From Bacteroidales bacterium (lineage in GTDB: Bacteria > Bacteroidota > Bacteroidia > Bacteroidales > F082): 64,000 bases of DNA. Of this stretch, positions 1 to 64,000 are shown one piece after another. The position numbers were made by a program, and so were the translations under genes. The stretch covers positions 16,019 to 80,018 of the forward strand of contig JAFGYB010000006.1 of the NCBI GenBank assembly GCA_016936355.1, in the 5' to 3' direction. Position 1 is the stretch's first letter. Each line of letters opens with the position of its first letter. The notes under the pieces were generated by a model. The model was not told the DNA's origin and did not search any database. It saw nothing but the letters and a program-made list of their open reading frames with translations.

Positions 1-2
1 TT

Positions 3-1481
3 GAGTATAAAACCGATACAGAAGCCCATCACCACGAACAATATTTTTTTCCGGATGAGCTACTGGCCTATCCCTATTCCGATTGTGAAGACCGTGCCGT
101 TTTGTACGCTTACCTGGTCAAAAATCTTCTTCATTTGAATGTGATGGGGCTTGGTTTTCCCGGGCATATGGCTACGGCCGTTCATTTTACCAGGCAACCC
201 GAAGGGGACTTTCTAACCTGGCAGGGAGAAAAGTATGTGGTGGCAGATCCAACCTATACCGGTGCCCCGATTGGCATGCTGATGCCCCAGGTCCAAGGTA
301 CCCGGGCGCAACTGATACCCGTTAACAATGAAATAGTGAAGGCTGACCGATCCACTGCCTTATGGAAACAACTCACCAACAGTGGGTTTTTCCGGGGAGA
401 TTTGTTACAGGATGTACTTTTCGATCAACAAAACAACGCTTACGTATGCGGTTATTTCGTGGGAGAAGCCCAACTGGGAGAAATTCAGTTAAAAGGTTCC
501 AAAGACGTTCGTACAGGCTTTATTGCCAGGATCGATCCTGAAAACAAAACCGTTTGGGCCACCTCCTTATCAGGAACAGGAAACAATACAGCATTTAACC
601 TGGCATTCTCTCCCGACAGTTCCCTATATGTCTACGGAACCATGGAAAAAAACCTTACTGTTGAAAATAATGAAATCCAGGCAGAAAACGCACCGGATGT
701 TTTTCTGGCACGAATCAACCGAAACGGAAAGCTTCAGTGGGTGCAAAAAGCCGGCATCGGGAAACTGGATCACAGCAGTAACTTTATGTTTGCTGCCCGG
801 TTCAACGCATCCGGAGAGAAAACCATGGCCCGGCTGTTCAGCGAATCGGAACACTTCGAACAGTACGGATTAACTACGGAAGCCGATGGCAGCGCCTTGA
901 TCACCGGTTCATTTTATGCTACTACAGGAATGAATACCCACGATTTCGCAAACTACAACACGGGATCTGATTTCAGTCCCGAGACTGCATTGAAAAGCAT
1001 CAACGACACCCTGGTGAAAAGAGACTACGAGCAAACCATTGCCGGTTTGTTTGCCGCCATGCAGCTCATCAAAGCCAATTCGCTGGAGATAAAGGGTATT
1101 CAGGTTCAGGACGTATTTCAGAAACACAACAAGCAATTCATTCAGTATGCCAAGAACTTCTACGACGGATTTGGCCTGATGCGTTTTATGAAAAACAACA
1201 GTGGAATCATCACGATCCGAACCGACGACGGAAAACCATTGTATTTCGATAAGATTAAAATCAACAACGAAGCCCGGATCAAAGTGATCAAATACAAAAG
1301 CGGGAACGTGGAAGTTCAGATCTTTTCGGGGATTGACGTTGGAGTTCCCAACCATTGGTTTGCCATGAATACGATCAAACTGTTTAAGGATTCGGGGGAT
1401 TTACTGTTCGATTTTGGTGAAAACCACATCACCAAGAAACTGAATTTGAAAAAGGAAATTTTAAAGAAAACAACTGACTAA
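3..1481 (+). CDS. Transglutaminase-like (papain-fold) domain protein with SBBP-like beta-propeller repeats; 5' end outside the window
   Basis: The frame is open to the left edge; translation upstream of the listed Met reads EYKTDTEAHHHEQYFFPDELLAYPYSDCEDRAVLYAYLV. The Cys/His/Asp contexts DCEDRA, PGHMATAV and VVADPTY fit the transglutaminase-like triad. The C-terminal half has units such as FIARIDPENKTVWATS, FLARINRNGKLQWVQKAG, LYVYGT and ALITGSF, typical of SBBP-type propeller repeats. Confidence 0.6.
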   Translation, partial: EYKTDTEAHHHEQYFFPDELLAYPYSDCEDRAVLYAYLVKNLLHLNVMGLGFPGHMATAVHFTRQPEGDFLTWQGEKYVVADPTYTGAPIGMLMPQVQGTRAQLIPVNNEIVKADRSTALWKQLTNSGFFRGDLLQDVLFDQQNNAYVCGYFVGEAQLGEIQLKGSKDVRTGFIARIDPENKTVWATSLSGTGNNTAFNLAFSPDSSLYVYGTMEKNLTVENNEIQAENAPDVFLARINRNGKLQWVQKAGIGKLDHSSNFMFAARFNASGEKTMARLFSESEHFEQYGLTTEADGSALITGSFYATTGMNTHDFANYNTGSDFSPETALKSINDTLVKRDYEQTIAGLFAAMQLIKANSLEIKGIQVQDVFQKHNKQFIQYAKNFYDGFGLMRFMKNNSGIITIRTDDGKPLYFDKIKINNEARIKVIKYKSGNVEVQIFSGIDVGVPNHWFAMNTIKLFKDSGDLLFDFGENHITKKLNLKKEILKKTTD

Positions 1482-1502
1482 ATAGAAACCTGGCGTACGG
1501 AT

Positions 1503-3311
1503 ATGATTTTGAGAAGAAATATTGTTTTTGTATTGATGGCTCTGTTGATGTCAATGCAAGTGACTGCTGAGACTACCTCAGAGCACCAAAAACAGGATTC
1601 AAAAGAGTTAAAAGATACACTATCCCTGCATCAGGTATATCAACAGCTTGAGCATGCACAGCAGGATGTGATAATTTCGAATAAGACGATTGCTCCGGGG
1701 AAGAAGGATGGTACATTTCTGAATGATCAGGTTTTTTTCAAGGAATATCATCTGAAAGCACCCAACTCATCCGAAAGGCGGCTGTTTTTCTACGACTGTG
1801 ATTTTGTGATTCCGCCCGATACGCCTTTGTTTCTGGATAACTGGCATTTTAAGAAACTGAACTTTGTCGGATGTACTTTTCAAATGCCCCTTTTCCTGTT
1901 CGGTTGTACTTTCAACGAATCCTATCCCCTGGTACTCGAAAACTGTACTTTTCGAAACCTGTTTTCGATTTCGGGGGAAGGCAACCTTTCAGATTTGGAA
2001 GTGAACGGCTGCACTTTTGAAGGACAGCTTTTGGTAAAAAGTAATGTAAACAACCTAACGTTGAACCATTGCCGGTTTGATGCCGACACCAATTTTTTTA
2101 AATCACTGGACGAAGAAAAAACCCATTACCAGCTTTCAGCAAAAAATATTCAGATTGGCGAAATGGACATGCAGCATTGCCTGTTGCTGAATCATGGGAT
2201 AAGCAACTTGTTTTCCATTGATCTTTCCGGAAGCGAGATTCAGAAAATCAACTGGATGAACAACCAAATGACCGCCTTGAATTTCACGGATGCGGAAGTC
2301 TCCAAATCCATTTTAATTGATTCACTGTCGGTCTCAAAATACATTGGAGTCCAGAACTTTGATTTCCCGGATGCCAACACCAATATCCCATGGAACAACC
2401 TGGAAGGACAAAAGCTGGCTTTATTCCAGACCGGATTGAGCGACCGGATTGTTCCCTATCAGGCCAAAACAAAACAACAACTTTCCAAAACAATTCTCTA
2501 CAACGAGTTGGTCAGCGTGTATAAAAAACTCAACACCCTGTATCAGGACAGAGGGGACTTACCCTCTGCCAACGGCTCCTACATCGAGATTAAGGAACTG
2601 GAAACGGCACACCTTGAATATATCCAGTCGGTGCATCCCAGTTCCACCAACCTGATCAACATCCTGCTGAACAAAGTAATGAAATTCTTCAGTGATTACG
2701 CCACCAATCCCGGAAAGTCGGTGAACCGAGCCTGGCAGTTCCTGTTGCTCTTTACAGTGCTGTACATGTTTACCTTTTCCAAATGGGACGGAATGAATTA
2801 CGGATACTGCGTGCGACAGTTTCAGTTCTTCTTCAACTACATCCAAAGCGACAAAAACATACAGGACGTCTTTGAGGAAGAAAAAGACAAAACCGACAAA
2901 CTGGTCAACAACCTCAAAAAGGATTACCTGAAAAAACAAAAGAAGGTACCCCGTACCATCACCATGGTTGGTGAAGTAATCTATGCCCTTGGACGTGTGC
3001 GTAGTTTTCTAACTCCCAGGCTCATCCGGTTGCTGAATTTTCAGCCCCAGAGCTGGGAAAATCTGAAATCATTTAAAAAGTTTTTCTCGTACCTCATGAT
3101 TCCACTGGTGATGCTCCTCTTCATTGTTTATGTGTTGGTAGTCAAATTCATTACCGGTTTTATCATGAGTCTGAACAATCTAATTGCATTGGGATTTGGC
3201 GTGATGCCCGAAGAAGGTATTGCTATGTATATCAGCATTATCGAAGGAATTATCGGCTGGTTTTTACTGACTATTTTCACGGTAAGTCTGTTCAGTCAGG
3301 TTCTGCAATAA
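1503..3311 (+). CDS. Signal-peptide beta-solenoid (pentapeptide-like) repeat protein with a C-terminal 2-TM ion-channel-like module
   Basis: The N-terminus MILRRNIVFVLMALLMSMQVTA looks like a signal peptide. There are periodic ~20-aa units ending FYDCDF, FVGCTF, LFGCTF, LENCTF, VNGCTF and LNHCRF. The C-terminus has hydrophobic helices (AWQFLLLFTVLYMF, YLMIPLVMLLFIVYVLVV, IIGWFLLTIFTVSLF) with a pore-loop-like ALGFGVMP between the last two. Confidence 0.6.
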   Translation: MILRRNIVFVLMALLMSMQVTAETTSEHQKQDSKELKDTLSLHQVYQQLEHAQQDVIISNKTIAPGKKDGTFLNDQVFFKEYHLKAPNSSERRLFFYDCDFVIPPDTPLFLDNWHFKKLNFVGCTFQMPLFLFGCTFNESYPLVLENCTFRNLFSISGEGNLSDLEVNGCTFEGQLLVKSNVNNLTLNHCRFDADTNFFKSLDEEKTHYQLSAKNIQIGEMDMQHCLLLNHGISNLFSIDLSGSEIQKINWMNNQMTALNFTDAEVSKSILIDSLSVSKYIGVQNFDFPDANTNIPWNNLEGQKLALFQTGLSDRIVPYQAKTKQQLSKTILYNELVSVYKKLNTLYQDRGDLPSANGSYIEIKELETAHLEYIQSVHPSSTNLINILLNKVMKFFSDYATNPGKSVNRAWQFLLLFTVLYMFTFSKWDGMNYGYCVRQFQFFFNYIQSDKNIQDVFEEEKDKTDKLVNNLKKDYLKKQKKVPRTITMVGEVIYALGRVRSFLTPRLIRLLNFQPQSWENLKSFKKFFSYLMIPLVMLLFIVYVLVVKFITGFIMSLNNLIALGFGVMPEEGIAMYISIIEGIIGWFLLTIFTVSLFSQVLQ

Positions 3312-3335
3312 GTACTAATAAGATTAAAGAACACA

Positions 3336-3830
3336 ATGGACACGATCAACAACACAGTTTCAACAGCCTTTCCGACCGATAGTTTTTTGTTCACCGTTCT
3401 CTTTTTACTGGCTCTTTTCTTTCTTCAGAAGTACATCTATCTTGCGGATCGAAAAATTGCACAATTCACAAAAAAAGACGGAACAGAACTTAGAAAACCC
3501 TGGTCTTTTCTGGTTGCCCTACTATTGGGTGCATTTGTGTTTTTTTATAATGTATTTTCCCCAGACGACCTGACTTTCAACATTGCCGAATGGCACATTG
3601 AATGGGTCGTTTTTGCTGTGGGACTGTTTACCCTTACGGGAATAATACGCGAAAGCTTTAAAGACTTCGGACCCAAAGCAGGACTGATTCGATCGGTATT
3701 GTATGTTCTTCTCACAGTACTGTATTTTTATGCCGGCCTGATTTCGGGATATTTAATCGTATCGCTGTTGGCTCTTGCTGTTCTGTTTTATTTCTTAAGG
3801 TATTGGAAAAAATTACTCATCCCCAAATAG
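3336..3830 (+). CDS. Hypothetical polytopic membrane protein (about 4 TM)
   Basis: It lies 24 nt after the upstream gene on the same strand. It has four long hydrophobic stretches and no recognisable catalytic motif. Confidence 0.55.
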   Translation: MDTINNTVSTAFPTDSFLFTVLFLLALFFLQKYIYLADRKIAQFTKKDGTELRKPWSFLVALLLGAFVFFYNVFSPDDLTFNIAEWHIEWVVFAVGLFTLTGIIRESFKDFGPKAGLIRSVLYVLLTVLYFYAGLISGYLIVSLLALAVLFYFLRYWKKLLIPK

Positions 3831-3836
3831 AATGCT

Positions 3837-4679
3837 ATGCTCAACTTCCTCATTTTTATATTTGTATTTGCCATTTCTGCTTTTTTGCTGGCGTTCAGCA
3901 TTCGCTATGGCATGACAGGCGCCAACCGGATGGAAGCCTGGCTCTCAGAGAAGTCAGGACGTAATTTTGAAGGATACGACTGGTATTACAGAATCCCGTT
4001 TTCCATCGGGCTTATTCCGGAATATTTTTTTGCGCTGGTGTTGACCAAAGACAACTATTTCAAAACCAACTGGTGGTCCTTGAAAACGTCTTCATTTATT
4101 TCGGTTTTGTTATTCCTTGCTGTTTTGAAAAGCCGCAGCAGTGTTTCTGCCTATTATTCTCTTACCCTGTTGCAGAATCAGGGATTTGCTGCTTATCTAA
4201 CTTCGGGTGCCTTTGTATGGTTTCTGAATTTTATTACACTCATGTATGTTGCACTCGGCGTACTCCTTATCATGGAAAGCATCAAGGCCGCCGGCTGGTA
4301 TGCCCCGGTAAGATTTCTCTATTACGGCCTGCTCTGTTTGCTGATGGCAAGTCTGACGTTGTCTGTCCTTTCGGGAATTTTGGCCCTTGCGCTTGTCTAT
4401 TTTATTTACAAAATTGTTTCGTTTTTGTTTTTCAAATCATCCAACAGGCGGAAACAGGAAGAGGAAGAAACAGCAGGCACCATCTTGAGTAAAGGATTGG
4501 GGGAATTCAAGGAGGAACTGAGTGAATGGGAAAGTGAACGCAAAACCATTAGCAGTATTAGGAAACCTAAGAATGTCAAACCTCACCATAAACCGGTTAT
4601 TCGAAGAAAAAAACCAGTTAAACCTATTATTGAAAAACCGGAACCGGAAGATGAGATACCCCGATTATTTCCCGATTAA
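3837..4679 (+). CDS. Hypothetical polytopic membrane protein with a Lys/Glu/Pro-rich C-terminal tail
   Basis: It lies 6 nt after the previous gene. It has multiple hydrophobic helices followed by a charged tail (SNRRKQEEEETAG...KPKNVKPHHKPVIRRKKPVKPIIEKPEPEDE). Confidence 0.55.
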   Translation: MLNFLIFIFVFAISAFLLAFSIRYGMTGANRMEAWLSEKSGRNFEGYDWYYRIPFSIGLIPEYFFALVLTKDNYFKTNWWSLKTSSFISVLLFLAVLKSRSSVSAYYSLTLLQNQGFAAYLTSGAFVWFLNFITLMYVALGVLLIMESIKAAGWYAPVRFLYYGLLCLLMASLTLSVLSGILALALVYFIYKIVSFLFFKSSNRRKQEEEETAGTILSKGLGEFKEELSEWESERKTISSIRKPKNVKPHHKPVIRRKKPVKPIIEKPEPEDEIPRLFPD

Positions 4680-4690
4680 CTGACCATTTC

Positions 4691-5767
4691 ATGACCAAAA
4701 ATAAGATAGACCAACAGTTGGAACGCTTGCGGGAAATGAAATCCGATCCGAAATTCCCTACTCATTTCGAACGTCCAGCCTCAGCAGATAAAATAAGAAA
4801 TTTTGAGGCAAAGTACCACATCAAACTGCCCGATTCCTATAAAAAATTCCTCATGCAGTACAATGGTGGAATGTTTACTTATCCGCAACTGAGCAAATAC
4901 ATCCAGACTCAAAATGACTATGAACTGCACAAGCACAATTCCGTGTACCTGATGAGTATTGAGGAAATAGAAATCAAATACGATGATCTCATGTTTTCGC
5001 GCTGGAAAGTCAGAAAAGAGACGGCTGATCCCTATCCTGTTATCCCGTTCTGCACAACCATCAACAGCGAATTACTTGTCTTTATCCATGGAGAAAAAAG
5101 CGGGAAAGAATCACCGGTATTTGATGCGTTCCACGAAGAACCCCCTTCCACCTGGGGAATTATTGCAAATAATTTTGCCAATTTCCTGGAAATTTATCTC
5201 AATGCCCGGGGCTTTCCCAGAACCATCGGAAATGAAACAGCCGGAGTCGCCGGCAATTATTTCGACAACCCCCTACAAAAAAAAGAAATCACAGAAACGT
5301 CAAAAGAGATTCTGTCTCGAACGGAACAACAAATCGCAGCGAATCCGAAAGATGATTTCGCCTATTACGAACGCTCCCAGGTTTTTTTTGACAGGGGCGA
5401 TCTGACCGAAGCCTGGGAAATGATTGCCCGGGCCATCGAAATAGACAATAAGAATGCCTTTTACTACTTCATCAGTGGCGAAATCTTACGTGAGGGAGAC
5501 CTCATCAGAGCCTCACTCATCGCTTTTGACAAAGCAGTGAATCTGGAGCCAAAAGATACACTTTATCTATGCTGCCGTGCCGGTGCTTTCTATCAGCTCC
5601 GAAAAAATGAGAAAGCGCTGGAAGACTGCAACCGGGCAGTGGAAATAGATCCGGAACACCTGCTGGCCTATATGTTGCGTAATGAAGTATATCTGGCGCT
5701 GGGGGAAAAGGAAAAAGCTGCTGCCGATCAGGAGAAAATCGATGAACTGAATTCCAAAAAGAGCTAG
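4691..5767 (+). CDS. SMI1/KNR4 (SUKH-1) domain protein fused to C-terminal TPR repeats
   Basis: The N-terminal segment FEAKYHIKLPDSYKKFLMQYNGGMF is the hallmark SMI1/KNR4 (SUKH) motif. The C-terminal third has TPR-like repeats (AWEMIARAIEIDNKNAFYYF, ALEDCNRAVEIDPEHLLAY). Confidence 0.7.
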   Translation: MTKNKIDQQLERLREMKSDPKFPTHFERPASADKIRNFEAKYHIKLPDSYKKFLMQYNGGMFTYPQLSKYIQTQNDYELHKHNSVYLMSIEEIEIKYDDLMFSRWKVRKETADPYPVIPFCTTINSELLVFIHGEKSGKESPVFDAFHEEPPSTWGIIANNFANFLEIYLNARGFPRTIGNETAGVAGNYFDNPLQKKEITETSKEILSRTEQQIAANPKDDFAYYERSQVFFDRGDLTEAWEMIARAIEIDNKNAFYYFISGEILREGDLIRASLIAFDKAVNLEPKDTLYLCCRAGAFYQLRKNEKALEDCNRAVEIDPEHLLAYMLRNEVYLALGEKEKAAADQEKIDELNSKKS

Positions 5768-5770
5768 CCC

Positions 5771-8491
5771 TTATTCCATATGAAATCCCAGTGCAGGCCT
5801 GGATATTTTAGCCTGTGGTACAAACTCATTCACATCCGACAAAACAATTGTTCCAATCATTTCTGTGGTTCGTTCCTGCTTAGGGGTGTCTGCCATTCTG
5901 AGCTCATGATTGCGGATCACTTTTTCTACAATTTTTCGCATGGAACGCGCATTCCCGAAGAAAATATCTCTGTTTTTGTACAAATAGGCAATATATGTTT
6001 TCAGATGTTCTTCTGCATCCTTATTTAGTACCAGATTTTCCCTGTTGAAACTCGATTTCACAATGGTCCACAATTCGCTTTCCGTGAAATCATTGAAATG
6101 ATATTTATGATCAAAACGGGAATCCAGCCCGGGATTGGATTCCAGGAAATGCTGCATATTCTGGGTGTAACCCGCTACAATCACTCCGAAATTACGTCGC
6201 TGATCTTCCATCTCTTTGACCAGGGCCGCCACCGCTTTTTTTCCGAAATCATTGTTTTGCCCATCCGTCAGTGAATAGGCTTCATCAATAAACAATATTC
6301 CCCCCATGGCACTGGAAATTAAATCCTTGGTCTTCAGAGCCGTCTGTCCCACAAAACCTGCCACCATCGAACTTCCGTCGGCATCCACCAAATGACCCCG
6401 TTCAAGCAGTCCGAGTGCTTTGTATATTTTTCCCAGAATCCGGGCCACCGTTGTTTTTCCCGTTCCCGGATTTCCGGTAAATACACTGTGCATGGAAAAA
6501 GCCTTTAGTACGTCGCGGTTAATTTCCTTGTAATACCGCGTCAGACGCACCAGTTCGCTCACTTCCTGCTTGATATTTTTCAGTCCGGTCAGATTATTCA
6601 GTTCATTCAGCGAAGCCTTCAACAAATCTTCATCAATGCTCAGTTTCAGTTGTTTTTCAATGGCCGATTCGGCAATATCCTCAATATCTTCAGGCTGAAT
6701 CTCAGAAAGTATCTTTTTGGTCAAATGTTCCGAATCGTATTGTTTCACTACGCGAATCCCAAGGTTCATTTTGGCCTCATCAATCAGAGAGGTAGCAAAC
6801 CGGGCATTACCAAAGGTCCTGTCTCTTTTACGGTATGCATCGGTAACCAGTTTCAACAATCTTTCTTCCGCCTGAATGCTGAGTGTTACATCTTTTTTCT
6901 TTGCCGCATATCGGGCAATATCCAGCAATTCATCAGGTGTGTAATCTTCAAAATGAAAATGATGTTTGAACCGGGATTGCAGTCCGGGATTGGAGCCGAT
7001 CAGCTTTTCCATTTCCTTGGGATAGCCGGCTACCATAATGGCAATATCGCCGGGACCATCACTCATTTCGGTGATCAGCGTGGCAACGGCTTCTGGACCA
7101 AAATCACCCGAAGCCCCTTCTTTAAACAGCATGTATGCCTCGTCAATAAATAAGATGCCTCCCCGGGCTTTCTCAATGGCTTCTTTGGTATCTTTTCCCG
7201 TTTGCCGCACATAACCCGAAACCAGGTTATTGGCATCCACCACATGGACATGTCCCTTGGTCAGCAGTCCCATGGCATGAAAAATCTGCCCCAGCAGTTT
7301 TACCACTGTGGTTTTTCCCGTACCCGGATTTCCAGTAAATATGCTATGCAAACTGATTTTTTCCTCTTCCTGAAATCCCTGCGCTTCACGGTATTGCAGG
7401 AAACTCACATAGTCCACATATTCCCTGACTTTTTGTTTGATGTTATTTAAACCGATCAATCCATCCAGTTCGGACATGATTTCACTCAACGGACGGTCGT
7501 CAATTACAATTTCATCTTCCGGCTGACTTCCCGTATCCTGACCTTCGTCGGTCTTGTCTTCATCCGGTTTATCCGCTTCCTTTTTATCCAACATACCCTG
7601 CGAAACATGAGAAACATCATACCATTTACTGACTTCTTCATTCAGCAGCGCTTCATAATCGCTGATGCGTTCCACTTCCTTGTCACCAACAGAAAAGGGG
7701 ATCACTCCAACGGTTGTATCCATAAAAATGACTTCCAACCGATAATTATCCTGAATCCAGGTCCCTTTGGTTTCCGAACCCCAACCGGCAGTGACGGTAA
7801 ACGATTCTCCCGGTCCGATGGAAGGAGTAATATTGAGCATGGTATCGGCGACACCAACGGTTTGCCCGGTATCATCCACGAAACGGAAAAAGACTTCGCA
7901 AAGCCATTCTTCTTCAATCTGGTTGAGGAAGCGAAGTTCCCCCATGATATACCTTGTTTCTTTCGCATCGAAAGTCTTCAGGTATTTCCTTGACTTTTCA
8001 GGCAAATCATCTCCCGGAGCTTCATAAGTACGCAGACTGATGGCCTCAAAATAAGGGTTCTCTTCCTCAGTCACCCGGTTGTAATCTTCTATATAGAAAT
8101 CAGCGGTTCCCACTTCATCGCCATCAATACTGGCAATCCAGCGGTAGTGCCCCGGCTTCCAGAACTTGGCATATTCATCTTCGCCCCAGCCAAAGCTGTA
8201 GGTGATGATGTTGTCCTCCTTCGATACGGGGATTTCCTCCTCTTTGTTGCAGATTTCAACAGTTTTTTCGCGATTTACCTGATTGACAGCCCGGATACGG
8301 ATTTTAGCAGTCCAGTCCTCTTCATCGAAGAGCTTATTGTAAAAGGCCAGTTCGGCTCCCAGATAATTGATCTCGAACCGATCAAACACTTTCCTGAATT
8401 TCCGCTTGCTGCCCATGGCACGATCCCAGGCAAACGACTGCAGGCTTTTGAATTTGTAATTGGGGCCTCCTTTTGATTTTCCGAAAATCAT
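5771..8491 (-). CDS. Tandem AAA+ ATPase of the CbbX/SpoVK type with an internally duplicated N-terminal domain
   Basis: There are two Walker A motifs (FTGNPGTGKTTV twice), two Walker B motifs (GGILFIDEAY twice) and two GNAR motifs (FGNARFATSLIDEA, FGNARSMRKIVEKV), as in SpoVK/CbbX/EccA-type modules. An acidic linker (DKPDEDKTDEGQDTGSQPEDE) follows two similar ~110-aa N-terminal units. Confidence 0.8.
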   Translation of the reverse strand: MIFGKSKGGPNYKFKSLQSFAWDRAMGSKRKFRKVFDRFEINYLGAELAFYNKLFDEEDWTAKIRIRAVNQVNREKTVEICNKEEEIPVSKEDNIITYSFGWGEDEYAKFWKPGHYRWIASIDGDEVGTADFYIEDYNRVTEEENPYFEAISLRTYEAPGDDLPEKSRKYLKTFDAKETRYIMGELRFLNQIEEEWLCEVFFRFVDDTGQTVGVADTMLNITPSIGPGESFTVTAGWGSETKGTWIQDNYRLEVIFMDTTVGVIPFSVGDKEVERISDYEALLNEEVSKWYDVSHVSQGMLDKKEADKPDEDKTDEGQDTGSQPEDEIVIDDRPLSEIMSELDGLIGLNNIKQKVREYVDYVSFLQYREAQGFQEEEKISLHSIFTGNPGTGKTTVVKLLGQIFHAMGLLTKGHVHVVDANNLVSGYVRQTGKDTKEAIEKARGGILFIDEAYMLFKEGASGDFGPEAVATLITEMSDGPGDIAIMVAGYPKEMEKLIGSNPGLQSRFKHHFHFEDYTPDELLDIARYAAKKKDVTLSIQAEERLLKLVTDAYRKRDRTFGNARFATSLIDEAKMNLGIRVVKQYDSEHLTKKILSEIQPEDIEDIAESAIEKQLKLSIDEDLLKASLNELNNLTGLKNIKQEVSELVRLTRYYKEINRDVLKAFSMHSVFTGNPGTGKTTVARILGKIYKALGLLERGHLVDADGSSMVAGFVGQTALKTKDLISSAMGGILFIDEAYSLTDGQNNDFGKKAVAALVKEMEDQRRNFGVIVAGYTQNMQHFLESNPGLDSRFDHKYHFNDFTESELWTIVKSSFNRENLVLNKDAEEHLKTYIAYLYKNRDIFFGNARSMRKIVEKVIRNHELRMADTPKQERTTEMIGTIVLSDVNEFVPQAKISRPALGFHME

Positions 8492-8596
8492 AATCGTAAT
8501 ATTAAGTTTTGTTTCCGCTGCTTAAAATTACAAAAGTTGATTATTAATCGTGCTTTGAATCAGTCTAAATTAACTGATATTTAGCGAATAACGTCT

Positions 8597-9598
8597 TTAA
8601 AAAACAAACTTAAAAACGATCTGTTCGTGGTATTCCTCTCCCGGATGCAGCACCGCGTTAGGAAAGTTACTTTTGTTGGGGGCATCAGGAAAGTTTTGCG
8701 GTTCAAGGGCAATTCCCCCATAAGTCTGCAAGGGGTATCCTCCTTTTCCATTTTCCGTTCCGTCAAAATGCATACCGGCATAAACCTGAATGCCGGGTTG
8801 GGTAGTGTACACCTCCACCTTCCTGCCTAATTCGGGAACCGACAGAACAGCGGCTTTCACCAGGTCGTGTTCTTTTCTGCGGATCACCCAGTTGTGGTCG
8901 AGTCCACCCCGCAACAATATATCCGGATCGTCGCTTGCCACCACATCCATAATTTTCACAGGCTCACGCAAATCCATACTTGTTCCCGAAACCGGTTTCA
9001 ACTCTCCGGTAGGGATCGAAAATTTATTCAACGGAGTATAGTGATCCGCAAAAATCTGAAGAAAATGGTTTTGTACATTTCCTCCTCCCGGTCCGTTCAG
9101 ATTGAAATAAGGATGAGAGGTCAGGTTCACCACTGTGGTTTTGTCTGTATATGCCTTGAAATCAATTAAAAATTCATTGTTTTCATTCAGCGCATACAAC
9201 ACCTCCACCTGTAAGTTTCCGGGGTAGTTTTCGTCTCCGTCCTCACTCAACAAGGAAAGCTTATAAGCTGAAGTATAACCCGGAACCAAAGCCGGACTCA
9301 CCGCCCAGTCCTTGGTGTAGAAACCCTGAGCTCCGCCGTGCAGATGATTGGGTTCCTGATTTCGGTTCAATTGAATTTCGTGTCCGTCCAGCGTCAAAAT
9401 TCCGCCAGCAATCCGGTTGGCATATCGCCCCACCAAAGCCCCGAAAAACGGATCACCGTGCAGGAATTCCTGCACGGTGTCGTATCCGACAAAAACATCT
9501 GTCTTTCCATGTTCCGACGGAATCAGTGCAGAACACAATTTCCCGCCAAGGGACAGAAATGAAATCTCCATCCCGTTCTTATTAATTAAATGATGCAT
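8597..9598 (-). CDS. galM: Aldose 1-epimerase (galactose mutarotase)
   Basis: Motifs VGRYANRI, PNHLHGG, TSHPYFNL and GIALEPQNFPDAPN are characteristic of aldose 1-epimerases. Confidence 0.85.
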   Translation of the reverse strand: MHHLINKNGMEISFLSLGGKLCSALIPSEHGKTDVFVGYDTVQEFLHGDPFFGALVGRYANRIAGGILTLDGHEIQLNRNQEPNHLHGGAQGFYTKDWAVSPALVPGYTSAYKLSLLSEDGDENYPGNLQVEVLYALNENNEFLIDFKAYTDKTTVVNLTSHPYFNLNGPGGGNVQNHFLQIFADHYTPLNKFSIPTGELKPVSGTSMDLREPVKIMDVVASDDPDILLRGGLDHNWVIRRKEHDLVKAAVLSVPELGRKVEVYTTQPGIQVYAGMHFDGTENGKGGYPLQTYGGIALEPQNFPDAPNKSNFPNAVLHPGEEYHEQIVFKFVF

Positions 9599-9612
9599 GC
9601 TTTTTCTTGCCC

Positions 9613-11241
9613 CTACCAGAATACCGTATACAACACTACCAAAATGGTCATCAGTATATACGCACTGATGTTAAACCTGCGTTCCGTGATAAACGTTTCT
9701 CTGTACAGAGGGATGGCTTTGGGATTGGCATCTCCTTCAGCCGTGGTCAGAGATACACCCACAATAATCACCACGGTGATGAGGAGGGTATAGAGCATCT
9801 GATCAAGGAATGGCATGTCAATGGGCAGGAATTTCAATGCCAGAGCCACTGGTATGGAACTCAACACCCCGACAATAGCCCCTTTAACACTGGTTTTCTT
9901 CCAGAATAATCCCATGAGGAAGACAGCCAGAATTCCCGGGCTGACCAAACCGGTGTATTCCTGAATATACTGGAACATCTGTGGAATGGAACCCAGTGAC
10001 TTGGCAACGGAGGCTGCAATAATCAGGGCAACCAAAACAGACAAGCGACCTACCGATACCAATTGTTTGTTGGTGGCATTCTTATTGAAATACGGTTTGT
10101 AAATATCCATCGTAAAAATAGTGGAAGTTGAATTCAGCATGGATGCCAGTGAAGACACAATAGCGGCAGAAAGTGCAGCCACAACCAGTCCTTTCAATCC
10201 AACGGGGATAAATTTGGCGATCAGCCAGGGATAGGCTTTATCGTAAGTAACGGAACCATTGAGTCCTTCAAAAACGCCGCGTGCACCGTCTATGTTTTGT
10301 TGAAACATCACAAAAGCAATGATACCGGGAATCACGACGAGCAAAGGAATAATCAGCTTCAGGAAACCGGCAAAAGCCACCCCGCGCTGGGCTTCTTTCA
10401 ACGATTTGGCTGCCAGAGCACGCTGAATAATGTACTGGTTAAAACCCCAGTAGTACAGGTTGGCTACCCACATCCCGCCAATCAGCACCCCAATACCCGG
10501 CAGGTTTTTAAATTCGGGATTGGTGCTTTTCAGGATCATTTGAAATTTATCGGGAGCTTCATGATAAATGTAGGTAAAACCATGCAGTATGGAACCGTCT
10601 GGGCTGATATGAACCAAGGCAATAATGGTGGTGATCAATCCGCCGGTAACCAAAAGAACCACCTGGATTACATCGGTCCAGGCCACAGCCGAAAGACCGC
10701 CCCACAACGAATAAGCCGCAGCAAACAAGGCCAGACCAATAATGAAATACATGATGGTATCTCCGTTTCCGGTTCCAAGGATGGTATCCAAAGCCTGGGC
10801 ACCCAGATACAACACGGAAGTCAGGTTCACAAACAGAAACAATGCAATCCAGAAAACAGCCAGGATGGTTTTCAAAGTGGTGTTGAATCTTTTTTCAATG
10901 AATTCGGGAATGGTATACAGACCCTGTTTGATAAAAATCGGGAGGAAGTATTTTCCCACAATGATCAGGGTAATGGCTGCCATCCATTCGTAGGAAGCAA
11001 TGGCCAGCCCCACAGCAAAGCCCGATCCCGACATGCCAATGAATTGCTCGGCCGAAATATTAGCCGCAATCAGTGATGCGCCAATGGCCCACCAGGGCAA
11101 CGTCTTTCCGGCAAGGAAGTAATCTTCGGCGGTTTTTTCCTGCCCTTTTTTGGTGCGTGAAACGTACAATCCCACGGCAATGATCAACACTGCGTAGGCA
11201 GCAAAGATCAAATAATCTATAAAATCAAAATGACTGTTCAT
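9613..11241 (-). CDS. Sodium:solute symporter family sugar transporter (SGLT-like)
   Basis: It is a ~542-aa polytopic protein with typical SSS motifs (AEDYFLAGK..PWWAIGASLIAANISAEQFIGMSG, AVAWTDVIQ). It sits between galK and galM. Confidence 0.8.
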   Translation of the reverse strand: MNSHFDFIDYLIFAAYAVLIIAVGLYVSRTKKGQEKTAEDYFLAGKTLPWWAIGASLIAANISAEQFIGMSGSGFAVGLAIASYEWMAAITLIIVGKYFLPIFIKQGLYTIPEFIEKRFNTTLKTILAVFWIALFLFVNLTSVLYLGAQALDTILGTGNGDTIMYFIIGLALFAAAYSLWGGLSAVAWTDVIQVVLLVTGGLITTIIALVHISPDGSILHGFTYIYHEAPDKFQMILKSTNPEFKNLPGIGVLIGGMWVANLYYWGFNQYIIQRALAAKSLKEAQRGVAFAGFLKLIIPLLVVIPGIIAFVMFQQNIDGARGVFEGLNGSVTYDKAYPWLIAKFIPVGLKGLVVAALSAAIVSSLASMLNSTSTIFTMDIYKPYFNKNATNKQLVSVGRLSVLVALIIAASVAKSLGSIPQMFQYIQEYTGLVSPGILAVFLMGLFWKKTSVKGAIVGVLSSIPVALALKFLPIDMPFLDQMLYTLLITVVIIVGVSLTTAEGDANPKAIPLYRETFITERRFNISAYILMTILVVLYTVFW

Positions 11242-11264
11242 GGTTTTTAAGATATAATTGACAA

Positions 11265-12425
11265 CTATTTTTCATTGATCTGAACCGGGTGCGTTCCCCG
11301 CTCAATTTTTACTTTAATAATTTCAGGCTGACCTCCGTCAGGAGTCTGATAACTTTCCAACACTTTCTGCTCAAAATCAGGTACCGATTTTTTGGCAATC
11401 AGGTTGATGGTGCAGCCTCCGAAACCACCGCCCATCATCCGGGAACCCAGCACCCCTTCCACACTTCGGGCAAGGTCCACCAATTGATCCAGCTCATCAC
11501 AACTCACTTCGTATTTATCTCGTAGCCCTTCATGAGAACCGTACATTTCCTGTCCGAAAGCCTTCATATCGTCTTTCTCCAGTGCAGCGCAGGCACGCTC
11601 CAAACGCAGGTTTTCCTCCACCACATAGGAACAACGGTTATACACCACCGGATCAAACTCCTGTTCAAAATTCTGAATTTGTTCCAAATCAACATCCCTC
11701 AGGGAATTAATTTCCGGAAAATGTTTTTGCAACAGGGCAACCCCGGTTTCACATTCCTGACGTCTTTTATTGTATTCGGAAGAAGCCAGCGAATGCTTTA
11801 CTCCGGTGTTTACCAGGATAAGCTCATAATTATCCATATGGAACGGATACAACCGGTATTCCAAACTGCGGCAATCCAGTTTGATTACCTGCTGATGCTC
11901 ACCGTGCATCACCGCAAACTGATCCATAATGCCGCACTGAACTCCGGCATATTCGTGTTCGGCTTTTTGCGAAAATTTTACCAGATCGAGGGTTTCATAC
12001 CCGTAACCTTCCATTTGATTGATGGCAAAAGCCAGTCCGGTTTCCACTGCCGCCGATGAAGACATCCCGGCACCCATGGGCAGATTACCGCCCAGCACAC
12101 AGTCAAACCCCTGTACTTTTTTCCCTGATTTTTCAAACTGAGCAATCACCCCCAGCAAATAATTCACCCACCGCGTTTTGCTTATCGCAATATCATGCAC
12201 GTCCCGCACGCACACATCTTCCAGATCATAACTGTAAAAACGGTATTTATTCAGTTCGTTGGGCTTGCAGGCGAAATATACCCCCAGATCTACTGCCGCT
12301 GGCAATACAAATCCATCATTATAATCGGTGTGTTCTCCGATCAGATTGATCCTGCCCGGAGACTTGAACAACAGCGGATCCTTCCCAAAATGTTCTTCAA
12401 ATGCTTGTTTAATTTTTTCTATCAT
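11265..12425 (-). CDS. galK: Galactokinase
   Basis: It carries the galactokinase signature GRINLIGEHTDYNDGFVLP and the GHMP kinase motif PMGAGMSSSAA. Its ATG overlaps the upstream gene's stop in an ATGA. Confidence 0.9.
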   Translation of the reverse strand: MIEKIKQAFEEHFGKDPLLFKSPGRINLIGEHTDYNDGFVLPAAVDLGVYFACKPNELNKYRFYSYDLEDVCVRDVHDIAISKTRWVNYLLGVIAQFEKSGKKVQGFDCVLGGNLPMGAGMSSSAAVETGLAFAINQMEGYGYETLDLVKFSQKAEHEYAGVQCGIMDQFAVMHGEHQQVIKLDCRSLEYRLYPFHMDNYELILVNTGVKHSLASSEYNKRRQECETGVALLQKHFPEINSLRDVDLEQIQNFEQEFDPVVYNRCSYVVEENLRLERACAALEKDDMKAFGQEMYGSHEGLRDKYEVSCDELDQLVDLARSVEGVLGSRMMGGGFGGCTINLIAKKSVPDFEQKVLESYQTPDGGQPEIIKVKIERGTHPVQINEK

Positions 12426-14812
12426 TTCCCTTCTTTCAATTCTATGGTTGCTTCTTTTATTCCTTTCGAACGGGCAGAGATCACAATGGGGTTTTTCGTG
12501 GGTTCGGTCTGCAACACAATGGAAGCAATGCCTGCCCGGGCGCGGAACGGATTTCCGCCCACCAACCGGGCGTTACCTTGTACGGAAAAGTCAACCAAGC
12601 TACTGTCGTAAGGACACACCGTACCGTTTTCATCTACCACTTTGGCGTAAACAAAAACTACATCTTTGTTTTTATCGCTGACCGGAATCCCGGATTTATC
12701 CACTTCCAAAACAAGGGCTGCCGGTTTTCCCGGAGTTCGAACCATATATTCTGCCACCGCTTTGCCGTCAATATATCCCACCGCTTTCAACGTTCCCGGA
12801 ACAAATGATTTCAGATGAAAGAGAAATGGCGGATGGGGCAGTTCGTTGCTGAACCGGTTGCGAACCGGTTTTTTTTTCCCCAGCGACTTTCCGTTCAAAA
12901 ACAATTCCACTTCCCCGCAATTGCTGAACACCTTCACATCCCGGTCCGATTTTTTTGTCCAGTAACTGGCAATATACACCATGGGGCCACCTGTGGCCGG
13001 AGCCGTCACCGGTTCATGCGCATCGCGCTGGCTCCTGTAAAAATAATAGGAGAACTTCGGAAGGCGGAAGATATCGGAAATACCGGAAGTCTCCAGGTCG
13101 TTGGCATAACCGCGGTTGTAGTCGAACATCAGCCAGTTAGCCTGACCAACGGTCCCGTGTCCTCTGCCCTTTTCGTTGGAATTGGCGGCTTCCTGGAAAT
13201 TCAGTTCCTGTTGCAACAACCGCTGTTCCCCCGCATCCCGGGGCTGGCGACTGCTGCGATCCCCGGGTTTCAGTCCCTTGAACTGCGTCTGGTTGAAACC
13301 GGCATTCTGGGCATAATATTCCCAGTCGCCGTATTCGGCTACAAACACCGGACGTTTCCCGTCCTTGTAGTTGATCCAGTAATTGGGCAGATGTCCGTGC
13401 TGTCTGGCCGGGATAAACAAATCATATCCCGGATAGTCGATCCAGGCACAGGCAATGGGTTTCTTGGTGGGAAATTCTTCATTCTTCACCTTCAGGATGC
13501 GGTCCATAAACGGAGGCAGCATCCAGGTTTCATTCAGCGACAGTTCCCAGAAAAACACCGAAGCCCGGTTCCTGTCGCGGCGGATCAGCTGACGAACATC
13601 TTTCAGCACATTTTCCTTGAATGTTTCGTTCCCCATAAATTGCCAGCCCGGGATGGCATCCATGGTTACAATACCCAGCGAATCGCAGGCATCCATAAAA
13701 GCTTCCGACTGCGGATAATGCGACAGGCGCACCACATTGAACCCGGCATCCTTTATTTTCACGGCATCGCGCCACTGGGCCTCATCCGACAACGCATAGC
13801 CGATATAAGGATATTCCTGATGCCGGTTGGTACCGCTCAGAAATGTTTTCTTTCCGTTGATGAATAATCCTTCCGGTTTCAATACCACCGACCGCAATCC
13901 GATCCGCTGAGTAATGTTGTCCAGCAAACGACTGCCCCGTACAACTTTTGTTTCCAGGCGATAGAGATAAGGACTTTCGGGGCTCCACAACGACGGATCC
14001 TGAACATCCATTTGCAGCGTAACATCCTTTTTTTCTCCGGGATCCAGAATATACTTCTCCGACTTAACCCGGGCGACAACCTTTCCTTTTCGGTCCTTCA
14101 AAACCTGAATCACATGAAATCCCCGTTCCCCGCTTTCCTGATTCACTACCTGGGTTTTTATGGTCAGTTTTGCCAGCAAGTGGTTCACGGTATCCTGTAC
14201 AACAAATACGCCGCCACCGGCATTTTCTTTAGCTGTAAGAGGGTTGGTGATGTGTATTCCGGAAGTGGAAATCAGTTCCACATCGCGATAAATTCCGCCA
14301 TAGCGATTAAAGTCCAGTGTTTTTAATGTCTTTCCCGGAGGAACCAGCGTATCATCGGTATTCACCAGTTTCACCGCCAGTAAATTAGGCCTGTCGTAAT
14401 GCAGTTCTTTTGAGATCGGAACTTCAAATGGCAAATAACCACCCTCATGACTGTATATGTGTTTCCCGTTCAGATAAACATCCGCATTTTGCATAGCTCC
14501 CTGGAAGTACAGGTAATACCTCCTGCTTTTTTGAGACGGGTCCACACTGAATGTCTTCCTGTACCAGCAGGTTCCCATCCACTGATTGTTGACCACCAGC
14601 GGTTCAATGCGGGGCGTATGCGGCAGGGTTACCGGTTGGAAAGCAGCAGTATCGGCACTGGGCAACGCATAATTTGAATCGGGAAGATCTTTGGCAAACT
14701 GCCAGTTGTTATTGAAATTGGCAACAATTCTTCCCTCCTGTCCTGAGTTCTGACATCCGGCTACCAGTACCAAAGCCAGTCCCAGCAGGATGTAATATCT
14801 GATTTGTTTCAT
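12422..14812 (-). CDS. Glycoside hydrolase family 2 beta-galactosidase
   Basis: It has a GH2 signature-like FNVVRLSHYPQ and an acid/base region RDRNRASVFFWELSLNE. The N-terminus looks like a lipoprotein signal (LALVLVAGC). Confidence 0.75.
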   Translation of the reverse strand: MKQIRYYILLGLALVLVAGCQNSGQEGRIVANFNNNWQFAKDLPDSNYALPSADTAAFQPVTLPHTPRIEPLVVNNQWMGTCWYRKTFSVDPSQKSRRYYLYFQGAMQNADVYLNGKHIYSHEGGYLPFEVPISKELHYDRPNLLAVKLVNTDDTLVPPGKTLKTLDFNRYGGIYRDVELISTSGIHITNPLTAKENAGGGVFVVQDTVNHLLAKLTIKTQVVNQESGERGFHVIQVLKDRKGKVVARVKSEKYILDPGEKKDVTLQMDVQDPSLWSPESPYLYRLETKVVRGSRLLDNITQRIGLRSVVLKPEGLFINGKKTFLSGTNRHQEYPYIGYALSDEAQWRDAVKIKDAGFNVVRLSHYPQSEAFMDACDSLGIVTMDAIPGWQFMGNETFKENVLKDVRQLIRRDRNRASVFFWELSLNETWMLPPFMDRILKVKNEEFPTKKPIACAWIDYPGYDLFIPARQHGHLPNYWINYKDGKRPVFVAEYGDWEYYAQNAGFNQTQFKGLKPGDRSSRQPRDAGEQRLLQQELNFQEAANSNEKGRGHGTVGQANWLMFDYNRGYANDLETSGISDIFRLPKFSYYFYRSQRDAHEPVTAPATGGPMVYIASYWTKKSDRDVKVFSNCGEVELFLNGKSLGKKKPVRNRFSNELPHPPFLFHLKSFVPGTLKAVGYIDGKAVAEYMVRTPGKPAALVLEVDKSGIPVSDKNKDVVFVYAKVVDENGTVCPYDSSLVDFSVQGNARLVGGNPFRARAGIASIVLQTEPTKNPIVISARSKGIKEATIELKEGK

Positions 14813-14813
14813 C

Positions 14814-16508
14814 TTATTTCGACGTTTTGATCACTTTCAGTGTATCGAGCACCTGATTGTTTTTGTCCAGCCACCGGATCACGTAGATCCCACTCGCCCA
14901 GTGCGACGTATTAATGGACTTCCTGTCAGGACTAAACTTTCGGATCAGTTTTCCGGACAGAGAATACACTTTAATTTTCTCCGCATTTTGCGGTGCTCCT
15001 TTCAGATTCAGCTTATCATCAAACGGATTGGGATAAGCCACCGCCTGTGATCTGGCCGGATGCGATTCCACCCCGGTTACGATCGGCTCGCAGGAAGACC
15101 ATTTAAAAGCATAGGTTTCTACATCCTTCTGAATATCATACCGGCGGTGGGTTCCCCATTTCAGGGCACAAGCCGTAGGCACCGTTTCCTGATACTGCTG
15201 ATAATCGCCGTTCCAGGTATTGGTTCGCGTGAAAATATAAGCACCTGTATCTCCTTTTTGCAGGAAAGTTCTGTACTGGTATATATGATTCCCGATGTCG
15301 GTCATGCGTTTGAAATACCAGGTGGAAGGGGTTCCCGTAAAATCGCCGGTAACGTACACACCATTTAGTGTATCGATACCGGTCATATCCACCTGAAAGA
15401 TCACTTCAGAACTGGTTTGGGGTTGTATTGAATAATCATAGGACAGATAGGAAGCACTGGATAAAAGATTGTCGTTAAAGTCAAACAACGTTGCGTTTTC
15501 AAAGTGTGAACCCTGCCCCCATTCTGTTTTACAGCTGGTGGAAACCCAGTCCGGTTCCCAGTAGATGGTTCCCATGCCCCCGTTGGAAATGACGGCATAA
15601 TTCAGATTCAACAAGAAATTCTTCTGGCCTTCCACCGTAGGCGGATTGGGATAGCCTTCCAGCACAGATCCCGAATTCAGAATATTGCCGGCGCTGTCGA
15701 TGTTCTGATCGCTCCAGGGATAGCCTGTTTCCACGATCCAAACCGGTTTCCCAAATTTTTGCTTTAAATTCTTCACATCCTGTCCCACCCGGGCAATATC
15801 GATCTTGTGGTATTGAGGATAGTAGGACAGGCCAATGATGTCGAAGTCGGTTAAGCCGTTATCCCGCGCTGCCGTAAACCACCAGTCGCCGTTGTCGGGA
15901 TTGGCCACATGCAAGATGGTTTTGATGGAAGCATCCACATCGTGCGCTGCTTTAATGCCGGCTTCGAAAAGTTTGACATTTCGGGGCCAGTTGTTGGGAT
16001 ACAGTGAATCTCCAGGATTGACCAGAATATTGCCGTTGGTTTCGTTTCCGATCTGAACATATTCGGGGGTCAGTCCCTCACTTTTTAGTGTGGACAATAC
16101 CCTGAAAGTATACTGATACACCGAGTCGGCCAGTACATTCAGATCGGTAATACCCTGCCAGGCTTTGGGTCGGGTTTGTTTGCCCGGGTCGGCCCAGGTA
16201 TCGGAATAATGAAAATCGAGCAGCACTTCCAACCCCACGGCTTTGGCTCTTTTGATTCCCCGGGTTACATCAGCCAGTGTGCTGTAAGTCGTGGAATCGG
16301 GGTGATACCACAACCGGTAGCGGATTACTTTGGCTCCCTCATCCTTAAAAATCTGATAAATGTCCTTGGGACTTCCGTATTGTTTGTACACCACACCGCA
16401 ATCTTCCATTTCGTTGGCATAGGAAAGATCGACACCCAAAACAGGCTGCTGTGCCTTCAACGTCCACGAAAGCGACAAAAGCAAAACAAGGGTAAAAATT
16501 TTTCTCAT
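14814..16508 (-). CDS. GH53 arabinogalactan endo-beta-1,4-galactanase with a CBM-like module and a T9SS C-terminal sorting domain
   Basis: GH53-type motifs are GVDLSYANEME, VQIGNETNGN (acid/base Glu) and VWIVETGYPW (nucleophile Glu). A middle module (VIFQVDMTG..GVYVTGDFTG..W) looks like a carbohydrate-binding beta-sandwich. The C-terminal ~75 aa (AYPNPFDDKLNL..IKVYSLSGKLI..GIYVIRW) looks like a Por/T9SS sorting domain. Confidence 0.8.
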   Translation of the reverse strand: MRKIFTLVLLLSLSWTLKAQQPVLGVDLSYANEMEDCGVVYKQYGSPKDIYQIFKDEGAKVIRYRLWYHPDSTTYSTLADVTRGIKRAKAVGLEVLLDFHYSDTWADPGKQTRPKAWQGITDLNVLADSVYQYTFRVLSTLKSEGLTPEYVQIGNETNGNILVNPGDSLYPNNWPRNVKLFEAGIKAAHDVDASIKTILHVANPDNGDWWFTAARDNGLTDFDIIGLSYYPQYHKIDIARVGQDVKNLKQKFGKPVWIVETGYPWSDQNIDSAGNILNSGSVLEGYPNPPTVEGQKNFLLNLNYAVISNGGMGTIYWEPDWVSTSCKTEWGQGSHFENATLFDFNDNLLSSASYLSYDYSIQPQTSSEVIFQVDMTGIDTLNGVYVTGDFTGTPSTWYFKRMTDIGNHIYQYRTFLQKGDTGAYIFTRTNTWNGDYQQYQETVPTACALKWGTHRRYDIQKDVETYAFKWSSCEPIVTGVESHPARSQAVAYPNPFDDKLNLKGAPQNAEKIKVYSLSGKLIRKFSPDRKSINTSHWASGIYVIRWLDKNNQVLDTLKVIKTSK

Positions 16509-16514
16509 GGTTAA

Positions 16515-17198
16515 TTAAAAGTTGATGATGCGTTCGGTAAACTGATCTGTTTCAATATTTTTAAAGGTATAGTAATAGGCTCCTTTTTTCGATTCAGAAG
16601 TATCTTTTTTGTCGAGCCGCCGAAGGGCATTCAGCGAAAGAATCTTTTTGCGGAAGTTACCTGGATCGAATTCCTTCATAAAAATACAATTGTACAGATT
16701 CCGTAGCTGGGTAAGCGTGAATTCGGCGGGCAACAGATCGCGACCAACCAAATCGCGGCTGGCTTTCATCCGAAGCTTCTCCAGGGCTACCTCCGCCATT
16801 TTACCGTGGTCGAAAATCAAGGGAGGCAAATCGTTCACCGGCCACCACTTGGCTCCGTAATGGTCCACCAGTTGATGGTTGTGTTCCTGAATGTTGATCA
16901 GAGCATAGAAAACCACACTGATTACCCGGCCCCCTGGATCCCGATCGGGTTTGGAAAAAACTTCCACCTGTTCCATAAACAGATCACTGAGTCCGGTAAG
17001 GCTGGTTAACACCCGGTAAGCAGCATCTTCTACCGATTCGTCGGGATTGACCCAACCGCCCACCAGCGACCAGTCGCCTTTTGATGGTTCAATGGTTCGC
17101 TGAAACAACAGCAGCTTCAGCTGTCCCTGCTCGTAGCCGAAGACCACATTGTCGATGGCTACCAAATGGGGTTCCTGGAAATCGTATTGCTGTAACAT
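16515..17198 (-). CDS. Nudix-domain transcriptional regulator (NrtR/AraR-like), first gene of the galactan operon
   Basis: The Nudix fold region GGWVNPDESVEDAAYRVLTSLTGL has RVLTSL in place of the REUXEE box, so the catalytic Glu residues are absent. The C-terminal ~90 aa (FTLTQLRNLYNCIF..FRKKILSL) looks like a winged helix. Only 6 nt separate it from the GH53 start. Confidence 0.7.
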   Translation of the reverse strand: MLQQYDFQEPHLVAIDNVVFGYEQGQLKLLLFQRTIEPSKGDWSLVGGWVNPDESVEDAAYRVLTSLTGLSDLFMEQVEVFSKPDRDPGGRVISVVFYALINIQEHNHQLVDHYGAKWWPVNDLPPLIFDHGKMAEVALEKLRMKASRDLVGRDLLPAEFTLTQLRNLYNCIFMKEFDPGNFRKKILSLNALRRLDKKDTSESKKGAYYYTFKNIETDQFTERIINF

Positions 17199-17212
17199 CC
17201 GATAAATTTTAA

Positions 17213-17232
17213 CAAAAGTATTAATTACTTTT
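17213..17232 (-). promoter_or_regulatory. Candidate -7 promoter box (TACTTTTG on the minus strand) embedded in a 7-5-7 inverted repeat (AAAAGTA ttaat TACTTTT); possible operator
   Basis: The plus strand at 17214-17232 reads aaaagta-ttaat-tactttt with perfect 7-bp arms. The minus-strand reading of 17213-17220 is tacttttg, which matches the Bacteroidota TAnnTTTG consensus about 15 nt upstream of the regulator ATG. Confidence 0.35.
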
Positions 17233-17304
17233 AATATTCCAAATAAAAAAAGTAAAAAGCACCTTTTTAATCCGCTGTAAGACTTGTTCAGAAACCGGAA
17301 TAAT

Positions 17305-17341
17305 AAAAAAGCCGCATTTCAAGTAAAAATGCGGCTTTCAT
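17305..17341 (-). terminator. Rho-independent terminator downstream of the S41 peptidase gene
   Basis: The sequence is aaaaaagccgcattt-caagta-aaaatgcggctttca, with an ~11-bp GC-containing stem. It is flanked by A/T runs on both sides and could act bidirectionally. Confidence 0.6.
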
Positions 17342-17356
17342 TTATTTGTATTTTGA

Positions 17357-19006
17357 TTAGTTCGGATCCTCTTTCTTGTTCGGGAAGGTATCCTGAATAT
17401 CCATTTGTTCAAACAGCTTGTTGCTCTTCATAATTTGCAACGCCCGGTTGACGGTACGATCCGAAGAACTGACAATCTCGTAATACGCATTCTGGTTAAA
17501 CAGATCCCGGGCGATCAGTGCCTTGATCTGGAGTTTGATGAAATTGATGTTGGGATCCAGTTCTTCAGGAACAACAGCAACCGACACCTTCTTTGCATCC
17601 TGAAGGAAAACCTTGAAGTCAGCTTCTGTAACCTTGTAATTTTTGATGTACTGATTCAGACTTTTATACTGTTTGTGCAAGGTGGCCCGGTGACCGTCCA
17701 GGTATTCATTCACGTACGTATTGAACACTCCTTTACGGATGAGCGCTGAGTACAACTCGTTGTACCGGGTCGAATCCCAGGGAACGAATACATCAGGCAT
17801 AATACCTCCCCCTCCGTATACAGTACGCCCCATACTGGTTTGATATTTCAGCGAATCGGGGAAATGAATACTGTCGGCATGCAACAATTCACCGTGTTGC
17901 AACCGTCTTTCAATGTCGTTGTAATAGGCTTTCACTCCATCGTTATACGGTTTTTGAATCCAGCGGCCTGAAGGTGTATAGTACCGTGCCACCGTAAGGC
18001 GGATTACCGAACCGTCGGGCAAACGGAACGGACGCTGTACCAGGCCTTTTCCAAACGAACGCCGGCCCACGAGCAGGGCACGATCCCAGTCCTGAAGGGC
18101 TCCGGAAGTAATTTCACTGGCCGAGGCAGAACCTTCGTTGATCAGCACAATCAATTTTCCTTCCGGAAAATGACCGTTACCCATTGCATAATAATTTTGT
18201 CGCGGACTGTGTTCCCCTTTGGTATAAACAATGAGCTTCCCTTTGGGTAAAAACTCACTGGCAATTTGCTGGGCGGCACTTAAGTAGCCTCCCGGATTGC
18301 CCCGCAGGTCGAAGATCAGGTTTTTCAGTCCTTGTTTTTTCAGGCTGTCCAACGCCTGATTGAATTCTTCGTGCGACGTGCTGGCAAACCGTCCCAGTTT
18401 TATGTAACCGGTATTTTTGTTCAGCATGAAAGCGGCATCCAGGCTCTTCAGCGGAATCTTATCCCGCACAATCGTAAAGTCGATCAGGTGATCCACACCC
18501 TTTCGGTACACGCTAACCTCTACTTTCGTTCCCTTTTTCCCCCGCAAATGACTCATCACCCACTCGTTGGTGATGGAAGGACCGTAGGCCTTTTCACCGT
18601 TTACTTTAAGGATCTTGTCCCCGGCCATAATGCCCACTTTGTCGGAAGGACCTCCGGGCACGGGAGCCACCACCAGAATTGTATCCTTAAACAACTGAAA
18701 AGTGATGCCGATGCCTTCAAAACTTCCCTGCAACGGGGCTTCGGCTTCTTCCAGATCTTTTTTAGAAATATACGTTGAATGCGGATCCAGATCGCGCAAA
18801 GTGGCAACGATGGCCTTTTCCACCAGATGAGGCATATTAACCGTATCCACATAAAAATTGTTGATCAGCAGCAACAGCGTCGAATATTTTTTCGTGGTTT
18901 CGTTGGGATTCATCCCCTTCCACATATCCTGGGCGTTTACATTCGCCGAAAAGCCAACCAACAGGGTCAGTACGACCAGCATCATACTCTTTTTCATCTT
19001 GTTCAT
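17357..19006 (-). CDS. S41 family C-terminal processing (tail-specific) peptidase
   Basis: It has a PDZ segment (GIGITFQL..VVAPVPGGPSDKVGIMAGDKILKVNGE), a catalytic Ser region (LINEGSASASEI) and a Lys region (RRSFGKGLVQ). I chose the start at MNKMKKSMMLVVL (signal peptide) rather than the upstream Met at 19066. Confidence 0.8.
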   Translation of the reverse strand: MNKMKKSMMLVVLTLLVGFSANVNAQDMWKGMNPNETTKKYSTLLLLINNFYVDTVNMPHLVEKAIVATLRDLDPHSTYISKKDLEEAEAPLQGSFEGIGITFQLFKDTILVVAPVPGGPSDKVGIMAGDKILKVNGEKAYGPSITNEWVMSHLRGKKGTKVEVSVYRKGVDHLIDFTIVRDKIPLKSLDAAFMLNKNTGYIKLGRFASTSHEEFNQALDSLKKQGLKNLIFDLRGNPGGYLSAAQQIASEFLPKGKLIVYTKGEHSPRQNYYAMGNGHFPEGKLIVLINEGSASASEITSGALQDWDRALLVGRRSFGKGLVQRPFRLPDGSVIRLTVARYYTPSGRWIQKPYNDGVKAYYNDIERRLQHGELLHADSIHFPDSLKYQTSMGRTVYGGGGIMPDVFVPWDSTRYNELYSALIRKGVFNTYVNEYLDGHRATLHKQYKSLNQYIKNYKVTEADFKVFLQDAKKVSVAVVPEELDPNINFIKLQIKALIARDLFNQNAYYEIVSSSDRTVNRALQIMKSNKLFEQMDIQDTFPNKKEDPN

Positions 19007-19171
19007 AGATCGCTCTTTAAAAAGGTTAATCTGACGAAGATGCAGGGTGTTTTCATCTTTCTGCATCGTGATCAGCTTTCAAAAATACAAATATGCAGGC
19101 TTAGTTTCTGCTCCGGGCACAAGAAAGCCATATTTTATTTAAGTTTGTCGCCAAAATAACAACGAATCATT

Positions 19172-19636
19172 ATGAAAAAGGCACGTCGTATCAATACCAA
19201 CAAAACCCTTGTTTTCACTGCACTTTTAATGTTGTTCTCCGTGATGGCTCAGGCCGGAAGCCCGGAAGGCGCTAAAGTAAAGGTGAAAGGAATTCAACAA
19301 ATCCTTCTGATTCAGTTCAAAAAGTCGACCAGCGACAGCACCATTCAGCAAATAGCGATGGAGGCGTACAACATGAAGAAGAGAGCCCGCACGTTGAAGT
19401 CAGTGGAATGGGGAAAGAAAACAAACCTTACCGACGATACAAAAGACTACGACTACTGTCTGACGTTGAGTTTCAGCAGCGAAACTAATTTTGAGATTTA
19501 CAATCAAAATCCCGTAAGGCTGGAATTCATGGGAAAACTGATCCCTCTTTCCGAAAATATTCTGAAATTTACCTACCGGGTTCAGAAATTTGACAAACCG
19601 AAAGAACCCAAAAAGGAAAAGAAAAGTAAAAAATAG
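19172..19636 (+). CDS. Dabb (stress-responsive alpha/beta-barrel) domain protein with a signal peptide and a Lys-rich tail
   Basis: It has a signal-like N-terminus (LVFTALLMLFSVMAQA). Its core pattern (ILLIQFKK..SVEWGKK..DYCLTLSFSS..FEIYNQNPVRLEF) resembles Dabb domains. This assignment is only moderately secure. Confidence 0.5.
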   Translation: MKKARRINTNKTLVFTALLMLFSVMAQAGSPEGAKVKVKGIQQILLIQFKKSTSDSTIQQIAMEAYNMKKRARTLKSVEWGKKTNLTDDTKDYDYCLTLSFSSETNFEIYNQNPVRLEFMGKLIPLSENILKFTYRVQKFDKPKEPKKEKKSKK

Positions 19637-19654
19637 GCATCGAACTCTGATCTT

Positions 19655-20791
19655 TTGAAGAACACTATAAAACATTCAGTACTGACCCTTTTGTTTGTCG
19701 CACTGATGGGGTCTCAGGCTTCGGCACAGCTGTCTGTTTTTAATCGTTTTTCACCCCTTCATCCAAAGGAGTACCGCAACCTGAGTCTCCGTTTTGAAAC
19801 TTCGTTTTTCCTGCAAAACAACGAATATTTCAATCGTTTTGTGGAAGGAGCCACCGGCATCGGAGTGTATGCCCAACCCACACTGCAATATTATTTCCTG
19901 CCCAACCTGAAAGTAAACGCAGGAGTGTTTGCACTGAAATATGCCGGACGCAACGGGTTCAGTCAGGTGACTCCGATTCTGAGCATTCAGTACGAACCCC
20001 TTCCGCAACTGGACATCGTGCTGGGCAGCATCTACGGCAGTATGAATCACCAGCTGGCCGAGCCCATTTTCCGTTACGAGAAGTTCTACACCGATCCGGT
20101 GGAATATGGCATGCAGTTTCTGCTGCACACCCGAAAGATCAAAAGCGAACTGTGGCTTCACTGGGTTCACTACATCATGCCTGGCGACACGGCCAACGAA
20201 AGACTGACCGTAGGCAACAACACCACCGTGCAGCTTGTTCAGAAGAAAAACTGGAGTCTGGAACTGCCGTTTCAATGGCTGATCATCCATACGGGCGGTC
20301 AACTGGCCCCTCCCCCCCGGTACACTACCACCCTCATGAACGGAATGAGTGGTTTGACCTACAAACAGAAAACAGGGTTACACAGCAGTCTTTGGCTGGA
20401 ACAACAGTATTTTATCTATTACGGCGCCAACCTCACCGATCCCGGCCAACCCCTGAGTCAGCCGTATAAAAACGGATTCGGAACGTATTCCAAAGTACGG
20501 TTCAATTACAGGAACTTCAGTTTCATGACTGGCTACTGGTATGCCAACCGGTTTATTGCCCCCAAAGGGTCGTATCTGTTTCAGTCGGTTTCGCAAATTG
20601 ACCATTATACCAATCCGATCCGGAAACTCTGGACCACCAAACTTTGGTACCACAAAAACATCAACAACCTCCTGAAACTGGAAGTCCGGTTATCTACCTA
20701 TTACGACCTCGCACAGAAAAACCTTGATTATTCCTATAGTTTTTACGTGATCCTCAATCAGGACTTCTTTCTGACCCGCTACCGACATTAA
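19655..20791 (+). CDS. Hypothetical outer-membrane beta-barrel-like protein
   Basis: It has a signal peptide (LTLLFVALMGSQASAQ). The sequence is rich in alternating aromatic/hydrophilic strands (YYF, YGS, WYA...). No family motif is recognised. Confidence 0.5.
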   Translation: MKNTIKHSVLTLLFVALMGSQASAQLSVFNRFSPLHPKEYRNLSLRFETSFFLQNNEYFNRFVEGATGIGVYAQPTLQYYFLPNLKVNAGVFALKYAGRNGFSQVTPILSIQYEPLPQLDIVLGSIYGSMNHQLAEPIFRYEKFYTDPVEYGMQFLLHTRKIKSELWLHWVHYIMPGDTANERLTVGNNTTVQLVQKKNWSLELPFQWLIIHTGGQLAPPPRYTTTLMNGMSGLTYKQKTGLHSSLWLEQQYFIYYGANLTDPGQPLSQPYKNGFGTYSKVRFNYRNFSFMTGYWYANRFIAPKGSYLFQSVSQIDHYTNPIRKLWTTKLWYHKNINNLLKLEVRLSTYYDLAQKNLDYSYSFYVILNQDFFLTRYRH

Positions 20792-20838
20792 TTTTTCACG
20801 ATTTCCAAAACCGTACTTTCTCCAAAGGAAATTTTATT

Positions 20839-20846
20839 TATTTTTG
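20839..20846 (+). promoter_or_regulatory. Candidate Bacteroidota -7 promoter element (TAttTTTG) for pyrBI
   Basis: The sequence tatttttg matches TAnnTTTG. It lies ~155 nt upstream of the pyrB ATG and 48 nt after the previous stop codon. Confidence 0.3.
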
Positions 20847-20939
20847 TATCCCGGTAACACAAAATCTGCTCAGATGTTAACGGCCCCTGTTTGTGCACTT
20901 CAAAATGATCTTTCCTACACGAAAGACAATACAATATTT

Positions 20940-20964
20940 AAGACGGCATTGGCCGTCTTTTTTT
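20940..20964 (+). terminator. Intrinsic terminator hairpin 38 nt upstream of pyrB (possible pyrBI leader attenuator, or the terminator of the upstream gene)
   Basis: The sequence is aagacggc-attg-gccgtctt followed by a T run (7 T in total from 20958). The stem is 8 bp. Confidence 0.6.
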
Positions 20965-21001
20965 ATGTCCCTTTTTTCCAAATCAATAAATCCCAAACAT
21001 C

Positions 21002-21922
21002 ATGTCCCAGTTAAAGAACCGAAGTCTGGTTTCCATCACCGACTATTCCAAAGACGACATTCTGAAAGTACTTGAGATTGCCGCCGACTTTGAAAAAGAT
21101 CCCCGGCAGCCCATTCTGCAGGGCCACGTGATCGCTTCCCTGTTTTTTGAACCTTCCACCCGTACCCGGCTCAGCTTCGAAAGCGCTGTGCAGTATCTGG
21201 GCGGCAGCATCGTGGGTTTTGCCTCTGCCGACAGTTCCAGCGTGCAAAAAGGCGAATCGCTGAAAGACACCATTCTCACCGTCAGCAACTATTCCGATCT
21301 CATCGTCATGCGCAACCCGCTGGACGGCAGCGCCCGGTATGCCAGTGAAGTGTCTCCGGTGCCCATCATCAACGCAGGCGACGGCGCCAACCAGCACCCC
21401 ACGCAGTGTCTGCTCGACCTGTATTCCATCCAGAAAACCCAGGGTACCCTCGAAAACATCCATATTGCCATGGTGGGTGATTTGAAATACGGCCGCACGG
21501 TACACTCACTGGTTCAGGCCATGAGTTTGTTCAATGCCACATTCCATTTGGTTTCGCCTGAGTCGCTCAAACTGCCCAGTGCTGTGAAACGATGGATTTC
21601 CGAAGCCGGACTCGAATACCACCAGTACACCGATTTAAGTGAAGTCATCCCCAACGTGGATATTATCTATATGACCCGCATCCAGCGCGAACGCTTCCCC
21701 GATCCTCTCGAATACGAAGCCGTGAAAAATGCCTATGTGCTGGAAAACAAAATGCTCGAAAATTCCAAAGACAACATGCGCGTACTGCATCCGCTACCAC
21801 GGGTAAACGAGATCAGCACCGACGTGGACGACAACCCCAAAGCCTACTACTTTCAGCAGGCACAAAACGGCGTGTACGTACGTCAGGCCCTTATTGCCGC
21901 CATTTTAGGATTGAAACAATAG
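21002..21922 (+). CDS. pyrB: Aspartate carbamoyltransferase catalytic subunit
   Basis: It has the carbamoyl-phosphate binding motif [13 protein letters not shown], plus HPTQ and HPLPRV motifs. Confidence 0.92.
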
Positions 21923-21937
21923 ACAAAAACACGAATC

Positions 21938-22405
21938 ATGAAAAACAAAAGAACAGAACTGCAGGTATCGGCCATCAGCAACGGCACGGTCATCGATCAT
22001 ATTTCCTCAGAAAATACCTTCCGGGTCTTCCAGATTCTGAACCTGGATCAGGCCAAAAATCAGGTGTACGTAGGCACCAATCTCGACAGTAAAAAACTGG
22101 GCAAGAAAGGCATCATCAAGATCAGCGGACGGTTTTTCAAACCCGACGAAATCAACAAGATTGCCCTGGCAGCCCCCCAGGCAACCCTCATCGAAATCCG
22201 CGACTATGTCATCTCCAAGAAAGAAAAAATCGTGCTCCCCAAAACCGTGGAGAAGGTGGTGAAGTGTTACAACCCCAAATGCGTGACCAACCACCAGCAG
22301 ATCCCCACCCGGTTTAACATCGTCAAAGACCACCACGGCGTTACAAAACTGGCCTGCCACTACTGCGAGAAAACCATGGTCCAGGAAGATATTATTTTTG
22401 TGTAG
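21938..22405 (+). CDS. pyrI: Aspartate carbamoyltransferase regulatory subunit
   Basis: It lies immediately downstream of pyrB. It has the N-terminal LQVSAISNGTVIDHI and a C-terminal four-Cys zinc site (CYNPKCVTN...CHYCE). Confidence 0.9.
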   Translation: MKNKRTELQVSAISNGTVIDHISSENTFRVFQILNLDQAKNQVYVGTNLDSKKLGKKGIIKISGRFFKPDEINKIALAAPQATLIEIRDYVISKKEKIVLPKTVEKVVKCYNPKCVTNHQQIPTRFNIVKDHHGVTKLACHYCEKTMVQEDIIFV

Positions 22406-22590
22406 AAGGAACGCGCTGCAACGACCCCCTAACAGAAGGGAAAATCAGGGAAGATTCCGGATTATGCAATTTTGAGAAAAGCCCGCCCTTTTAGGGGTTG
22501 GAGGCCAGGAAGGTGGAAAACTTAATCTATCCTAAAACGATTCTGTTTTTCAAAGGATTTTCTTTTCTTTGCAAATCCGTCCGGAAAACC

Positions 22591-23265
22591 ATGAGATCTT
22601 TTAACCACATATCGAAAGTCAGGAAACACCCGTTGCTTCAGCGCATTGAAGAAGGCGAAGGTCAACACCTCGATTTCAAATACGAGATTTCCGACGCCCC
22701 TAAGATTGCCCGTTCGCTTTCGGCGTTTGCCAATACCGACGGTGGCTCACTGCTAGTCGGGGTGAAAGACAACGGGGTCATTGCCGGAATTGCTTCCGAA
22801 GAAGAATACTACATGATCGAACGGGCAGCTCAGCACTATTGCCAACCCGAAGTAGCTTTTCACACCAAAGAATGGAACCTCGACGGCAAGAAAATCCTGG
22901 AAGTAATCATCCCGAAAGGAGACCGCATCCCCTACAAGGCGCCCGACAAAAAAGGAGTGTTCAAGGCCTTTGTCCGGGTAGCCGACGAAAACATCCTGGC
23001 CTGCGGCGTTCAGATGAAAGTGTGGACCCGGCAAAACAGCGACCAAACCATTAGTTTCTCCAGCCGCCCCGAAGAACATCTTTTACTGAAATTACTTCGG
23101 GAACAGGATCACATTACACTGGAGCAACTGCAGGAAGCAGCTCTGCTATCCAAATTCAAAGCCGAAAACCTGCTGTCCGATTTCATTGTGCTGGGACTGG
23201 CACAAATCGATGTTACGCCTGATGGCTGCCGGTTCAGAGCCACCGATCCGGAAATTCACTCGTAA
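22591..23265 (+). CDS. AlbA_2 (Schlafen-type) putative DNA-binding domain protein with a C-terminal wHTH-like region
   Basis: The motif EGQHLDFKYEISD...LSAFANTDGGSLLVGVKDNG is typical of AlbA_2 domains. I chose the start at MRSFNHISK; the longer ORF from 22498 lacks support. Confidence 0.6.
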   Translation: MRSFNHISKVRKHPLLQRIEEGEGQHLDFKYEISDAPKIARSLSAFANTDGGSLLVGVKDNGVIAGIASEEEYYMIERAAQHYCQPEVAFHTKEWNLDGKKILEVIIPKGDRIPYKAPDKKGVFKAFVRVADENILACGVQMKVWTRQNSDQTISFSSRPEEHLLLKLLREQDHITLEQLQEAALLSKFKAENLLSDFIVLGLAQIDVTPDGCRFRATDPEIHS

Positions 23266-23305
23266 ACGAAGCTGCTGTGTCAGCACACTGCGAAGGCCAG
23301 TCGCG

Positions 23306-24121
23306 CTAATCTTCGTTAATAATTTGCTGCGGTACGGATTCCGTCTTGTAGGGGCCTTGCGACAGACAGGTAATGCGTCCTCCCTTATCCCAGATTTCAT
23401 GAATCAAACTTTCGGGAAAAGTGCTTCTCAGCCGCCACCACTGATGGGTAAAACCGGTTCCTTTCGACATCACCAGCGCCCAGACACCGTGGCCGTACAC
23501 CAGATGAGAGATAAAGTAGCCCTTGTTCCAGAACTCTTTGATGTCGCTTTCGGGATAGTTTTGCCTCAGCCGCCACGACTGGGTATAGTTATACCCTTTG
23601 GTCATCACCACTACCCATCGCCCGTCGCCGTACACCAGATCCGTAATGTCGTATCCCTTGTTCCAGAACTCACTGATGTCCTCTTTGGGAAACAATGCCC
23701 GGGATCGCCACATTTGAGCCTTGCGGGGATTTTTGTCCTTGCTCATCACGAGCACCCACAGGCCGTTCCCATAAGTAAGGTGCGTGATGTTGTAGCCTTT
23801 GTCCCAGTTCTCCGCAATTTTTTCCCGGGGAAATGCTGCTTTTCTGAAGCAGCTTTGATGCGTGTAACCGGTCCCCCGCGACAGTACCACAGCCCATATC
23901 CCGTTGTGGTATGTCAGGTCGGTGATCCCGTAGTTCTCCTTCCAGCCTTTTTCAATTTCGTCTGATGGAAATAAAGTACGGGTTCTCCAACGCTGGTGGG
24001 TATAACCAGCATTCCGCGACATCACCAGATTCCATTGATAAGACTGTGAAAAGGCATCGAAACCCAAAAAAAGGAATGCGACAAGAATTGCAGCAAATTT
24101 AACTGTACCTGAATAGTTCAT
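23306..24121 (-). CDS. Secreted protein built from five tandem ~47-aa repeats (unknown family)
   Basis: It has a signal peptide (KFAAILVAFLFLGFDAFSQ). The repeating unit is W.VVMSKG.GYT.Q.W..R..FP...I.E.W.KGY.IT.L.YG.G, seen five times. Confidence 0.7.
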   Translation of the reverse strand: MNYSGTVKFAAILVAFLFLGFDAFSQSYQWNLVMSRNAGYTHQRWRTRTLFPSDEIEKGWKENYGITDLTYHNGIWAVVLSRGTGYTHQSCFRKAAFPREKIAENWDKGYNITHLTYGNGLWVLVMSKDKNPRKAQMWRSRALFPKEDISEFWNKGYDITDLVYGDGRWVVVMTKGYNYTQSWRLRQNYPESDIKEFWNKGYFISHLVYGHGVWALVMSKGTGFTHQWWRLRSTFPESLIHEIWDKGGRITCLSQGPYKTESVPQQIINED

Positions 24122-24219
24122 GATTTACCGCCTTGATGTCCCAAATATAATCAAAATCGGGGCAAAAAGCAAGTAAAACAACGGTTCTTGCAGGGGAAAC
24201 GAGTCAGGAACAAACGTCC

Positions 24220-25092
24220 TTAAGGAAGTAACTTGTAATTGCGGTAATTCAGGTCCCAGCGCAGCAGGATCCAGGCCAGCCGTTTCAGGTGGTCTTTCAT
24301 GCTTTTCCGGGCAAACGAAGGATCGAAATCAAATTTCCAGTTGCTGGCCTCAATGCGTTCGCGCATCACTGCCGGATGCGTTCCCCGGAAAGGCCCCAGA
24401 CTTTTCACGTGCTTTTCGTAGTTAAACTCCGAAACGGCTTCCACATTTTGTTTCACCCATTCGTCGTCGAACCACAGCTTGGGAAAATCTTCCTGCTTGC
24501 GCTGCATGATCTCCGGCGGCTTCACCCAGCCGTAATGATAAACATAGGCATCTACCCTTTTCACCCGCAGTTTTTCGTTGTTGCCTTTGCGGAAACCCTG
24601 GGCATCGCGGTAGGCATAAATGGACTTGTTGTTGCGAATTACGCGGATCTCGTTGCGGTACCAGCTCGACGACGTGCCCACGTAATCGTAGGAGCCGTAG
24701 AAATGTTCGTAATGAAACAGCAGCCCGTCCACCTGTTGGTTGTTCAGGTGCTCTTTCATGCTTGCGCGGACAATGTCCAGGTATTTTTCGTGGATCACTT
24801 CATCACCCTGGATGTAAAACGCCCAGTCAGCATCGGGGGCAATGGCGGCAAAAGCCTTATCGGTTTCCTCCGCCAGCACCCGCCCGCCCGTGCGCAGACT
24901 GTCGTCCCACACTGTTTCGATGATCCGCACTTTGGGATCGATGGATCGCACCAGCTCCAGCGTATCGTCTTCCGAATTTCCCACGGCCACCACTACTTCG
25001 TCGCACAGCGGCAGGATGGAACGGATGGCTTCCACGATGGGATAATCATACTTCAGGGCATTTCTGATAAAGGTAAATCCGCTTACTTTCAT
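24220..25092 (-). CDS. Glycosyltransferase family 2-like protein
   Basis: The start is at MKVSGFTFIRNALKYDYPIVEAIRSILPLCDEVVVAVGNSEDDT, followed by YIQGDEV. This pattern is typical of small GT2-type transferases. Confidence 0.6.
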   Translation of the reverse strand: MKVSGFTFIRNALKYDYPIVEAIRSILPLCDEVVVAVGNSEDDTLELVRSIDPKVRIIETVWDDSLRTGGRVLAEETDKAFAAIAPDADWAFYIQGDEVIHEKYLDIVRASMKEHLNNQQVDGLLFHYEHFYGSYDYVGTSSSWYRNEIRVIRNNKSIYAYRDAQGFRKGNNEKLRVKRVDAYVYHYGWVKPPEIMQRKQEDFPKLWFDDEWVKQNVEAVSEFNYEKHVKSLGPFRGTHPAVMRERIEASNWKFDFDPSFARKSMKDHLKRLAWILLRWDLNYRNYKLLP

Positions 25093-25140
25093 ACTTCTTG
25101 TTTCGAACCGCAAAACTAAACAAAAACCCGGGCGCTTCAT

Positions 25141-25426
25141 CCCTCCTGTCCTTTCGAACCCGCAAGAAGTTTTCGGGGTTTGATTTCTCTCGACTTGATA
25201 GTTATTGTCATTTCGAACCTTTGGGCAGATGGTGTGTTGGTGTGAGAAATCTCCTCAATAAAAACACCGTTCATTGCGAGGAGGACCGAGGGGACGACGA
25301 AGCAATCTGTGCTGGAAAGAGATCGCTTCTCCCGATCCAAATCGGGATCGCGATAGGGACGAAAAGGAATCGTCGAAAGGACAACTTCAAACTTAAGACT
25401 TCAAACTTCATTCATTTTAATGTATA
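25141..25426. repeat. Intergenic block of modular dispersed repeats (locus A)
   Basis: 25206-25253 (tgtcatttcgaacctttgggcagatggtgtgttggtgtgagaaatctc) is the reverse complement of 30384-30431 with 3 mismatches in 48. 25321-25362 (gatcgcttctcccgatccaaatcgggatcgcgatagggacga) is an inverted relative of 30089-30133. Confidence 0.8.
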
Positions 25427-26110
25427 TTGGTACAGCAAAACATCACTCCTATGGCACTCAAAAACAACTGGATTTATTTACTGCTGCTGGTTTCGGTTCT
25501 CTCGGCCGTTGGGGCACTGATCACCGGCAATTTCATCTTTAAATCGGGAACCGCCGGGATGGGGATCCTCATCCTTTTGCTGCTGTTTTTCACCAAAGAA
25601 AAACCGGACCGGACATCCTTCTGGATCATGACCGCGTTTTTGTTTTCCATTGCCGGCGACTGGTTCCTCTCGCACATGAAGGGAAATGCCGCTATGTTTA
25701 CCGAAGGCATTGCCCTGTTTTTCCTAGCGCATGTGGGGTATCTGATGTACGCCCTTCGCAACGGGCGCATCCGGTGGGGTTTCACAGGAATCGTGCTGGC
25801 CGTTTTTTTGGTGTTTTATGTCCTGGTGCTGTATCCCGATATCCACGACTCTGTGCTGGTGACCGCGGTACTGATTTATTTGCTCATTTCCTGTTTCTCG
25901 CTCGGAGCCGCCGCGGGCATCCGGGACAAGGGGCTGGTGAAAGGAGCCTACGTGTTCGGAATCTTTCTGATCCTTTTTTCCGACACAATCATTTCGCTCA
26001 AAGAGTTTGTGGGCTATGAATCGTTGAATTTTCTGATTTTGCCTACCTACTACCTGGCCCACATCAGCATCACATACGCACTGATCCGGAAAGCACTGGC
26101 AGGAAGATAA
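25427..26110 (+). CDS. YhhN family membrane protein (lysoplasmalogenase-like)
   Basis: It is ~227 aa with about 8 TM segments. Motifs FLFSIAGDWFL and ILFSDTIISL are typical of YhhN/TMEM86 proteins. Confidence 0.65.
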   Translation: MVQQNITPMALKNNWIYLLLLVSVLSAVGALITGNFIFKSGTAGMGILILLLLFFTKEKPDRTSFWIMTAFLFSIAGDWFLSHMKGNAAMFTEGIALFFLAHVGYLMYALRNGRIRWGFTGIVLAVFLVFYVLVLYPDIHDSVLVTAVLIYLLISCFSLGAAAGIRDKGLVKGAYVFGIFLILFSDTIISLKEFVGYESLNFLILPTYYLAHISITYALIRKALAGR

Positions 26111-26448
26111 GCCGGCATCCCTTTTTTTGATCCGGACTCCAAAATCTCCCCCTGCAGCGATTTTTCTCTTCGCTGTGCTCCGATCAAAACGACTGTCTTT
26201 TCTCGTAGGGAAAGTCCTCGTCGATTTTGGAAGCTCCCCTCTTTTTAAAGCACTCTCCGGCAGTTCATTTTGGTTGAAAAATTAGTCCGGAACTGTTGGG
26301 TATATTCCATTTCTTTTTTAACTTTGTGACAACAAACCACGAAAACCCGCTGCCCGAACTTCTTCTCAACTCATTGATAATAGAAAAAAAACACAGGCCG
26401 AAGGCGTGTACCGGGTTTCGTTACAGAAACAAAAACAGAAAAAAACAC

Positions 26449-26901
26449 ATGAAAAAAACAATTCTTTTCCTGCTGGTAATGCTGACGTTCACTGCCGTCA
26501 CCCGGGCGCAGACGTACAACGAAATCAGGGTCACCCAAACAAACGGCAAGGTCTACAAACTGCAAAATGCCCACCTCGATTTGAAAACCCAAACGCTGAA
26601 CTACACCGACGCCAAAGGCGACTATGCCACCACCAACCTGGCCGCTTACACCAAAGTGGAATACCGCAACGGCAGCTATCTGGCCGAAGGCATCGTAGGG
26701 GGCGTGATCGGTTCGGTGATCGTGAACGTAATGATGCGCAAAGAGGGACAGGAGTGGTGGTACGGCATTGGCACCACACTACTGGTCGGGGCGGTACCGG
26801 CAGCCATTATCTGCGGTTCCATTCCCAGGTACAAGGAAATCAAACTGGGGAAAAACACCAAAATGGAAGTTTCGCCCCTCGCCCTGAGGCTGAAGTTTTA
26901 A
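26449..26901 (+). CDS. Hypothetical secreted/membrane-anchored protein
   Basis: I chose the start at MKKTILFLLVMLTFTAVTRAQ (signal peptide). It has C-terminal Gly-rich hydrophobic segments (GIVGGVIGSVIV, LLVGAVPAAIICG). Confidence 0.5.
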   Translation: MKKTILFLLVMLTFTAVTRAQTYNEIRVTQTNGKVYKLQNAHLDLKTQTLNYTDAKGDYATTNLAAYTKVEYRNGSYLAEGIVGGVIGSVIVNVMMRKEGQEWWYGIGTTLLVGAVPAAIICGSIPRYKEIKLGKNTKMEVSPLALRLKF

Positions 26902-26936
26902 CCCCAACAAACAAAGTATCACCAAACTAAAAACCT

Positions 26937-27311
26937 ATGAATACCTTCGTAATTAAACGTGACATCTCCGGGCAGATTGCTCAAGCCAATGAGGCGCTGA
27001 TCCATTTCTGGGGAAGATCCTACCTGAGCGAAGTGTTTAGCGATGACATCGCTGCACTGCGCAAAATACAAAAGAAAGTAACCCGTGACTTCAAGCTGTA
27101 CCGGACCCTGTCCGTGGTATTTTCGGCTGTGCTGCTGCTTATCTTGATGCTGAACCTCTTCAAAATAACGAATGTTGCCGATCTGAACAAGGCAGGCATA
27201 CTGATTATCTTCACCATCCTGTCGCTGACCAACACCTACCGGTTTTACAAAGTGAAAGTAAACCTCGAACACAAGATCTGGTTGCTGGGACTGATGGACA
27301 AAATCAGCTGA
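26937..27311 (+). CDS. Hypothetical small membrane protein (2 TM)
   Basis: It is a 124-aa ORF with two hydrophobic helices (LSVVFSAVLLLILMLNLF, ILIIFTILSL). No motif is recognised. Confidence 0.45.
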   Translation: MNTFVIKRDISGQIAQANEALIHFWGRSYLSEVFSDDIAALRKIQKKVTRDFKLYRTLSVVFSAVLLLILMLNLFKITNVADLNKAGILIIFTILSLTNTYRFYKVKVNLEHKIWLLGLMDKIS

Positions 27312-27386
27312 ACGTAAAAAACAGTCGGAACACGCCGAAAAATGACTTTAAACGGAAGTAGGCACTCACTTCTAACAATTACAATT

Positions 27387-27533
27387 ATGGGAAAAACCGG
27401 ACAAAAAGGACAAGGAAACGCTGGCGGATGGCCTTCCACGAAGAGTGGTATTAAATCAGGAAGTGGAAGAAGCAACAACACATCGGGTGGTGGTAAATCA
27501 TCAGGAAGTTCCAAAGGAGGCGGAAAAAAGTAA
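27387..27533 (+). CDS. Possible 48-aa Gly/Ser/Lys-rich small protein
   Basis: ATG at 27387 gives MGKTGQKGQGNAGGWPSTKSGIKSGSGRSNNTSGGGKSSGSSKGGGKK. It is low-complexity, so coding status is uncertain. Confidence 0.3.
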   Translation: MGKTGQKGQGNAGGWPSTKSGIKSGSGRSNNTSGGGKSSGSSKGGGKK

Positions 27534-27772
27534 CAAACCAGGGTGTCGTTTGCAACGACGTCCGGTTCTGTGTTCGACCCTGTGCACCCTTTTTAGCTGC
27601 AACAGGATGCACCGGTAGGAAACCGAATATTTATTATTTTCACAGCTCAATGTAATTGGAAAAGGAAAAAGTGCGGTCCAGCTGAACGTGCAACCGGAAT
27701 TCGTCCGGTTCCGATCGCGACCCTGAACTGCACCGAATACCCGATCGTGAAGAAACAACCAAACTACTGAGT

Positions 27773-28432
27773 ATGAAAAATCAAAGACTGGCAGCTCAAA
27801 TCACCGGATGGTCTCTAATTCTCATGACCCTGCTGTCGGGCTACGCGCTGGGCTATGCCTATCAAACCGTATACCAGGCCGAGCCCATCCTGTCTCCCGG
27901 GCAACTCATCCGCCAACATCTCGGCACCTACGAACTGATGATCGGGGCACTGGGCCTCATCGTGCTGCTCGACCTCATAGTTTCCTTCGGGTTTTACTAC
28001 TTTTTCCAAAAAGACAACCAGGCCATCGCGCTGGTAGCCACCGGGCTTCGGATGGTGTATTCCATCGTGTTTGCCCTGGCCATCTACCGGCTGGCGCAAA
28101 ACCTGAAACTGCCCGGCGATGGCTGGATCATGGAAAACTTCCGCCTGTTTCAGTTTACCTGGTCGCTGGGGCTGATCATCTTCGGCGTGCACCTCATCCT
28201 CATCGGCATCCTTATGAAGATCCACAAAAAGATCCCGAACGTGTTCTGGTATCTGATGCTGCTGGCTGGTTTTTCCTATAGTCTGATCCACACATTAAAA
28301 ATTGCACTTCCCCAGATTCAGGAGGTGACCCAAAGCATGGAAACCCTCCTGGCCGCACCCATGGCACTGGGAGAAATCCTGTTTGCCGTATGGCTGGTGA
28401 TCAAAGGAGGCCGGGTAAAGGCAACACCGTAG
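27773..28432 (+). CDS. DUF4386-like membrane protein
   Basis: It is ~219 aa with 5-6 TM segments. The N-terminal pattern AAQITGWSLILMTLLSGYALGY resembles DUF4386 proteins; this assignment is from memory. Confidence 0.5.
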   Translation: MKNQRLAAQITGWSLILMTLLSGYALGYAYQTVYQAEPILSPGQLIRQHLGTYELMIGALGLIVLLDLIVSFGFYYFFQKDNQAIALVATGLRMVYSIVFALAIYRLAQNLKLPGDGWIMENFRLFQFTWSLGLIIFGVHLILIGILMKIHKKIPNVFWYLMLLAGFSYSLIHTLKIALPQIQEVTQSMETLLAAPMALGEILFAVWLVIKGGRVKATP

Positions 28433-28672
28433 ACACCGTTTCCATTGGAATCCGTATTTTTTCGTTCTACTTTACCGTGCACCAAAAATTCAGTCGCTGA
28501 CTGCTGTACCTTTTCAAATATTTTGTATCTTGGCTGTAGTTGCCAAAGACCCTGAGTGTGCAGCGCTGGCCAGGAGGAACCGGAAAGCAGGCGAAAGAAG
28601 TTCTCAATATCAACTCCTGAACCCGACGCGGGTAGCGGTATGCGTTCATTACGAATCAACAAATATTCAATT

Positions 28673-29875
28673 ATGAAACGACTGATTTATACGCTTGCTT
28701 TCCTGGCGTTTACCCTTTCATCCTGGGCTCAGACGAACAGCCTCAGCGTAGGGTTTATTGATACCCTGCATTCCCGGATTTTCAACGAAACAAGAACACT
28801 ATGGGTGTACGTACCCGATCACGAAGCGGCCGGGGAACACACGCGGTATCCCGTGTTGTATCTGTTGGACGGCAACTGGCACTTCACAGCCGTGGTGGGC
28901 ATGACCCAACAACTGAGTTATGTAAACGGCAACAGCCTTTGCCCCGAAATGATCGTGGTCGGCATTGCCCACCCCGACCGGTACCGCGACCTGACGCCTT
29001 CCTGCGACAGCACCTACAGTCCCACATCAGGGGGCAACGAACAATTCATCAACTTCCTCGAAAAAGAACTCATTCCGCACATCGACTCCCACTACCCCAC
29101 CGAACCTTACCGGATGCTGATCGGGCATTCGCTGGGCGGCTTAACCACGCTGAACGTCCTGATACGCCCTATCCGTCTGTTCAACGCTTACGTGGCCATT
29201 GATCCGAGTGTGTGGTGGAATAACGAGGAATATTTAAAGGAAGCCGAAAAAGCGCTACCCCGAATTACGTTCGGGCCTGCGGATTTGTTCGTGGCCGTTG
29301 CCAATACCCTGAGGAATGGCATGGACACACTGACGGTTCAAACCGACACATCTCCCAACACGGCACATTTCCGTTCCAAACTCAAGCTGGTCAACCTGCT
29401 GCGCAACGACCGCCCCGCCGGACTTCAGTTCCATTACAAATACTACGCCAACGACACCCACAGCTCGGTACCGTTTATTGCCATGTACGATGCCCTGCGC
29501 ACTATTTTCAGCTATTATAACCTGCCCCTGACGCGCAACGATTTTAACGATACGACCCTGGCACTGCCGCAAAAGATTGAACAACACTTCCGGATGATAT
29601 CGCAAAAGATGGGCTATGCAGTGCGTCCGTCGGAGAATTTCATCAACACCATGGGGTATAATTCGCTGATGCGCAAAAACTACGTGCAGGCCGAGTACTA
29701 TTTCAGGCTCAACGTGGAAAACTACCCCCGGAGTTTTAATGCGTACGATTCGTACGGCGATTACTATGCCCAAAAGGGGAACAAAAGCAAAGCCATTGAA
29801 CTGTACACCAAAGCGCTTTCGCTGAAAGAAAATCCCGAAAGCAGAAAAAAGCTCAACAAGCTGAAGACTGAATAA
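28673..29875 (+). CDS. Secreted alpha/beta-hydrolase (putative esterase family) fused to C-terminal TPR repeats
   Basis: The start is at MKRLIYTLAFLAFTLSSWAQ. It has YPVLYLLDGNWHF and the nucleophile elbow GHSLGG. The C-terminus has TPR-like repeats (AEYYFRLNVENYPRSFNAYDSYGDYYAQKGNKSKAIELYTKAL). Confidence 0.7.
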   Translation: MKRLIYTLAFLAFTLSSWAQTNSLSVGFIDTLHSRIFNETRTLWVYVPDHEAAGEHTRYPVLYLLDGNWHFTAVVGMTQQLSYVNGNSLCPEMIVVGIAHPDRYRDLTPSCDSTYSPTSGGNEQFINFLEKELIPHIDSHYPTEPYRMLIGHSLGGLTTLNVLIRPIRLFNAYVAIDPSVWWNNEEYLKEAEKALPRITFGPADLFVAVANTLRNGMDTLTVQTDTSPNTAHFRSKLKLVNLLRNDRPAGLQFHYKYYANDTHSSVPFIAMYDALRTIFSYYNLPLTRNDFNDTTLALPQKIEQHFRMISQKMGYAVRPSENFINTMGYNSLMRKNYVQAEYYFRLNVENYPRSFNAYDSYGDYYAQKGNKSKAIELYTKALSLKENPESRKKLNKLKTE

Positions 29876-30103
29876 AAGACACCTGAAAAGAGGCCCAAAT
29901 CAAATGCGCTGTGCGCTTTTTTCTTTTTCCTCCTAAGGGAACCAACCGATACGAAAGACCCTCACGTCCCTGCGGGACTCAGGGATAAACTGTAATAAAA
30001 AATAGTGTAGTTCCATTCTGAGGAGTCCCGATGAATCGGGACGACGTAAGCATCTTAAAGTACTTTACTGAAACACATCCACCACCTTCGTCCCTATCGC
30101 GAG

Positions 30104-30170
30104 GATCCCGATTGATCGGGAGACGAAGCGATCTGCATATAAATAATATTGAGTATCCTGCAATCAATTG
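30104..30170 (+). repeat. 67-bp direct repeat, copy 1
   Basis: The sequence gatcccgattgatcgggagacgaagcgatctgcatataaataatattgagtatcctgcaatcaattg matches 31576-31642 at 63/67 positions. Confidence 0.9.
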
Positions 30171-30300
30171 ACCGCCTGATTTTGGTGCCTGCCCGCATTT
30201 TTGTGCCGGACCAGTAAATCCCCTCCCCGGAGGGGCACTGCCGAAGGCAGGGGGTGGGTAAAACCTTCCTGTTCCTTTCTTTGCGTCCTCCAAAGAAGAC

Positions 30301-30431
30301 TGTCATTTCGAGGAACCCGGTGTTCGGGTGAGGAGAAATCCCATGAATGTATGCGGGAATGAATAGATTTTGTTTCAATTGATGAGATTTCTCACGCCGG
30401 CACACCATCTGCCCAAAGGTTCGAAATGACA
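30301..30431. repeat. 131-bp MITE-like palindromic element bounded by inverted TGTCATTTCGA termini
   Basis: tgtcatttcga at 30301-30311 is matched by its reverse complement at 30421-30431. Each arm also contains an inner gagaaatc module. Confidence 0.55.
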
Positions 30432-30564
30432 GGAAGAAATAATCCCCTCCTCCGGCGGGTGAATCAGCAGGAGCGCAGCAGAATTTTTACTTTCTCCCGG
30501 TTCAATAAAAACAGCTACTTTTGGCGCTTTAAAAATTTGAACTACAAACGATACACTACATCCT

Positions 30565-31182
30565 ATGAAAGTTTTGTTGATTGGCGCCACGGGTGCCACA
30601 GGCCAGATTATATTACCCCTTTTGCTTTCCGCAGGTCACACGGTAACGGCGCTGGTGCGGCGCCCCGAGGCGGTTACAGTTGAAGATGAACATTTGGTGG
30701 TGATGCCCGGCGGCGTCCGTGATCCCGAACAGGTCGATCAGGCTGTAAAAGGACAGGATGCCGTGATGTGTGCCTTCGGACCGCGCGGGCTGGGAAAAGA
30801 CGACATTCAGGAAGTGCTGATGCGCAACCTTGTTCAGGCCATGACAAAACACGGGGTAAAGCGATTGGTGAACCTCTCGGCCCGGGGATCAAGCGATAGC
30901 CACAAAAGCATGGGGTTGATGGGGGCGTTTTTTATCAAGGTGCTGTTGCGCAACGTCTTTGCCGACAAGAAACGCGGAGAGCAACTGCTCTTTGCCTCCG
31001 ACCTCGATTTTGTGAATGCCTGTCCGGGCCGTCTGTTAAATAAACCCGCCACCGGCAACATCAAAGCATCGGCTGACGGAACGGGCATCACATCCGGCAT
31101 CACGCGCGCCGATGTGGCCCGGTGGATGGTGGAACAACTCACCAGCGACACCTGGGTACGCCAGTCCCCGGTTATAGGATAA
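30565..31182 (+). CDS. NAD(P)H-binding domain protein (atypical SDR / flavin-reductase-like)
   Basis: The N-terminus carries the Rossmann motif MKVLLIGATGATGQ. The length (~205 aa) and pattern fit NAD(P)H-binding (NmrA/BVR-B-like) proteins. Confidence 0.7.
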   Translation: MKVLLIGATGATGQIILPLLLSAGHTVTALVRRPEAVTVEDEHLVVMPGGVRDPEQVDQAVKGQDAVMCAFGPRGLGKDDIQEVLMRNLVQAMTKHGVKRLVNLSARGSSDSHKSMGLMGAFFIKVLLRNVFADKKRGEQLLFASDLDFVNACPGRLLNKPATGNIKASADGTGITSGITRADVARWMVEQLTSDTWVRQSPVIG

Positions 31183-32018
31183 ACAGGGTTTTGCCTTCGC
31201 ACCCCCAACCTCCCGACAAGTCGGAACAGGCTCTGAAGGGGCGCTTCCCAAACTAATCGTCCTGCGTGCGAGCATCCTATTATACTTCTCGCAATAAGGC
31301 TTGTTTTTTAGGACTTTCTGTTCATTTCTTTGCGACCTCCAAAGAAACGAACCAAAGAAAGGAGGCCAAAACCAATGCGTCTTCCCGCTTTGAACAAATG
31401 CCACGATACGTGGCAAAGTAGGTCGAGAAAAACGCTGCACTCCACCTTCCCTTCGTTTTCCTCAAAACGCAAGCGCCTTTGCCACGTCTCGTAACCATTT
31501 TTTCATTCACGCGAACGCAGCCCGCCGGTTTTGGTGGCTTACGCACTTTTTTCTTTTCTCCCGAAGTTTAATTCTGATCCCGATTGATCGGGAGACGAAG
31601 CGATCTGCATGTAAATAATATTGAGTGTCCTGCAATAGATTGCTTCTCCCGATCCATCGGGATTTGCAACTTGTGACATAATCTTAAAACCTCACAAGTG
31701 GCCCTGCGGAACACTTGCGAGGGCGAAGGGGTCCAAAATCAAATGCGCTGTCCGCCTACTTGTTTTTCGGAAAGTCCTGGCCTTCGTTTGCATGAGTTCC
31801 GTTTAATTACAAAGCAGATTATTTCCTAAATTTACAAAGGGAAACCAACTGTTTGGAGCCGGAAATACTAATTCTGGGACCCGGTATTGTGGCACAGGTA
31901 AATACCTGGCGGCGGAGGACTTCCAGGTACCGAGAGAATATAGAAACGAAAAAACGCTGCACAACAATGAACTAAGCTAAAAGGAACCCAAACAGAAATT
32001 AACCGAAGTCCGATTGAC
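31183..32018. repeat. Intergenic block of modular dispersed repeats (locus C, 836 bp without a credible ORF)
   Basis: It contains the second 67-bp copy (31576-31642). Related modules are ttcatttctttgcgacctccaaagaa (compare 30277-30297), ccaaaatcaaatgcgctgtccgc (compare 29896-29916) and gcttctcccgatccatcggga (compare 25324-25348). Confidence 0.8.
31576..31642 (+). repeat. 67-bp direct repeat, copy 2
   Basis: See copy 1 at 30104-30170. There are 4 mismatches. Confidence 0.9.
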
Positions 32019-33476
32019 ATGAAAAAGAAACTCGTACCCGTTCTTTTGCTCCTGCTCGCTTATAGTTTCAGTTATTGCCAGCCGGACCAATCGGGTGATT
32101 ATGGTGTCGGATTTAAATATTTTAAAACCACCGATCCTTCGCGAAAGTATATTTTGGGAACAGATACGGTGGACAGGCCGATGCTGATTCATTTTTGGTA
32201 TCCGGCCAAAAAAAATTCCAACCTTCAGCCGATGACGTTTAAAGATTATATTGATTTAATCGCCATCAGGGAAGACTTCAATAAAAATCAGCAGGAGATA
32301 AACGGCTTTTCCGAAAGCTTCATTCGTGCTTACCTGGGATTTGCCAAACAAAAATTCGGGATTGATACAACGGTAACCACAAAAGAAGTATTCAACAGTC
32401 GTGTTCGGGCCATTTATAAGGCCAAACCCGTCAACGGAAAGTTTCCGCTCATCATCTATGCCCCTTCAAACAGCAAATCATCGGTTCAGAATCACATCCT
32501 GTGTGAGGAGCTGGCCCGTCGCGGGTATTTTGTCGTTTCGGTGGGTTCGGCAGGAGCTGAAACATTAAAACGAAAGAACGAAATAAAAGCCGCCCTGGCC
32601 CAGGTGCACGATATGGAGTTTATTGTCAAATTCATCGAAGATTCATTGAAAATAAAATACGCCGGTGTGGGATTGCTGGGCTTCAGCAGCGGCGGCATGG
32701 CAACGGTTATTTACCAGATGAGACATCCGGAGGTGAAAGCCATGGTCAGTTTGGACGGCAGTCAGGAATACGGGTTGTATTTAATCCTCCATCAATTTGA
32801 AGATTTTGATCCGGCCAAGGCTGTGATGCCTTACTTATTGCTCGCCAACAACTATAAAGATTTTTCTTTTTATCCCTATTACAGCTCTATCGCATCCGGG
32901 AATAAATATTTGTACAAAATGTCGTATCTGGGACACAACGGGTTCATCTCCTATTGGACACAATTTGACCGGTGCAGTAAAGAAAAACACCATAATGCAA
33001 TTTCTGATAGTTATGAATTGGTCTGCCTTGCGGTGAACGCATTTTTTGATAACACAGTAAAGTCGGACCGCTTGAAACCGAAAGGTTTCGAAATACCAAA
33101 CAGTCCATTGATCCAACAAGATACGGTCGATTACAGCGTTATAACAGGCTTGCTGAACCATCTTTTAAATAACGGGGTTGAAAACGCACTGGCCGAAATC
33201 AGGTCGCACGAAACGTTGTATCAGGATAAACGGATGAATCTGTTGGGCAAAATGCTTATCGGGTATAACGCGCAGATGGCTTTAAAAATATTTGCGGTTA
33301 ATTTGGAAATTCATCCGAATTCATGGGAAAGCTATCTTTACCTGGCCTTTCTGTATCTTAGAAGTAACGAGGTGGATGCTGCAAAAGCGGCCATACTAAA
33401 GGCAAAAAGCCTTAACCCGGCTAATGGTGATGTGCAGGCTTTATATGATGAAATCATGAAAGTAACTACCAAATAA
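32019..33476 (+). CDS. Secreted alpha/beta-hydrolase (dienelactone hydrolase / PAF-acetylhydrolase-like) fused to C-terminal TPR repeats
   Basis: It has a signal peptide (LVPVLLLLLAYSFSYC) and the nucleophile elbow LLGFSSGGMA. The C-terminus is TPR-like (SWESYLYLAFLYLRSNEVDAAKAAILKAKSLNPAN). Confidence 0.6.
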   Translation: MKKKLVPVLLLLLAYSFSYCQPDQSGDYGVGFKYFKTTDPSRKYILGTDTVDRPMLIHFWYPAKKNSNLQPMTFKDYIDLIAIREDFNKNQQEINGFSESFIRAYLGFAKQKFGIDTTVTTKEVFNSRVRAIYKAKPVNGKFPLIIYAPSNSKSSVQNHILCEELARRGYFVVSVGSAGAETLKRKNEIKAALAQVHDMEFIVKFIEDSLKIKYAGVGLLGFSSGGMATVIYQMRHPEVKAMVSLDGSQEYGLYLILHQFEDFDPAKAVMPYLLLANNYKDFSFYPYYSSIASGNKYLYKMSYLGHNGFISYWTQFDRCSKEKHHNAISDSYELVCLAVNAFFDNTVKSDRLKPKGFEIPNSPLIQQDTVDYSVITGLLNHLLNNGVENALAEIRSHETLYQDKRMNLLGKMLIGYNAQMALKIFAVNLEIHPNSWESYLYLAFLYLRSNEVDAAKAAILKAKSLNPANGDVQALYDEIMKVTTK

Positions 33477-33694
33477 AGTGCTTTTCAACAAAGAAGATCG
33501 CAAATAACAATCAATCCACGCTTCCTGATTGGTCGATGCTGAAAGCTGATGAACGGACTTTTGATTACACAGACAGTTTTCAGGGTGACTTGGTTGACAG
33601 GGACAGGACGATAAATTCAACCGGAATCAGAATAAAACATTGGAGGAAGAGAAGCCGTGAAATTCGGCGTATCTTTGGCGCATAAAAGCAAAAC

Positions 33695-34663
33695 ATGGTA
33701 TCAGAAGAGCAACGGCAGAAGGAATCCCGGCTGCATCCCCGAAACAGAAACCGCGAACGGTATGATATCCGCGCACTCATTACTACAAATCCCGAACTGG
33801 CCGGTTATGTAACCCCCAATAAGCTGGGGGAAGATTCCATCGATTTCTCTGATCCCGTGGCAGTCAAAATCCTCAACCGGTCGCTGCTGAACCACTATTA
33901 CGGCATCCGGCACTGGGACTTCCCCGACGAAAACTTATGTCCGCCCATCCTCGGCAGGGCCGATTACATTCACCACTTGGCCGATTTGCTGCAGGAAAGT
34001 AATTTCGGCACCCTCCCGAAAGGCGAAGACATTACCTGTTATGATATAGGCACCGGAGCCAGTTGCATCTACCCTATTATCGGGGTGGCAGAATACGGCT
34101 GGAACTTCATCGCGTCCGATGTCAATCCCAAATCCATCGATTCGGCCACAAAGATTGTCCTGGCCAACCCGTCGCTGCACGGAAAAATCGAGTGCAAGCT
34201 GCAACCCAATCCCACCGATATTATTTTCGGCATCATCGGCAAGGAAGAGCAGATAGACTGCACCTTGTGTAATCCGCCGTTTCATGCTTCTTCTGATGAG
34301 GCACTCAAAGGAACGAGGAGAAAAGTAAAGAACCTGACGGGAAAAAAGCCCACCAACCCGACGCTGAATTTTTCCGGCATCAGCGACGAACTCATTTACG
34401 AAGGCGGGGAAGCGAAGTTCATTGACAAGATGGTGAAGGAGAGCCGGAAATTCGCTAAAAACGCCTATTGGTTTTCCACGCTGGTATCCAAACAATCCAA
34501 TGTGAAAACGATTTATAAGTCGCTGGAAAAACTTGAAGCCACCCGTGTCAAAACCATTCCCATGGGAACGGGAAACAAAGCCACCCGGATTGTCGCCTGG
34601 ACGTTCCTGTCGAAAGAGGAACGGAGTGCCTGGGCCCAAACCCGGTGGGGGAAAAAAGAGTAA
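33695..34663 (+). CDS. rlmF: 23S rRNA (adenine-N6)-methyltransferase RlmF
   Basis: It has the N-terminal LHPRNRNRERYD motif, the SAM-binding DIGTGASCIYP and the catalytic NPPF. Confidence 0.8.
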   Translation: MVSEEQRQKESRLHPRNRNRERYDIRALITTNPELAGYVTPNKLGEDSIDFSDPVAVKILNRSLLNHYYGIRHWDFPDENLCPPILGRADYIHHLADLLQESNFGTLPKGEDITCYDIGTGASCIYPIIGVAEYGWNFIASDVNPKSIDSATKIVLANPSLHGKIECKLQPNPTDIIFGIIGKEEQIDCTLCNPPFHASSDEALKGTRRKVKNLTGKKPTNPTLNFSGISDELIYEGGEAKFIDKMVKESRKFAKNAYWFSTLVSKQSNVKTIYKSLEKLEATRVKTIPMGTGNKATRIVAWTFLSKEERSAWAQTRWGKKE

Positions 34664-34879
34664 AATCCGTAACGATGTCAGGAATTCTATAATCTCCGGA
34701 ATATTATAGAGAGCCTCTACAGGTAAATTATGGATGAGACGAAGACGGTTCCGGACAGACGAACAGGAAAATCTTCACTACGGACACCCATTTTTCATCT
34801 GAATACAGTTAATAAAATCTTCATACTAAACTGCTTCGCCAACGATTATGAGGACTAACTTTGAGGCAAAGTTTAAGCT

Positions 34880-35482
34880 ATGAAACATCCATTTCAACAC
34901 TTCGGAAAAAGACTCATCAACTACTTCCTGCAGGGCCTGCTGTACCTGGCTCCTGTCACCATTACACTGTGGGTGATCTACCAAATCTTCGTCTTCATCG
35001 ACAGTTTACTCACCAGCTACATCAAAGCAGTCATTGGTATTGACATCCCCGGACTGGGCCTCATCATCCTGCTGGTCACCATCAGTCTGGTGGGCTTCCT
35101 GGGATCCACGTTTATTTTTCATCCGGTGGTGAACTACCTGGACAAAGTATTGACGAAAACGCCGCTCATCAAAATCGTCTACACTTCCGTGAAAGACCTG
35201 GTTTCCGCCTTTGTAGGTCAGAAGAAAAAATTCAACGAACCGGTACTCATCCGCATGAGCCGCGAATGGGAAGTGGAACGCATTGGGTTCATCACCAACC
35301 ATGACCTTTCCATTATTGGCGAGCCAAATAAAAAAGTAGCCGTATATTTGCCCCATGCTTACACCTGGTCGGGAAACATCTATGTGGTACCGGCCGAGAA
35401 CGTGAAAAAAATCGATGCCCCCGCCATGGAAGTCATGAAATTCGTGATTTCTGCCGGGGTCACCAACATCAACAACAAATAA
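34880..35482 (+). CDS. DUF502 domain membrane protein
   Basis: It has two N-terminal TM helices followed by the conserved IPGLGLIILL...KTPLIKIVYTSVKD pattern typical of DUF502. Confidence 0.65.
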   Translation: MKHPFQHFGKRLINYFLQGLLYLAPVTITLWVIYQIFVFIDSLLTSYIKAVIGIDIPGLGLIILLVTISLVGFLGSTFIFHPVVNYLDKVLTKTPLIKIVYTSVKDLVSAFVGQKKKFNEPVLIRMSREWEVERIGFITNHDLSIIGEPNKKVAVYLPHAYTWSGNIYVVPAENVKKIDAPAMEVMKFVISAGVTNINNK

Positions 35483-35485
35483 ACT

Positions 35486-36250
35486 ATGAGTTCAAAACCA
35501 TTAATCCTGGTTACCAACGATGACAGCATTCACGCCAAAGGCCTGCATAAGCTGGTGCAGATTCTGCGCCCTTTGGGCGAAGTGGTGGTGATTGCTTCGG
35601 AACAGATGATGTCGGGCATGAGCCACGCCGTAACCATCAAAACCCCCCTGATGCCCCGGCTGGTGAAACAGGAAGAAGGCTATACCGAATACATCACCAA
35701 CGGCACACCGGTTGACAATGTGAAGATCGGGCGACACCGGTTGCTCGACCGCAAACCCGACCTGATTGTGTCGGGAATCAACCACGGTTCCAATGCCGCC
35801 ATCAATATTGTGTATTCGGGCACCATGGCAGCCGCAATGGAAGGCGCCATCGAAGGCATTCCGGCCATCGGTTTCTCACTGGATGACTTTGACCTGGAAG
35901 CCGACTTCAGCCACGTGGCACCTTATGTGGAACTTATTACCCGCAAAGTGCTGGACGAAGGTCTGCCCGAAGGCATTTGCCTGAATGTAAACATTCCCAA
36001 AAAATCGGATCAGCCCATCAAAGGCATCAAAACCGTGCGGCAGGCTAAAGCCCGCTGGGTGGAAGAATTTGAACAACGCACCGACCCTTACGGAAGACAG
36101 TATTACTGGATGGGCGGCGTGTTTGAAAACGGCGATCCGCGTCCCGATACAGACGAAAAAGCCATGGCAGAAAATTACGTGGCCGTTGTTCCGGTCAAAG
36201 TAGATTTCACCGCCGATCAGTACCTCGACCAAATTAAATTCCCGTCATGA
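35486..36250 (+). CDS. surE: 5'/3'-nucleotidase SurE
   Basis: It has the ILVTNDDSIHAKGL, SGINHGSNAA and YSGTMAAAMEG motifs. Confidence 0.9.
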   Translation: MSSKPLILVTNDDSIHAKGLHKLVQILRPLGEVVVIASEQMMSGMSHAVTIKTPLMPRLVKQEEGYTEYITNGTPVDNVKIGRHRLLDRKPDLIVSGINHGSNAAINIVYSGTMAAAMEGAIEGIPAIGFSLDDFDLEADFSHVAPYVELITRKVLDEGLPEGICLNVNIPKKSDQPIKGIKTVRQAKARWVEEFEQRTDPYGRQYYWMGGVFENGDPRPDTDEKAMAENYVAVVPVKVDFTADQYLDQIKFPS

Positions 36251-36528
36251 AAAAAGACAATTTCCTTCTGGGTTTACTCACCGGACTGGTACTCCCGTTT
36301 CCGGTCTACGGTATCCTGTGGCTGATCGATACAGGGCTGAAGAAAGCCGGTGTATGGAACGGACTGCAACCCCACGAAAATCTGTACCTGCTGAGCATTG
36401 CCCTTAACTTTCTGCTGATACGCTTCTTTATGGTCAAATGGCAGATGCAGAAAACCGGGCGGGGAATGCTGCTCATCAGCATCCTGATGGTGGTGGCTTT
36501 TTTCCTGCTTTTCTTCAAACAATATTAG
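36247..36528 (+). CDS. Small membrane protein (93 aa, 3 TM) between surE and lpxB
   Basis: Its start overlaps the surE stop (ATGA), and it ends 1 nt before the lpxB ATG. It has three hydrophobic helices. Confidence 0.55.
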   Translation: MKKDNFLLGLLTGLVLPFPVYGILWLIDTGLKKAGVWNGLQPHENLYLLSIALNFLLIRFFMVKWQMQKTGRGMLLISILMVVAFFLLFFKQY

Positions 36529-36529
36529 C

Positions 36530-37639
36530 ATGAAGTACTACCTCATCGCCGGTGAAGCATCGGGCGACCTGCACGGAGCCAATCTGATGAAAGCCATTCG
36601 GGAGAACGATCCGAAGGCTGAGTTCCGGTTTTGGGGTGGAGACAAAATGGAGGCCGTGGGCGGAACGCTGGTGAAACACTACCGCGAGCTGGCATTTATG
36701 GGCATCCAGGAAGTAGTGATGAATCTGGGCACCATCCTGAAAAACATGACCTTCTGCAAAAAAGAATTGCTGGAGTACAACGCCGATGTGGTGGTGTTTA
36801 TAGATTACCCCGGGTTTAACCTGCGTATGGCGAAATTTGCCAAAAAAAACGGGATGAAAACTGTTTTTTACATCTCTCCCACCGTGTGGGCCTGGAAGAA
36901 ATCACGGGTGTTCACCATCAAAAAATACGTGGATCGCATGCTGGTGATCCTGCCTTTTGAACAGGAGTTTTATCAGCAGTATGATTACAAAGTCTATTTT
37001 GTGGGCCATCCCCTGCTGGACGAACTGAAAGAAGAACAACATCTGTCGAGAGCCGGTTTTCTGGAAAAGAATAAGCTCCCCGACAAACCGGTCATCGCCC
37101 TGTTGCCCGGAAGCCGGATGCAGGAGATTACCAACATCCTGTCCTATATGGTGAAGCTTAGCGCTGACTTTCCCGATTATCAGTTTGTCATCGGCGGAGT
37201 AAATTCGGTCCCCAAAGAAACCTACAACGTGGCCCAAAACCTGAAGGTAGTGTTCGGACAAACCCACGATCTGCTGCGATCGGCTGAAGCCGCCCTGGTC
37301 ACTTCCGGAACAGCCACGCTGGAAACGGCTTTGCTGGGAACCCCCCAGGTAGTCTGTTACAAAACCAGTGCCCTGACCTATGCCGTGGGACGGATGCTGG
37401 TGAACGTATCCTTCATCTCGCTGGTGAACCTCATCATGAAGAAAGAAGTGGTGAGAGAACTGCTGCAGCAGGAGTTCACCCTGAAAAACCTGAAGTCCGA
37501 ATTAACAAAAATTCTTTCGCCTGAAGGCAGGGAAACCATGAAATCGGAGTATCAGAAACTCCGCAGCCTGCTGGGCGAAAGCGGGGCTTCGAAGAAGGCT
37601 GCCGGAGTTATTCAGGACTTTCTTTCCGACACAAAATAA
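36530..37639 (+). CDS. lpxB: Lipid-A-disaccharide synthase
   Basis: It has the N-terminal YYLIAGEASGDLHGANLM motif, plus LPGSR and SGTATLE motifs. Confidence 0.9.
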   Translation: MKYYLIAGEASGDLHGANLMKAIRENDPKAEFRFWGGDKMEAVGGTLVKHYRELAFMGIQEVVMNLGTILKNMTFCKKELLEYNADVVVFIDYPGFNLRMAKFAKKNGMKTVFYISPTVWAWKKSRVFTIKKYVDRMLVILPFEQEFYQQYDYKVYFVGHPLLDELKEEQHLSRAGFLEKNKLPDKPVIALLPGSRMQEITNILSYMVKLSADFPDYQFVIGGVNSVPKETYNVAQNLKVVFGQTHDLLRSAEAALVTSGTATLETALLGTPQVVCYKTSALTYAVGRMLVNVSFISLVNLIMKKEVVRELLQQEFTLKNLKSELTKILSPEGRETMKSEYQKLRSLLGESGASKKAAGVIQDFLSDTK

Positions 37640-37690
37640 TTCCGCCTTTCATCAATTTTTTGTATCTTGACAGGACCAACAGCAACGGTC

Positions 37691-39808
37691 ATGTGGAGAA
37701 CCCGTCCTTTTGTGCGTATTCTGTTCTTTTTCCTTGCCGGAATCTTTGCAGCTGTGTACATTCCCTGGCTGCATCAGTTTCCAACCTCTCTTTTCCTGAT
37801 ACTAAGCGTTGTTTGGATGCTGTTTCTGTTGGGAACCGTTCGGTTTCTCAGAACCTATTCCCTGCGCTGGCTTCCCGGACTAACGACTGCTCTGGCTTTT
37901 GTTTTGGCAGGCATCGGCATGACGTTCCTGCATCTGGAGAAACAAAACAGTTCGCTGCCGAATGAGGGCAACATCGTCCTTACCGGAGAAATTATCAGCG
38001 AACCGCAACCCACCCAAAAATCCGTCAAATTCATCCTGAAGCCCGGCTATGATTCACTGAAACGGGTGTACCGTTCGGGGAATGTCCTGGTTTTTACAAA
38101 AAATGAACCGAAAGCCCGGCAGTTGCGTATGGGTGATTTCATTACCGCACGGGGCAATCTGACCGTACCTCAGGCGCCGCGTAACCCCGAAGAATTTGAT
38201 TATGCTTTTTACCTGAAAACCCAGCGCATCACCCGGGTGCTTTTTGTCCGGGAGCACGAGTGGAAACCAATCAAGACGGTGAAAAGTCCTACCCTCAAAG
38301 CAACCTTTTCCCGCTGGAGAAACTATTTACTCACCACGCTGCAGCAAAACGGATTGTCGGGGGAGGAATACAAGGTGGCAGCGGCCATCCTGCTGGGAAA
38401 CGATCAGTTGATTGATCCCGACACCAAACAGAATTATGCGACAGCCGGTGCCGTGCACATTCTTTGTGTTTCGGGCATGCATGTGGGCATCATTTTTCTG
38501 GTGCTGAACTTTCTGCTGGGTTTCCTGAACAGGCTGAAAAGAGGCGCGCTGGTAAAGAATCTGATTTTGTTCCTGCTTCTGTGGTCCTATGCCTGGCTTA
38601 CCGGGTTGGCGCCGTCTGTGCTTCGGGCCACGGTGATGATCAGCTTTTTCATTCTGGCTAACGCACTGAAGCGCAATTACGACAGCTACAACCTGCTTGC
38701 TGCCTCCGCGTTTGTATTGTTGCTGTTCAATCCCTTCCTGATTTTTCATGTAGGATTTCAGCTGAGCTACAGTGCCGTGCTGGGGATCCTTACCTTTTAC
38801 AATCCGTTGTATCGAAGCCTCTACATTAAAAACAAACTGATCTCCGTCTTTTGGGCGGCACTCATGGTATCGCTGTCGGCTCAGCTGGGAGCCTTTCCGG
38901 TGGCCACCCACTATTTTCATGTGTTCCCGGTTTATTTCCTGCTCACCAACCTGATTATTTTCCTTTTGTCGTATCTGATCCTGAATCTGGGCTTTGGTTT
39001 GCTGCTGCTATCCTGGCTTCCGCTCGTACCGAAAGTGCTGGGGATCGCTCTTTCCTGGACAATCAAAATACTGAACCTTTGGGTGCATTTTGTGGCACAC
39101 CTACCCTTTTCCCAGCTCATTGACCTGTATTTTCCGTGGCCGAAAGTGATACTGATTTACCTGCTGATCTTGTTTGTCTTCCAGTTACTTTTTAAAAGGA
39201 AAGGAAACCTGTTGCTGCCGGCACTCGCCGTGGCTCTCGTGCTCCTCACACTGCAAACCTTCCGCAACCTGCAGATACGATCTCAAAAGCACCTGATCGT
39301 TTATGCTGTGAACCGGCACCCGGTAATTGGCCTGATTGAAGGGGATACCCAACTCCTGATCACCGATTCGCTGGCAGCCGCTCAACCGGATATACTTGAC
39401 TATAACCTGGACAATTACCGCATCAGCCGGGGCTTGCACAACGAAACACAAAACTTATCAGGGGACGAATCAGGGGCCAAAACATATTATCATGATGGTT
39501 TTCTGCAGTTCAACGGGCAACACTATTATATTTTATCCGGCACCAAAAATTACCCGGAACTAAAGTCCAAAATTCACCTTACAGCACTCCTCTACACTGG
39601 CAGGAAATACATTTCGCTTCAAAACCTGAGCGCATCGTTTGCTTTCAACACACTTATTGTGGATTCATCAGTCCCTGACTGGTTACGAACAAAGATTGCC
39701 CGTGAAGCTAAAAACTTAAGAATTAAAGCCATAGAAACTGCAAAATCAGGGGCACTGCGCATCAGTAAAAAGAATCCTATTTTTTTCACAAATAGTTTGC
39801 AGAATTAA
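37691..39808 (+). CDS. comEC: ComEC/Rec2 family competence protein (no C-terminal metallo-beta-lactamase motif seen)
   Basis: It is polytopic, with a central competence-domain pattern (GAVHILCVSGMHVGI, LTGLAPSVLRATVM, FQLSYSAVLGI). I chose the start at the ATG (MWRTRPF). Confidence 0.75.
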   Translation: MWRTRPFVRILFFFLAGIFAAVYIPWLHQFPTSLFLILSVVWMLFLLGTVRFLRTYSLRWLPGLTTALAFVLAGIGMTFLHLEKQNSSLPNEGNIVLTGEIISEPQPTQKSVKFILKPGYDSLKRVYRSGNVLVFTKNEPKARQLRMGDFITARGNLTVPQAPRNPEEFDYAFYLKTQRITRVLFVREHEWKPIKTVKSPTLKATFSRWRNYLLTTLQQNGLSGEEYKVAAAILLGNDQLIDPDTKQNYATAGAVHILCVSGMHVGIIFLVLNFLLGFLNRLKRGALVKNLILFLLLWSYAWLTGLAPSVLRATVMISFFILANALKRNYDSYNLLAASAFVLLLFNPFLIFHVGFQLSYSAVLGILTFYNPLYRSLYIKNKLISVFWAALMVSLSAQLGAFPVATHYFHVFPVYFLLTNLIIFLLSYLILNLGFGLLLLSWLPLVPKVLGIALSWTIKILNLWVHFVAHLPFSQLIDLYFPWPKVILIYLLILFVFQLLFKRKGNLLLPALAVALVLLTLQTFRNLQIRSQKHLIVYAVNRHPVIGLIEGDTQLLITDSLAAAQPDILDYNLDNYRISRGLHNETQNLSGDESGAKTYYHDGFLQFNGQHYYILSGTKNYPELKSKIHLTALLYTGRKYISLQNLSASFAFNTLIVDSSVPDWLRTKIAREAKNLRIKAIETAKSGALRISKKNPIFFTNSLQN

Positions 39809-39860
39809 AAAAACCCCTTATTTTTGCAGTCCGAATTTCGAACAGAGTTCATCACATACT

Positions 39861-39934
39861 GGTCCGGTAGTTCAGTTGGTTAGAATACATGCCTGTCACG
39901 CATGGGGTCGCGGGTTCGAGTCCCGTCCGGACCG
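39861..39934 (+). tRNA. tRNA-Asp (anticodon GTC)
   Basis: I folded the cloverleaf by hand. The acceptor is GGTCCGG/CCGGACC, the anticodon stem is CATGC/GCATG with loop CTGTCAC, and the T-arm is GCGGG-TTCGAGT-CCCGT. The discriminator is G and no CCA is encoded. Confidence 0.9.
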
Positions 39935-39941
39935 CTTAAAA

Positions 39942-39967
39942 GGGAAGCATCATGCTTCCCTTTTTTT
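39942..39967 (+). terminator. Rho-independent terminator after tRNA-Asp
   Basis: The sequence is gggaagca-tca-tgcttccc followed by ttttttt. Confidence 0.8.
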
Positions 39968-40106
39968 GTTTGTGTAGAGCAGTGTTTTGATTCCCTCCCT
40001 TAAAGAAATCCCCCAAAAGTCTTCATTTTCTGTTATCTATCAAACATTTAATTTGTTTCTTATCAGAAAATTACTATCTTGGACAATCCAATTCTAACCT
40101 GCACAG

Positions 40107-42143
40107 ATGAAACAAACCTTACAAATTCACAAAACCATTTTTGTGGTTTTCTGTTCAGTCCTCTTTATCACCACGTTTTCCACGACACTCAGAGCTCAGG
40201 GATCCGATACTTTGAAGCCCAAAGATATTTTAAAAATGTCGTTTACTGATCTGATGAACCAACAGGTCATTACGGCCTCCAAAACAGAACAACAAATCAA
40301 AAATGTAGCAGCTACAGTTCAGGTTATTACGGCTGAAGAAATCAAGATCCGTGGTTATTTCACACTGGAAGATGCGCTGTCTGATTTACCGGGCATCCAG
40401 TTTCGAAACATTAACGGCTTCAACAGTTATGTATTTATGCGGGGCGCCACAAGTCAGAACAACCTGATCCTATTGCTGGTTGACGGCATTCAGATTAACG
40501 AACTGAATTCAGGCGGATTCTATGGCGGCGGACAGTTCAACCTGGCAGATGTTGCACGCATCGAAGTGGTGTATGGCCCGGCATCAGCCTTGTACGGAAC
40601 CAACGCCGTTTCGGGGATTATTAATATCATCACCAAAAAACCCAAGGGAAAGCATGACGGTCACGTGAGCCTGCTTGGCGGTACTTTCAACACCGGAGAC
40701 GGTAATTTCAGCCTGAGGAATTACAATGCAAAAAAGAAAACCGGATATTATGTTTCAGGAATGTACAAAACCTCCAACAAAGCGGATCTGAGAGGAGCAC
40801 AAGGGGACGATAACTGGACCGAACAAATGGAAAACTTTGAACATGACCTCTCCTTTTCTGCCAAAGTAGTTGTCAACAAACTGGAGATCGGAGCCGTATA
40901 TCAGGAGAAAAAATCGTCGAATACAACCTATTATAAATCCATCGGTGAACAATACCTTGACAGGAACTCGTTGTGGGACATTGCTTTTTTAAATACCTAC
41001 TTAAAATACCACACTTCCCTGGGTAAAAAATGGGAATTACATTCAACGCTGTACAACCGGAACGCCACAGTAAAACCCAACACCATTGACCATGTAAGCA
41101 AAGCCACCGATTCAACCGCCGGGGATCAGGTGGGCTTCTACCGCCCCAATCACCTGATCGGACTCGAAAACCAGATCAATTTCAAGGCTTCGAAAAGCCT
41201 CATGGTGGTTCTGGGAATCACAGGTGAAATAGAACAACTTTCCGAGGGGTTCTCGGTTACCCATAGTTATTCTGAATTGATCGCCCCTCCTCCACCGCCT
41301 AAACCCGACATGCTCCACAACCAGCTGCTTAGTTACTACGTACAGGCTGATTTTAACATCACAAAGGAGCTTTCGTTTATCGGTGGATTACGGCACGATT
41401 TTTCAAGCTATTACGGCAACGTTATCACACCCCGAACAGGCCTCCTGTTCAACAAAAATCAGTTTACCACCAAGTTGCTGTACAATACAGCGTTTAGGGC
41501 TCCCAAACCCTGGGACTACCACTACGGCATCGGTAATTCCATGTTACGGCCCGAAAAAATGAGATCTTTTGAGTTTGTCTTTTCCTATACGCTGAACAAC
41601 AAATTTTCGATGGGCACCTCTGTATACAACAACCTGATCCGGAACAAACTGACGCTGCAATCCAACGGCTCAAATTTCCAGTGGGTTAACAAAGACAGAC
41701 TGAATACTTTTGGAATAGAGATTTACGGAAAGTTCCTGTTGCAGAGAGTTCTGTTTTATGCCAATTATACCTACACCAACTCCTACGATCAGGATGGCAT
41801 TTCTATTCCTGAGATATCGGCGCAAACGGCCAATGCCGGAGCAACGTATTCATACAATACACATTTCAAAATCAACCTCCGCTCGCACTACATTGGCACA
41901 CGAACCAACCCATACGTCATCCCCAACACGGGGAACAACATCATAGGAGACGTACTCCTGTTCAGTGGAAGTATTTCCTATTTTGATTGGAATGGATTTG
42001 ATATCCAACTTAAAATCAATAATATTTTCAACACCAAATATTTTGATCCCTCGAACCTCATAATAGGAAGATACCGGCAACCTCAGCGCACGGTCACACT
42101 CAAAGTCACTTATAATTTTCACCACTTATTCTCAAAATCCTAA
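40107..42143 (+). CDS. TonB-dependent receptor (plug plus 22-strand barrel type; no STN signalling extension and no SusD partner)
   Basis: It has a signal peptide and plug motifs (VITASKTEQQIKNVAATVQVITAEEI, FMRGATSQNNLILLLVDGIQIN, IEVVYGPASALYGTNAVSGIINIITK). The C-terminal barrel has aromatic-rich strands (TVTLKVTYNF). Confidence 0.85.
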   Translation: MKQTLQIHKTIFVVFCSVLFITTFSTTLRAQGSDTLKPKDILKMSFTDLMNQQVITASKTEQQIKNVAATVQVITAEEIKIRGYFTLEDALSDLPGIQFRNINGFNSYVFMRGATSQNNLILLLVDGIQINELNSGGFYGGGQFNLADVARIEVVYGPASALYGTNAVSGIINIITKKPKGKHDGHVSLLGGTFNTGDGNFSLRNYNAKKKTGYYVSGMYKTSNKADLRGAQGDDNWTEQMENFEHDLSFSAKVVVNKLEIGAVYQEKKSSNTTYYKSIGEQYLDRNSLWDIAFLNTYLKYHTSLGKKWELHSTLYNRNATVKPNTIDHVSKATDSTAGDQVGFYRPNHLIGLENQINFKASKSLMVVLGITGEIEQLSEGFSVTHSYSELIAPPPPPKPDMLHNQLLSYYVQADFNITKELSFIGGLRHDFSSYYGNVITPRTGLLFNKNQFTTKLLYNTAFRAPKPWDYHYGIGNSMLRPEKMRSFEFVFSYTLNNKFSMGTSVYNNLIRNKLTLQSNGSNFQWVNKDRLNTFGIEIYGKFLLQRVLFYANYTYTNSYDQDGISIPEISAQTANAGATYSYNTHFKINLRSHYIGTRTNPYVIPNTGNNIIGDVLLFSGSISYFDWNGFDIQLKINNIFNTKYFDPSNLIIGRYRQPQRTVTLKVTYNFHHLFSKS

Positions 42144-42186
42144 CCGATGGGAAATGAAAAAATCAGTTTGAAATTCCGTTAAGAAG

Positions 42187-42747
42187 ATGGCAAAAAGCAT
42201 TCCAAATAGCTCAATAAAATTGTGGATCCTGATCGTTCTGTCAGTAGGAATCTTTTGGTCGAACAGGTTACCGGCTCAAAACAGGGAATCACTTCTGAAA
42301 GCCGGCTACATTGAAAAATTCACCCATTTTGTTGAATGGCCCGAGTTGCAACAAAAGAACGATTCGGTATTCAAAATCGTGGTTATGGGTGAAAACGGAC
42401 TGGGACAGGCTGTTAAGAAATTATTCAAAGGGATCAAAGTTAAGAACCGGAAAGTAGAAATTCAGTTTATCCATTCCGCAGATGAAATCAACCATGCTAT
42501 GATGCTGATAATTACGGGTGAACTTTCCAGAAATCAGCTGCAGGATGTCCTGACCTATACCAGGGGCAGGCAAATTCTTACCATCAGTGAAAGCAAAGGA
42601 TACGCCAAAAAAGGGATTATCATCAACATGTTTAAGGAAAACAACTACATCCGCTACGAGATCAACACCAGTACACTGGCCCAATCGGGTCTTAAAATAA
42701 ACAGTTTGCTTTTAAATTATGCAGTAATTGTTAAAACAGATGATTAG
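42187..42747 (+). CDS. YfiR-like periplasmic protein (DUF4154)
   Basis: It has a signal peptide and the hallmark LKAGYIEKFTHFVEWP motif. The ~186-aa length fits YfiR/DUF4154 proteins. Confidence 0.7.
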   Translation: MAKSIPNSSIKLWILIVLSVGIFWSNRLPAQNRESLLKAGYIEKFTHFVEWPELQQKNDSVFKIVVMGENGLGQAVKKLFKGIKVKNRKVEIQFIHSADEINHAMMLIITGELSRNQLQDVLTYTRGRQILTISESKGYAKKGIIINMFKENNYIRYEINTSTLAQSGLKINSLLLNYAVIVKTDD

Positions 42748-44599
42748 TTCAAAAATCTTACGGGATCTTTCCATTAAGAATAAAACCATCGCCATTGTAT
42801 TATTCGTGGTACTGATGGTGATATCCATCGGTTTTATCTATATGGGCATTCAGCACATATCCAAACTGAAATCCGATATTCAGTCCAGTTTGATACTGAA
42901 CGCCAAATTAATTGGAGACTACTGTGTGGTACCGCTGACCTTTGAAGATCATGAGCAGGCTACGGAGGTTTTATCGCGGTTGAAATTACTGAAATCCGTG
43001 GAAGAAGGGTTGCTTTATGATAAAAGCGGAACTGTTTTTGCCAGCTATCCCGATACACTCAGGGACCAGGTTATTCAGACTAAAAAGGAAGTCCATCTGG
43101 AAGATGGAAACTTTTATATACGAGAACCGGTCATTTTCCAGGGGGACACCTTGGGGCATTTAATTATCAAGGCCAACACACACGCGATCACCGACCGGAA
43201 GAAAGAGCTTTTATCCACAACTTCCGCCTTGCTTGTGTTGATGATTATTTTATCCTATTTCCTGGCCTCAGCAGCCCAAAAGTTAATCACCGATCCCATT
43301 CTGGAACTCTCCCGGTTAACTGCTACCATTTCCGAAAATCATGATTTTTCGGTCCGCCTCAAACCCCATGGTCAGGATGAAGTAGGGATGCTCTACCAAC
43401 AGTTTAACAATATGCTGGCCGAGCTTCAGAAATCACAGGCAGAACGGAACGAAGCCATCAAGGAAACCACATTCCTGGCCCATGTGTTCAGAAGCATCAA
43501 CGAAAATGTCACCATTACTGATTTAAACGACAAGATTATCTTTGTAAACCAATCGCTGCTGCACACCTATGGGTATACTGAAGAGGAGCTAATCGGTCAA
43601 CACATCAGCATATTGCGGGCAAAAGACAACCCTTCCAGCGTCATAGAGTCCATTTATCCCAATACCCTGAAAGGCGGATGGGAGGGAGAACTGATCAACA
43701 TTAGAAAAGACGGAAGTGCATTTCCCGTTTCGCTCAGAACCACCATCATATACGATACAGAAAAAAAACCGGTTGCTCTGGTGGGCGTCAGCAGTGACAT
43801 TACCAAACAAAAACACGAGCAAGAAGAACTCAGGCTTTACCGCAACCACCTGGAGGATCTGGTCAAACAACGAACACTGGAATTGGAAAGGGAGAAGGAA
43901 AAAGCCCAGTCGGCGGACCGACTGAAATCGTCCTTTCTGGCCACCATGTCGCATGAACTCCGGACACCGCTCAATTCCATTATCGGATTCTCGGGCATTT
44001 TGCTTCAGGGACGTCCGGGAGCGTTAAACGACGAGCAAAAGAAACAACTGGGAATGTTACAGAATAGTGCCCGGCATCTCCTCTCCCTGATCAACGATGT
44101 ATTGGACATCTCAAAAATTGAGGCGGGTCAGCTAAAGGTTAACATCAATCAATTTGACCTTCCTGAGGTGATCCATCATGTGGTGGAAATCAACCAACCA
44201 CTGGCTGATAAAAAAAATCTGGAGATCAAGGTTTCTTTGGACCCTCAGGTAGGAGAAATTGTAAGCGACAAACAACGGATTCAACAAGTATTGATCAACC
44301 TGGTCAACAATGCCATCAAATTCACCGATGAAGGTTCGGTAACCATCAATTGTTACAAAAGCGATGATCACATAAAAATCAAAATAATCGATACCGGAAT
44401 TGGAATTGAGCAGGATAAACTGTCTTTGCTTTTTAAACCATTTACCCAGGTTGATACGGGACTCTCCCGAAAACACGAAGGAACAGGTTTGGGATTGTCT
44501 ATCTGCAAAAAGTTGCTGGACATTCTCAACGGAAGAATTCATGTAGAATCAGAATATAACAATGGGAGTACATTTACTGTAATACTCCCTGTACAATAA
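42740..44599 (+). CDS. Sensor histidine kinase: 2-TM periplasmic sensor (CHASE8-like), HAMP, PAS, HisKA, HATPase
   Basis: The ATG at 42740 overlaps the yfiR-like stop by 8 nt. TM1 is IAIVLFVVLMVISIGFIYMGI and TM2 is ALLVLMIILSYFLASAA. It has the H-box SFLATMSHELRTPLNSI, the N-box NLVNNAIKFT, G1 DTGIGI and G2 GTGLGLSICK. Confidence 0.85.
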   Translation: MISSKILRDLSIKNKTIAIVLFVVLMVISIGFIYMGIQHISKLKSDIQSSLILNAKLIGDYCVVPLTFEDHEQATEVLSRLKLLKSVEEGLLYDKSGTVFASYPDTLRDQVIQTKKEVHLEDGNFYIREPVIFQGDTLGHLIIKANTHAITDRKKELLSTTSALLVLMIILSYFLASAAQKLITDPILELSRLTATISENHDFSVRLKPHGQDEVGMLYQQFNNMLAELQKSQAERNEAIKETTFLAHVFRSINENVTITDLNDKIIFVNQSLLHTYGYTEEELIGQHISILRAKDNPSSVIESIYPNTLKGGWEGELINIRKDGSAFPVSLRTTIIYDTEKKPVALVGVSSDITKQKHEQEELRLYRNHLEDLVKQRTLELEREKEKAQSADRLKSSFLATMSHELRTPLNSIIGFSGILLQGRPGALNDEQKKQLGMLQNSARHLLSLINDVLDISKIEAGQLKVNINQFDLPEVIHHVVEINQPLADKKNLEIKVSLDPQVGEIVSDKQRIQQVLINLVNNAIKFTDEGSVTINCYKSDDHIKIKIIDTGIGIEQDKLSLLFKPFTQVDTGLSRKHEGTGLGLSICKKLLDILNGRIHVESEYNNGSTFTVILPVQ

Positions 44600-44610
44600 A
44601 TTCACACCAT

Positions 44611-44973
44611 ATGAAGCAAAAAACACTCATTATTGAAGACAACCTGCAAAACATGTACATGCTGACTTATTTACTGGAAGGTAATAATTATGAGGTTTTT
44701 CAGGCATTTACCGGACAGGAAGGGATTGCCAAGGCAAAAGAACTCAACCCCGACATCATCTTGCTTGACATTCAGTTACCGGAAATGGACGGCTATTCTG
44801 TTGCCCGTGCACTACGAAAAATTAAAGAACTTAAGGAAACCCCGATCATTGCTGTTACTTCCTATGCCATGTCAGGTGACAGAGAAAAGGCTTACGCTTC
44901 AGGAGCTACCGGGTACATAGAAAAACCGATTGATCCCGACACATTTATCACACAATTACAAGCTTTTATTTAA
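44611..44973 (+). CDS. Stand-alone receiver (CheY-like) response regulator
   Basis: It has IIEDN, the phospho-acceptor context DIILLDIQLPEMDG, VTSYA and the EKPI Lys. There is no output domain. Confidence 0.85.
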   Translation: MKQKTLIIEDNLQNMYMLTYLLEGNNYEVFQAFTGQEGIAKAKELNPDIILLDIQLPEMDGYSVARALRKIKELKETPIIAVTSYAMSGDREKAYASGATGYIEKPIDPDTFITQLQAFI

Positions 44974-44991
44974 CCCTTCGGAGGACAAATC

Positions 44992-46710
44992 ATGCATAAA
45001 ATTCTTATAGTAGATGACAAAGAAGAGAACATCTATCTCCTTCAATCGATCCTGGAACTAAACAACTACCAAACTATCAGCGCCAGAAACGGCAAAGAGG
45101 CACTGGAGCAGATGAAAGACGAAGTTCCTGACCTTATTATTTCCGATATCCTCATGCCGATTATGGATGGATTTACACTGTGTGTAAAATGCAAAACCGA
45201 CCCAAGGCTCAGCAAGGTACCGTTCTTTTTTTACACTGCAACCTACACGGATTCACGCGATGAAGAATATGCGCTTGGGCTGGGTGCCGACCGCTTCATA
45301 CTCAAGCCCCAGGAACCCGAAGATTTTCTCAGGATTATTGATGATTTTGATGCAGAAAATGCACGAACATTATCCCCCGGCAAAATACACGATGACTCTG
45401 AAACGACTGTTCTGAAAGAATACAACGAAGTACTGATCCGAAAGATTGAAGATAAAATGCTGCAGACTGAAAAAGCAGAAAAGGAATTAAGACTCTATGC
45501 CCAACAACTGGAGAATGAAATTAAGGAGCGAAAAAAACAGGATGCAAAGTTGAAAGCAGCCCTGGAAAAAGCACAGGAATCTGATCGGTTAAAATCGTCG
45601 TTTCTGGCCAACTTAAGTCATGAGATCAGAACTCCCATGAACGGCATTATGGGATTCATCGAGCTACTGGATGAGCCGTTTATCGACTCAGAAACCCAAC
45701 ACATCTACATGACCATGATCAAGAAGAGCGCAGACCGGATGCTGAACACCATTACGAATATTGTCAACATCTCAAAAATCGATTCCGGTCAGATGGAACT
45801 GCACTTAACGGATATAAACCTGAATGAGGAAATGGATTTTCTTTTCAACTTGTTTGATGCACAAGCAAGACAGGAAGGGATTCTTCTATCCCATAATAAT
45901 GGATTACCAGATGAACAATCCATGATCCAAACCGATCACGAAAAATTCATCGGCATCATGAGTAACCTCATTAACAATGCCATTAAATTTACTAATGAGG
46001 GAACCATCGATTTTGGATATACTCAAAAGGGTGATGTGCTCGAGTTTTACGTTCAAGATACCGGCATTGGCATCCGGGAGGACAAAAAGGAAGTCATCTT
46101 TGAACGCTTCAGGCAGGGAGACGATTCCCTGACACGTCCTTATGAAGGATCAGGCCTAGGACTGTCCATCTCAAAAAATTATGTTGAAATTATGGGGGGC
46201 ACACTGGGATTTGAAAGCACACACAATAATCCGGAAGGTAAAAACGGTACCCGGTTTTATTTTCAATTGCCCTTTTATCCTGCGGGACGAACAAACGAAG
46301 TACATCACCAGCCGGCTGATCCATTGAAACCGAACAAAAAAAACAAGAAATTAAAAACTCTCATTGTGGAAGACGATGTTATTTCAGGGAAACTGTTAGA
46401 AATCAGATTAAGCCCTATCGCCTCTGACATCTTACAAGCAAAGAACGGAAAAGAGGCCATCAGTACCTGTAAAAACCACTCGGATATCGATCTGGTTTTC
46501 ATGGACATCAAGCTTCCGGACATGACAGGATATGAAGTAACCCGTCAGATAAGAAAATTTAATAAGAACCTACTGATCGTGGCACAAACTGCCTTTGCCC
46601 TGGAAGGTGACCGCGACAAAGCGTTGGAAGCCGGGTGCAATGATTATATTACCAAGCCCATAGAACCCGATAAATTTAATCTGATTCTGAAAAAATATGA
46701 TCTGATTTAA
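44992..46710 (+). CDS. Cytoplasmic hybrid histidine kinase (REC-HisKA-HATPase-REC)
   Basis: The N-terminal REC has DLIISDILMPIMDG. It has the H-box SFLANLSHEIRTPMNGI, the N-box NLINNAIKFT, G boxes DTGIGI and GSGLGLSISK, and a C-terminal REC (DLVFMDIKLPDMTG). No TM segment is present. Confidence 0.85.
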   Translation: MHKILIVDDKEENIYLLQSILELNNYQTISARNGKEALEQMKDEVPDLIISDILMPIMDGFTLCVKCKTDPRLSKVPFFFYTATYTDSRDEEYALGLGADRFILKPQEPEDFLRIIDDFDAENARTLSPGKIHDDSETTVLKEYNEVLIRKIEDKMLQTEKAEKELRLYAQQLENEIKERKKQDAKLKAALEKAQESDRLKSSFLANLSHEIRTPMNGIMGFIELLDEPFIDSETQHIYMTMIKKSADRMLNTITNIVNISKIDSGQMELHLTDINLNEEMDFLFNLFDAQARQEGILLSHNNGLPDEQSMIQTDHEKFIGIMSNLINNAIKFTNEGTIDFGYTQKGDVLEFYVQDTGIGIREDKKEVIFERFRQGDDSLTRPYEGSGLGLSISKNYVEIMGGTLGFESTHNNPEGKNGTRFYFQLPFYPAGRTNEVHHQPADPLKPNKKNKKLKTLIVEDDVISGKLLEIRLSPIASDILQAKNGKEAISTCKNHSDIDLVFMDIKLPDMTGYEVTRQIRKFNKNLLIVAQTAFALEGDRDKALEAGCNDYITKPIEPDKFNLILKKYDLI

Positions 46711-46772
46711 AACAAGGCCACAAAAAAGGGACAACGTTCGCTTGTGCCTTAAGTTTCTAAATCCTGAATAAA

Positions 46773-47171
46773 TTATCCGATTTTCTTACCTGCATTGGGG
46801 CCGGGTTTCAGGGCATCAATCTCAGTGATTTTAATTACCACCACTGCCTTAGGCCTGGGCATACCCAATTGTTGCGACAGGGCTGCTGCTTTTTCATACA
46901 ACTCGCCTTCTTCCATCAGCACGGGATCACCATTAAAGCGAAAACCATCAGGAATCTCACGGTTCACTACAGAAACCGATACTTTGGACCCTCTTTTTAT
47001 GTTCTCATAAGTGGCGCCACCGGTTCCCTCGGTAAAAATCAGGGAATCATCGGACAATACCCTGGTGGATCTTTTGGGTGCAACATTGGGTGTACCGTCT
47101 TCATTTACAGTCCCGATAAAACACTGCTGTGTAGCCACCAAATCTTTCATTTCTTGTGTCAGAATACTCAT
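46773..47171 (-). CDS. Pyridoxamine 5'-phosphate oxidase-like FMN-binding split-barrel protein
   Basis: It is ~132 aa. The pattern FIGTVNEDGTPNVAPK...SLIFTEGTGG..YENIKRGSKVSVSVV is typical of the PNPOx-like family. Confidence 0.6.
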   Translation of the reverse strand: MSILTQEMKDLVATQQCFIGTVNEDGTPNVAPKRSTRVLSDDSLIFTEGTGGATYENIKRGSKVSVSVVNREIPDGFRFNGDPVLMEEGELYEKAAALSQQLGMPRPKAVVVIKITEIDALKPGPNAGKKIG

Positions 47172-47291
47172 TGATATGATTTTTTAAGGTTAACTTCTCC
47201 TTTTCAGGAAATTTCTGACACCGAAAATACAAAAACGACAAAGTTGAAGGATCAATTTAACTTAATTCTTGTTAACCCTTTTCAAAATATT

Positions 47292-48374
47292 CTATTCCGG
47301 AACCTTGTACACAATGGAGTTGATGTTCAAACCGGCGCCTACTGAAGCTAAAACAATGATGTTACCCGGCTTGATTTCCTGACCTTTCATTTCATTTTTC
47401 AGAATCAGGTCCAGCAAAGTGGGTACAGTAGCCACCGAGCTGTTGCCGAGCCATGAAATGGTCATCGGTACCTTATCTTTGGGATAACTCCTGTGGCCAT
47501 AGAGTCTGAACAATCGTTGAATAATGGCTTCATCCATTTTTTCATTGGCCTGATGAATCAGGATTTTATCTACATTTTCGATGGATAAGCCCGCCTTGTC
47601 AATACTTTCTTTCACCAAACCCGGTACATTAGTCAAGGCATAATTATATAATTTGCGGCCATACATTTTCAGATACACTTCATTCCCTGTGTATTTCGGG
47701 TTATACGAACTGTCCATCCACAGTTCAAAAGCATGCTCCAGAGTATCGGAACGGGTAGCATGGGCCAGAATTCCGTCTTCCTGATCCGACTCAACAGCTT
47801 CAAGTATCGTTGCCCCGGCTCCGTCGGCATAGATCATACTGTCTCGATCGTGGGGATCAAAAATGCGCGAAAGTGTATCACCGCCGATGATTAATGCCCT
47901 TTTCGCATCGCCTGAATTCAAAAAATAATGAGAGTGGATCATCCCCTGAACCCATCCCGGACAACCAAAGGGTAAATCGTAGGCAATGGTTTTGGGGTTG
48001 ATAATACCCAGTTTATGTTTCACACGGGAAGCCAGAGCTGGTACCAGGTCAGTATGTTTGTTGTGGGCCGGTACATCTCCGAAATTATGAGCATAAATGA
48101 TATAATCCAGGCTTTCGGGGTCTATTCCCGATGATTCCAGCGCATCTTTTGCCGCCAAATATCCTAAATCGGAAGCTACCTGATTATCCGTTGCCCAGCG
48201 ACGTTCTTTGATACCGGTAATTTTGACAAACTTTTCAATAATTTCTTCCTGATCTGTGGTAAACCGTTGACCCGACTCATCGTAAAATTTGGCATTCATA
48301 AAGTGGCTGTTGGGAATGATCTGTTCGGGAATATATTTCCCGGTTCCCACAATAACGGTCCTCCGCTGCTTCAT
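47292..48374 (-). CDS. 3-oxoacyl-ACP synthase III (FabH-like) family protein
   Basis: It has the active-site Cys context LPFGCPGW, a HQAN His region and GNSSVATVP (Asn region). I chose the start at MKQRRTVIVGTGKYIP. Confidence 0.75.
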   Translation of the reverse strand: MKQRRTVIVGTGKYIPEQIIPNSHFMNAKFYDESGQRFTTDQEEIIEKFVKITGIKERRWATDNQVASDLGYLAAKDALESSGIDPESLDYIIYAHNFGDVPAHNKHTDLVPALASRVKHKLGIINPKTIAYDLPFGCPGWVQGMIHSHYFLNSGDAKRALIIGGDTLSRIFDPHDRDSMIYADGAGATILEAVESDQEDGILAHATRSDTLEHAFELWMDSSYNPKYTGNEVYLKMYGRKLYNYALTNVPGLVKESIDKAGLSIENVDKILIHQANEKMDEAIIQRLFRLYGHRSYPKDKVPMTISWLGNSSVATVPTLLDLILKNEMKGQEIKPGNIIVLASVGAGLNINSIVYKVPE

Positions 48375-48520
48375 AACAGTGCTATTTAATTTTAAAGGGA
48401 ACAAATAACGAAAGAAAAAACCACAAATAAAAAGAGTTTTCCCAAAAGTTTTGGAACCAACCAGGAAATAAATTGCTAATCAGTTATTTACATAACCTTC
48501 TCAAAGCTGCCCATTCAACA

Positions 48521-49492
48521 TCATTCAAAAAGAGCATCAACAGCCAGCGTAAACAATTGTTGTTTGCTGAGCCCATAGGCAGCTGCCTGCTGCGGAATAA
48601 TACTGGCTTCGGTCATCCCTGGAACAGTGTTTACTTCCAGAAAATAGGTCTCATCAGGGGTTACTATGTAATCGAACCGGACAAAACCTTTACAATCGAG
48701 TTTATGATACAAAAAAGAACTCAGGGTCTTGATTTGCGTATCCAACTCAGCGGAAACATCCGCCGGTGTAATTTCATCGGAGGCACCATGGTATTTGGCC
48801 TCGTAATCGAAAAACTCATTATGGGCAACAATCTCAGTCAAAGGGAATACCATCATTTCCTTTCCTTTACAAAACACACCACAGGTGAGTTCTCGTCCCT
48901 GCAGTGCTTCTTCGATCAGAATTCGGTCGTCCTCCAGAAAGGCTTTTTCAACGGCAGCTTCAAAATCTTCTTCAGTTTTTACTTTGGAAACCCCCACGCT
49001 GGAACCACTGCGTGCCGGTTTGATAAACAAAGGCATGCCCAGCGTATCGATTACAGCCTCCCGGTTGATTTCATCCGATCGCTTAAAAGACAATCCACCC
49101 GGTGTGAGTACATCGAGCGAACGAATAAAATGATTGCAGTAGTACTTATTAAATGTCAGCGATGAAGTATCCACTCCACAAGATGTGTAGGGAATCGCAT
49201 GCATGTCCAGGTATCCCTGCAGCTTTCCATCCTCTCCCGGAGTTCCGTGTACTGCGTTGAAAACCCCGTCAAATAGCACTTTCCCTTCCGGTAAATTCAA
49301 ACTGAAGTCAGACTGATCCACCGCATAGCGGGCACCATTGGCTGCCGTATAGGTCCAGTTACTTCCTCTGATTTCAATTAAATAGGAGTTGTATTTTTTT
49401 TTATCCAGGAATTTTTTCACGGCCTGGCCGCTGCCCATGGACACTTCATATTCCCCTGAATTTCCACCACATACTATGGCAATGTTTTTCAT
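48521..49492 (-). CDS. ddl: D-alanine--D-alanine ligase
   Basis: It has the N-terminal IAIVCGGNSGEYEVS, HGTPGEDGKLQGYL and an ATP-grasp region (LFIKPARSGSSVGVSKV, YFLEVNTVPGMT). Confidence 0.9.
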   Translation of the reverse strand: MKNIAIVCGGNSGEYEVSMGSGQAVKKFLDKKKYNSYLIEIRGSNWTYTAANGARYAVDQSDFSLNLPEGKVLFDGVFNAVHGTPGEDGKLQGYLDMHAIPYTSCGVDTSSLTFNKYYCNHFIRSLDVLTPGGLSFKRSDEINREAVIDTLGMPLFIKPARSGSSVGVSKVKTEEDFEAAVEKAFLEDDRILIEEALQGRELTCGVFCKGKEMMVFPLTEIVAHNEFFDYEAKYHGASDEITPADVSAELDTQIKTLSSFLYHKLDCKGFVRFDYIVTPDETYFLEVNTVPGMTEASIIPQQAAAYGLSKQQLFTLAVDALFE

Positions 49493-49654
49493 AGCTTAAT
49501 GCAATAATTTTTACCTTTGCGCAAGTCTGATTTCAGCATTTCTGAATCCAAAGCATTTATGGATTGCTTCAGCAGAACAGAAAAAAAATGCTATCATCAG
49601 AACAAAATTAAGACATTAAACGTTAATTATACCGAACGACAGAACTTTTCAACG

Positions 49655-50536
49655 ATGGGATTCTTTTATTTTTTGGGACAAAAAAAGTTTTACCTGCATC
49701 TTTTGATTGCCATTTTACTCACTCTGCTCCTTCTTTGGGGTGCATTGCAGTCGCTGGCCTGGTATACACGACACGGTCAGGTGTATCTGGTTCCTGATTT
49801 TAAAGGACAAACCATGCAACAGCTCCAGGCAAAAAATTACGGTGCCTATTTTGATTTGCAGATTATCGACTCGGTATACAGCAAAAAATACGAACCGGGA
49901 GCCATTGTCATGCAAAATCCGCTGCCCGATTCCAAAGTAAAAAAAGGCAGAAACGTATACCTGACCATTGTGGCCAAGATGCCTGAAATGGTGAAAATGC
50001 CCGACCTACGGAATTTATCTCTGCGACAGGCACTGGTGCTGCTGGAAGAAAACGGTTTGCCGGTGCAAAAGCTAAATTACATCGATTATTTCGCCAAGAA
50101 TGCAGTGGTGGAACAATTGCTGAGCACTGATGAACAACCGGTGGAACCCGGCACCGATCTTCCCAAAGGAACCGAAATCACCCTGGTGGTTGGCAAGGGG
50201 AACAATCCCACCCAGATTCCCATTCCGTTTATTATCGGAGACAAAATGAAGGAAGCCCATGAGGCGTTGCATTATGCTTCACTGAATGTTGGCAATGAAT
50301 ATTTTCTGGATGGAAACGATACAGCGCATGCCCGCGTGTTCAAAATTGAACCGGCTCAAATGTCGCATTCACTCATGAATCCGGGTGATTCCATCAATAT
50401 ATGGTACCGATCGGATGAAAACTTTGATTTCAAAGGTTATATTCAACAGCTCAACGATACTACGGCCGCTGATTCAGTACAGATTGATACCAGTCTGTTC
50501 AAAAAAGCCATGCCGAAAAACGACAGCCTCTATTAA
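49655..50536 (+). CDS. PASTA domain-containing membrane-anchored protein (three PASTA repeats)
   Basis: The start is at MGFFYFLGQKKFY. There is one TM (LHLLIAILLTLLLLWGAL) and then three ~65-aa units starting VPDFKGQT, MPDLRNLS and IPFIIGDK. Confidence 0.7.
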   Translation: MGFFYFLGQKKFYLHLLIAILLTLLLLWGALQSLAWYTRHGQVYLVPDFKGQTMQQLQAKNYGAYFDLQIIDSVYSKKYEPGAIVMQNPLPDSKVKKGRNVYLTIVAKMPEMVKMPDLRNLSLRQALVLLEENGLPVQKLNYIDYFAKNAVVEQLLSTDEQPVEPGTDLPKGTEITLVVGKGNNPTQIPIPFIIGDKMKEAHEALHYASLNVGNEYFLDGNDTAHARVFKIEPAQMSHSLMNPGDSINIWYRSDENFDFKGYIQQLNDTTAADSVQIDTSLFKKAMPKNDSLY

Positions 50537-50559
50537 TTATTCACCTGATACTACCGGAA

Positions 50560-51600
50560 ATGGACTTTGATAAAGATTTGGAACGGGAAGAGGAACTCTA
50601 TGAACACCACCGCATTGTGGTGGACCCCGGGCAGCATCCCGAACGAATCGACAAATTCCTGTTCAACCGCATCATCAATGTTTCACGAAACAAAATCCAG
50701 CAGGCAGCCAAAGCCGGAAGTATTCTGGTCAACCAGGAAGCCGTAAAGTCCAACTACAAGGTTAAACCTGAGGACATTATTACGGTGGTACTCACCCATC
50801 CGCCCCGTATCACAGACATCCTGCCCGAAGACATTCCTGTTGAAGTTGTTTACGAGGACAACGATGTGATTATAATCAACAAACCGGCGGGAATGGTTGT
50901 GCATCCGGCATATGCCAATTTTGACGGAACGTTACTCAATGCACTGTCCGGATATTTCAAAAAGAATAACCGTACGGAAGTAGAAAACGGATTTGGTTAT
51001 TTGGTACACCGTATCGACAAAGATACCAGCGGTCTATTATTGGTGGCCAAAAATGAACTGGCTCAGACGGTATTGGCCAAACAGTTTTTTGATCATTCTG
51101 TGGAACGAATCTATTACGCACTGGTTTGGGGTGATCTGGAGGAAGAGGAAGGCACTATTGAAGGTCACATTGGCCGCCATCCCAAAGACCGGAGAGAAAT
51201 GACTGTTTTTGAAGACGGATCCACAGGAAAACAGGCCATCACCCATTATAAAGTGTTGGAGCGTTTCGGCTATGTTACCCTGGTATCGTGTCAGCTTGAA
51301 ACCGGACGAACCCACCAGATCAGGGCACACTTCCGCTATTTGGGACATCCCTTGTTCAATGATGAAAAGTATGGGGGCAGTGAAATACTGAAAGGAACCA
51401 CCTTCACAAAATACAAACAATTTGTACAAAACTGCTTTAAGATGATCCCGCGCCAGGCATTGCATGCCAAAACCCTGGGATTTATCCATCCTGCCACAAA
51501 AAAGAAACTCAACTTTGACTCTTCCCTTCCGGAAGACCTCCAAAACGTGTTGGAAAAATGGAGAAACTATGCTCTACATAAAGGCATTGATGAAGCTTAG
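50560..51600 (+). CDS. rluD: RluA-family 23S rRNA pseudouridine synthase (RluD-like)
   Basis: It has an N-terminal S4-like segment (RIDKFLFNRI..SRNKIQ), the catalytic motif HRIDKDTSGLLLVAK and TGRTHQIRAH. Confidence 0.85.
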   Translation: MDFDKDLEREEELYEHHRIVVDPGQHPERIDKFLFNRIINVSRNKIQQAAKAGSILVNQEAVKSNYKVKPEDIITVVLTHPPRITDILPEDIPVEVVYEDNDVIIINKPAGMVVHPAYANFDGTLLNALSGYFKKNNRTEVENGFGYLVHRIDKDTSGLLLVAKNELAQTVLAKQFFDHSVERIYYALVWGDLEEEEGTIEGHIGRHPKDRREMTVFEDGSTGKQAITHYKVLERFGYVTLVSCQLETGRTHQIRAHFRYLGHPLFNDEKYGGSEILKGTTFTKYKQFVQNCFKMIPRQALHAKTLGFIHPATKKKLNFDSSLPEDLQNVLEKWRNYALHKGIDEA

Positions 51601-52304
51601 TTGCTTACCAGTGTCCCGATTTTTTCCCCGTGCACTACCTTCTGTAAATTCCCGGGTGTATTCATATCAAACACATAAATTGGCAGATCGTTTTCTTTAC
51701 AAAGTGTAAACGCGGTCATATCCATCACTTTCAGATTCTTTTCATAGGCTTCGTCAAAAGTGACCTGATCGAATTTGGTAGCCGTAGGAACTTTCTCAGG
51801 ATCGGCGGTATACACACCATCCACACGGGTACCTTTCAGGAGCACATCAGCATGGATTTCAACACCACGGAGTGCAGATGCCGTATCAGTAGTAAAGAAC
51901 GGATTACCTGTTCCCCCAGCAATGATTACCACATACCCTTCTTTTAAATAGCGAATGGCTTTGCGTCCACTCATACTTTCTGTCACAGGGTCTATATACA
52001 AGCCGGAGAGCAGTTTTACTCTCAACCCTTGCTTTTCCAGTTCCCCCTGCAAGGCCATGGAATTGATCACCGTTGCCATCATCCCCATGTAATCACCCTG
52101 AACACGGTCAAAACCTTCGGTAGCTCCTTGCAATCCGCGGAAAATATTGCCTCCTCCGATGACAATCGCGGTCTCTACTTTCTGGTTAACAATTTCAACG
52201 ATGTCTTTACAATAGGTCGACAGCGTTTCCGGATCGATACCGTAGGCATTTTTACCCATCAACGCTTCACCACTTAGTTTTAAAAGAATTCTCTTGTATT
52301 TCAT
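51597..52304 (-). CDS. pyrH: UMP kinase
   Basis: It has the ILLKLSGEAL, IVIGGGNIFRG and GTGNPFFTTDTA motifs. Confidence 0.92.
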   Translation of the reverse strand: MKYKRILLKLSGEALMGKNAYGIDPETLSTYCKDIVEIVNQKVETAIVIGGGNIFRGLQGATEGFDRVQGDYMGMMATVINSMALQGELEKQGLRVKLLSGLYIDPVTESMSGRKAIRYLKEGYVVIIAGGTGNPFFTTDTASALRGVEIHADVLLKGTRVDGVYTADPEKVPTATKFDQVTFDEAYEKNLKVMDMTAFTLCKENDLPIYVFDMNTPGNLQKVVHGEKIGTLVSN

Positions 52305-52471
52305 GTGTTTGATTTACTTTGTTTGATTTCCTTTCAGGACCAAAAGCAATGTTATCTTATAATTGCCCCTTTCTCAATCTATTAAATTTACAGAAAAGGA
52401 CCGTTTTGTTCCACACAAATATAAAGAATCCATTTCAATGGAGGACCGTCTTTTGAGAAAAGTGCCCCCAA

Positions 52472-52506
52472 GAAAAAGTCCCGGAATGCCATGGCATTCC
52501 GGGACT
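52472..52506 (-). terminator. Rho-independent terminator of the ilv operon
   Basis: There is a perfect 13-bp stem, agtcccggaatgc-catg-gcattccgggact. On the minus strand it is followed by TTTTT, 24 nt after the ilvC stop. Confidence 0.8.
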
Positions 52507-52529
52507 GCAAACAAAACTGGAATCTAGGT

Positions 52530-53576
52530 TTAATTATTTTCCGGGCGCAGTTCGCGGACAGCTGCACCTGCCTGCCACATTTCCGAATTCCTGATTTCTT
52601 CCAGTTCTGCCGTCAGTTTCTTCCGGTAATCAGATTGTCGGTTGGCTTCAATTACTATGCGGGTTTCGTTTCCACTGGAAACACTATCGTACAATTCATC
52701 AAATACGGGTGCCACCGCATCCCGGAACTTGTTTTTCCAGTCCAGAGCACCGCGTTGGGCTGTAGTAGATGTATTGGCATACATCCAGTCCATTCCGTTT
52801 TCGCCTACCAGAGGCAACAAACTCTGAGTAAGCTCTTCCACTGTTTCATTAAAAGCCTCTGAAGGGGAATGCCCTTTGGAACGCAGTTTATTGTATTGCG
52901 CTTCCATGATTCCGGCAATAGCGCCCATCAACACACCGCGTTCCCCAGTCAGGTCGCTGTAAACTTCTTTTTTGAAATCGGTTTCAAAAAGATAACCGGA
53001 TCCCACGCCAATACCCAATGCAATAACCCGTTCGAACGCTTTTCCGGTTGCATCCTGATAAATTGCATAACTCGAATTCAACCCTTTTCCTGCTACAAAA
53101 AGTCGACGCAGCGAAGTACCCGACCCTTTAGGTGCAACCAGGATCACATCCACATCTTCTGGCGGAACAATACCGGTCTGATCATTATAGGTAATCCCAA
53201 AACCATGGGAGAAATACAGAGCCTTCCCGGGGGTCAGGTGTTTTTTCACCACAGGCCACTGAGCAATCTGTCCGGCATCCGAAAGCAGGTACTGAATGAT
53301 GGTTGCCTTTTCACAGGCTTCTTCCACTTCAAAAAGATCTTTTCCGGGTTGCCAGCCGTCGTTAACAGCCTTATCCCAGGTAGGTGAATCTTTTCGCTGT
53401 CCCACAATTACCTGAAATCCGTTGTCTTTCAGATTCAGCGACTGTCCCGGTCCCTGAACTCCGTAACCGATGACTGCAATCACCTCATCTTTTAATACTT
53501 CTCTTGCTTTTTCCAAAGGAAACTCGGTGCGGGTTACCACATTTTCAACCACACCACCAAAATTAATTTTTGCCAT
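52530..53576 (-). CDS. ilvC: Ketol-acid reductoisomerase
   Basis: It has the Rossmann motif IGYGVQGPGQSLNLKDNG and a class I KARI-like length (348 aa). It is the last gene of the ilv cluster. Confidence 0.9.
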   Translation of the reverse strand: MAKINFGGVVENVVTRTEFPLEKAREVLKDEVIAVIGYGVQGPGQSLNLKDNGFQVIVGQRKDSPTWDKAVNDGWQPGKDLFEVEEACEKATIIQYLLSDAGQIAQWPVVKKHLTPGKALYFSHGFGITYNDQTGIVPPEDVDVILVAPKGSGTSLRRLFVAGKGLNSSYAIYQDATGKAFERVIALGIGVGSGYLFETDFKKEVYSDLTGERGVLMGAIAGIMEAQYNKLRSKGHSPSEAFNETVEELTQSLLPLVGENGMDWMYANTSTTAQRGALDWKNKFRDAVAPVFDELYDSVSSGNETRIVIEANRQSDYRKKLTAELEEIRNSEMWQAGAAVRELRPENN

Positions 53577-53597
53577 ATTCTTTGAATTAAATAATTT

Positions 53598-54131
53598 CTA
53601 TTCTGTTTTTTGTGCATCAATTTCTTCGAGGTACTGAACCAGTTCTTTCCGTTGCTTGGTTATTGCCACCCTGCCCGAGCGGGCAAACTGTAATACACCG
53701 AAAGGCCTTAATTTCTCCAGCAAATCACCGGTTTCTGCCTTGTGACCTGTTTTCTCAATGACCACATAAGCCGGAGTAATTTCCAGAAAACGGGCATTGT
53801 TGTTCCGGACAATATCTTCGATCGTATGACTTTGCATGAGTTCTCCGGTTTTTACTTTATACATGGCTATTTCCTGGTGTACCAACTCATCCGTTTCATG
53901 GACAAAAACTTTCAGTACATCCACCAGTTTTTCCATCTGATGAGAGGCCTTAATCACCATTTCTTTCGTCGTTACGACCACCAAGGTGATCAAATGGACA
54001 TTCCGCACTGCCGATTCGGAGGCGGTAATACTTTCGATGTTGATTTGCCTTCGCGTTAATATATTAGTCACATGGTTCAACAAACCGATGTGGTTTTCTG
54101 TAAACAAACTAATTGTGAATTCTTGCTCCAT
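53598..54131 (-). CDS. ilvN: Acetolactate synthase small (regulatory) subunit
   Basis: It has an ACT domain start (ISLFTENHIGLLNHVTNILTRRQINIESI). The ~177-aa length and its position after ilvB also fit. Confidence 0.85.
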   Translation of the reverse strand: MEQEFTISLFTENHIGLLNHVTNILTRRQINIESITASESAVRNVHLITLVVVTTKEMVIKASHQMEKLVDVLKVFVHETDELVHQEIAMYKVKTGELMQSHTIEDIVRNNNARFLEITPAYVVIEKTGHKAETGDLLEKLRPFGVLQFARSGRVAITKQRKELVQYLEEIDAQKTE

Positions 54132-54139
54132 TTCTTTTT

Positions 54140-55864
54140 TTATTGATGGGGTTCCAAAATCATTTCATTCACTGCTTTCCCCGGTTCGATCATCGGGAAA
54201 ATATTTCCTTCTTTCTCCACCGATACTTCCAGCAAAAAAGCTTCTTTGCTTTCCAGCATCCCGGCCACAGCTTCAGAAATGTCTTCCCGCCGGACTACTT
54301 TCTGACCATCGATCCCGAATCCCTGAGCAACTTTTACAAAATCGGGGTTGACCAGTTCGGTGGAAGCGTAGCGCTTGTGGTAAAACATATCCTGCCACTG
54401 ACGCACCATACCCAAGAAATCGTTGTTCAGCAACACGATTTTTACGGGGATTTTGTATTGCAAAATGGTTCCCAGCTCCTGAATGGTCATCTGGAGACCG
54501 CCATCCCCCACAAAGAGAATCACTTCCTTATCGGGATCAGCCAGTTTGGCACCAATAGCTGCCGGCAAGCCAAACCCCATGGTTCCCATACCTCCAGAAG
54601 TAATCAAACTGTTGGTTTCCGTGAATTGAAAATAGCGGGCTGCGGCCATCTGATGCTGGCCCACATCGGTAACAACAATGGCCTTCCCCTCTGTTTTTTC
54701 CGAAATCATACGAATTACCTCCCCCATCCGGATTTTTCCCGTGGCGGGGGCTGTTTCACCCTGAACCACTTTTTTCTGCTCCTGCATGTCCATCGACCGG
54801 AAACTCTGCAGCCAATCCGAATGTTCGTTTTCGTAAATCATAGGAAGCAGCGCCCGCAACGCTTCCCGGGCATCAGCATTCATCTCCACATCCACCGACA
54901 CATTCTTGTTAATCTCCGCCTTATCAATTTCTATATGAATGATTTTAGCATTTCTTGCGTATCCTGATAGTTTTCCCGTCACACGGTCATCGAAACGCAT
55001 ACCCACGGCAATGAGCAAATCTGCATTGTTGGTATTCACATTGGGGGCATAATTCCCGTGCATCCCCAGCAATCCTACCGACAAGGGGTGATCCTCGGGA
55101 AAGGCAGAAATGCCCAGCAGTGTATAGGCAACCGGAATACCGGCTTTTTCAGCCAGTGCTTTCAGTTCTTCCTGCGCATGAGAGATCAGTATACCGTGTC
55201 CGGCAAGAATCATAGGCCTTTTGGCTTCATTGATCATTTGAGCAGCATCCACCAATACATCCTGATTTAAAACAGGCAATTTAGGATTGTAACTACGAAT
55301 CCAGCTGCATTTCTGATAGGAAAACTCCGTTAAACCCTGCAAGGCATCCTTGGTTATATCAATCAATACCGGACCCGGGCGACCCGAACCGGCAATGAAA
55401 AAAGCCTTGGCCAGTATATCAGAAATCTCATGAGCATATTTTACCTGATAATTCCATTTGGTTACCGGAGCTGAGATTCCCAGAATATCAGTTTCCTGAA
55501 AAGCATCCGTACCGATAAGACTGGAAATCACCTGCGCCGTGATAAACACGACCGGCACCGAATCTAGAAATGCGTTGGCAATGCCTGTCACCAGATTGGT
55601 TGCTCCGGGTCCGGATGTGGCAAAACAAACCGCTGTTTTACCACTGACCTGAGCAAATGCCTGGGCTGCATGTGCTGCTCCCTGCTCATGCCGGGTCAGG
55701 ATGTGAGTCATTCGTTCTTCTTCATCGATGAGCTCATCGTAAATAGGCATAATGGCTCCGCCCGGATATCCGAATATGGTATCCACTCCTTCTTCCAGTA
55801 GCGCATTAATAACCACTCTGGCGCCACTGATTTTATTTTTTGATCCTGTTATAAACATAGCCAA
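54140..55864 (-). CDS. ilvB: Acetolactate synthase large subunit
   Basis: It has the N-terminal [18 protein letters not shown] and the ThDP-binding motif [14 protein letters not shown]...NN. Confidence 0.9.
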
Positions 55865-55889
55865 AAGTTTAAGTTTTTTGTTTCATGCT

Positions 55890-57716
55890 TTAAATTAATC
55901 GTATGGCTCCCCTGTCTGCTGACGAAACCAGGGAAGCGTAGGCTTTCAACGCCCGTGAAATGGACCGTTCTCTGCCCCCCGGAGTAAAAGCTTCGGGCCC
56001 GCGAGCGTCCTCTGCAGCTCGACGCTTACTCAAGACTTCATCAGAGACCAGTAACTGTATACTTCTGTTGGAAATATCAAAGGAAATTTCATCTCCATCC
56101 TGCACCAATGCAAGGGTTCCTCCGGAAGCAGCTTCGGGAGACACATGCCCCACCGAAAGCCCTGAAGTCCCTCCTGAAAACCGACCATCCGTCAACAGGG
56201 CGCAGTACTTATCCAGATTTTTTGATTTCAGATAGGAAGTGGGATAGAGCATTTCCTGCATTCCCGGTCCGCCTTTAGGTCCCTCGTAGCGGATCACTAC
56301 CACATCTCCTTTTTTCACCTTTCCGTCCAGAATACCCTCCACAGCAGCCTCCTGTGACTCGAATACTTTAGCCTTCCCTCTGAAGGAAAACATCTCCGGT
56401 ATTACACCAGCCGTCTTAACAATACATCCGTCTTCGGCCAGGTTCCCGAAAAGTACTGCCAGTCCGCCGTCCTGGTTATACGCATGTTCCACATCCCGGA
56501 TACATCCTTTCCCACGGTCCACATCGAGACTTTCATAATAGTTTCTTTGCGAACCCATTCTTAAACTGGGCACAAAGGCAGGAGCACTGGCATATATCTT
56601 CTCTGCTTCTTTCGAATGATTTTCTCTGCCAATGTCGTATTGATCGATAGCAGATTTCAGATCCGGTGTATCTACACGGTATACCGATGTATCCAGCAAC
56701 CCGGCTTTTTCCAATTCACCCATAATGGCAATGACACCGCCTGCACGGTTCACATCCTGCATGTGATAATGAGAACTGGGAGCGACTTTACACAGGTTGG
56801 GAACAATTCGGGATAAACCATCAATATCTTCCATTGTAAAAGGCACCTTCGCCTCATGGGCAACAGCCAATAAGTGCAGCACTGTATTGGTGGATCCTCC
56901 CATGGCAATATCTACCGTCATGGCATTCAAAAAAGCCTGCCGGGTAGCAATGGCCCGGGGCAATACACTTTCGTCTCCATCGCGGTAATACCGATACGTA
57001 TTTTCCACAATAATTCGGGCTGCTTTTTCAAACATCTCAGTACGATTTTCGTGGGTAGCCACCACGCTGCCGTTTCCGGGAAGAGCCAGTCCCAACGCTT
57101 CATTCAAACAGTTCATGGAATTAGCTGTAAACATCCCCGAACAGGAACCACAGGTCGGGCAGGCCGACTGTTCCACAGCCAACAACGTTTGATCGTCTAC
57201 CGACTGATCGGCAGCCATTACCATGGCATCCACTAGGTCATAATGCTTTCCGTTAAACGATCCGGCTTCCATGGGGCCACCCGAAACAAAAATGGTGGGG
57301 ATGTTCAGACGCATGGCTGCCATCAGCATTCCAGGTGTAATCTTATCACAGTTACTGATGCAGATCATTGCGTCCACCTTGTGGGCATTGCATACATATT
57401 CCACGCTGTCGGCAATCAGATCCCGCGACGGTAAGGAATACAACATACCATCGTGACCCATGGCAATACCATCATCAATGGCAATGGTATTGAACTCCGC
57501 GGCAAAACAACCTTGCTGCTGAATCAGCTGTTTTAATTTTTGCCCTACTTCATGCAGATGCACATGCCCCGGAACAAACTGGGAAAACGAATTAACAATG
57601 GCAATGACCGGTTCTTTAAAATGAGCTTCCTGCATGCCGTTAGCACGCCAAAGACTACGGGCTCCTGCCATGTTTCTTCCCTGTGTTGTTGTATTACTCC
57701 TTAATTTGTTTTTCAT
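55890..57716 (-). CDS. ilvD: Dihydroxy-acid dehydratase
   Basis: It has the CDKITPGM motif and Fe-S cluster Cys contexts ([20 protein letters not shown]), plus [12 protein letters not shown] chose the start at [10 protein letters not shown] because the terminator hairpin lies inside the longer ORF extension. Confidence 0.9.
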
Positions 57717-57734
57717 ATTCAAAATGTATTGCTC

Positions 57735-57762
57735 AAAAAAAAACCCCCCGAAAATCGGAGAG
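57735..57762 (-). terminator. Attenuator terminator in the ilv leader
   Basis: The minus-strand RNA is CUCUCCG-AUUUU-CGGGGGG followed by U9, with a 7-bp stem including two G-U pairs. It lies 19 nt upstream of the ilvD ATG. Confidence 0.6.
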
Positions 57763-57798
57763 TTTGACTTGGTGACTAACACAACATCCCTCCGATTT
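57752..57798 (-). promoter_or_regulatory. Antiterminator stem of the ilv attenuator
   Basis: Minus-strand AAAUCGGAGGG (57798-57788) pairs over 11 bp with CUCUCCGAUUU (57762-57752). That segment includes the 5' arm of the terminator. Confidence 0.55.
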
Positions 57799-57862
57799 AC
57801 TGGCTGTATCCAATAAGAAGAATAATGGAGAGAATAATATGCCTTATGATAAATGCTGTCAT
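57797..57862 (-). CDS. ilv leader peptide (21 aa, [21 protein letters not shown])
   Basis: I translated it by hand from the ATG at 57862 to the TAA at 57799-57797. It has 7 Ile and 3 Leu among 21 codons. The stop codon abuts the antiterminator arm. Confidence 0.55.
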
Positions 57863-58121
57863 TGCTACTTTCAACGGAGTAAAAGTAGAGTATTTTTCAT
57901 ACGAGCAAATTTTTCTGAAATTCTGACAAAAGAGCTTCAAACCACAGATAAATCGTAACCAAATGAATTTCAGCAAAAAGTGCAGAAGAATACCAAACAA
58001 GGGGTTAAGAAAAAGAAAAATCCTCCTTGTTCACCTACAAACGTTTGCAACAAATGATCTCAGGAAATTTCAGGAGCCGGTTAAGCAAAAATGGGAAAAC
58101 AAAAGAAATTGGAGAAAAAGA

Positions 58122-59249
58122 TTAAATATTCTTGATAAAACACCTTCTGCGTTTGTGCTGGATGTGGTCAAAGTTTTTCCAGTTTGTAATGGCTTTGTGG
58201 TTCATCTCAAATTCCCCGGTAGTTTCCACAAATTTAGCCCCGTCTTCGAGCATTTGATTTTGAATTTCGGTATACATCAAAACGGCAGCCCCTTGGGTTT
58301 CGTACCCGGGTTTAACGCCTGCAAGGAAGAAATCCAACACATCGGGGTTCTTCATTGCCTTCATAATATGATAGAATCCAAAGGGAAATAATTTTCCGTT
58401 GGCTTTTTGCATGGCTTCTGACAATGAAGGAACCGCCACCATAAATCCAATGATCTCATCCTCCTTTTTGACCATATAAACATACCGGGGATTGATCACT
58501 TTCAGATACTTTTTCTTATACATATCCATCATCTCCTTATCGAAGGGAACGACAAAAGGAAGAACAGCAAATGCTTCATTCAACACGTCAAAGATGGCAT
58601 CTGCATAATTCAGTAGCTCGCTGGTTTTCTTAAACCGCAATACTTCAAATCCATATCTTTTTTTGATCAATGCCACCCCCCGATTTGATTTCTCAATGGC
58701 TTCCTTTCCTAATGTAAGCCTGAATTCTACCCAATCCACTTCTTTTTCGAAACCATAATCGGCAATGTACTGATGATAATAAGGCAGGTGATATACCGAA
58801 GCAACTGAAGGCAAATGCTCAAACCCTTCAATCAACAAACCCTGAGTATCCAGATTGGTATAGCCCAAGGGTCCGTGCACTTTTTCCATCCCCATTTCCT
58901 TCAACCAGGAAATAGCTGTATCCATCAGTAAAGTAAACGCCTCGGCATCATCAAAAAATTCAAGCTTAAAAAAACGCCCCAGTTTTTCCCCTACTTTTTC
59001 ATTGTACTTGTGATTAATTATCGCCATGATTCGTCCTACCACCTGTTCATCGCGATAAGCCAACCAATACTTTGTATCACTAAAACGCATGGAGGGATTG
59101 GTTTCCGGATCCAGGGCCTTCAATTCATCCGATTTGATCGGGGGCACCCAGTAGGGATTCTCTTTGTACACGGAAAAAGGCAATTCAACAAATGCTTTTT
59201 TCTCTTTTCTTGAAGTAACTTCCTGAATTTGAAGGGACATGTTTTTCAA
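58122..59249 (-). CDS. GNAT-like N-acyltransferase family protein (two-lobed, function unknown)
   Basis: It is 375 aa. The N-terminal pattern KKAFVELPFSVYKENPYWVPP recurs in Bacteroidota proteins annotated as GNAT-family. This assignment is from memory and has low specificity. Confidence 0.45.
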   Translation of the reverse strand: MKNMSLQIQEVTSRKEKKAFVELPFSVYKENPYWVPPIKSDELKALDPETNPSMRFSDTKYWLAYRDEQVVGRIMAIINHKYNEKVGEKLGRFFKLEFFDDAEAFTLLMDTAISWLKEMGMEKVHGPLGYTNLDTQGLLIEGFEHLPSVASVYHLPYYHQYIADYGFEKEVDWVEFRLTLGKEAIEKSNRGVALIKKRYGFEVLRFKKTSELLNYADAIFDVLNEAFAVLPFVVPFDKEMMDMYKKKYLKVINPRYVYMVKKEDEIIGFMVAVPSLSEAMQKANGKLFPFGFYHIMKAMKNPDVLDFFLAGVKPGYETQGAAVLMYTEIQNQMLEDGAKFVETTGEFEMNHKAITNWKNFDHIQHKRRRCFIKNI

Positions 59250-59495
59250 CTTTGATCATACAAACATAAGCAAAAACAATCAGGCATAAGGACTTCTTTT
59301 TTCAATAATTTATTCGTTATTTTAACAGATTAACTTAACTTTGTGAAGTTCATCTGAGCCAGCTCAACCAGGAATAAACTGAATCATTTGACAATTAACC
59401 TAAAAAATTAAACTGTGCGTATTGATCTATATCGGTATCGCTATTATTTGGAACCCTTTTTCCTGTTATGTTTGTGATTTACTACAAATTCGAAT

Positions 59496-61807
59496 ATGAA
59501 TCAAGATAAAATCATACAGATTCTTGTCGTGGGGGATCGTGAATTACCAGAACACCTGACAACTGTTTTGAATGATACTATCGATCATTACGAGGTTCAA
59601 AAAACAAGCAACAGACAAGAATTCATCCGGATGCTGGACCAGCAATTTTTTGATGTGATCATTGCCCGGGAGGAAAGCGATTCCATTGACATAGATAAAA
59701 TACTGAAATACAGGAATAAAAATTTCCCGTTGATCCCGTTTATCCTGTTAATGAAAGAGCAAAATGAGGACAGCCTGTTGAACTATCTGTTCAAGGGTGT
59801 GGATGAATGCATTTTTGAGGAAAAAGGCGACAACGTGGGCCTATCCATCAAAAAAGCAATGGCCCGAAAAAAGAGAGAAAAGGAAAAAGTTTATACCCAA
59901 CAAAGCCTCTTTTATGAAAAAGAGTTTTACCAAAATATTTTTGAGCTGAGTCCTATCGGCCTCATTCTGGAAGACAGCGAAGGAAATGTACTGGATGCCA
60001 ACGGAGTGATTCTGAAAATAACAGGATATACCAAAGAGGAACTGATCGGGAAAAACATCAGCATCTTTGCTCCCAAAGAGGACCATGAGAAAGTCAAAGA
60101 AGACATTAAAAGTATTCTGAATGGAAAGATCCTTCGTCAGGAGGTGATAAATGTTGACAAATCAGGCAAACACAGACACCATACAGAAATCATTGAAACC
60201 CGCATTCAGCTTCCCGATGGCTCCATGGGTATTTTATCCATCAACAACGACATCAGTCTGCAAAAGAAAGCTGAAGAGGACCTCTTGAAAAGCAATAAGA
60301 GCCTGGCACTGGCCCAAAAAATTGGGAAGATCGGAACCTGGGATTATGATTTGATGGATGACAAACTCTTTTGGTCTGACGAAGTGTTTCATCAGCTTGG
60401 TCTTGAACCCGGGAGTGTGATCCCTTCCCAAGAACTTTTCCTTTCCTTCGTTCACAAGGACGACAAAAAGAGAGTAAATGAAGCCATTCAAAACACTTTC
60501 GAGAAGGATGAAGCCTATGATTTAAACATCAATATGTTGCGCAGTGATGGAACTTCATGGATAAGCCATACGGTAGGTGCCCTGATCAAAAACGAAGCCG
60601 GAAAAGTTACCCATTTTCTAGGGATACAGCAAGACATTACCGACTATATCAAGATCACCAACGAATTGATCGAAGCCAAAGATAAAGCCGAAGAATCTAA
60701 CCGACTGAAATCGGAATTTTTGGCCAATCTTTCCCATGAAATCCGGACTCCGATGAATGGAATCATCGGTTTTTCAAGCCTGCTGGAACAGGAAGTATTG
60801 AATGATGAGGAAAGAAAAAACTTCTCACATATCATTATCAATAGCAGCAGACAGTTGTTGCGCATCATTGATGATATTCTGGAAATATCCAAATTACAAA
60901 CCAAACAAATTAAGATTCTGAAAGAGGAAGTCAACCTTTCGGATGTATTACTCGAGTTATTCAGCATATTTGATCTCAAGGCCAAACAAGCCGGTCTGCA
61001 CATGTATTTAAAGAATCAACTAAGCGAAGAAGAATACATGGTCAACACCGATGCCAGTAAATTAAAGAAGATACTCAGCAACCTCCTGGAGAACGCATTT
61101 AAATTCACCAAAGAAGGGCATATTGAACTGGGGTTAAAAAAGGAAAAAAATCTGTATGTATTTTGTGTAAAAGATACCGGATTGGGGATCAAAAAGGAAA
61201 TGCAGCAGATTATCTTTGAGAGGTTTTCACAGGAAGAAAAAGAAATCTCCCAAAAAAAAGGAGGTTTGGGTCTGGGGTGTCCATTGCTATGGAAAATGCC
61301 CAGCTACTGGGAGGAAATATTAGAGTAGTATCAGAAAAAGGTGAAGGTTCAACATTTTTTGTAGAAATCCCTATGGAAGAAACAGTGAACACAGAGGTAG
61401 TAACACAAACAGACAGGCAATTATCAGAGAACAGGCCGTTAATTCTTGTTGCTGAAGACGAAGAAGTCAATTATCAGTATATTGAGATCCTCTTGCGTAA
61501 ATTCCCAATACCGATTGACATTCATCATGTGATGAACGGACAGGAAGCTGTTACCTATTGTCAGAACGGGCATAAGGTGGATATGATCCTGATGGACATT
61601 AAAATGCCGGAAATGAATGGGATCGAAGCTACGAAACTCATCAGGGAAAAACATCCTCTTTTGCCGATCGTTGCTCAAACTGCTTATGCCCGTGTTGAAG
61701 ATAAAGAAGCTGCACTGGCTGCAGGTTGTAACGAATATCTGTCCAAGCCCTTCAGAAAAGATCACTTTTACGAAATGATGGCCCACTACCTGGCCCAATA
61801 CTTATAA
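59496..61807 (+). pseudogene. Hybrid sensor kinase (pseudo-REC, PAS, PAS, HisKA, HATPase, REC) interrupted by a -1 frameshift in a G run
   Basis: ORF 59496-61328 ends inside the G2 box (GGLGLG then out of frame). ORF 61277-61807 continues in another frame with VSIAMENAQLLGGNIRVVSEKGEGSTFF plus a receiver (MILMDIKMPEMNG). One extra G at 61274-61277 would give GGLGLGVSIAMENA. Confidence 0.75.
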
Positions 61808-62392
61808 TTCCTGATGGTATTCTTTTAGAAAAGCTACCAGCTTTTGAACAGCACGTCCCCGGTGACTGATGGAGTTTTTTAGTTCCATGGTCATTTCTGA
61901 GAATGTTTCATTGTATCCGTCAGGCATAAAAACCGGATCGTAACCAAAACCGTCGCTACCCCTGCGTTCAAAAATTATTTTCCCTTCAACCGTACCTTCA
62001 AAAAAATACTCCTTTCCTTCCAGCAATAAGGAAATAACTGTCTTAAACCGGGCACTCCGATGATTTGTATCACCCAGTTCCAGCAACAACTTCTCCACGT
62101 TTTGTTCGTAAGTAGCAGTTTCTCCGGCATACCGTGCCGAATACACACCGGGCGCTCCGTTCAGCGCATCCACTTCCAGTCCCGTATCGTCAGCAAAACA
62201 ATCCATCTGTAGCTTTTCTTTTACGTAACGCGACTTAATGGAAGCATTTTCAAAAAGCGTTTCACCCGTTTCCGGGATGTCTTCCTTGATTCCCATCTCA
62301 TCCAAAGAGACCACCTCATACAATCCGGATAAAATATTTTTCAGTTCAAGCAGCTTATGAGCATTATGAGTAGCAAAGATTATTTTATGCAT
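61802..62392 (-). CDS. rdgB: RdgB/HAM1 family non-canonical purine NTP pyrophosphatase
   Basis: It has IIFATHNAHKLLE, FADDTGLEVDALNGAPGVYSARY, FGYDPVF and SHRG motifs. I preferred the ATG at 62392 over the TTG at 62413. Confidence 0.85.
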   Translation of the reverse strand: MHKIIFATHNAHKLLELKNILSGLYEVVSLDEMGIKEDIPETGETLFENASIKSRYVKEKLQMDCFADDTGLEVDALNGAPGVYSARYAGETATYEQNVEKLLLELGDTNHRSARFKTVISLLLEGKEYFFEGTVEGKIIFERRGSDGFGYDPVFMPDGYNETFSEMTMELKNSISHRGRAVQKLVAFLKEYHQEL

Positions 62393-62413
62393 GGAAACAA
62401 AATTTTTCCGCAA

Positions 62414-62447
62414 AAATAAAAAAGCCCCTGCTTTAAAAACAGAGGCC
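62414..62447 (-). terminator. Probable rho-independent terminator after the DUF2202 gene
   Basis: The minus strand reads gcctctg-tttttaaag-caggggc followed by ttttttattttt. The stem has one G-U pair. Confidence 0.45.
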
Positions 62448-62464
62448 GGTGTTAAGTTTTATTT

Positions 62465-63109
62465 TTAATACAGGGCGCCACAGGGTTCGTGGCGCCTGTT
62501 GATGATGGCTGCATATTCCTCATCCGAAATATGCACTGGAATATAATTCACTCCGAATCTGTTCAGCTGAAAGGTAAAAGCCCTGAGGTGGTTTCGGGAA
62601 CCGCAGTTTAAAAAGGAAAATACGGCATAAATTTCTTTATTCTTTGTTCTGGCCATAAAATTTTGCAGATCATAGATATCCACATCTTCTATGGCTGCCC
62701 CCACCAGTAATGCATCGGTCAACGATTTTTTTCCTTTTTCCATTAAATCATCGTAAAGTTTCTGAATCTCCCGATTCCTAAAAACACCTCTTTCTGTGGA
62801 GGCAGGATCTGACAAGCCATTTGCTTCAATTATGCGCAGCACTTCATCCATATGTACCTGCTCACTGGAAGAAATATTGGCAAAAATATTGAGTCCGTAA
62901 AGTTCAGACAAACCAAGATATACGTCTCTTGCCATTTTCTCTTCTTCACGCATCTGCATCAAAGAAATTGAATCTTCTGCACTCAAAGGAAGACTACCCG
63001 ATTCGCCCGGGTTTATTTTGGCACTGGATGTGAAGAAAAATCCCGTTGCCAATAGAACAAACAATGCTCCCAAAAAAGTTGCCGGTTTTCTTTCTTTCAA
63101 CGATTTCAT
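62465..63109 (-). CDS. DUF2202 (ferritin-like) domain protein with a signal peptide
   Basis: It has a signal/anchor (FLGALFVLLATGFFFTSSA). The motif MREEEKMARDVYLGLSELYGLNIFANISSSEQVHMD is typical of DUF2202 four-helix-bundle proteins. Confidence 0.65.
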   Translation of the reverse strand: MKSLKERKPATFLGALFVLLATGFFFTSSAKINPGESGSLPLSAEDSISLMQMREEEKMARDVYLGLSELYGLNIFANISSSEQVHMDEVLRIIEANGLSDPASTERGVFRNREIQKLYDDLMEKGKKSLTDALLVGAAIEDVDIYDLQNFMARTKNKEIYAVFSFLNCGSRNHLRAFTFQLNRFGVNYIPVHISDEEYAAIINRRHEPCGALY

Positions 63110-63267
63110 AGTCTTAAAATGTTTGTATAAATTTCGTTATTATTCGTTCATCCCCCATCCCAAAATTACAACTAATAACCTTTTTAAGAGAATCTTAAGA
63201 AACTGTCGATTTCTTGATACAAGAAAAGCCGTTTTTTTGTATTTTCATGCAAAACAGAATATTACAG

Positions 63268-63954
63268 ATGAAACGGATACTTGTTATCGAGGATGAACCG
63301 GGAATCTCCGGGTTTTTAAAAGAAGGGCTGGAAGAAGAAGGTTTTCAAATAGATGTGGCCGAAGATGGAACAACGGGACTTCAGAAATTCAAAAACCATT
63401 CTTTTGACCTGATTCTGATGGACTGGATGCTGCCGGGAATGTCGGGAGTGGAAGTTACAGAACAAATAAGAAAGGTCAACGCCGATGTTCCCATCATTTT
63501 CCTGACAGCCAAAGATACGGTGCAGGACACCATATTGGGGTTGCGTTCGGGGGCCAACGATTATTTAAAAAAGCCATTCAGCTTTTCCGAGTTACTCGAA
63601 CGAATTAAAGTCCATTTCAGAAACGGTTCAAAAGACAAGAAAGTGATCACTTATGGGCCACTGAATCTCGATCCGGTTCAAAGAACAGTTACAAAAGAAG
63701 AATCCGTCATTACCCTTACACAAAAAGAATTTGACCTGTTGCATTTTTTAATGAAAAACATGAACAGTGTATGCACACGCAAAGAAATTCTCGATAAGGT
63801 GTGGGATATTCATTTTGAGTACAGTTCCGGGGTTATCGATGTTTACATCAATGCACTGAGAAAAAAATTCCAGCTCCCCAAAGAGTATAGTTTCATAGAA
63901 ACAGTATGGGGTATCGGATACATGATTAAAGAACACGAAACCGAACAAGCATGA
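63268..63954 (+). CDS. OmpR/PhoB-family response regulator
   Basis: The REC domain has ILVIEDEPGI, DLILMDWMLPGMSG and LTAKD. The winged-helix output has LTQKEFDLLHFLMKN and VWGIGY. Confidence 0.9.
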   Translation: MKRILVIEDEPGISGFLKEGLEEEGFQIDVAEDGTTGLQKFKNHSFDLILMDWMLPGMSGVEVTEQIRKVNADVPIIFLTAKDTVQDTILGLRSGANDYLKKPFSFSELLERIKVHFRNGSKDKKVITYGPLNLDPVQRTVTKEESVITLTQKEFDLLHFLMKNMNSVCTRKEILDKVWDIHFEYSSGVIDVYINALRKKFQLPKEYSFIETVWGIGYMIKEHETEQA

Positions 63955-64000
63955 AATTAGGATTTAAAGAACGGCTGGCTTTTTGGTATCTGCTAAGTAC
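63951..64000 (+). CDS. Probable cognate sensor histidine kinase, 5' fragment (runs off the window)
   Basis: Its ATG overlaps the regulator stop (ATGA). The translation MKLGFKERLAFWYLLS is typical of an OmpR-partner kinase start, but only 16 codons are visible. Confidence 0.4.
   Translation, partial: MKLGFKERLAFWYLLS

Follow-up and report, generated by a model that had tools for sequence, protein, structure and literature searches.

A two-module cell-envelope gene cluster of uncultured Bacteroidales with a predicted pore-loop channel protein and a SUKH–TPR protein encoded beside a tandem AAA+ ATPase

Several described systems each resemble one part of the locus analysed here. Ion_trans_2 channels such as NaK, KcsA and Kir share a module of outer helix, pore helix, filter and inner helix, and the Hailong anti-phage system has a DNA-gated effector channel, HalA (PDB 9nyi), which joins a cytoplasmic sensor crown to a transmembrane pore and is partnered by the nucleotidyltransferase HalB. 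Among transglutaminase-like cysteine proteases, the periplasmic LapG acts on LapA. SUKH domains are typical of immunity proteins, EccA of type VII secretion combines a TPR domain with an AAA+ ATPase, and CsgG is the curli secretion pore. The window, a 64,000-nt stretch of a Bacteroidales genome (GCA_016936355.1, JAFGYB010000006.1:16019-80018), opens with part of a gene cluster that recalls all of these in a composition for which, as the initial annotation had stated, we found no characterised system.

Positions 1-8491 of the window are the right-hand two thirds of a cell-envelope gene cluster (Table 1). An overlapping contig prolongs the locus upstream, where the conserved cluster starts about 5 kb before the window with g0, which encodes a 211-aa secreted protein in the same direction as g1, and with the divergent pair d1 and d2, which encode a CsgG-like TPR/SH3 protein and a 600-aa secreted protein. 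The nine genes of this genome run d2 <- d1 <> g0 -> g1 -> g2 -> g3 -> g4 -> g5 <- AAA+, and across loci the conserved cluster holds 9–11 genes. The same extension recovered the 5′ end of g1, giving a complete gene (L001 6524-9142) whose 872-aa product carries a signal peptide. The five same-strand reading frames g1 to g5 lie where they were first placed, separated by 21, 24, 6 and 11 nt, and the stop codon of the convergent AAA+ gene is 3 nt from that of g5. Their proposed co-transcription is likely, because the gaps are short, none of the four is large enough for a terminator or contains a terminator-like match, and related genomes keep this order with similarly narrow gaps (medians of 6.5 nt for g1–g2, 27 nt for g2–g3, 5.5 nt for g3–g4 and 8 nt for g4–g5, with start/stop overlaps of -4/-1 frequent at cluster junctions). 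Promoter-like matches were at chance level (16 observed versus 15.1±4.2 in shuffles).

Table 1. Features of the cluster within the window; nucleotide positions count from its first letter, and domain assignments are predictions.
Feature	Position (nt)	Residues	Strand	Remark
g1, 3′ part	1..1481 (ORF 3..1481, open at left end)		+	493 codons of the 872-aa secreted protein
g1 transglutaminase/papain-like core	1..332		+	triad Cys408/His435/Asp462, full-length numbering
g1 triad codons	84-86; 165-167; 246-248	Cys408; His435; Asp462		DCEDR; GHMATA; ADPT
g1 SBBP-type beta-propeller blades	384..932		+	about 4 blades
g2	1503..3311		+	602 aa
g2 signal peptide		1-22	+
g2 periplasmic beta-solenoid	1665-2348	~55-282	+	helical region after
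g2 TM1		~403-422	+	K/R-rich cytoplasmic helical loop after
g2 2-TM pore-loop channel module	3069-3308	523-602	+
g2 selectivity-filter position	3186..3200	562-566	+	A-L-G-F-G, from alignments
g3	3336..3830		+	164 aa
g4	3837..4679		+	280 aa
g4 extreme C-terminal motif	4653..4676		+	E-I-P-R-L-F-P-D; family consensus D-[IV]-P-[RK]-hydrophobic-[HY]-P-[DNE]
g5	4691..5767		+	358 aa
g5 SUKH (SMI1_KNR4) domain	4775-5191	29-167	+	Pfam E 2.7e-17
g5 TPR array	5303-5755	~205-355	+	Pfam TPR families
Tandem AAA+ gene	5771..8491		-	906 aa, convergent to g5

We compared 47 genome loci and 52 metagenome loci. Co-occurrence was counted only where the contig has room for the gene. On this basis g1 is present in 40/41 loci, g0 in 38/39, d1 in 27/31 and d2 in 27/30, and g3 follows with 25/43, g4 with 23/38, g5 with 19/32 and the AAA+ gene with 13/26. 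The five genes thus recur outside this genome, and the suspected association with the AAA+ gene holds too: it adjoins g5 in the 13 genome loci and is present again in loci such as L049, L051, L092, L093 and L096, which have g3 to g5 without the upstream genes. As an internal control, the genes that flank the cluster here (S51 peptidase/DUF4251 on the upstream side, galactose genes on the downstream side) occur in 0/47 related loci and the cluster genes in 13-47. The hosts are dozens of uncultured Bacteroidales, with MAGs of Bacteroidales, Lentimicrobiaceae and Marinilabiliales type represented; neighbouring genes are housekeeping ones (V-ATPase, GlnA, topoisomerase IV, galactose genes), gene order is conserved and the members diverge in parallel. 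Vertical, lineage-specific inheritance is the best explanation of this pattern.

The cluster splits between g2 and g3 into two separable modules. Module A consists of d2, d1, g0, g1 and g2, all five of whose products carry signal peptides; module B consists of g3, g4, g5, the AAA+ gene and usually a divergent gene for the zinc-ribbon protein F5, which is absent at this genome's locus. A distant clade has module A alone, with a HerA-like ATPase and an MltC-like lytic transglycosylase in place of module B, and the two sets are mutually exclusive. Module B stands by itself at roughly a third of the loci with g4 (7 of the 21 from metagenomes that have room upstream of this gene), where it can be found together with F5. 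The envelope association first proposed for the locus is upheld, but the five genes are not the self-contained unit they had seemed, since the cluster begins about 5 kb upstream and divides in their midst.

The product of g1 runs from its signal peptide through a long helix, an alpha/beta N-domain, the transglutaminase/papain-like core, the SBBP blades and a helical region to a beta-sandwich C-terminus (AF2 model, pLDDT 82.5, pTM 0.81), and it has 844 homologues, of ~870 aa among those listed. Cys408, His435 and Asp462 are invariant in 39 sequences, and the model places the cysteine at the start of helix 408-423, the histidine in strand 435-440 and the aspartate just past strand 456-461. Foldseek, with the multidomain protein as query, returned the transglutaminase-like cysteine proteases 3kd4, 3isr and LapG 4fgp (prob 0.69-0.93, E 0.07-0.18); Pfam Transglut_core reached 5/17 family members below threshold (best E 0.026), and a PDB sequence-profile search found no family match. 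The core probably retains an intact Cys-His-Asp site of this type, a fold to which sequence points weakly and the model moderately. The blades, only about four in number and thus not establishing a closed propeller, resemble the CylK propeller in profile (E 4e-21, 4 stretches) and in Foldseek (E 1.5e-4), match the NCBIfam SBBP lipoprotein model (E 1e-5) and carry precomputed PF06739 matches in three homologues.

On the strength of family profiles, g2 is a predicted member of a large family of pore-loop cation channels (680 representatives at 50% identity) that carry a periplasmic beta-solenoid and an extra transmembrane helix ahead of an outer-helix/P-loop/inner-helix module. Ion_trans_2 matches 17/26 family members (best E 1.2e-7) and is precomputed on a distant one; the window's own g2 gave no such match on single-sequence search. 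The family profile aligns with the pore helix and filter of the NaK channel (E 0.015), and Pfam Pentapeptide_3 is matched at E 2e-5. Searched with the AF2 model (pLDDT 77.4), Foldseek returned pentapeptide-repeat proteins, HalA and local matches to Kir, NaK and GluA pores; HalA is also the best PDB profile match, a weak one (E 0.019; Foldseek prob 0.57 over 500 columns, TM 0.23-0.36). Together with the signal peptide, the positive-inside rule predicts the canonical K-channel topology, in which the P-loop enters from outside and the flanking helix ends are cytoplasmic. The filter pattern T-[VIL]-G-[YF]-G-[DE] is absent from the window's g2 (A-L-G-F-G-V), which keeps the G-F-G core. Because the g2 subfamily linked to g0 and g1 (V/L/A-I/L-G-F-G-x) has lost the threonine and the following aspartate, strict K+ selectivity is unlikely there; S/T-T-L-G-F/Y-G-D/E is kept only in distant family members. 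The window's g2, with its degenerate filter, might not conduct ions.

Module B begins with g3, a weakly conserved protein (27% mean identity) of about four transmembrane helices, followed by the polytopic g4. Both had been described as membrane proteins without a recognisable motif, and profile searches of Pfam, NCBIfam and PADLOC indeed give no family for either. The ~80-aa cytoplasmic tail of g4 contains an acidic stretch, an amphipathic FK.EL..WE segment and a K/R/P-rich linker; its terminal motif lies at the C-terminus or at most 2 residues from it in ~89/93 homologues, loci with module B alone included (94 homologue clusters, nearly all ~280 aa). The predicted cytoplasmic g5 also matches SUKH_6 (E 4e-12) and SUKH_5, and its TPRs match those of the TOM70/Hip/STI1/CHIP type and so resemble C-terminal-peptide-binding TPRs; by eye, g5 does not preserve the carboxylate clamp of CHIP-type TPRs in the register of the alignment. 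The AAA+ protein has an N-terminal domain of ~330 aa without a family match and then two CbbX/SpoVK/EccA-type modules, both with intact Walker A (GNPGTGKT) and Walker B (IDEA) motifs. Its closest PDB relatives are CbbX (E 2e-48) and EccA1 (E 8e-43); NCBIfam spore_V_K scores 472 bits (cut-off 423) summed over the two modules, and the CbbX and EccA scores fall just under their equivalog cut-offs. Every earlier domain call therefore stands: a transglutaminase-like core with SBBP repeats, a solenoid with a channel, two orphan transmembrane proteins and a SUKH–TPR fusion.

We tentatively favor, at somewhat less than an even chance, the view that the locus encodes a channel complex, specific to this lineage, that spans the envelope and has an adaptor/ATPase unit on its cytoplasmic side, a mechanism that we infer and whose couplings are drawn from guilt by association. 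Module A would form the envelope-spanning assembly, in which g2 would be a tetrameric channel of the inner membrane, coupled by its solenoid to periplasmic g0 and g1 and to outer-membrane- or peptidoglycan-associated d1 and d2, so that the state of the envelope, or cleavage or cross-linking catalysed by g1, would control ion flux. Module B would be an accessory at the cytoplasmic face: the small membrane proteins g3 and g4 would accompany the channel, and g5, the SUKH–TPR adaptor, would dock onto the conserved peptide at the very C-terminus of g4 and in turn recruit the tandem AAA+ protein as a remodelling ATPase, much like EccA, whose TPR and AAA parts are joined in cis. In the clade without module B, the HerA/VirB4-like ATPase and the MltC-like lytic transglycosylase are found in the cluster instead, suggesting an interchangeable ATPase requirement. 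A fuller version is considerably more doubtful: that this is an envelope-spanning signalling machine of an undescribed kind, in which the periplasmic beta-solenoid of a tetrameric pore-loop channel would be linked, mechanically or by proteolysis, to the state of the outer envelope by way of the transglutaminase-fold/propeller protein and CsgG-like outer-membrane/peptidoglycan anchors, and in which the channel would be served on its cytoplasmic face by g5, as reader of the g4 C-terminal peptide, and the AAA+ protein, or by a HerA-type replacement in sister clades.

The same parts could also make up a trans-envelope machine for secretion or surface assembly, a possible reading that we hold to be somewhat unlikely. 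Here d1, with d2, would be the outer-membrane conduit, the MltC-like enzyme would open the peptidoglycan, the HerA/VirB4-like or AAA+ protein would energise the process, g2 would be the inner-membrane platform instead of a signalling channel, and g1 would process or cross-link the substrate, much as LapG does with LapA. The exported nature predicted for all module-A proteins and the likeness of g1 to LapG and other transglutaminase-like proteases are consistent with this, as is d1, which scores above the Pfam CsgG gathering score (36.5 versus 20.8 bits, over ~50 residues at profile positions 50-99 of 210) and carries TPR and SH3 domains; moreover, nine loci have the MltC-like enzyme (E 9e-51) and the HerA/CedD/VirB4-like ATPase inserted in the cluster. 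However, both of these genes are missing from this genome and from most loci, d1 has neither a PDB sequence match to CsgG structures nor a lipobox cysteine behind its signal peptide, the cluster has no conserved gene for a candidate substrate, and the C-terminus of g2 is by its family profile a pore-loop ion-channel module, which is not known as a protein conduit.

Co-transcription need not mean one complex, since g1-like proteins, g2-like proteins and module B are each found without the others: a g1-like protein occurs in an unrelated context (L058), g2-like proteins occur in a purine-catabolism operon (L053/54) and in L057, and a whole clade keeps module A without module B. The operon could thus have fused independent functions, modules A and B and perhaps g1 and g2 acting separately behind a shared promoter, with no five-gene system at all. 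Yet at least 20 species-level genomes keep A and B together at 31-60% identity, with complete turnover on both flanks, the g2–g3 junction is short, F5 accompanies either module in other loci, and HerA/MltC and module B replace one another within the same cluster. Fusion of independent functions is therefore unlikely in our judgement.

The initial suggestion of a conflict module fares worst. PADLOC-DB returned no matches for g1 to g4, g0, d1 or d2, gave g5 only E 2e-4 to a candidate family, and found only generic similarity for the AAA+ protein (IetA, E 1e-14) and for HerA. In such an anti-phage or polymorphic toxin/immunity system, g5 would confer immunity through its SUKH domain, g2 would be an abortive-infection channel of the HalA kind and g1 would be the protease that processes a toxin. 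This is very improbable, despite the SUKH domain, the weak HalA likeness and the IetA similarity, because no PADLOC model is matched by the five proteins, g0, d1 or d2, no toxin, Rhs/YD, nuclease, nucleotidyltransferase or mobile-element neighbor appears in ~100 loci, order is conserved with parallel divergence in housekeeping surroundings, and the g2 solenoid is predicted to be periplasmic.

Even without a mechanism, the unit of study is redefined from five genes to a cluster of two modules, with concrete predicted contacts between the g4 tail and the g5 TPRs and between the g2 solenoid and g0/g1. Should the coupling in the channel-complex reading prove true, g2 would be the first Gram-negative example of a K-channel-type pore that is gated from its periplasmic side by proteins anchored in the envelope, and a function would be gained for the orphan families of g1 (>840 protein clusters), the solenoid-channel proteins, g3, g4 and F5, which are widespread in uncultured anaerobic Bacteroidales.

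Set against the systems named at the outset, several components combine shared and divergent features. In the C-terminal ~80 residues of g2, the predicted outer and inner helices, the pore helix and the G-F-G filter between them recall NaK, KcsA and Kir; unlike those channels, g2 has a signal peptide, a ~230-residue periplasmic solenoid, a helical domain, an extra transmembrane helix and a cytoplasmic loop ahead of the pore. Like HalA, it would be a protein of tetrameric-channel type with a repeat-rich soluble domain joined to a transmembrane pore, but its solenoid lies behind a signal peptide rather than forming a cytoplasmic crown, and it has a housekeeping context instead of a HalB partner and a defence island. 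The invariant residues of g1, with Cys at a helix N-terminus and His and Asp on subsequent strands, and its predicted periplasmic location recall LapG/BTLCP (4fgp), 3isr and BDI_1141 (3kd4), whereas its core is set within a far larger protein with SBBP blades and further domains, has no significant Pfam match and lacks LapD/LapA-type partners. In contrast to CsgG, d1 matches only in part, has no lipobox and adds TPR and SH3 domains, and its loci have no CsgA/B/E/F partner genes. Although g5 has the SUKH domain of polymorphic toxin immunity proteins, it is fused to TPRs and is present once, alongside g4 and the AAA+ gene in a fixed order, with neither an adjacent toxin nor a variable cassette-like context in ~100 loci, which gives it the look of an adaptor and not of an immunity protein. 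Finally, the AAA+ protein differs from EccA, CbbX and SpoVK in its tandem modules and in a locus without type VII secretion, Rubisco or sporulation context, and what EccA combines in one chain, a TPR domain and an ATPase of the same subfamily, is encoded here by two adjoining genes, with the TPRs on the SUKH-fused g5.

The five genes at the left end of the window, g1 to g5, are a real and conserved feature, and each encoded protein either can be placed in a recognisable superfamily or stands as an orphan. The layout proposed in the initial annotation was borne out exactly, with the same ORFs, coordinates, strand and gaps between genes. Because the stops of g5 (TAG, +) and of the neighbouring AAA+ gene (TAA, -) lie 3 nt apart (window 5765-5773), the convergent transcripts must overlap or use a shared, very compact termination region. 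The junctions from g1/g2 to g4/g5 cannot accommodate a terminator, and an intrinsic terminator scan placed no terminator-like hairpin inside them. A sigma-70 promoter scan stayed at chance level (16 matches against 15.1±4.2 expected), Bacteroidota promoters lying outside the consensus used; by eye, GAACTTTG, ~38 nt 5' of the upstream gene g0, matches the Bacteroidetes -7 motif TAnnTTTG at 7 of 8 positions. Median spacing across genomes is 18 nt for g0-g1, 6.5 for g1-g2, 27 for g2-g3, 5.5 for g3-g4 and 8 for g4-g5, with many 4- or 1-nt overlaps.

Genes of the cluster, their window coordinates and their presence among related loci whose contig has room for them
Gene	Window position	Strand	Basis and spacing	Present/loci with room
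d2				27/30
d1				27/31
g0				38/39
g1 (3' part)	frame 3, open at left end, to 1481	+	ORF call	40/41
g2	1503-3311	+	ORF call; 21 nt after g1	
g3	3336-3830	+	ORF call; 24 nt after g2	25/43
g4	3837-4679	+	ORF call; 6 nt after g3	23/38
g5	4691-5767	+	ORF call; 11 nt after g4	19/32
AAA+ gene (906 aa)	5771-8491	-	ORF call; converges on g5	13/26

An exact look-up of the g2 protein retrieved L001, an assembly contig of 14 kb overlapping the window (L001 position 7662 is window position 1), which supplies the 5' end of g1 that had lain outside the window, giving a protein of 872 aa with a signal peptide. By called genes, g0, which encodes a secreted protein of 211 aa, lies 28 nt upstream of g1, and two further genes, d1 and d2, are transcribed divergently from g0-g1. 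The d1 product is an exported protein of 419 aa with a CsgG-family match, TPRs and a C-terminal SH3 domain; the CsgG match (36.5 bits) is over the Pfam cut-off yet spans only ~50 residues, and d1, searched by sequence against CsgG structures, returned TPR matches only. The d2 product is an exported protein of 600 aa without a family match. An assignment of g0 and d2 as LPP20/FlgP-like lipoproteins was dropped, as Pfam and PDB profile searches (23-sequence g0 alignment) gave it no support; the sole g0 match is a sub-threshold one to DUF6488 over the N-terminal ~58 residues, a signal peptide and K-rich stretch.

The transglutaminase-like Cys-His-Asp core and SBBP repeats first read in g1 are supported, with catalysis a prediction. 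Cys408, His435 and Asp462 are invariant among 39 homologues, and in an AF2 model built on these homologues (pLDDT 82.5, pTM 0.81) they sit on a helix N-terminus (Cys) and two successive strands, a papain/transglutaminase-like arrangement. Foldseek matched g1 to the transglutaminase-like cysteine proteases 3kd4, 3isr and LapG (prob 0.69-0.93), with E-values of 0.07-0.18 that are poor because the query is multidomain. Pfam Transglut_core is weakly matched by 5 of 17 family members, and the isolated transglutaminase region had no matches in the PDB by sequence. The ~170 residues after the core form SBBP-type blades, matching CylK by profile (E 4e-21) and by fold (E 1.5e-4).

Equally, g2 had been correctly described as a solenoid protein anchored by a channel-like 2-TM module. 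In its AF2 model (pLDDT 77.4) a signal peptide precedes a beta-solenoid at residues 55-282; next come a helical region, a single TM helix and a helical loop rich in K and R, and two long TM helices make up the C-terminus. By fold it matches pentapeptide-repeat proteins and HalA, and locally the pores of Kir6, NaK and GluA (rmsd 2-3 Å over ~50 residues). Going by the signal peptide and the positive-inside rule, the solenoid lies in the periplasm and the pore module has canonical K-channel topology. A full-library HMM search extended the family to 680 representatives at 50% identity, 504 of them below E 1e-30; Pfam Ion_trans_2 is matched by 17 of 26 family segments (best E 1.2e-7), and in the alignment of the family profile with NaK channels (E 0.015) the pore helix and filter coincide. 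Distant C-termini read ...SLNTFSTLGFGDIP... and keep the canonical filter S/T-T-L-G-F/Y-G-D/E. The window g2 and the subfamily linked to g0 and g1 read ...SLNNLIALGFGVMP... or ...SFVVIGFGxLP... (filter site at window 3186-3200, residues 562-566), retaining G-F-G and losing the filter Thr and the following Asp, a departure from the canonical selectivity filter. Judged from these residues, K+ selectivity of g2 is doubtful.

The g3 protein has ~4 TM helices, a mean identity of 27% and no match in family searches. The g4 protein has ~6 hydrophobic segments and a cytoplasmic tail of ~80 residues, whose extreme C-terminus (window 4653-4676), after a K/R/P-rich linker, reads D-[IV]-P-[RK]-hydrophobic-[HY]-P-[DNE]-COOH and is conserved in ~89 of 93 homologues. 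Lipocone/Min-Wnt domains were considered for g3 and g4, and nothing ties either to the lipocone superfamily; the Bacteroidetes operon with 'TM-linked pentapeptide repeats' in the lipocone paper carries glycosyl hydrolases (PMC12419801), which are absent from the g1-g5 cluster. In g5, the predicted fusion of a SUKH domain to TPRs holds (SMI1_KNR4, E 2.7e-17, with TPRs after it). These TPRs are closest to the C-terminal-peptide-binding domains of TOM70, Hip, STI1 and CHIP, which makes it plausible that they bind a peptide, and the g4 C-terminus is a candidate docking motif for them. An Hsp70/90-type carboxylate clamp was rejected, since by eye N65 and K95 of the CHIP clamp align to Cys and Leu. 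In the AAA+ protein, ~330 N-terminal residues without a family match precede two AAA+ modules of CbbX/SpoVK/EccA type, both with their Walker motifs intact.

Scanning one genome per GTDB species with a 26-sequence g2 alignment gave 47 loci, all in MAGs labelled Bacteroidales, Lentimicrobiaceae, Marinilabiliales, Prolixibacteraceae or 'Bacteroidetes', apart from two labelled Chlorobiota. By tblastn and ORF-family clustering, g1-g5 and the AAA+ gene recur together among them, beyond the source genome. The flanking genes of the source genome (aldose-epimerase-like, SSS transporter and galactokinase-like downstream; S51 peptidase and DUF4251 genes upstream), which provide an internal control of background synteny, occurred in none of the 47. 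The three genes past the AAA+ gene (window 8597-12425, -) resemble by eye an aldose 1-epimerase, a sodium:solute symporter and a galactokinase (GRINLIGEHTDY motif). Most related loci also carry F5, a cytoplasmic zinc-ribbon protein of ~244 aa (CxxC...SDG...CxxC), found between d1 and g0 in 29 of 38; it was not found in the 64-kb window or on L001, where the divergent intergenic region (5482-5860) lacks it.

These loci resolve the cluster into module A (d2, d1, g0, g1 and g2, with F5 in some loci) and module B (g3, g4, g5 and the AAA+ gene, likewise). The nine loci of the most divergent g2 clade (L023, L027, L030-L032, L036, L038, L039 and L044) keep module A and lack g3-g5 and the AAA+ gene; between F5 and d1 they have insertions encoding a HerA/VirB4/CedD-like ATPase of 657 aa and an MltC-like lytic transglycosylase. 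None of the loci combines this pair with module B. A g4 homologue search returned only 94 clusters, almost all ~280 aa, whose most divergent members lie in the order F5 <> g3-g4-g5 <- AAA+, with F5 upstream of g3, g0, g1, g2, d1 and d2 all absent, and the g4 C-terminal peptide still conserved. Such loci adjoin genes for V-ATPase, glutamine synthetase or topoisomerase IV. Scanning metagenomes with the g4 alignment gave 52 loci, of which 21 had at least 2.6 kb upstream of g4; g2 was present in 14 and absent in 7. Since each module is found alone, the five genes straddle a module boundary, and as a natural unit the five-gene operon of the initial annotation is too small.

Individual families also range more widely. 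On a 240-kb metagenome contig (L058, 10001-12628), a stand-alone g1 homologue of 875 aa (36% identity) occurs without g0, g2, d1 or d2, which, in a family with 844 matches, shows that g1 relatives extend beyond the cluster. Distant g2-family members lie inside a purine/urate catabolism operon (xanthine dehydrogenase, allantoicase, OHCU decarboxylase and HIU hydrolase; L053 and L054) or beside unrelated genes (L057). Two loci encode a second g3 paralogue of ~300 aa (L042 11732-12649, L043 4943-5848), with an N-terminal signal peptide and a ~130-residue extracytoplasmic extension before the 4-TM core. Four others (L013, L015, L021 and L048) have a 596-aa SAM-domain and TPR_12 protein inserted between g4 and g5. 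In a third clade (L022, L026 and L028) a secreted 304-aa protein is inserted between g1 and g2, and downstream lie a GWxTD-domain protein and proteins of 294 and 344 aa, by eye acyltransferase-like and glycosyltransferase-like.

All five proteins of module A are exported, among them a pore-loop channel bearing a periplasmic solenoid and an enzyme with a Cys-His-Asp core, and module B, which is separable, consists of two membrane proteins together with an adaptor and an ATPase. The operon structure is tight and conserved, and its neighbours are housekeeping genes. We tentatively favour the possibility that module A is an envelope-spanning assembly controlling ion flux, with module B attached at its cytoplasmic face. 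The periplasmic or outer-envelope proteins g0, g1, d1 and d2 would bind, tether, cleave or cross-link the g2 solenoid and so control ion flux; module B would dock at the cytoplasmic face, where the g5 TPRs would read the g4 C-terminal peptide and g5 would recruit the AAA+ remodeller. This g5-AAA+ partnership can be likened to EccA, which joins a TPR and a CbbX-type AAA+ in one chain, and the sister clade, with a HerA-type ATPase in place of module B, hints that the required ATPase is interchangeable. That the whole is a periplasm-gated channel machine we regard as quite unlikely. A secretion or surface-assembly machine, with g2 as platform and g1 as processing enzyme, is a somewhat unlikely alternative to an assembly controlling ion flux, and an operon fusion of independent functions is an unlikely one. 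The conflict module once suggested is very improbable and unsupported, being weakened by PADLOC (negative for all parts, no cluster protein reaching a model beyond generic AAA/HerA similarity), by the absence of toxin, Rhs, nucleotidyltransferase and mobile-element neighbours in ~100 loci, by the parallel divergence of all cluster members and by the periplasmic position of the g2 solenoid.

Searches of NCBIfam, PADLOC and the literature found no relevant record of this gene combination, in agreement with the earlier statement that no characterised system has this composition. The closest knowns correspond at the level of components only: NaK/KcsA-type pores, HalA, LapG-type transglutaminase-like proteases, EccA/CbbX/SpoVK, SUKH immunity proteins and CsgG. 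The sensor crown of HalA is cytoplasmic, whereas the g2 solenoid is periplasmic; SUKH immunity proteins have a toxin partner, whereas the SUKH domain of g5 has none; and CsgG has a full-length domain, a lipobox and curli partners, none of which applies to d1. Overall, the cluster joins parts of known kinds into a previously uncharacterised assembly.

Follow-up and report, generated by a model that had tools for sequence, protein, structure and literature searches.

What does a periplasmic protein of the YfiR type do when its gene lies between those of an outer-membrane receptor and a histidine kinase? The question is raised by a cassette in the 64,000-nucleotide stretch of a Bacteroidales genome analysed here (the window). 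The initial annotation had placed a unit of three genes at 40107-44599, and the three open reading frames do lie at those coordinates, but the cassette does not end at 44599 and runs to 46710, past which the genes switch to the opposite strand. A tRNA gene and a strong terminator-like hairpin bound it upstream, and its own promoter must be confined to 39965-40106:

39861-39935, + strand: tRNA-Asp, upstream boundary of the cassette (ARAGORN)
39938-39964, + strand: terminator-like hairpin with a 12-bp stem and T-run, upstream boundary (terminator scan)
40107-42143, + strand: TonB-dependent outer-membrane receptor (TBDR), 678 aa (Pfam)
42187-42747, + strand: YfiR-like (DUF4154) periplasmic protein, 186 aa (Pfam PF13689)
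42740-44599, + strand: CHASE8-HAMP-PAS-HisKA-HATPase sensor histidine kinase, 619 aa (Pfam)
44611-44973, + strand: REC-only single-domain response regulator, 120 aa (Pfam Response_reg, E=9.9e-26)
44992-46710, + strand: REC-HisKA-HATPase-REC hybrid histidine kinase, 572 aa, the final cassette gene (Pfam)

The last two genes are included because they are co-directional, tightly spaced (the REC-only gene begins 11 nt past the kinase gene) and conserved with the cassette in related loci. By neighbourhood comparison, most of these loci have a REC-only gene at the same position, and a second kinase occurs where the window has the hybrid kinase. That all five genes form one operon is on balance probable. 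Pfam detects no DNA-binding or other output domain in the hybrid kinase and no DNA-binding regulator in the cassette able to control the TBDR gene, and there is no inner-membrane transporter among the cassette's ORFs.

The 186-aa protein, earlier assigned to DUF4154, matches PF13689 ('YfiR/HmsC-like') with E=3.9e-32 (111.7 bits, cutoff 24.9). Its sequence includes a signal peptide but neither a lipobox nor any cysteine. Its best NCBIfam match is NF053591 (100 bits, cutoff 125), and it scores 38.6 bits against the canonical YfiR model NF053586, far below the cutoff of 85. The AlphaFold (AF2) model (pLDDT 86.7) has the YfiR fold: each of the top 15 Foldseek matches in the PDB is to P. aeruginosa YfiR (target TM 0.74-0.83), and SBP matches are also returned; the YfiR fold itself corresponds to a single lobe of a periplasmic binding protein (PMC4655355). 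Residues K38, K44, F45, F48, W51, G68, G143, N147, E158, N160 and L175 are invariant in the family alignment. They map to helix 1 and the loop between it and strand 1, to the last strand and to the C-terminal helices, the same elements that form the conserved partner-binding surface in YfiR (PMC4655355). Since the window protein lacks YfiR's four conserved cysteines, whose pairs underlie redox sensitivity (PMC4655355), and falls far under the YfiR cutoff, details of YfiR regulation, redox control among them, are not transferable to it. Two-domain tandem DUF4154 proteins are common.

The adjoining kinase is laid out as TM1, a periplasmic CHASE8 domain (~38-160), TM2, HAMP, PAS, HisKA (H-box SHELRTP) and HATPase. 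Its CHASE8 domain, proposed in the initial annotation, is recognised by PF17152 (residues 44-143, 38.9 bits vs a cutoff of 27, E=1.1e-9), and Pfam likewise agrees with a HAMP-PAS-HisKA-HATPase output instead of GGDEF. The reported 8-nt overlap is present in the sequence: the YfiR-like gene ends in ...ACA GAT GAT TAG and the kinase ATG lies at 42740, with a TTG at 42728 as an alternative start. For the N-terminal 239 aa, the best NCBIfam model is NF053592, 'sensor histidine kinase, YfiR-like protein-associated' (144 bits, cutoff 194), followed by the DgcN/YfiN model NF007423 (74 bits). BLASTP aligns the kinase with E. coli DgcN at 21% identity over 233 aa (E=2e-8), covering TM1, CHASE8, TM2 and HAMP, and these matches make the kinase N-terminus a homologue of YfiN/DgcN. 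In this alignment kinase F68 ('VVPLTF') falls on the Phe of the 'AAVVF' motif, the predicted YfiR-binding site (Malone et al. 2012, PMC3375315), and this predicted binding stretch is kept as far as Sphingobium ('APLAFED'). A structure model of CHASE8 reached pLDDT 52, too low for use.

The receptor comprises a signal peptide, a conserved mature N-terminus, a TonB-box-like V-I-T-A-S, a plug (Pfam Plug, E=1e-23, residues 65-171) and a barrel (TonB_dep_Rec_b-barrel, E=3.3e-25). Pfam reports no STN domain in it, in line with its earlier description as a 678-aa receptor without one. The mature N-terminus (Q..DTL...DIL.MS..DLMN..V..ASK), ~20 aa upstream of the TonB-box-like motif, is strongly conserved across 22 orthologues. 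The top NCBIfam match is the generic TIGR01779 (140 bits) and the second is NF053590, 'TOL_0244 family TonB-dependent receptor' (123 bits against a cutoff of 645). Sequence matches in the PDB (CirA, BtuB) are confined to the plug. These family matches are generic and point to no ligand.

The gene order is conserved well beyond this genome. Among 44 non-redundant relatives, picked by similarity to the window YfiR-like protein and spanning Bacteroidota, Ignavibacteriota and Alphaproteobacteria, a TBDR gene adjoins upstream in 38 of 43 evaluable loci (40 of 43 counting loci with a single binding-protein gene in between) and a CHASE8 kinase gene adjoins downstream in 37 of 42, counts that hold for this clade and not for all 24,094 DUF4154 clusters. 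The same 8-nt overlap is frequent among the YfiR-like/kinase pairs, GGDEF output occurs in none of the sensors of this set, and the genes flanking the cassette vary from locus to locus. A variant cassette (L050, L052) carries an additional gene, for a full Peripla_BP_6 binding protein, that separates the TBDR gene from the YfiR-like one. Elsewhere the TBDR/DUF4154 pair occurs without an adjacent sensor (L047/L048), which indicates that the TBDR link is independent of the kinase. Metatranscriptome contigs matching at 99-100% identity cross two junctions, TBDR/YfiR-like and kinase/REC (the latter at 44528-44690), limited evidence for transcription in situ given that the contigs are few and short and DNA carry-over is possible.

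We consider it rather likely that the five genes form one operon for sensing across the envelope, in which the YfiR-like protein controls the kinase and the TBDR serves as input. The starting points for this reading are the observed domain identities, with homologues of both partners of the YfiR-YfiN pair encoded side by side in overlapping genes; the superposition of the YfiR-like model on YfiR crystal structures; the cross-phylum synteny of TBDR, YfiR-like protein and CHASE8 kinase while flanking genes differ; and the contigs across two gene junctions. The TBDR would bind, and most likely import, a ligand. The YfiR-like protein would be a soluble periplasmic partner that docks on the kinase CHASE8 domain, in the manner of YfiR with YfiN, and keeps the kinase in a single signalling state, and the ligand arriving via the TBDR, or the TBDR itself, would shift it off or onto the kinase. 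The kinase would then phosphorylate the REC-only regulator, which would feed the hybrid kinase, with the final output lying beyond the cassette. That the YfiR-like protein regulates the kinase via CHASE8 is well supported by homology; by gene order and analogy, TBDR status could be relayed via the YfiR-like protein. All protein-protein contacts are inferred here, as are the ligand, whether regulation is positive or negative, and the sequence of phosphotransfer steps.

How the TBDR provides input can be read in two ways. The initial annotation had envisaged cell-surface signalling, with ligand or transport status at the TBDR relayed through the YfiR-like protein to the kinase. In a direct form of this model the TBDR would take the place of YfiB and the ligand need not reach the periplasm: a surface ligand would free the conserved ~20-aa N-terminal segment upstream of the TonB box, which would capture or release the YfiR-like protein and so switch the kinase. 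The window indeed has no YfiB homologue, and the position of the outer-membrane partner is held by a TBDR in the 40 loci counted above, the pair occurring also where no sensor adjoins. Conservation of the N-terminal segment among the orthologues fits this model, as does a similar acidic/helical segment with a TonB-box-like strand in distant YfiR-linked TBDRs, including that of Sphingobium, and an exposed peptide could imitate the strand pairing by which YfiR binds YfiB via its last strand (PMC4655355). For these receptors the TOL_0244 model gives alignments that mostly run from its first position through the plug, but other TBDR family models likewise align from their first positions, and the variant with a binding protein between the two genes fits import and sensing better. 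We regard direct signalling as possible but doubtful. Import followed by periplasmic sensing is an equally simple reading and, of the two input modes, the slightly favoured one; the single-lobe binding-protein fold of YfiR, the Peripla_BP_6 variant and the tandem DUF4154 proteins all point to ligand sensing.

The same fold, the tandem proteins' resemblance to two-lobed binding proteins and the pair without a nearby sensor would also suit a YfiR-like protein that mainly serves the TBDR, for example by binding or handing off imported substrate, while the adjoining kinases sense something else and only regulate transporter expression. This is unlikely: the adjoining kinase is specifically of the CHASE8/YfiN type in the 37 loci, often translationally coupled and with the predicted YfiR-binding stretch conserved, features unexpected in an unrelated regulator, and the cassette has neither an inner-membrane transporter nor a DNA-binding regulator for the TBDR gene. 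Less probable still is a module reporting envelope or redox stress with the TBDR merely as its outer-membrane anchor point. Such a role follows the YfiBNR analogy, YfiB being thought to transduce envelope stress (PMC4655355, PMC3375315), but the cysteine pairs of YfiR are absent, as is a peptidoglycan-binding OmpA-like partner, and the conservation of a complete TBDR with plug and TonB-box-like motif points to a working transporter.

TBDRs are coupled genetically to substrate-reporting signal transduction in FecA/FecR/FecI cell-surface signalling and in PfeA-PfeSR and PirA-PirSR, the latter two pairing a TBDR with a two-component system. The window differs from the Fec system in that STN is not reported in its TBDR and neither an ECF sigma nor an anti-sigma gene occurs in the cassette, and from PfeSR in having a YfiR-like gene between the receptor and kinase genes and no DNA-binding regulator. 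With YfiBNR (TpbB/AwsXRO; P. aeruginosa, E. coli) it shares a DUF4154 gene directly before and overlapping the gene of a 2-TM CHASE8-HAMP sensor, the YfiR fold, the 'AAVVF' Phe and an outer-membrane protein encoded in the same operon. However, that protein is an upstream 22-strand-type TBDR instead of the downstream OmpA-like lipoprotein YfiB, the output is HisKA/HATPase with a phosphorelay instead of GGDEF, and the YfiR-like protein is cysteine-free and under the NF053586 cutoff.

YfiR/YfiN-type cores with kinase output have been described in silico. Malone et al. 2012 (PLoS Pathog) reported distant yfiR-yfiN pairs, mostly without yfiB, whose 'YfiR-YfiN[PAS/HAMP] core' is joined to histidine-kinase, HPT, MCP or GGDEF-EAL outputs; binding residues are conserved in them, and Rhodothermus is among the species compared (PMC3375315). 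A TBDR, present in the window cassette, is nowhere named in that paper as the outer-membrane component of these modules ('TonB' occurs 0 times in PMC3375315). NCBIfam in turn holds consecutive models for the trio, NF053590, NF053591 (TOL_0243 family YfiR-like periplasmic protein) and NF053592. A true member lies on plasmid pSRL1 of Sphingobium indicum B90A (SIDU_RS18035-18045), where the TBDR (666 bits, cutoff 645) and the YfiR-like protein (140 bits, cutoff 125) both pass and the third gene encodes CHASE8-HisKA-HATPase-REC. For TOL_0244 itself, the literature searched gives only a sevenfold higher abundance on n-C28 alkane (PMC6304351).

The initial annotation knew of no experimental characterisation of this arrangement. 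Experimental work on the trio was indeed not found in the literature searched, most subscription journals being outside its scope, but the arrangement as such is not new: it is known in silico, from the kinase outputs of PMC3375315 and from NF053590-92, and is experimentally uncharacterised. The window shares with the NCBIfam trio the order of TBDR, YfiR-like protein and CHASE8 kinase in overlapping genes, whereas its three proteins score under all the cutoffs, and its kinase, in contrast to that of Sphingobium, is non-hybrid, with genes for a REC-only protein and a hybrid kinase coming after it. Judged by their sequences, the window proteins are a divergent version, a separate Bacteroidota/Ignavibacteriota lineage of the trio.

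The TonB-dependent receptor (TBDR), YfiR-like and kinase genes lie at 40107-42143, 42187-42747 and 42740-44599, where the initial annotation had placed them, and the sequence also bears out the 8-nt overlap between the ATG of the kinase at 42740 and the TAG of the YfiR-like gene. This three-gene core stands, but the cassette does not stop at 44599 as first described; it runs on with a REC-only gene and a hybrid kinase gene, 11 and 18 nt past their respective predecessors.

Genes of the cassette, with domains assigned by Pfam
40107-42143, + strand: TBDR, 678 aa (Plug, E=1e-23; barrel, E=3.3e-25)
42187-42747, + strand: YfiR-like protein, 186 aa (PF13689, DUF4154 'YfiR/HmsC-like', E=3.9e-32)
42740-44599, + strand: CHASE8-HAMP-PAS-HisKA-HATPase kinase (CHASE8, 38.9 bits, cutoff 27)
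44611-44973, + strand: REC-only regulator
44992-46710, + strand: REC-HisKA-HATPase-REC hybrid kinase

The cassette is delimited upstream by a tRNA-Asp gene and a strong terminator-like hairpin, and downstream by genes on the opposite strand. The tRNA-Asp (GTC) and, directly after it, the hairpin with its 12-bp stem occupy 39861-39964, between a ComEC-like gene and the cassette; DNA-run read depth on this tRNA reaches ~17,794, a pile-up to be expected where many genomes share a sequence. A scan for sigma-70 promoters gave fewer sites than shuffled controls, and such a scan is uninformative for a Bacteroidota-type genome. Further two-component genes, detected solely by profiles built in this analysis, lie near the window end at 59496-63954: a 610-aa kinase, a short HisKA/REC ORF (61277-61807) and a 246-aa REC protein.

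The window sequence was found in a freshwater metagenome run, and the metatranscriptome of the same study gives short contigs at 99-100% identity covering 42122-42317 (the TBDR/YfiR-like junction), 44528-44690 (the kinase/REC junction) and 46208-46358 (inside the hybrid kinase). This thin coverage fits co-transcription of the cassette. In DNA run X1, a single contig connects 42363 directly with 43795 and omits 1431 nt; because its shorter side is only 21 nt, the join is probably an assembly artefact or derives from a related strain.

The receptor carries, in addition to its Plug and barrel domains, a TonB-box-like motif, 'QQVITAS', recognized by alignment inspection, which we take to occupy the position of the BtuB TonB box 'DTLVVTA'. 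Plug and barrel were the only domains returned by the Pfam scan, in agreement with the initial annotation of a TBDR lacking an STN domain. In the orthologue alignment, only ~20 residues separate the signal peptide from the TonB-box-like motif; this mature N-terminus is strongly conserved, and similar segments occur in distant YfiR-linked receptors. The NCBIfam model NF053590 (TOL_0244 family) is the second-best match of the receptor at 123.2 bits (cutoff 645), behind the generic TIGR01779 at 140 bits. Treatment of the YfiR-linked TBDRs as one clear family was rejected: distant members match NF053590 weakly, mainly over the N-terminus and plug, beside generic TBDR models.

Both sensory domain assignments of the initial annotation hold under HMM search. 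For the YfiR-like protein, PF13689 covers residues 37-179 of 186 at 111.7 bits (gathering threshold 24.9). The crystallised YfiR is a distant relative (phmmer E=0.05; family profile E=1.4e-7), and an AlphaFold (AF2) model built from 35 relatives (pLDDT 86.7) has the three-dimensional fold of YfiR: its best 15 Foldseek matches in the PDB are YfiR structures without exception (target TM 0.74-0.83, rmsd 2.5-3.4 Å, ~19% identity). The protein has a signal peptide and neither a lipobox nor a cysteine. YfiR of PAO1 has two conserved, redox-sensitive cysteine pairs, Cys71-Cys110 and Cys145-Cys152 (PMC4655355); these are therefore absent here. With 38.6 bits on the canonical YfiR model NF053586 (cutoff 85), it is not a canonical sequestration protein. 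Its best NCBIfam match is NF053591 (TOL_0243 family) at 100.1 bits, under the equivalog cutoff of 125, and all 38 of 38 diverse relatives score higher on NF053591 than on the canonical model. Residues invariant in the family include K38, K44, F45, F48 and W51 (helix 1 and the next loop), E158 and N160 (last strand) and L175 (C-terminal helices). In YfiR, the conserved surface that binds YfiB and YfiN is built from helix 1 and its loop, the last strand and the C-terminal helices (PMC4655355); compared element by element, the modelled positions of the invariant residues are on these same structural elements.

The next-best structural match after YfiR is a single-domain substrate-binding protein of Rhodothermus marinus (PDB 5z6v, 6k1x, 8wgl), whose authors describe genes of this kind as frequent neighbours of chemoreceptor genes. 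Its membership in DUF4154 (5z6v) was rejected; the DUF4154 profile misses it by sequence. Many proteins of ~340-390 aa (P0096-P0129 from the profile search, and others) have two tandem DUF4154 domains, an arrangement reminiscent of two-lobed binding proteins. In both of the examples examined, at loci L051 (3702-4742) and L056 (1352-2488), no TBDR is recognisable upstream; the L056 gene precedes a CHASE8 kinase, and the L051 gene follows an 803-aa protein that lacks a Pfam match.

In the kinase, PF17152 (CHASE8) matches residues 44-143, between hydrophobic segments read from the sequence at ~16-37 and ~161-183, and is followed by HAMP at 182-230. The N-terminal 239 aa match NF053592 best among NCBIfam models (144.1 bits, under the domain cutoff of 194), with the DgcN/YfiN model second at 74 bits. 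DgcN from the annotated yfiR-dgcN-yfiB locus of E. coli K-12 aligns with the kinase by BLASTP over the region from TM1 to HAMP (21% identity, E=2e-8), and F68 of the kinase stretch 'VVPLTF' falls opposite the Phe of the DgcN 'AAVVF' motif, the proposed YfiR-binding site of YfiN (Malone et al. 2012, PMC3375315). Members of the family retain the 'VVPLTF' stretch, and even in Sphingobium it can be made out, as 'APLAFED'. A homologue search with the kinase N-terminus returned 2 proteins, and the structure model from a 3-sequence alignment has a mean pLDDT of 52.5; the CHASE8 call rests on HMM and alignment. At locus L049, the CHASE8-HAMP N-terminal part of the sensor after the YfiR-like gene (7540-9060; profile score 255 bits) is missing from the public gene call, and the called GAF-PAS kinase at 9060-11012 may continue it.

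Is this arrangement peculiar to the window? Related loci were gathered by one reference-genome scan, one metagenome scan, twelve exact-protein look-ups and a plasmid search, and were annotated with Pfam and profiles built in this analysis; dropping sequences >90% identical left 44 YfiR-like genes. A TBDR gene lies directly upstream of the YfiR-like gene in 38/43 evaluable cases and a CHASE8/HAMP sensor directly downstream in 37/42, often with the same 8-nt overlap, figures that describe this clade because the loci were gathered by similarity to the window protein. The trio of receptor, YfiR-like and kinase genes is syntenic in other genomes, and the flanking genes vary between loci, so the cassette is a conserved unit. 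Two further cases (L050 and L052) have a Peripla_BP_6 binding-protein gene between the TBDR and YfiR-like genes, which leaves as exceptions one locus from Planctomycetota (L007) and the tandem-domain genes of L051 and L056. All sensors with a visible C-terminus are histidine kinases, and no GGDEF domain was detected at any related locus with that of E. coli DgcN as query. Among the named sources are MAGs of Bacteroidales, Prolixibacteraceae and Ignavibacteriales, as well as Sphingobium. This clade is a large one: in a profile search for DUF4154, 1,366 clusters (50% identity) reach E<=1e-30 and 24,094 reach E<=1e-3.

The Peripla_BP_6 variant is a four-gene series, TBDR, Peripla_BP_6, DUF4154 and CHASE8-HAMP-HisKA-HATPase-REC (L050 3566-9489; L052 3554-9504), and an OmpA-family gene lies slightly upstream in both loci. 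At L047 (4751-7540) and L048 (2862-5651), the gene of a 747-aa TBDR is paired with a DUF4154 gene, and no sensor gene adjoins them; the next gene is an opposite-strand phosphofructokinase.

Two downstream wirings recur among the related loci. In type A, that of the window, the kinase is followed by a REC-only protein and REC-(PAS)-HisKA-HATPase(-REC). In type B, a hybrid CHASE8 kinase of ~1,000-1,130 aa is followed by REC-HisKA-HATPase and then REC-SpoIIE (PP2C phosphatase). The REC-SpoIIE response regulator, seen in L001, L009, L017 and L026 as the third gene after the YfiR-like gene, ends the relay and suggests a partner-switching kind of output. Output domains for DNA binding or enzymatic activity are absent from the window cassette, whose final target is therefore elsewhere. 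L025 (2367-11999) and L024 carry two TBDR/YfiR-like modules in tandem; in L025, the first precedes a cytoplasmic PAS-HisKA_3 kinase, a REC-GerE (LuxR-type) regulator and a REC protein, and the second precedes a CHASE8-HAMP sensor.

TBDR signalling is known to pass through STN to anti-sigma factors, or to act indirectly by periplasmic sensing of imported substrate. FecA-type systems have STN and an adjacent anti-sigma/ECF sigma pair, whereas the neighbours of the window TBDR are the tRNA and ComEC-like genes upstream and kinases downstream. The cassette also differs from YfiBNR, whose output is a GGDEF diguanylate cyclase, whereas that of the window is PAS-HisKA-HATPase. No YfiB homologue turned up in the window, where the best tblastn match to E. 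coli YfiB has E=0.044 and covers 21 aa at another place, and YfiB (an OmpA/Pal-like lipoprotein) replaces the TBDR in none of the related cassettes. In a survey of yfi homologues, Malone et al. (2012, PMC3375315) proposed an ancient 'YfiR-YfiN[PAS/HAMP] core' and found distant yfiR-yfiN pairs mostly without yfiB, with histidine-kinase, HPT, MCP or GGDEF-EAL outputs; TonB-dependent receptors are absent from its text.

NCBIfam release 20 has three consecutive models for such a trio: NF053590 ('TOL_0244 family TonB-dependent receptor'), NF053591 ('TOL_0243 family YfiR-like periplasmic protein') and NF053592 ('sensor histidine kinase, YfiR-like protein-associated'), although all three window proteins score under the cutoffs. 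On plasmid pSRL1 of Sphingobium indicum B90A, SIDU_RS18035 scores 666 bits on NF053590 (cutoff 645) and SIDU_RS18040 140 bits on NF053591 (cutoff 125), both above threshold, and the next, overlapping gene encodes CHASE8-HisKA-HATPase-REC. Directly upstream of this trio, on the same strand, are a KaiC-like ATPase and a PAS-HisKA-HATPase-REC hybrid kinase (L054 1305-4804). The only experimental statement found on trio members is that TOL_0244 is sevenfold more abundant in Thalassolituus oleivorans on n-C28 alkane, for which the authors suggested alkane uptake (PMC6304351). A lead arising from TOL_0244 is Alcanivorax OmpS, a TBDR reported as needed for alkane detection. A literature search covering few subscription journals found no treatment of the trio as a signalling system. 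The window cassette is thus a Bacteroidota representative of a widespread TBDR/YfiR-like/CHASE8-kinase kind, which curators have already recognized and the 2012 survey foreshadowed, and for which we found no experimental study.

The initial annotation proposed that ligand or transport status at the TBDR is relayed through the YfiR-like protein to the kinase; its domain calls stand, and the interpretation as a whole is partly supported. The step with the strongest support casts the YfiR-like protein as a putative periplasmic partner of the CHASE8 kinase, because both sides of the YfiR-YfiN pair are present, adjacent, translationally coupled and conserved on the relevant elements. Conserved adjacency, overlap and the Phe-containing stretch speak for a predicted physical binding and sensor repression. 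A functional tie to the TBDR is likewise supported by gene order, because this synteny is tighter than that with the kinase and the TBDR/DUF4154 pair occurs even where no sensor is nearby.

How would the receptor act? The TBDR may import a ligand that the YfiR-like protein and CHASE8 would then sense in the periplasm, a reading that agrees with the single-lobe binding-protein fold of YfiR (PMC4655355; Foldseek matches), the added full binding protein in L050 and L052, and the frequency of tandem DUF4154 proteins. It is slightly favoured over direct contact, in which the TBDR would itself touch the YfiR-like protein and assume the role of YfiB. Direct contact is possible but doubtful; the conserved mature N-terminus of the receptor, with its counterparts in distant YfiR-linked receptors, argues for it, as does the strand pairing by which YfiR binds YfiB (PMC4655355). 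A more far-reaching and still less probable proposal is that YfiR-like proteins and TBDRs form a third, widespread TonB-dependent cell-surface signalling route independent of STN or anti-sigma factors, in which the short conserved N-terminal extension of the receptor would capture or release a soluble YfiR-like adaptor that in turn would gate a CHASE8 kinase. The clade concerned spans Bacteroidota, Ignavibacteriota and Proteobacteria and numbers at least 1,366 clusters (50% identity, E<=1e-30).

Direct receptor-to-YfiR-like signalling, if demonstrated, would sharply raise the interest of the cassette, and the question is directly testable since the pSRL1 and TOL_0244 loci sit in culturable organisms. 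The YfiR field is widened past c-di-GMP and YfiB. Environmental Bacteroidota and related phyla commonly carry the module, which is also present in culturable Proteobacteria, and so it probably controls a frequent response to some compound that is transported. If true, placement of a YfiR-type adaptor between TBDR and histidine kinase would be another link from outer-membrane uptake to cytoplasmic signalling.
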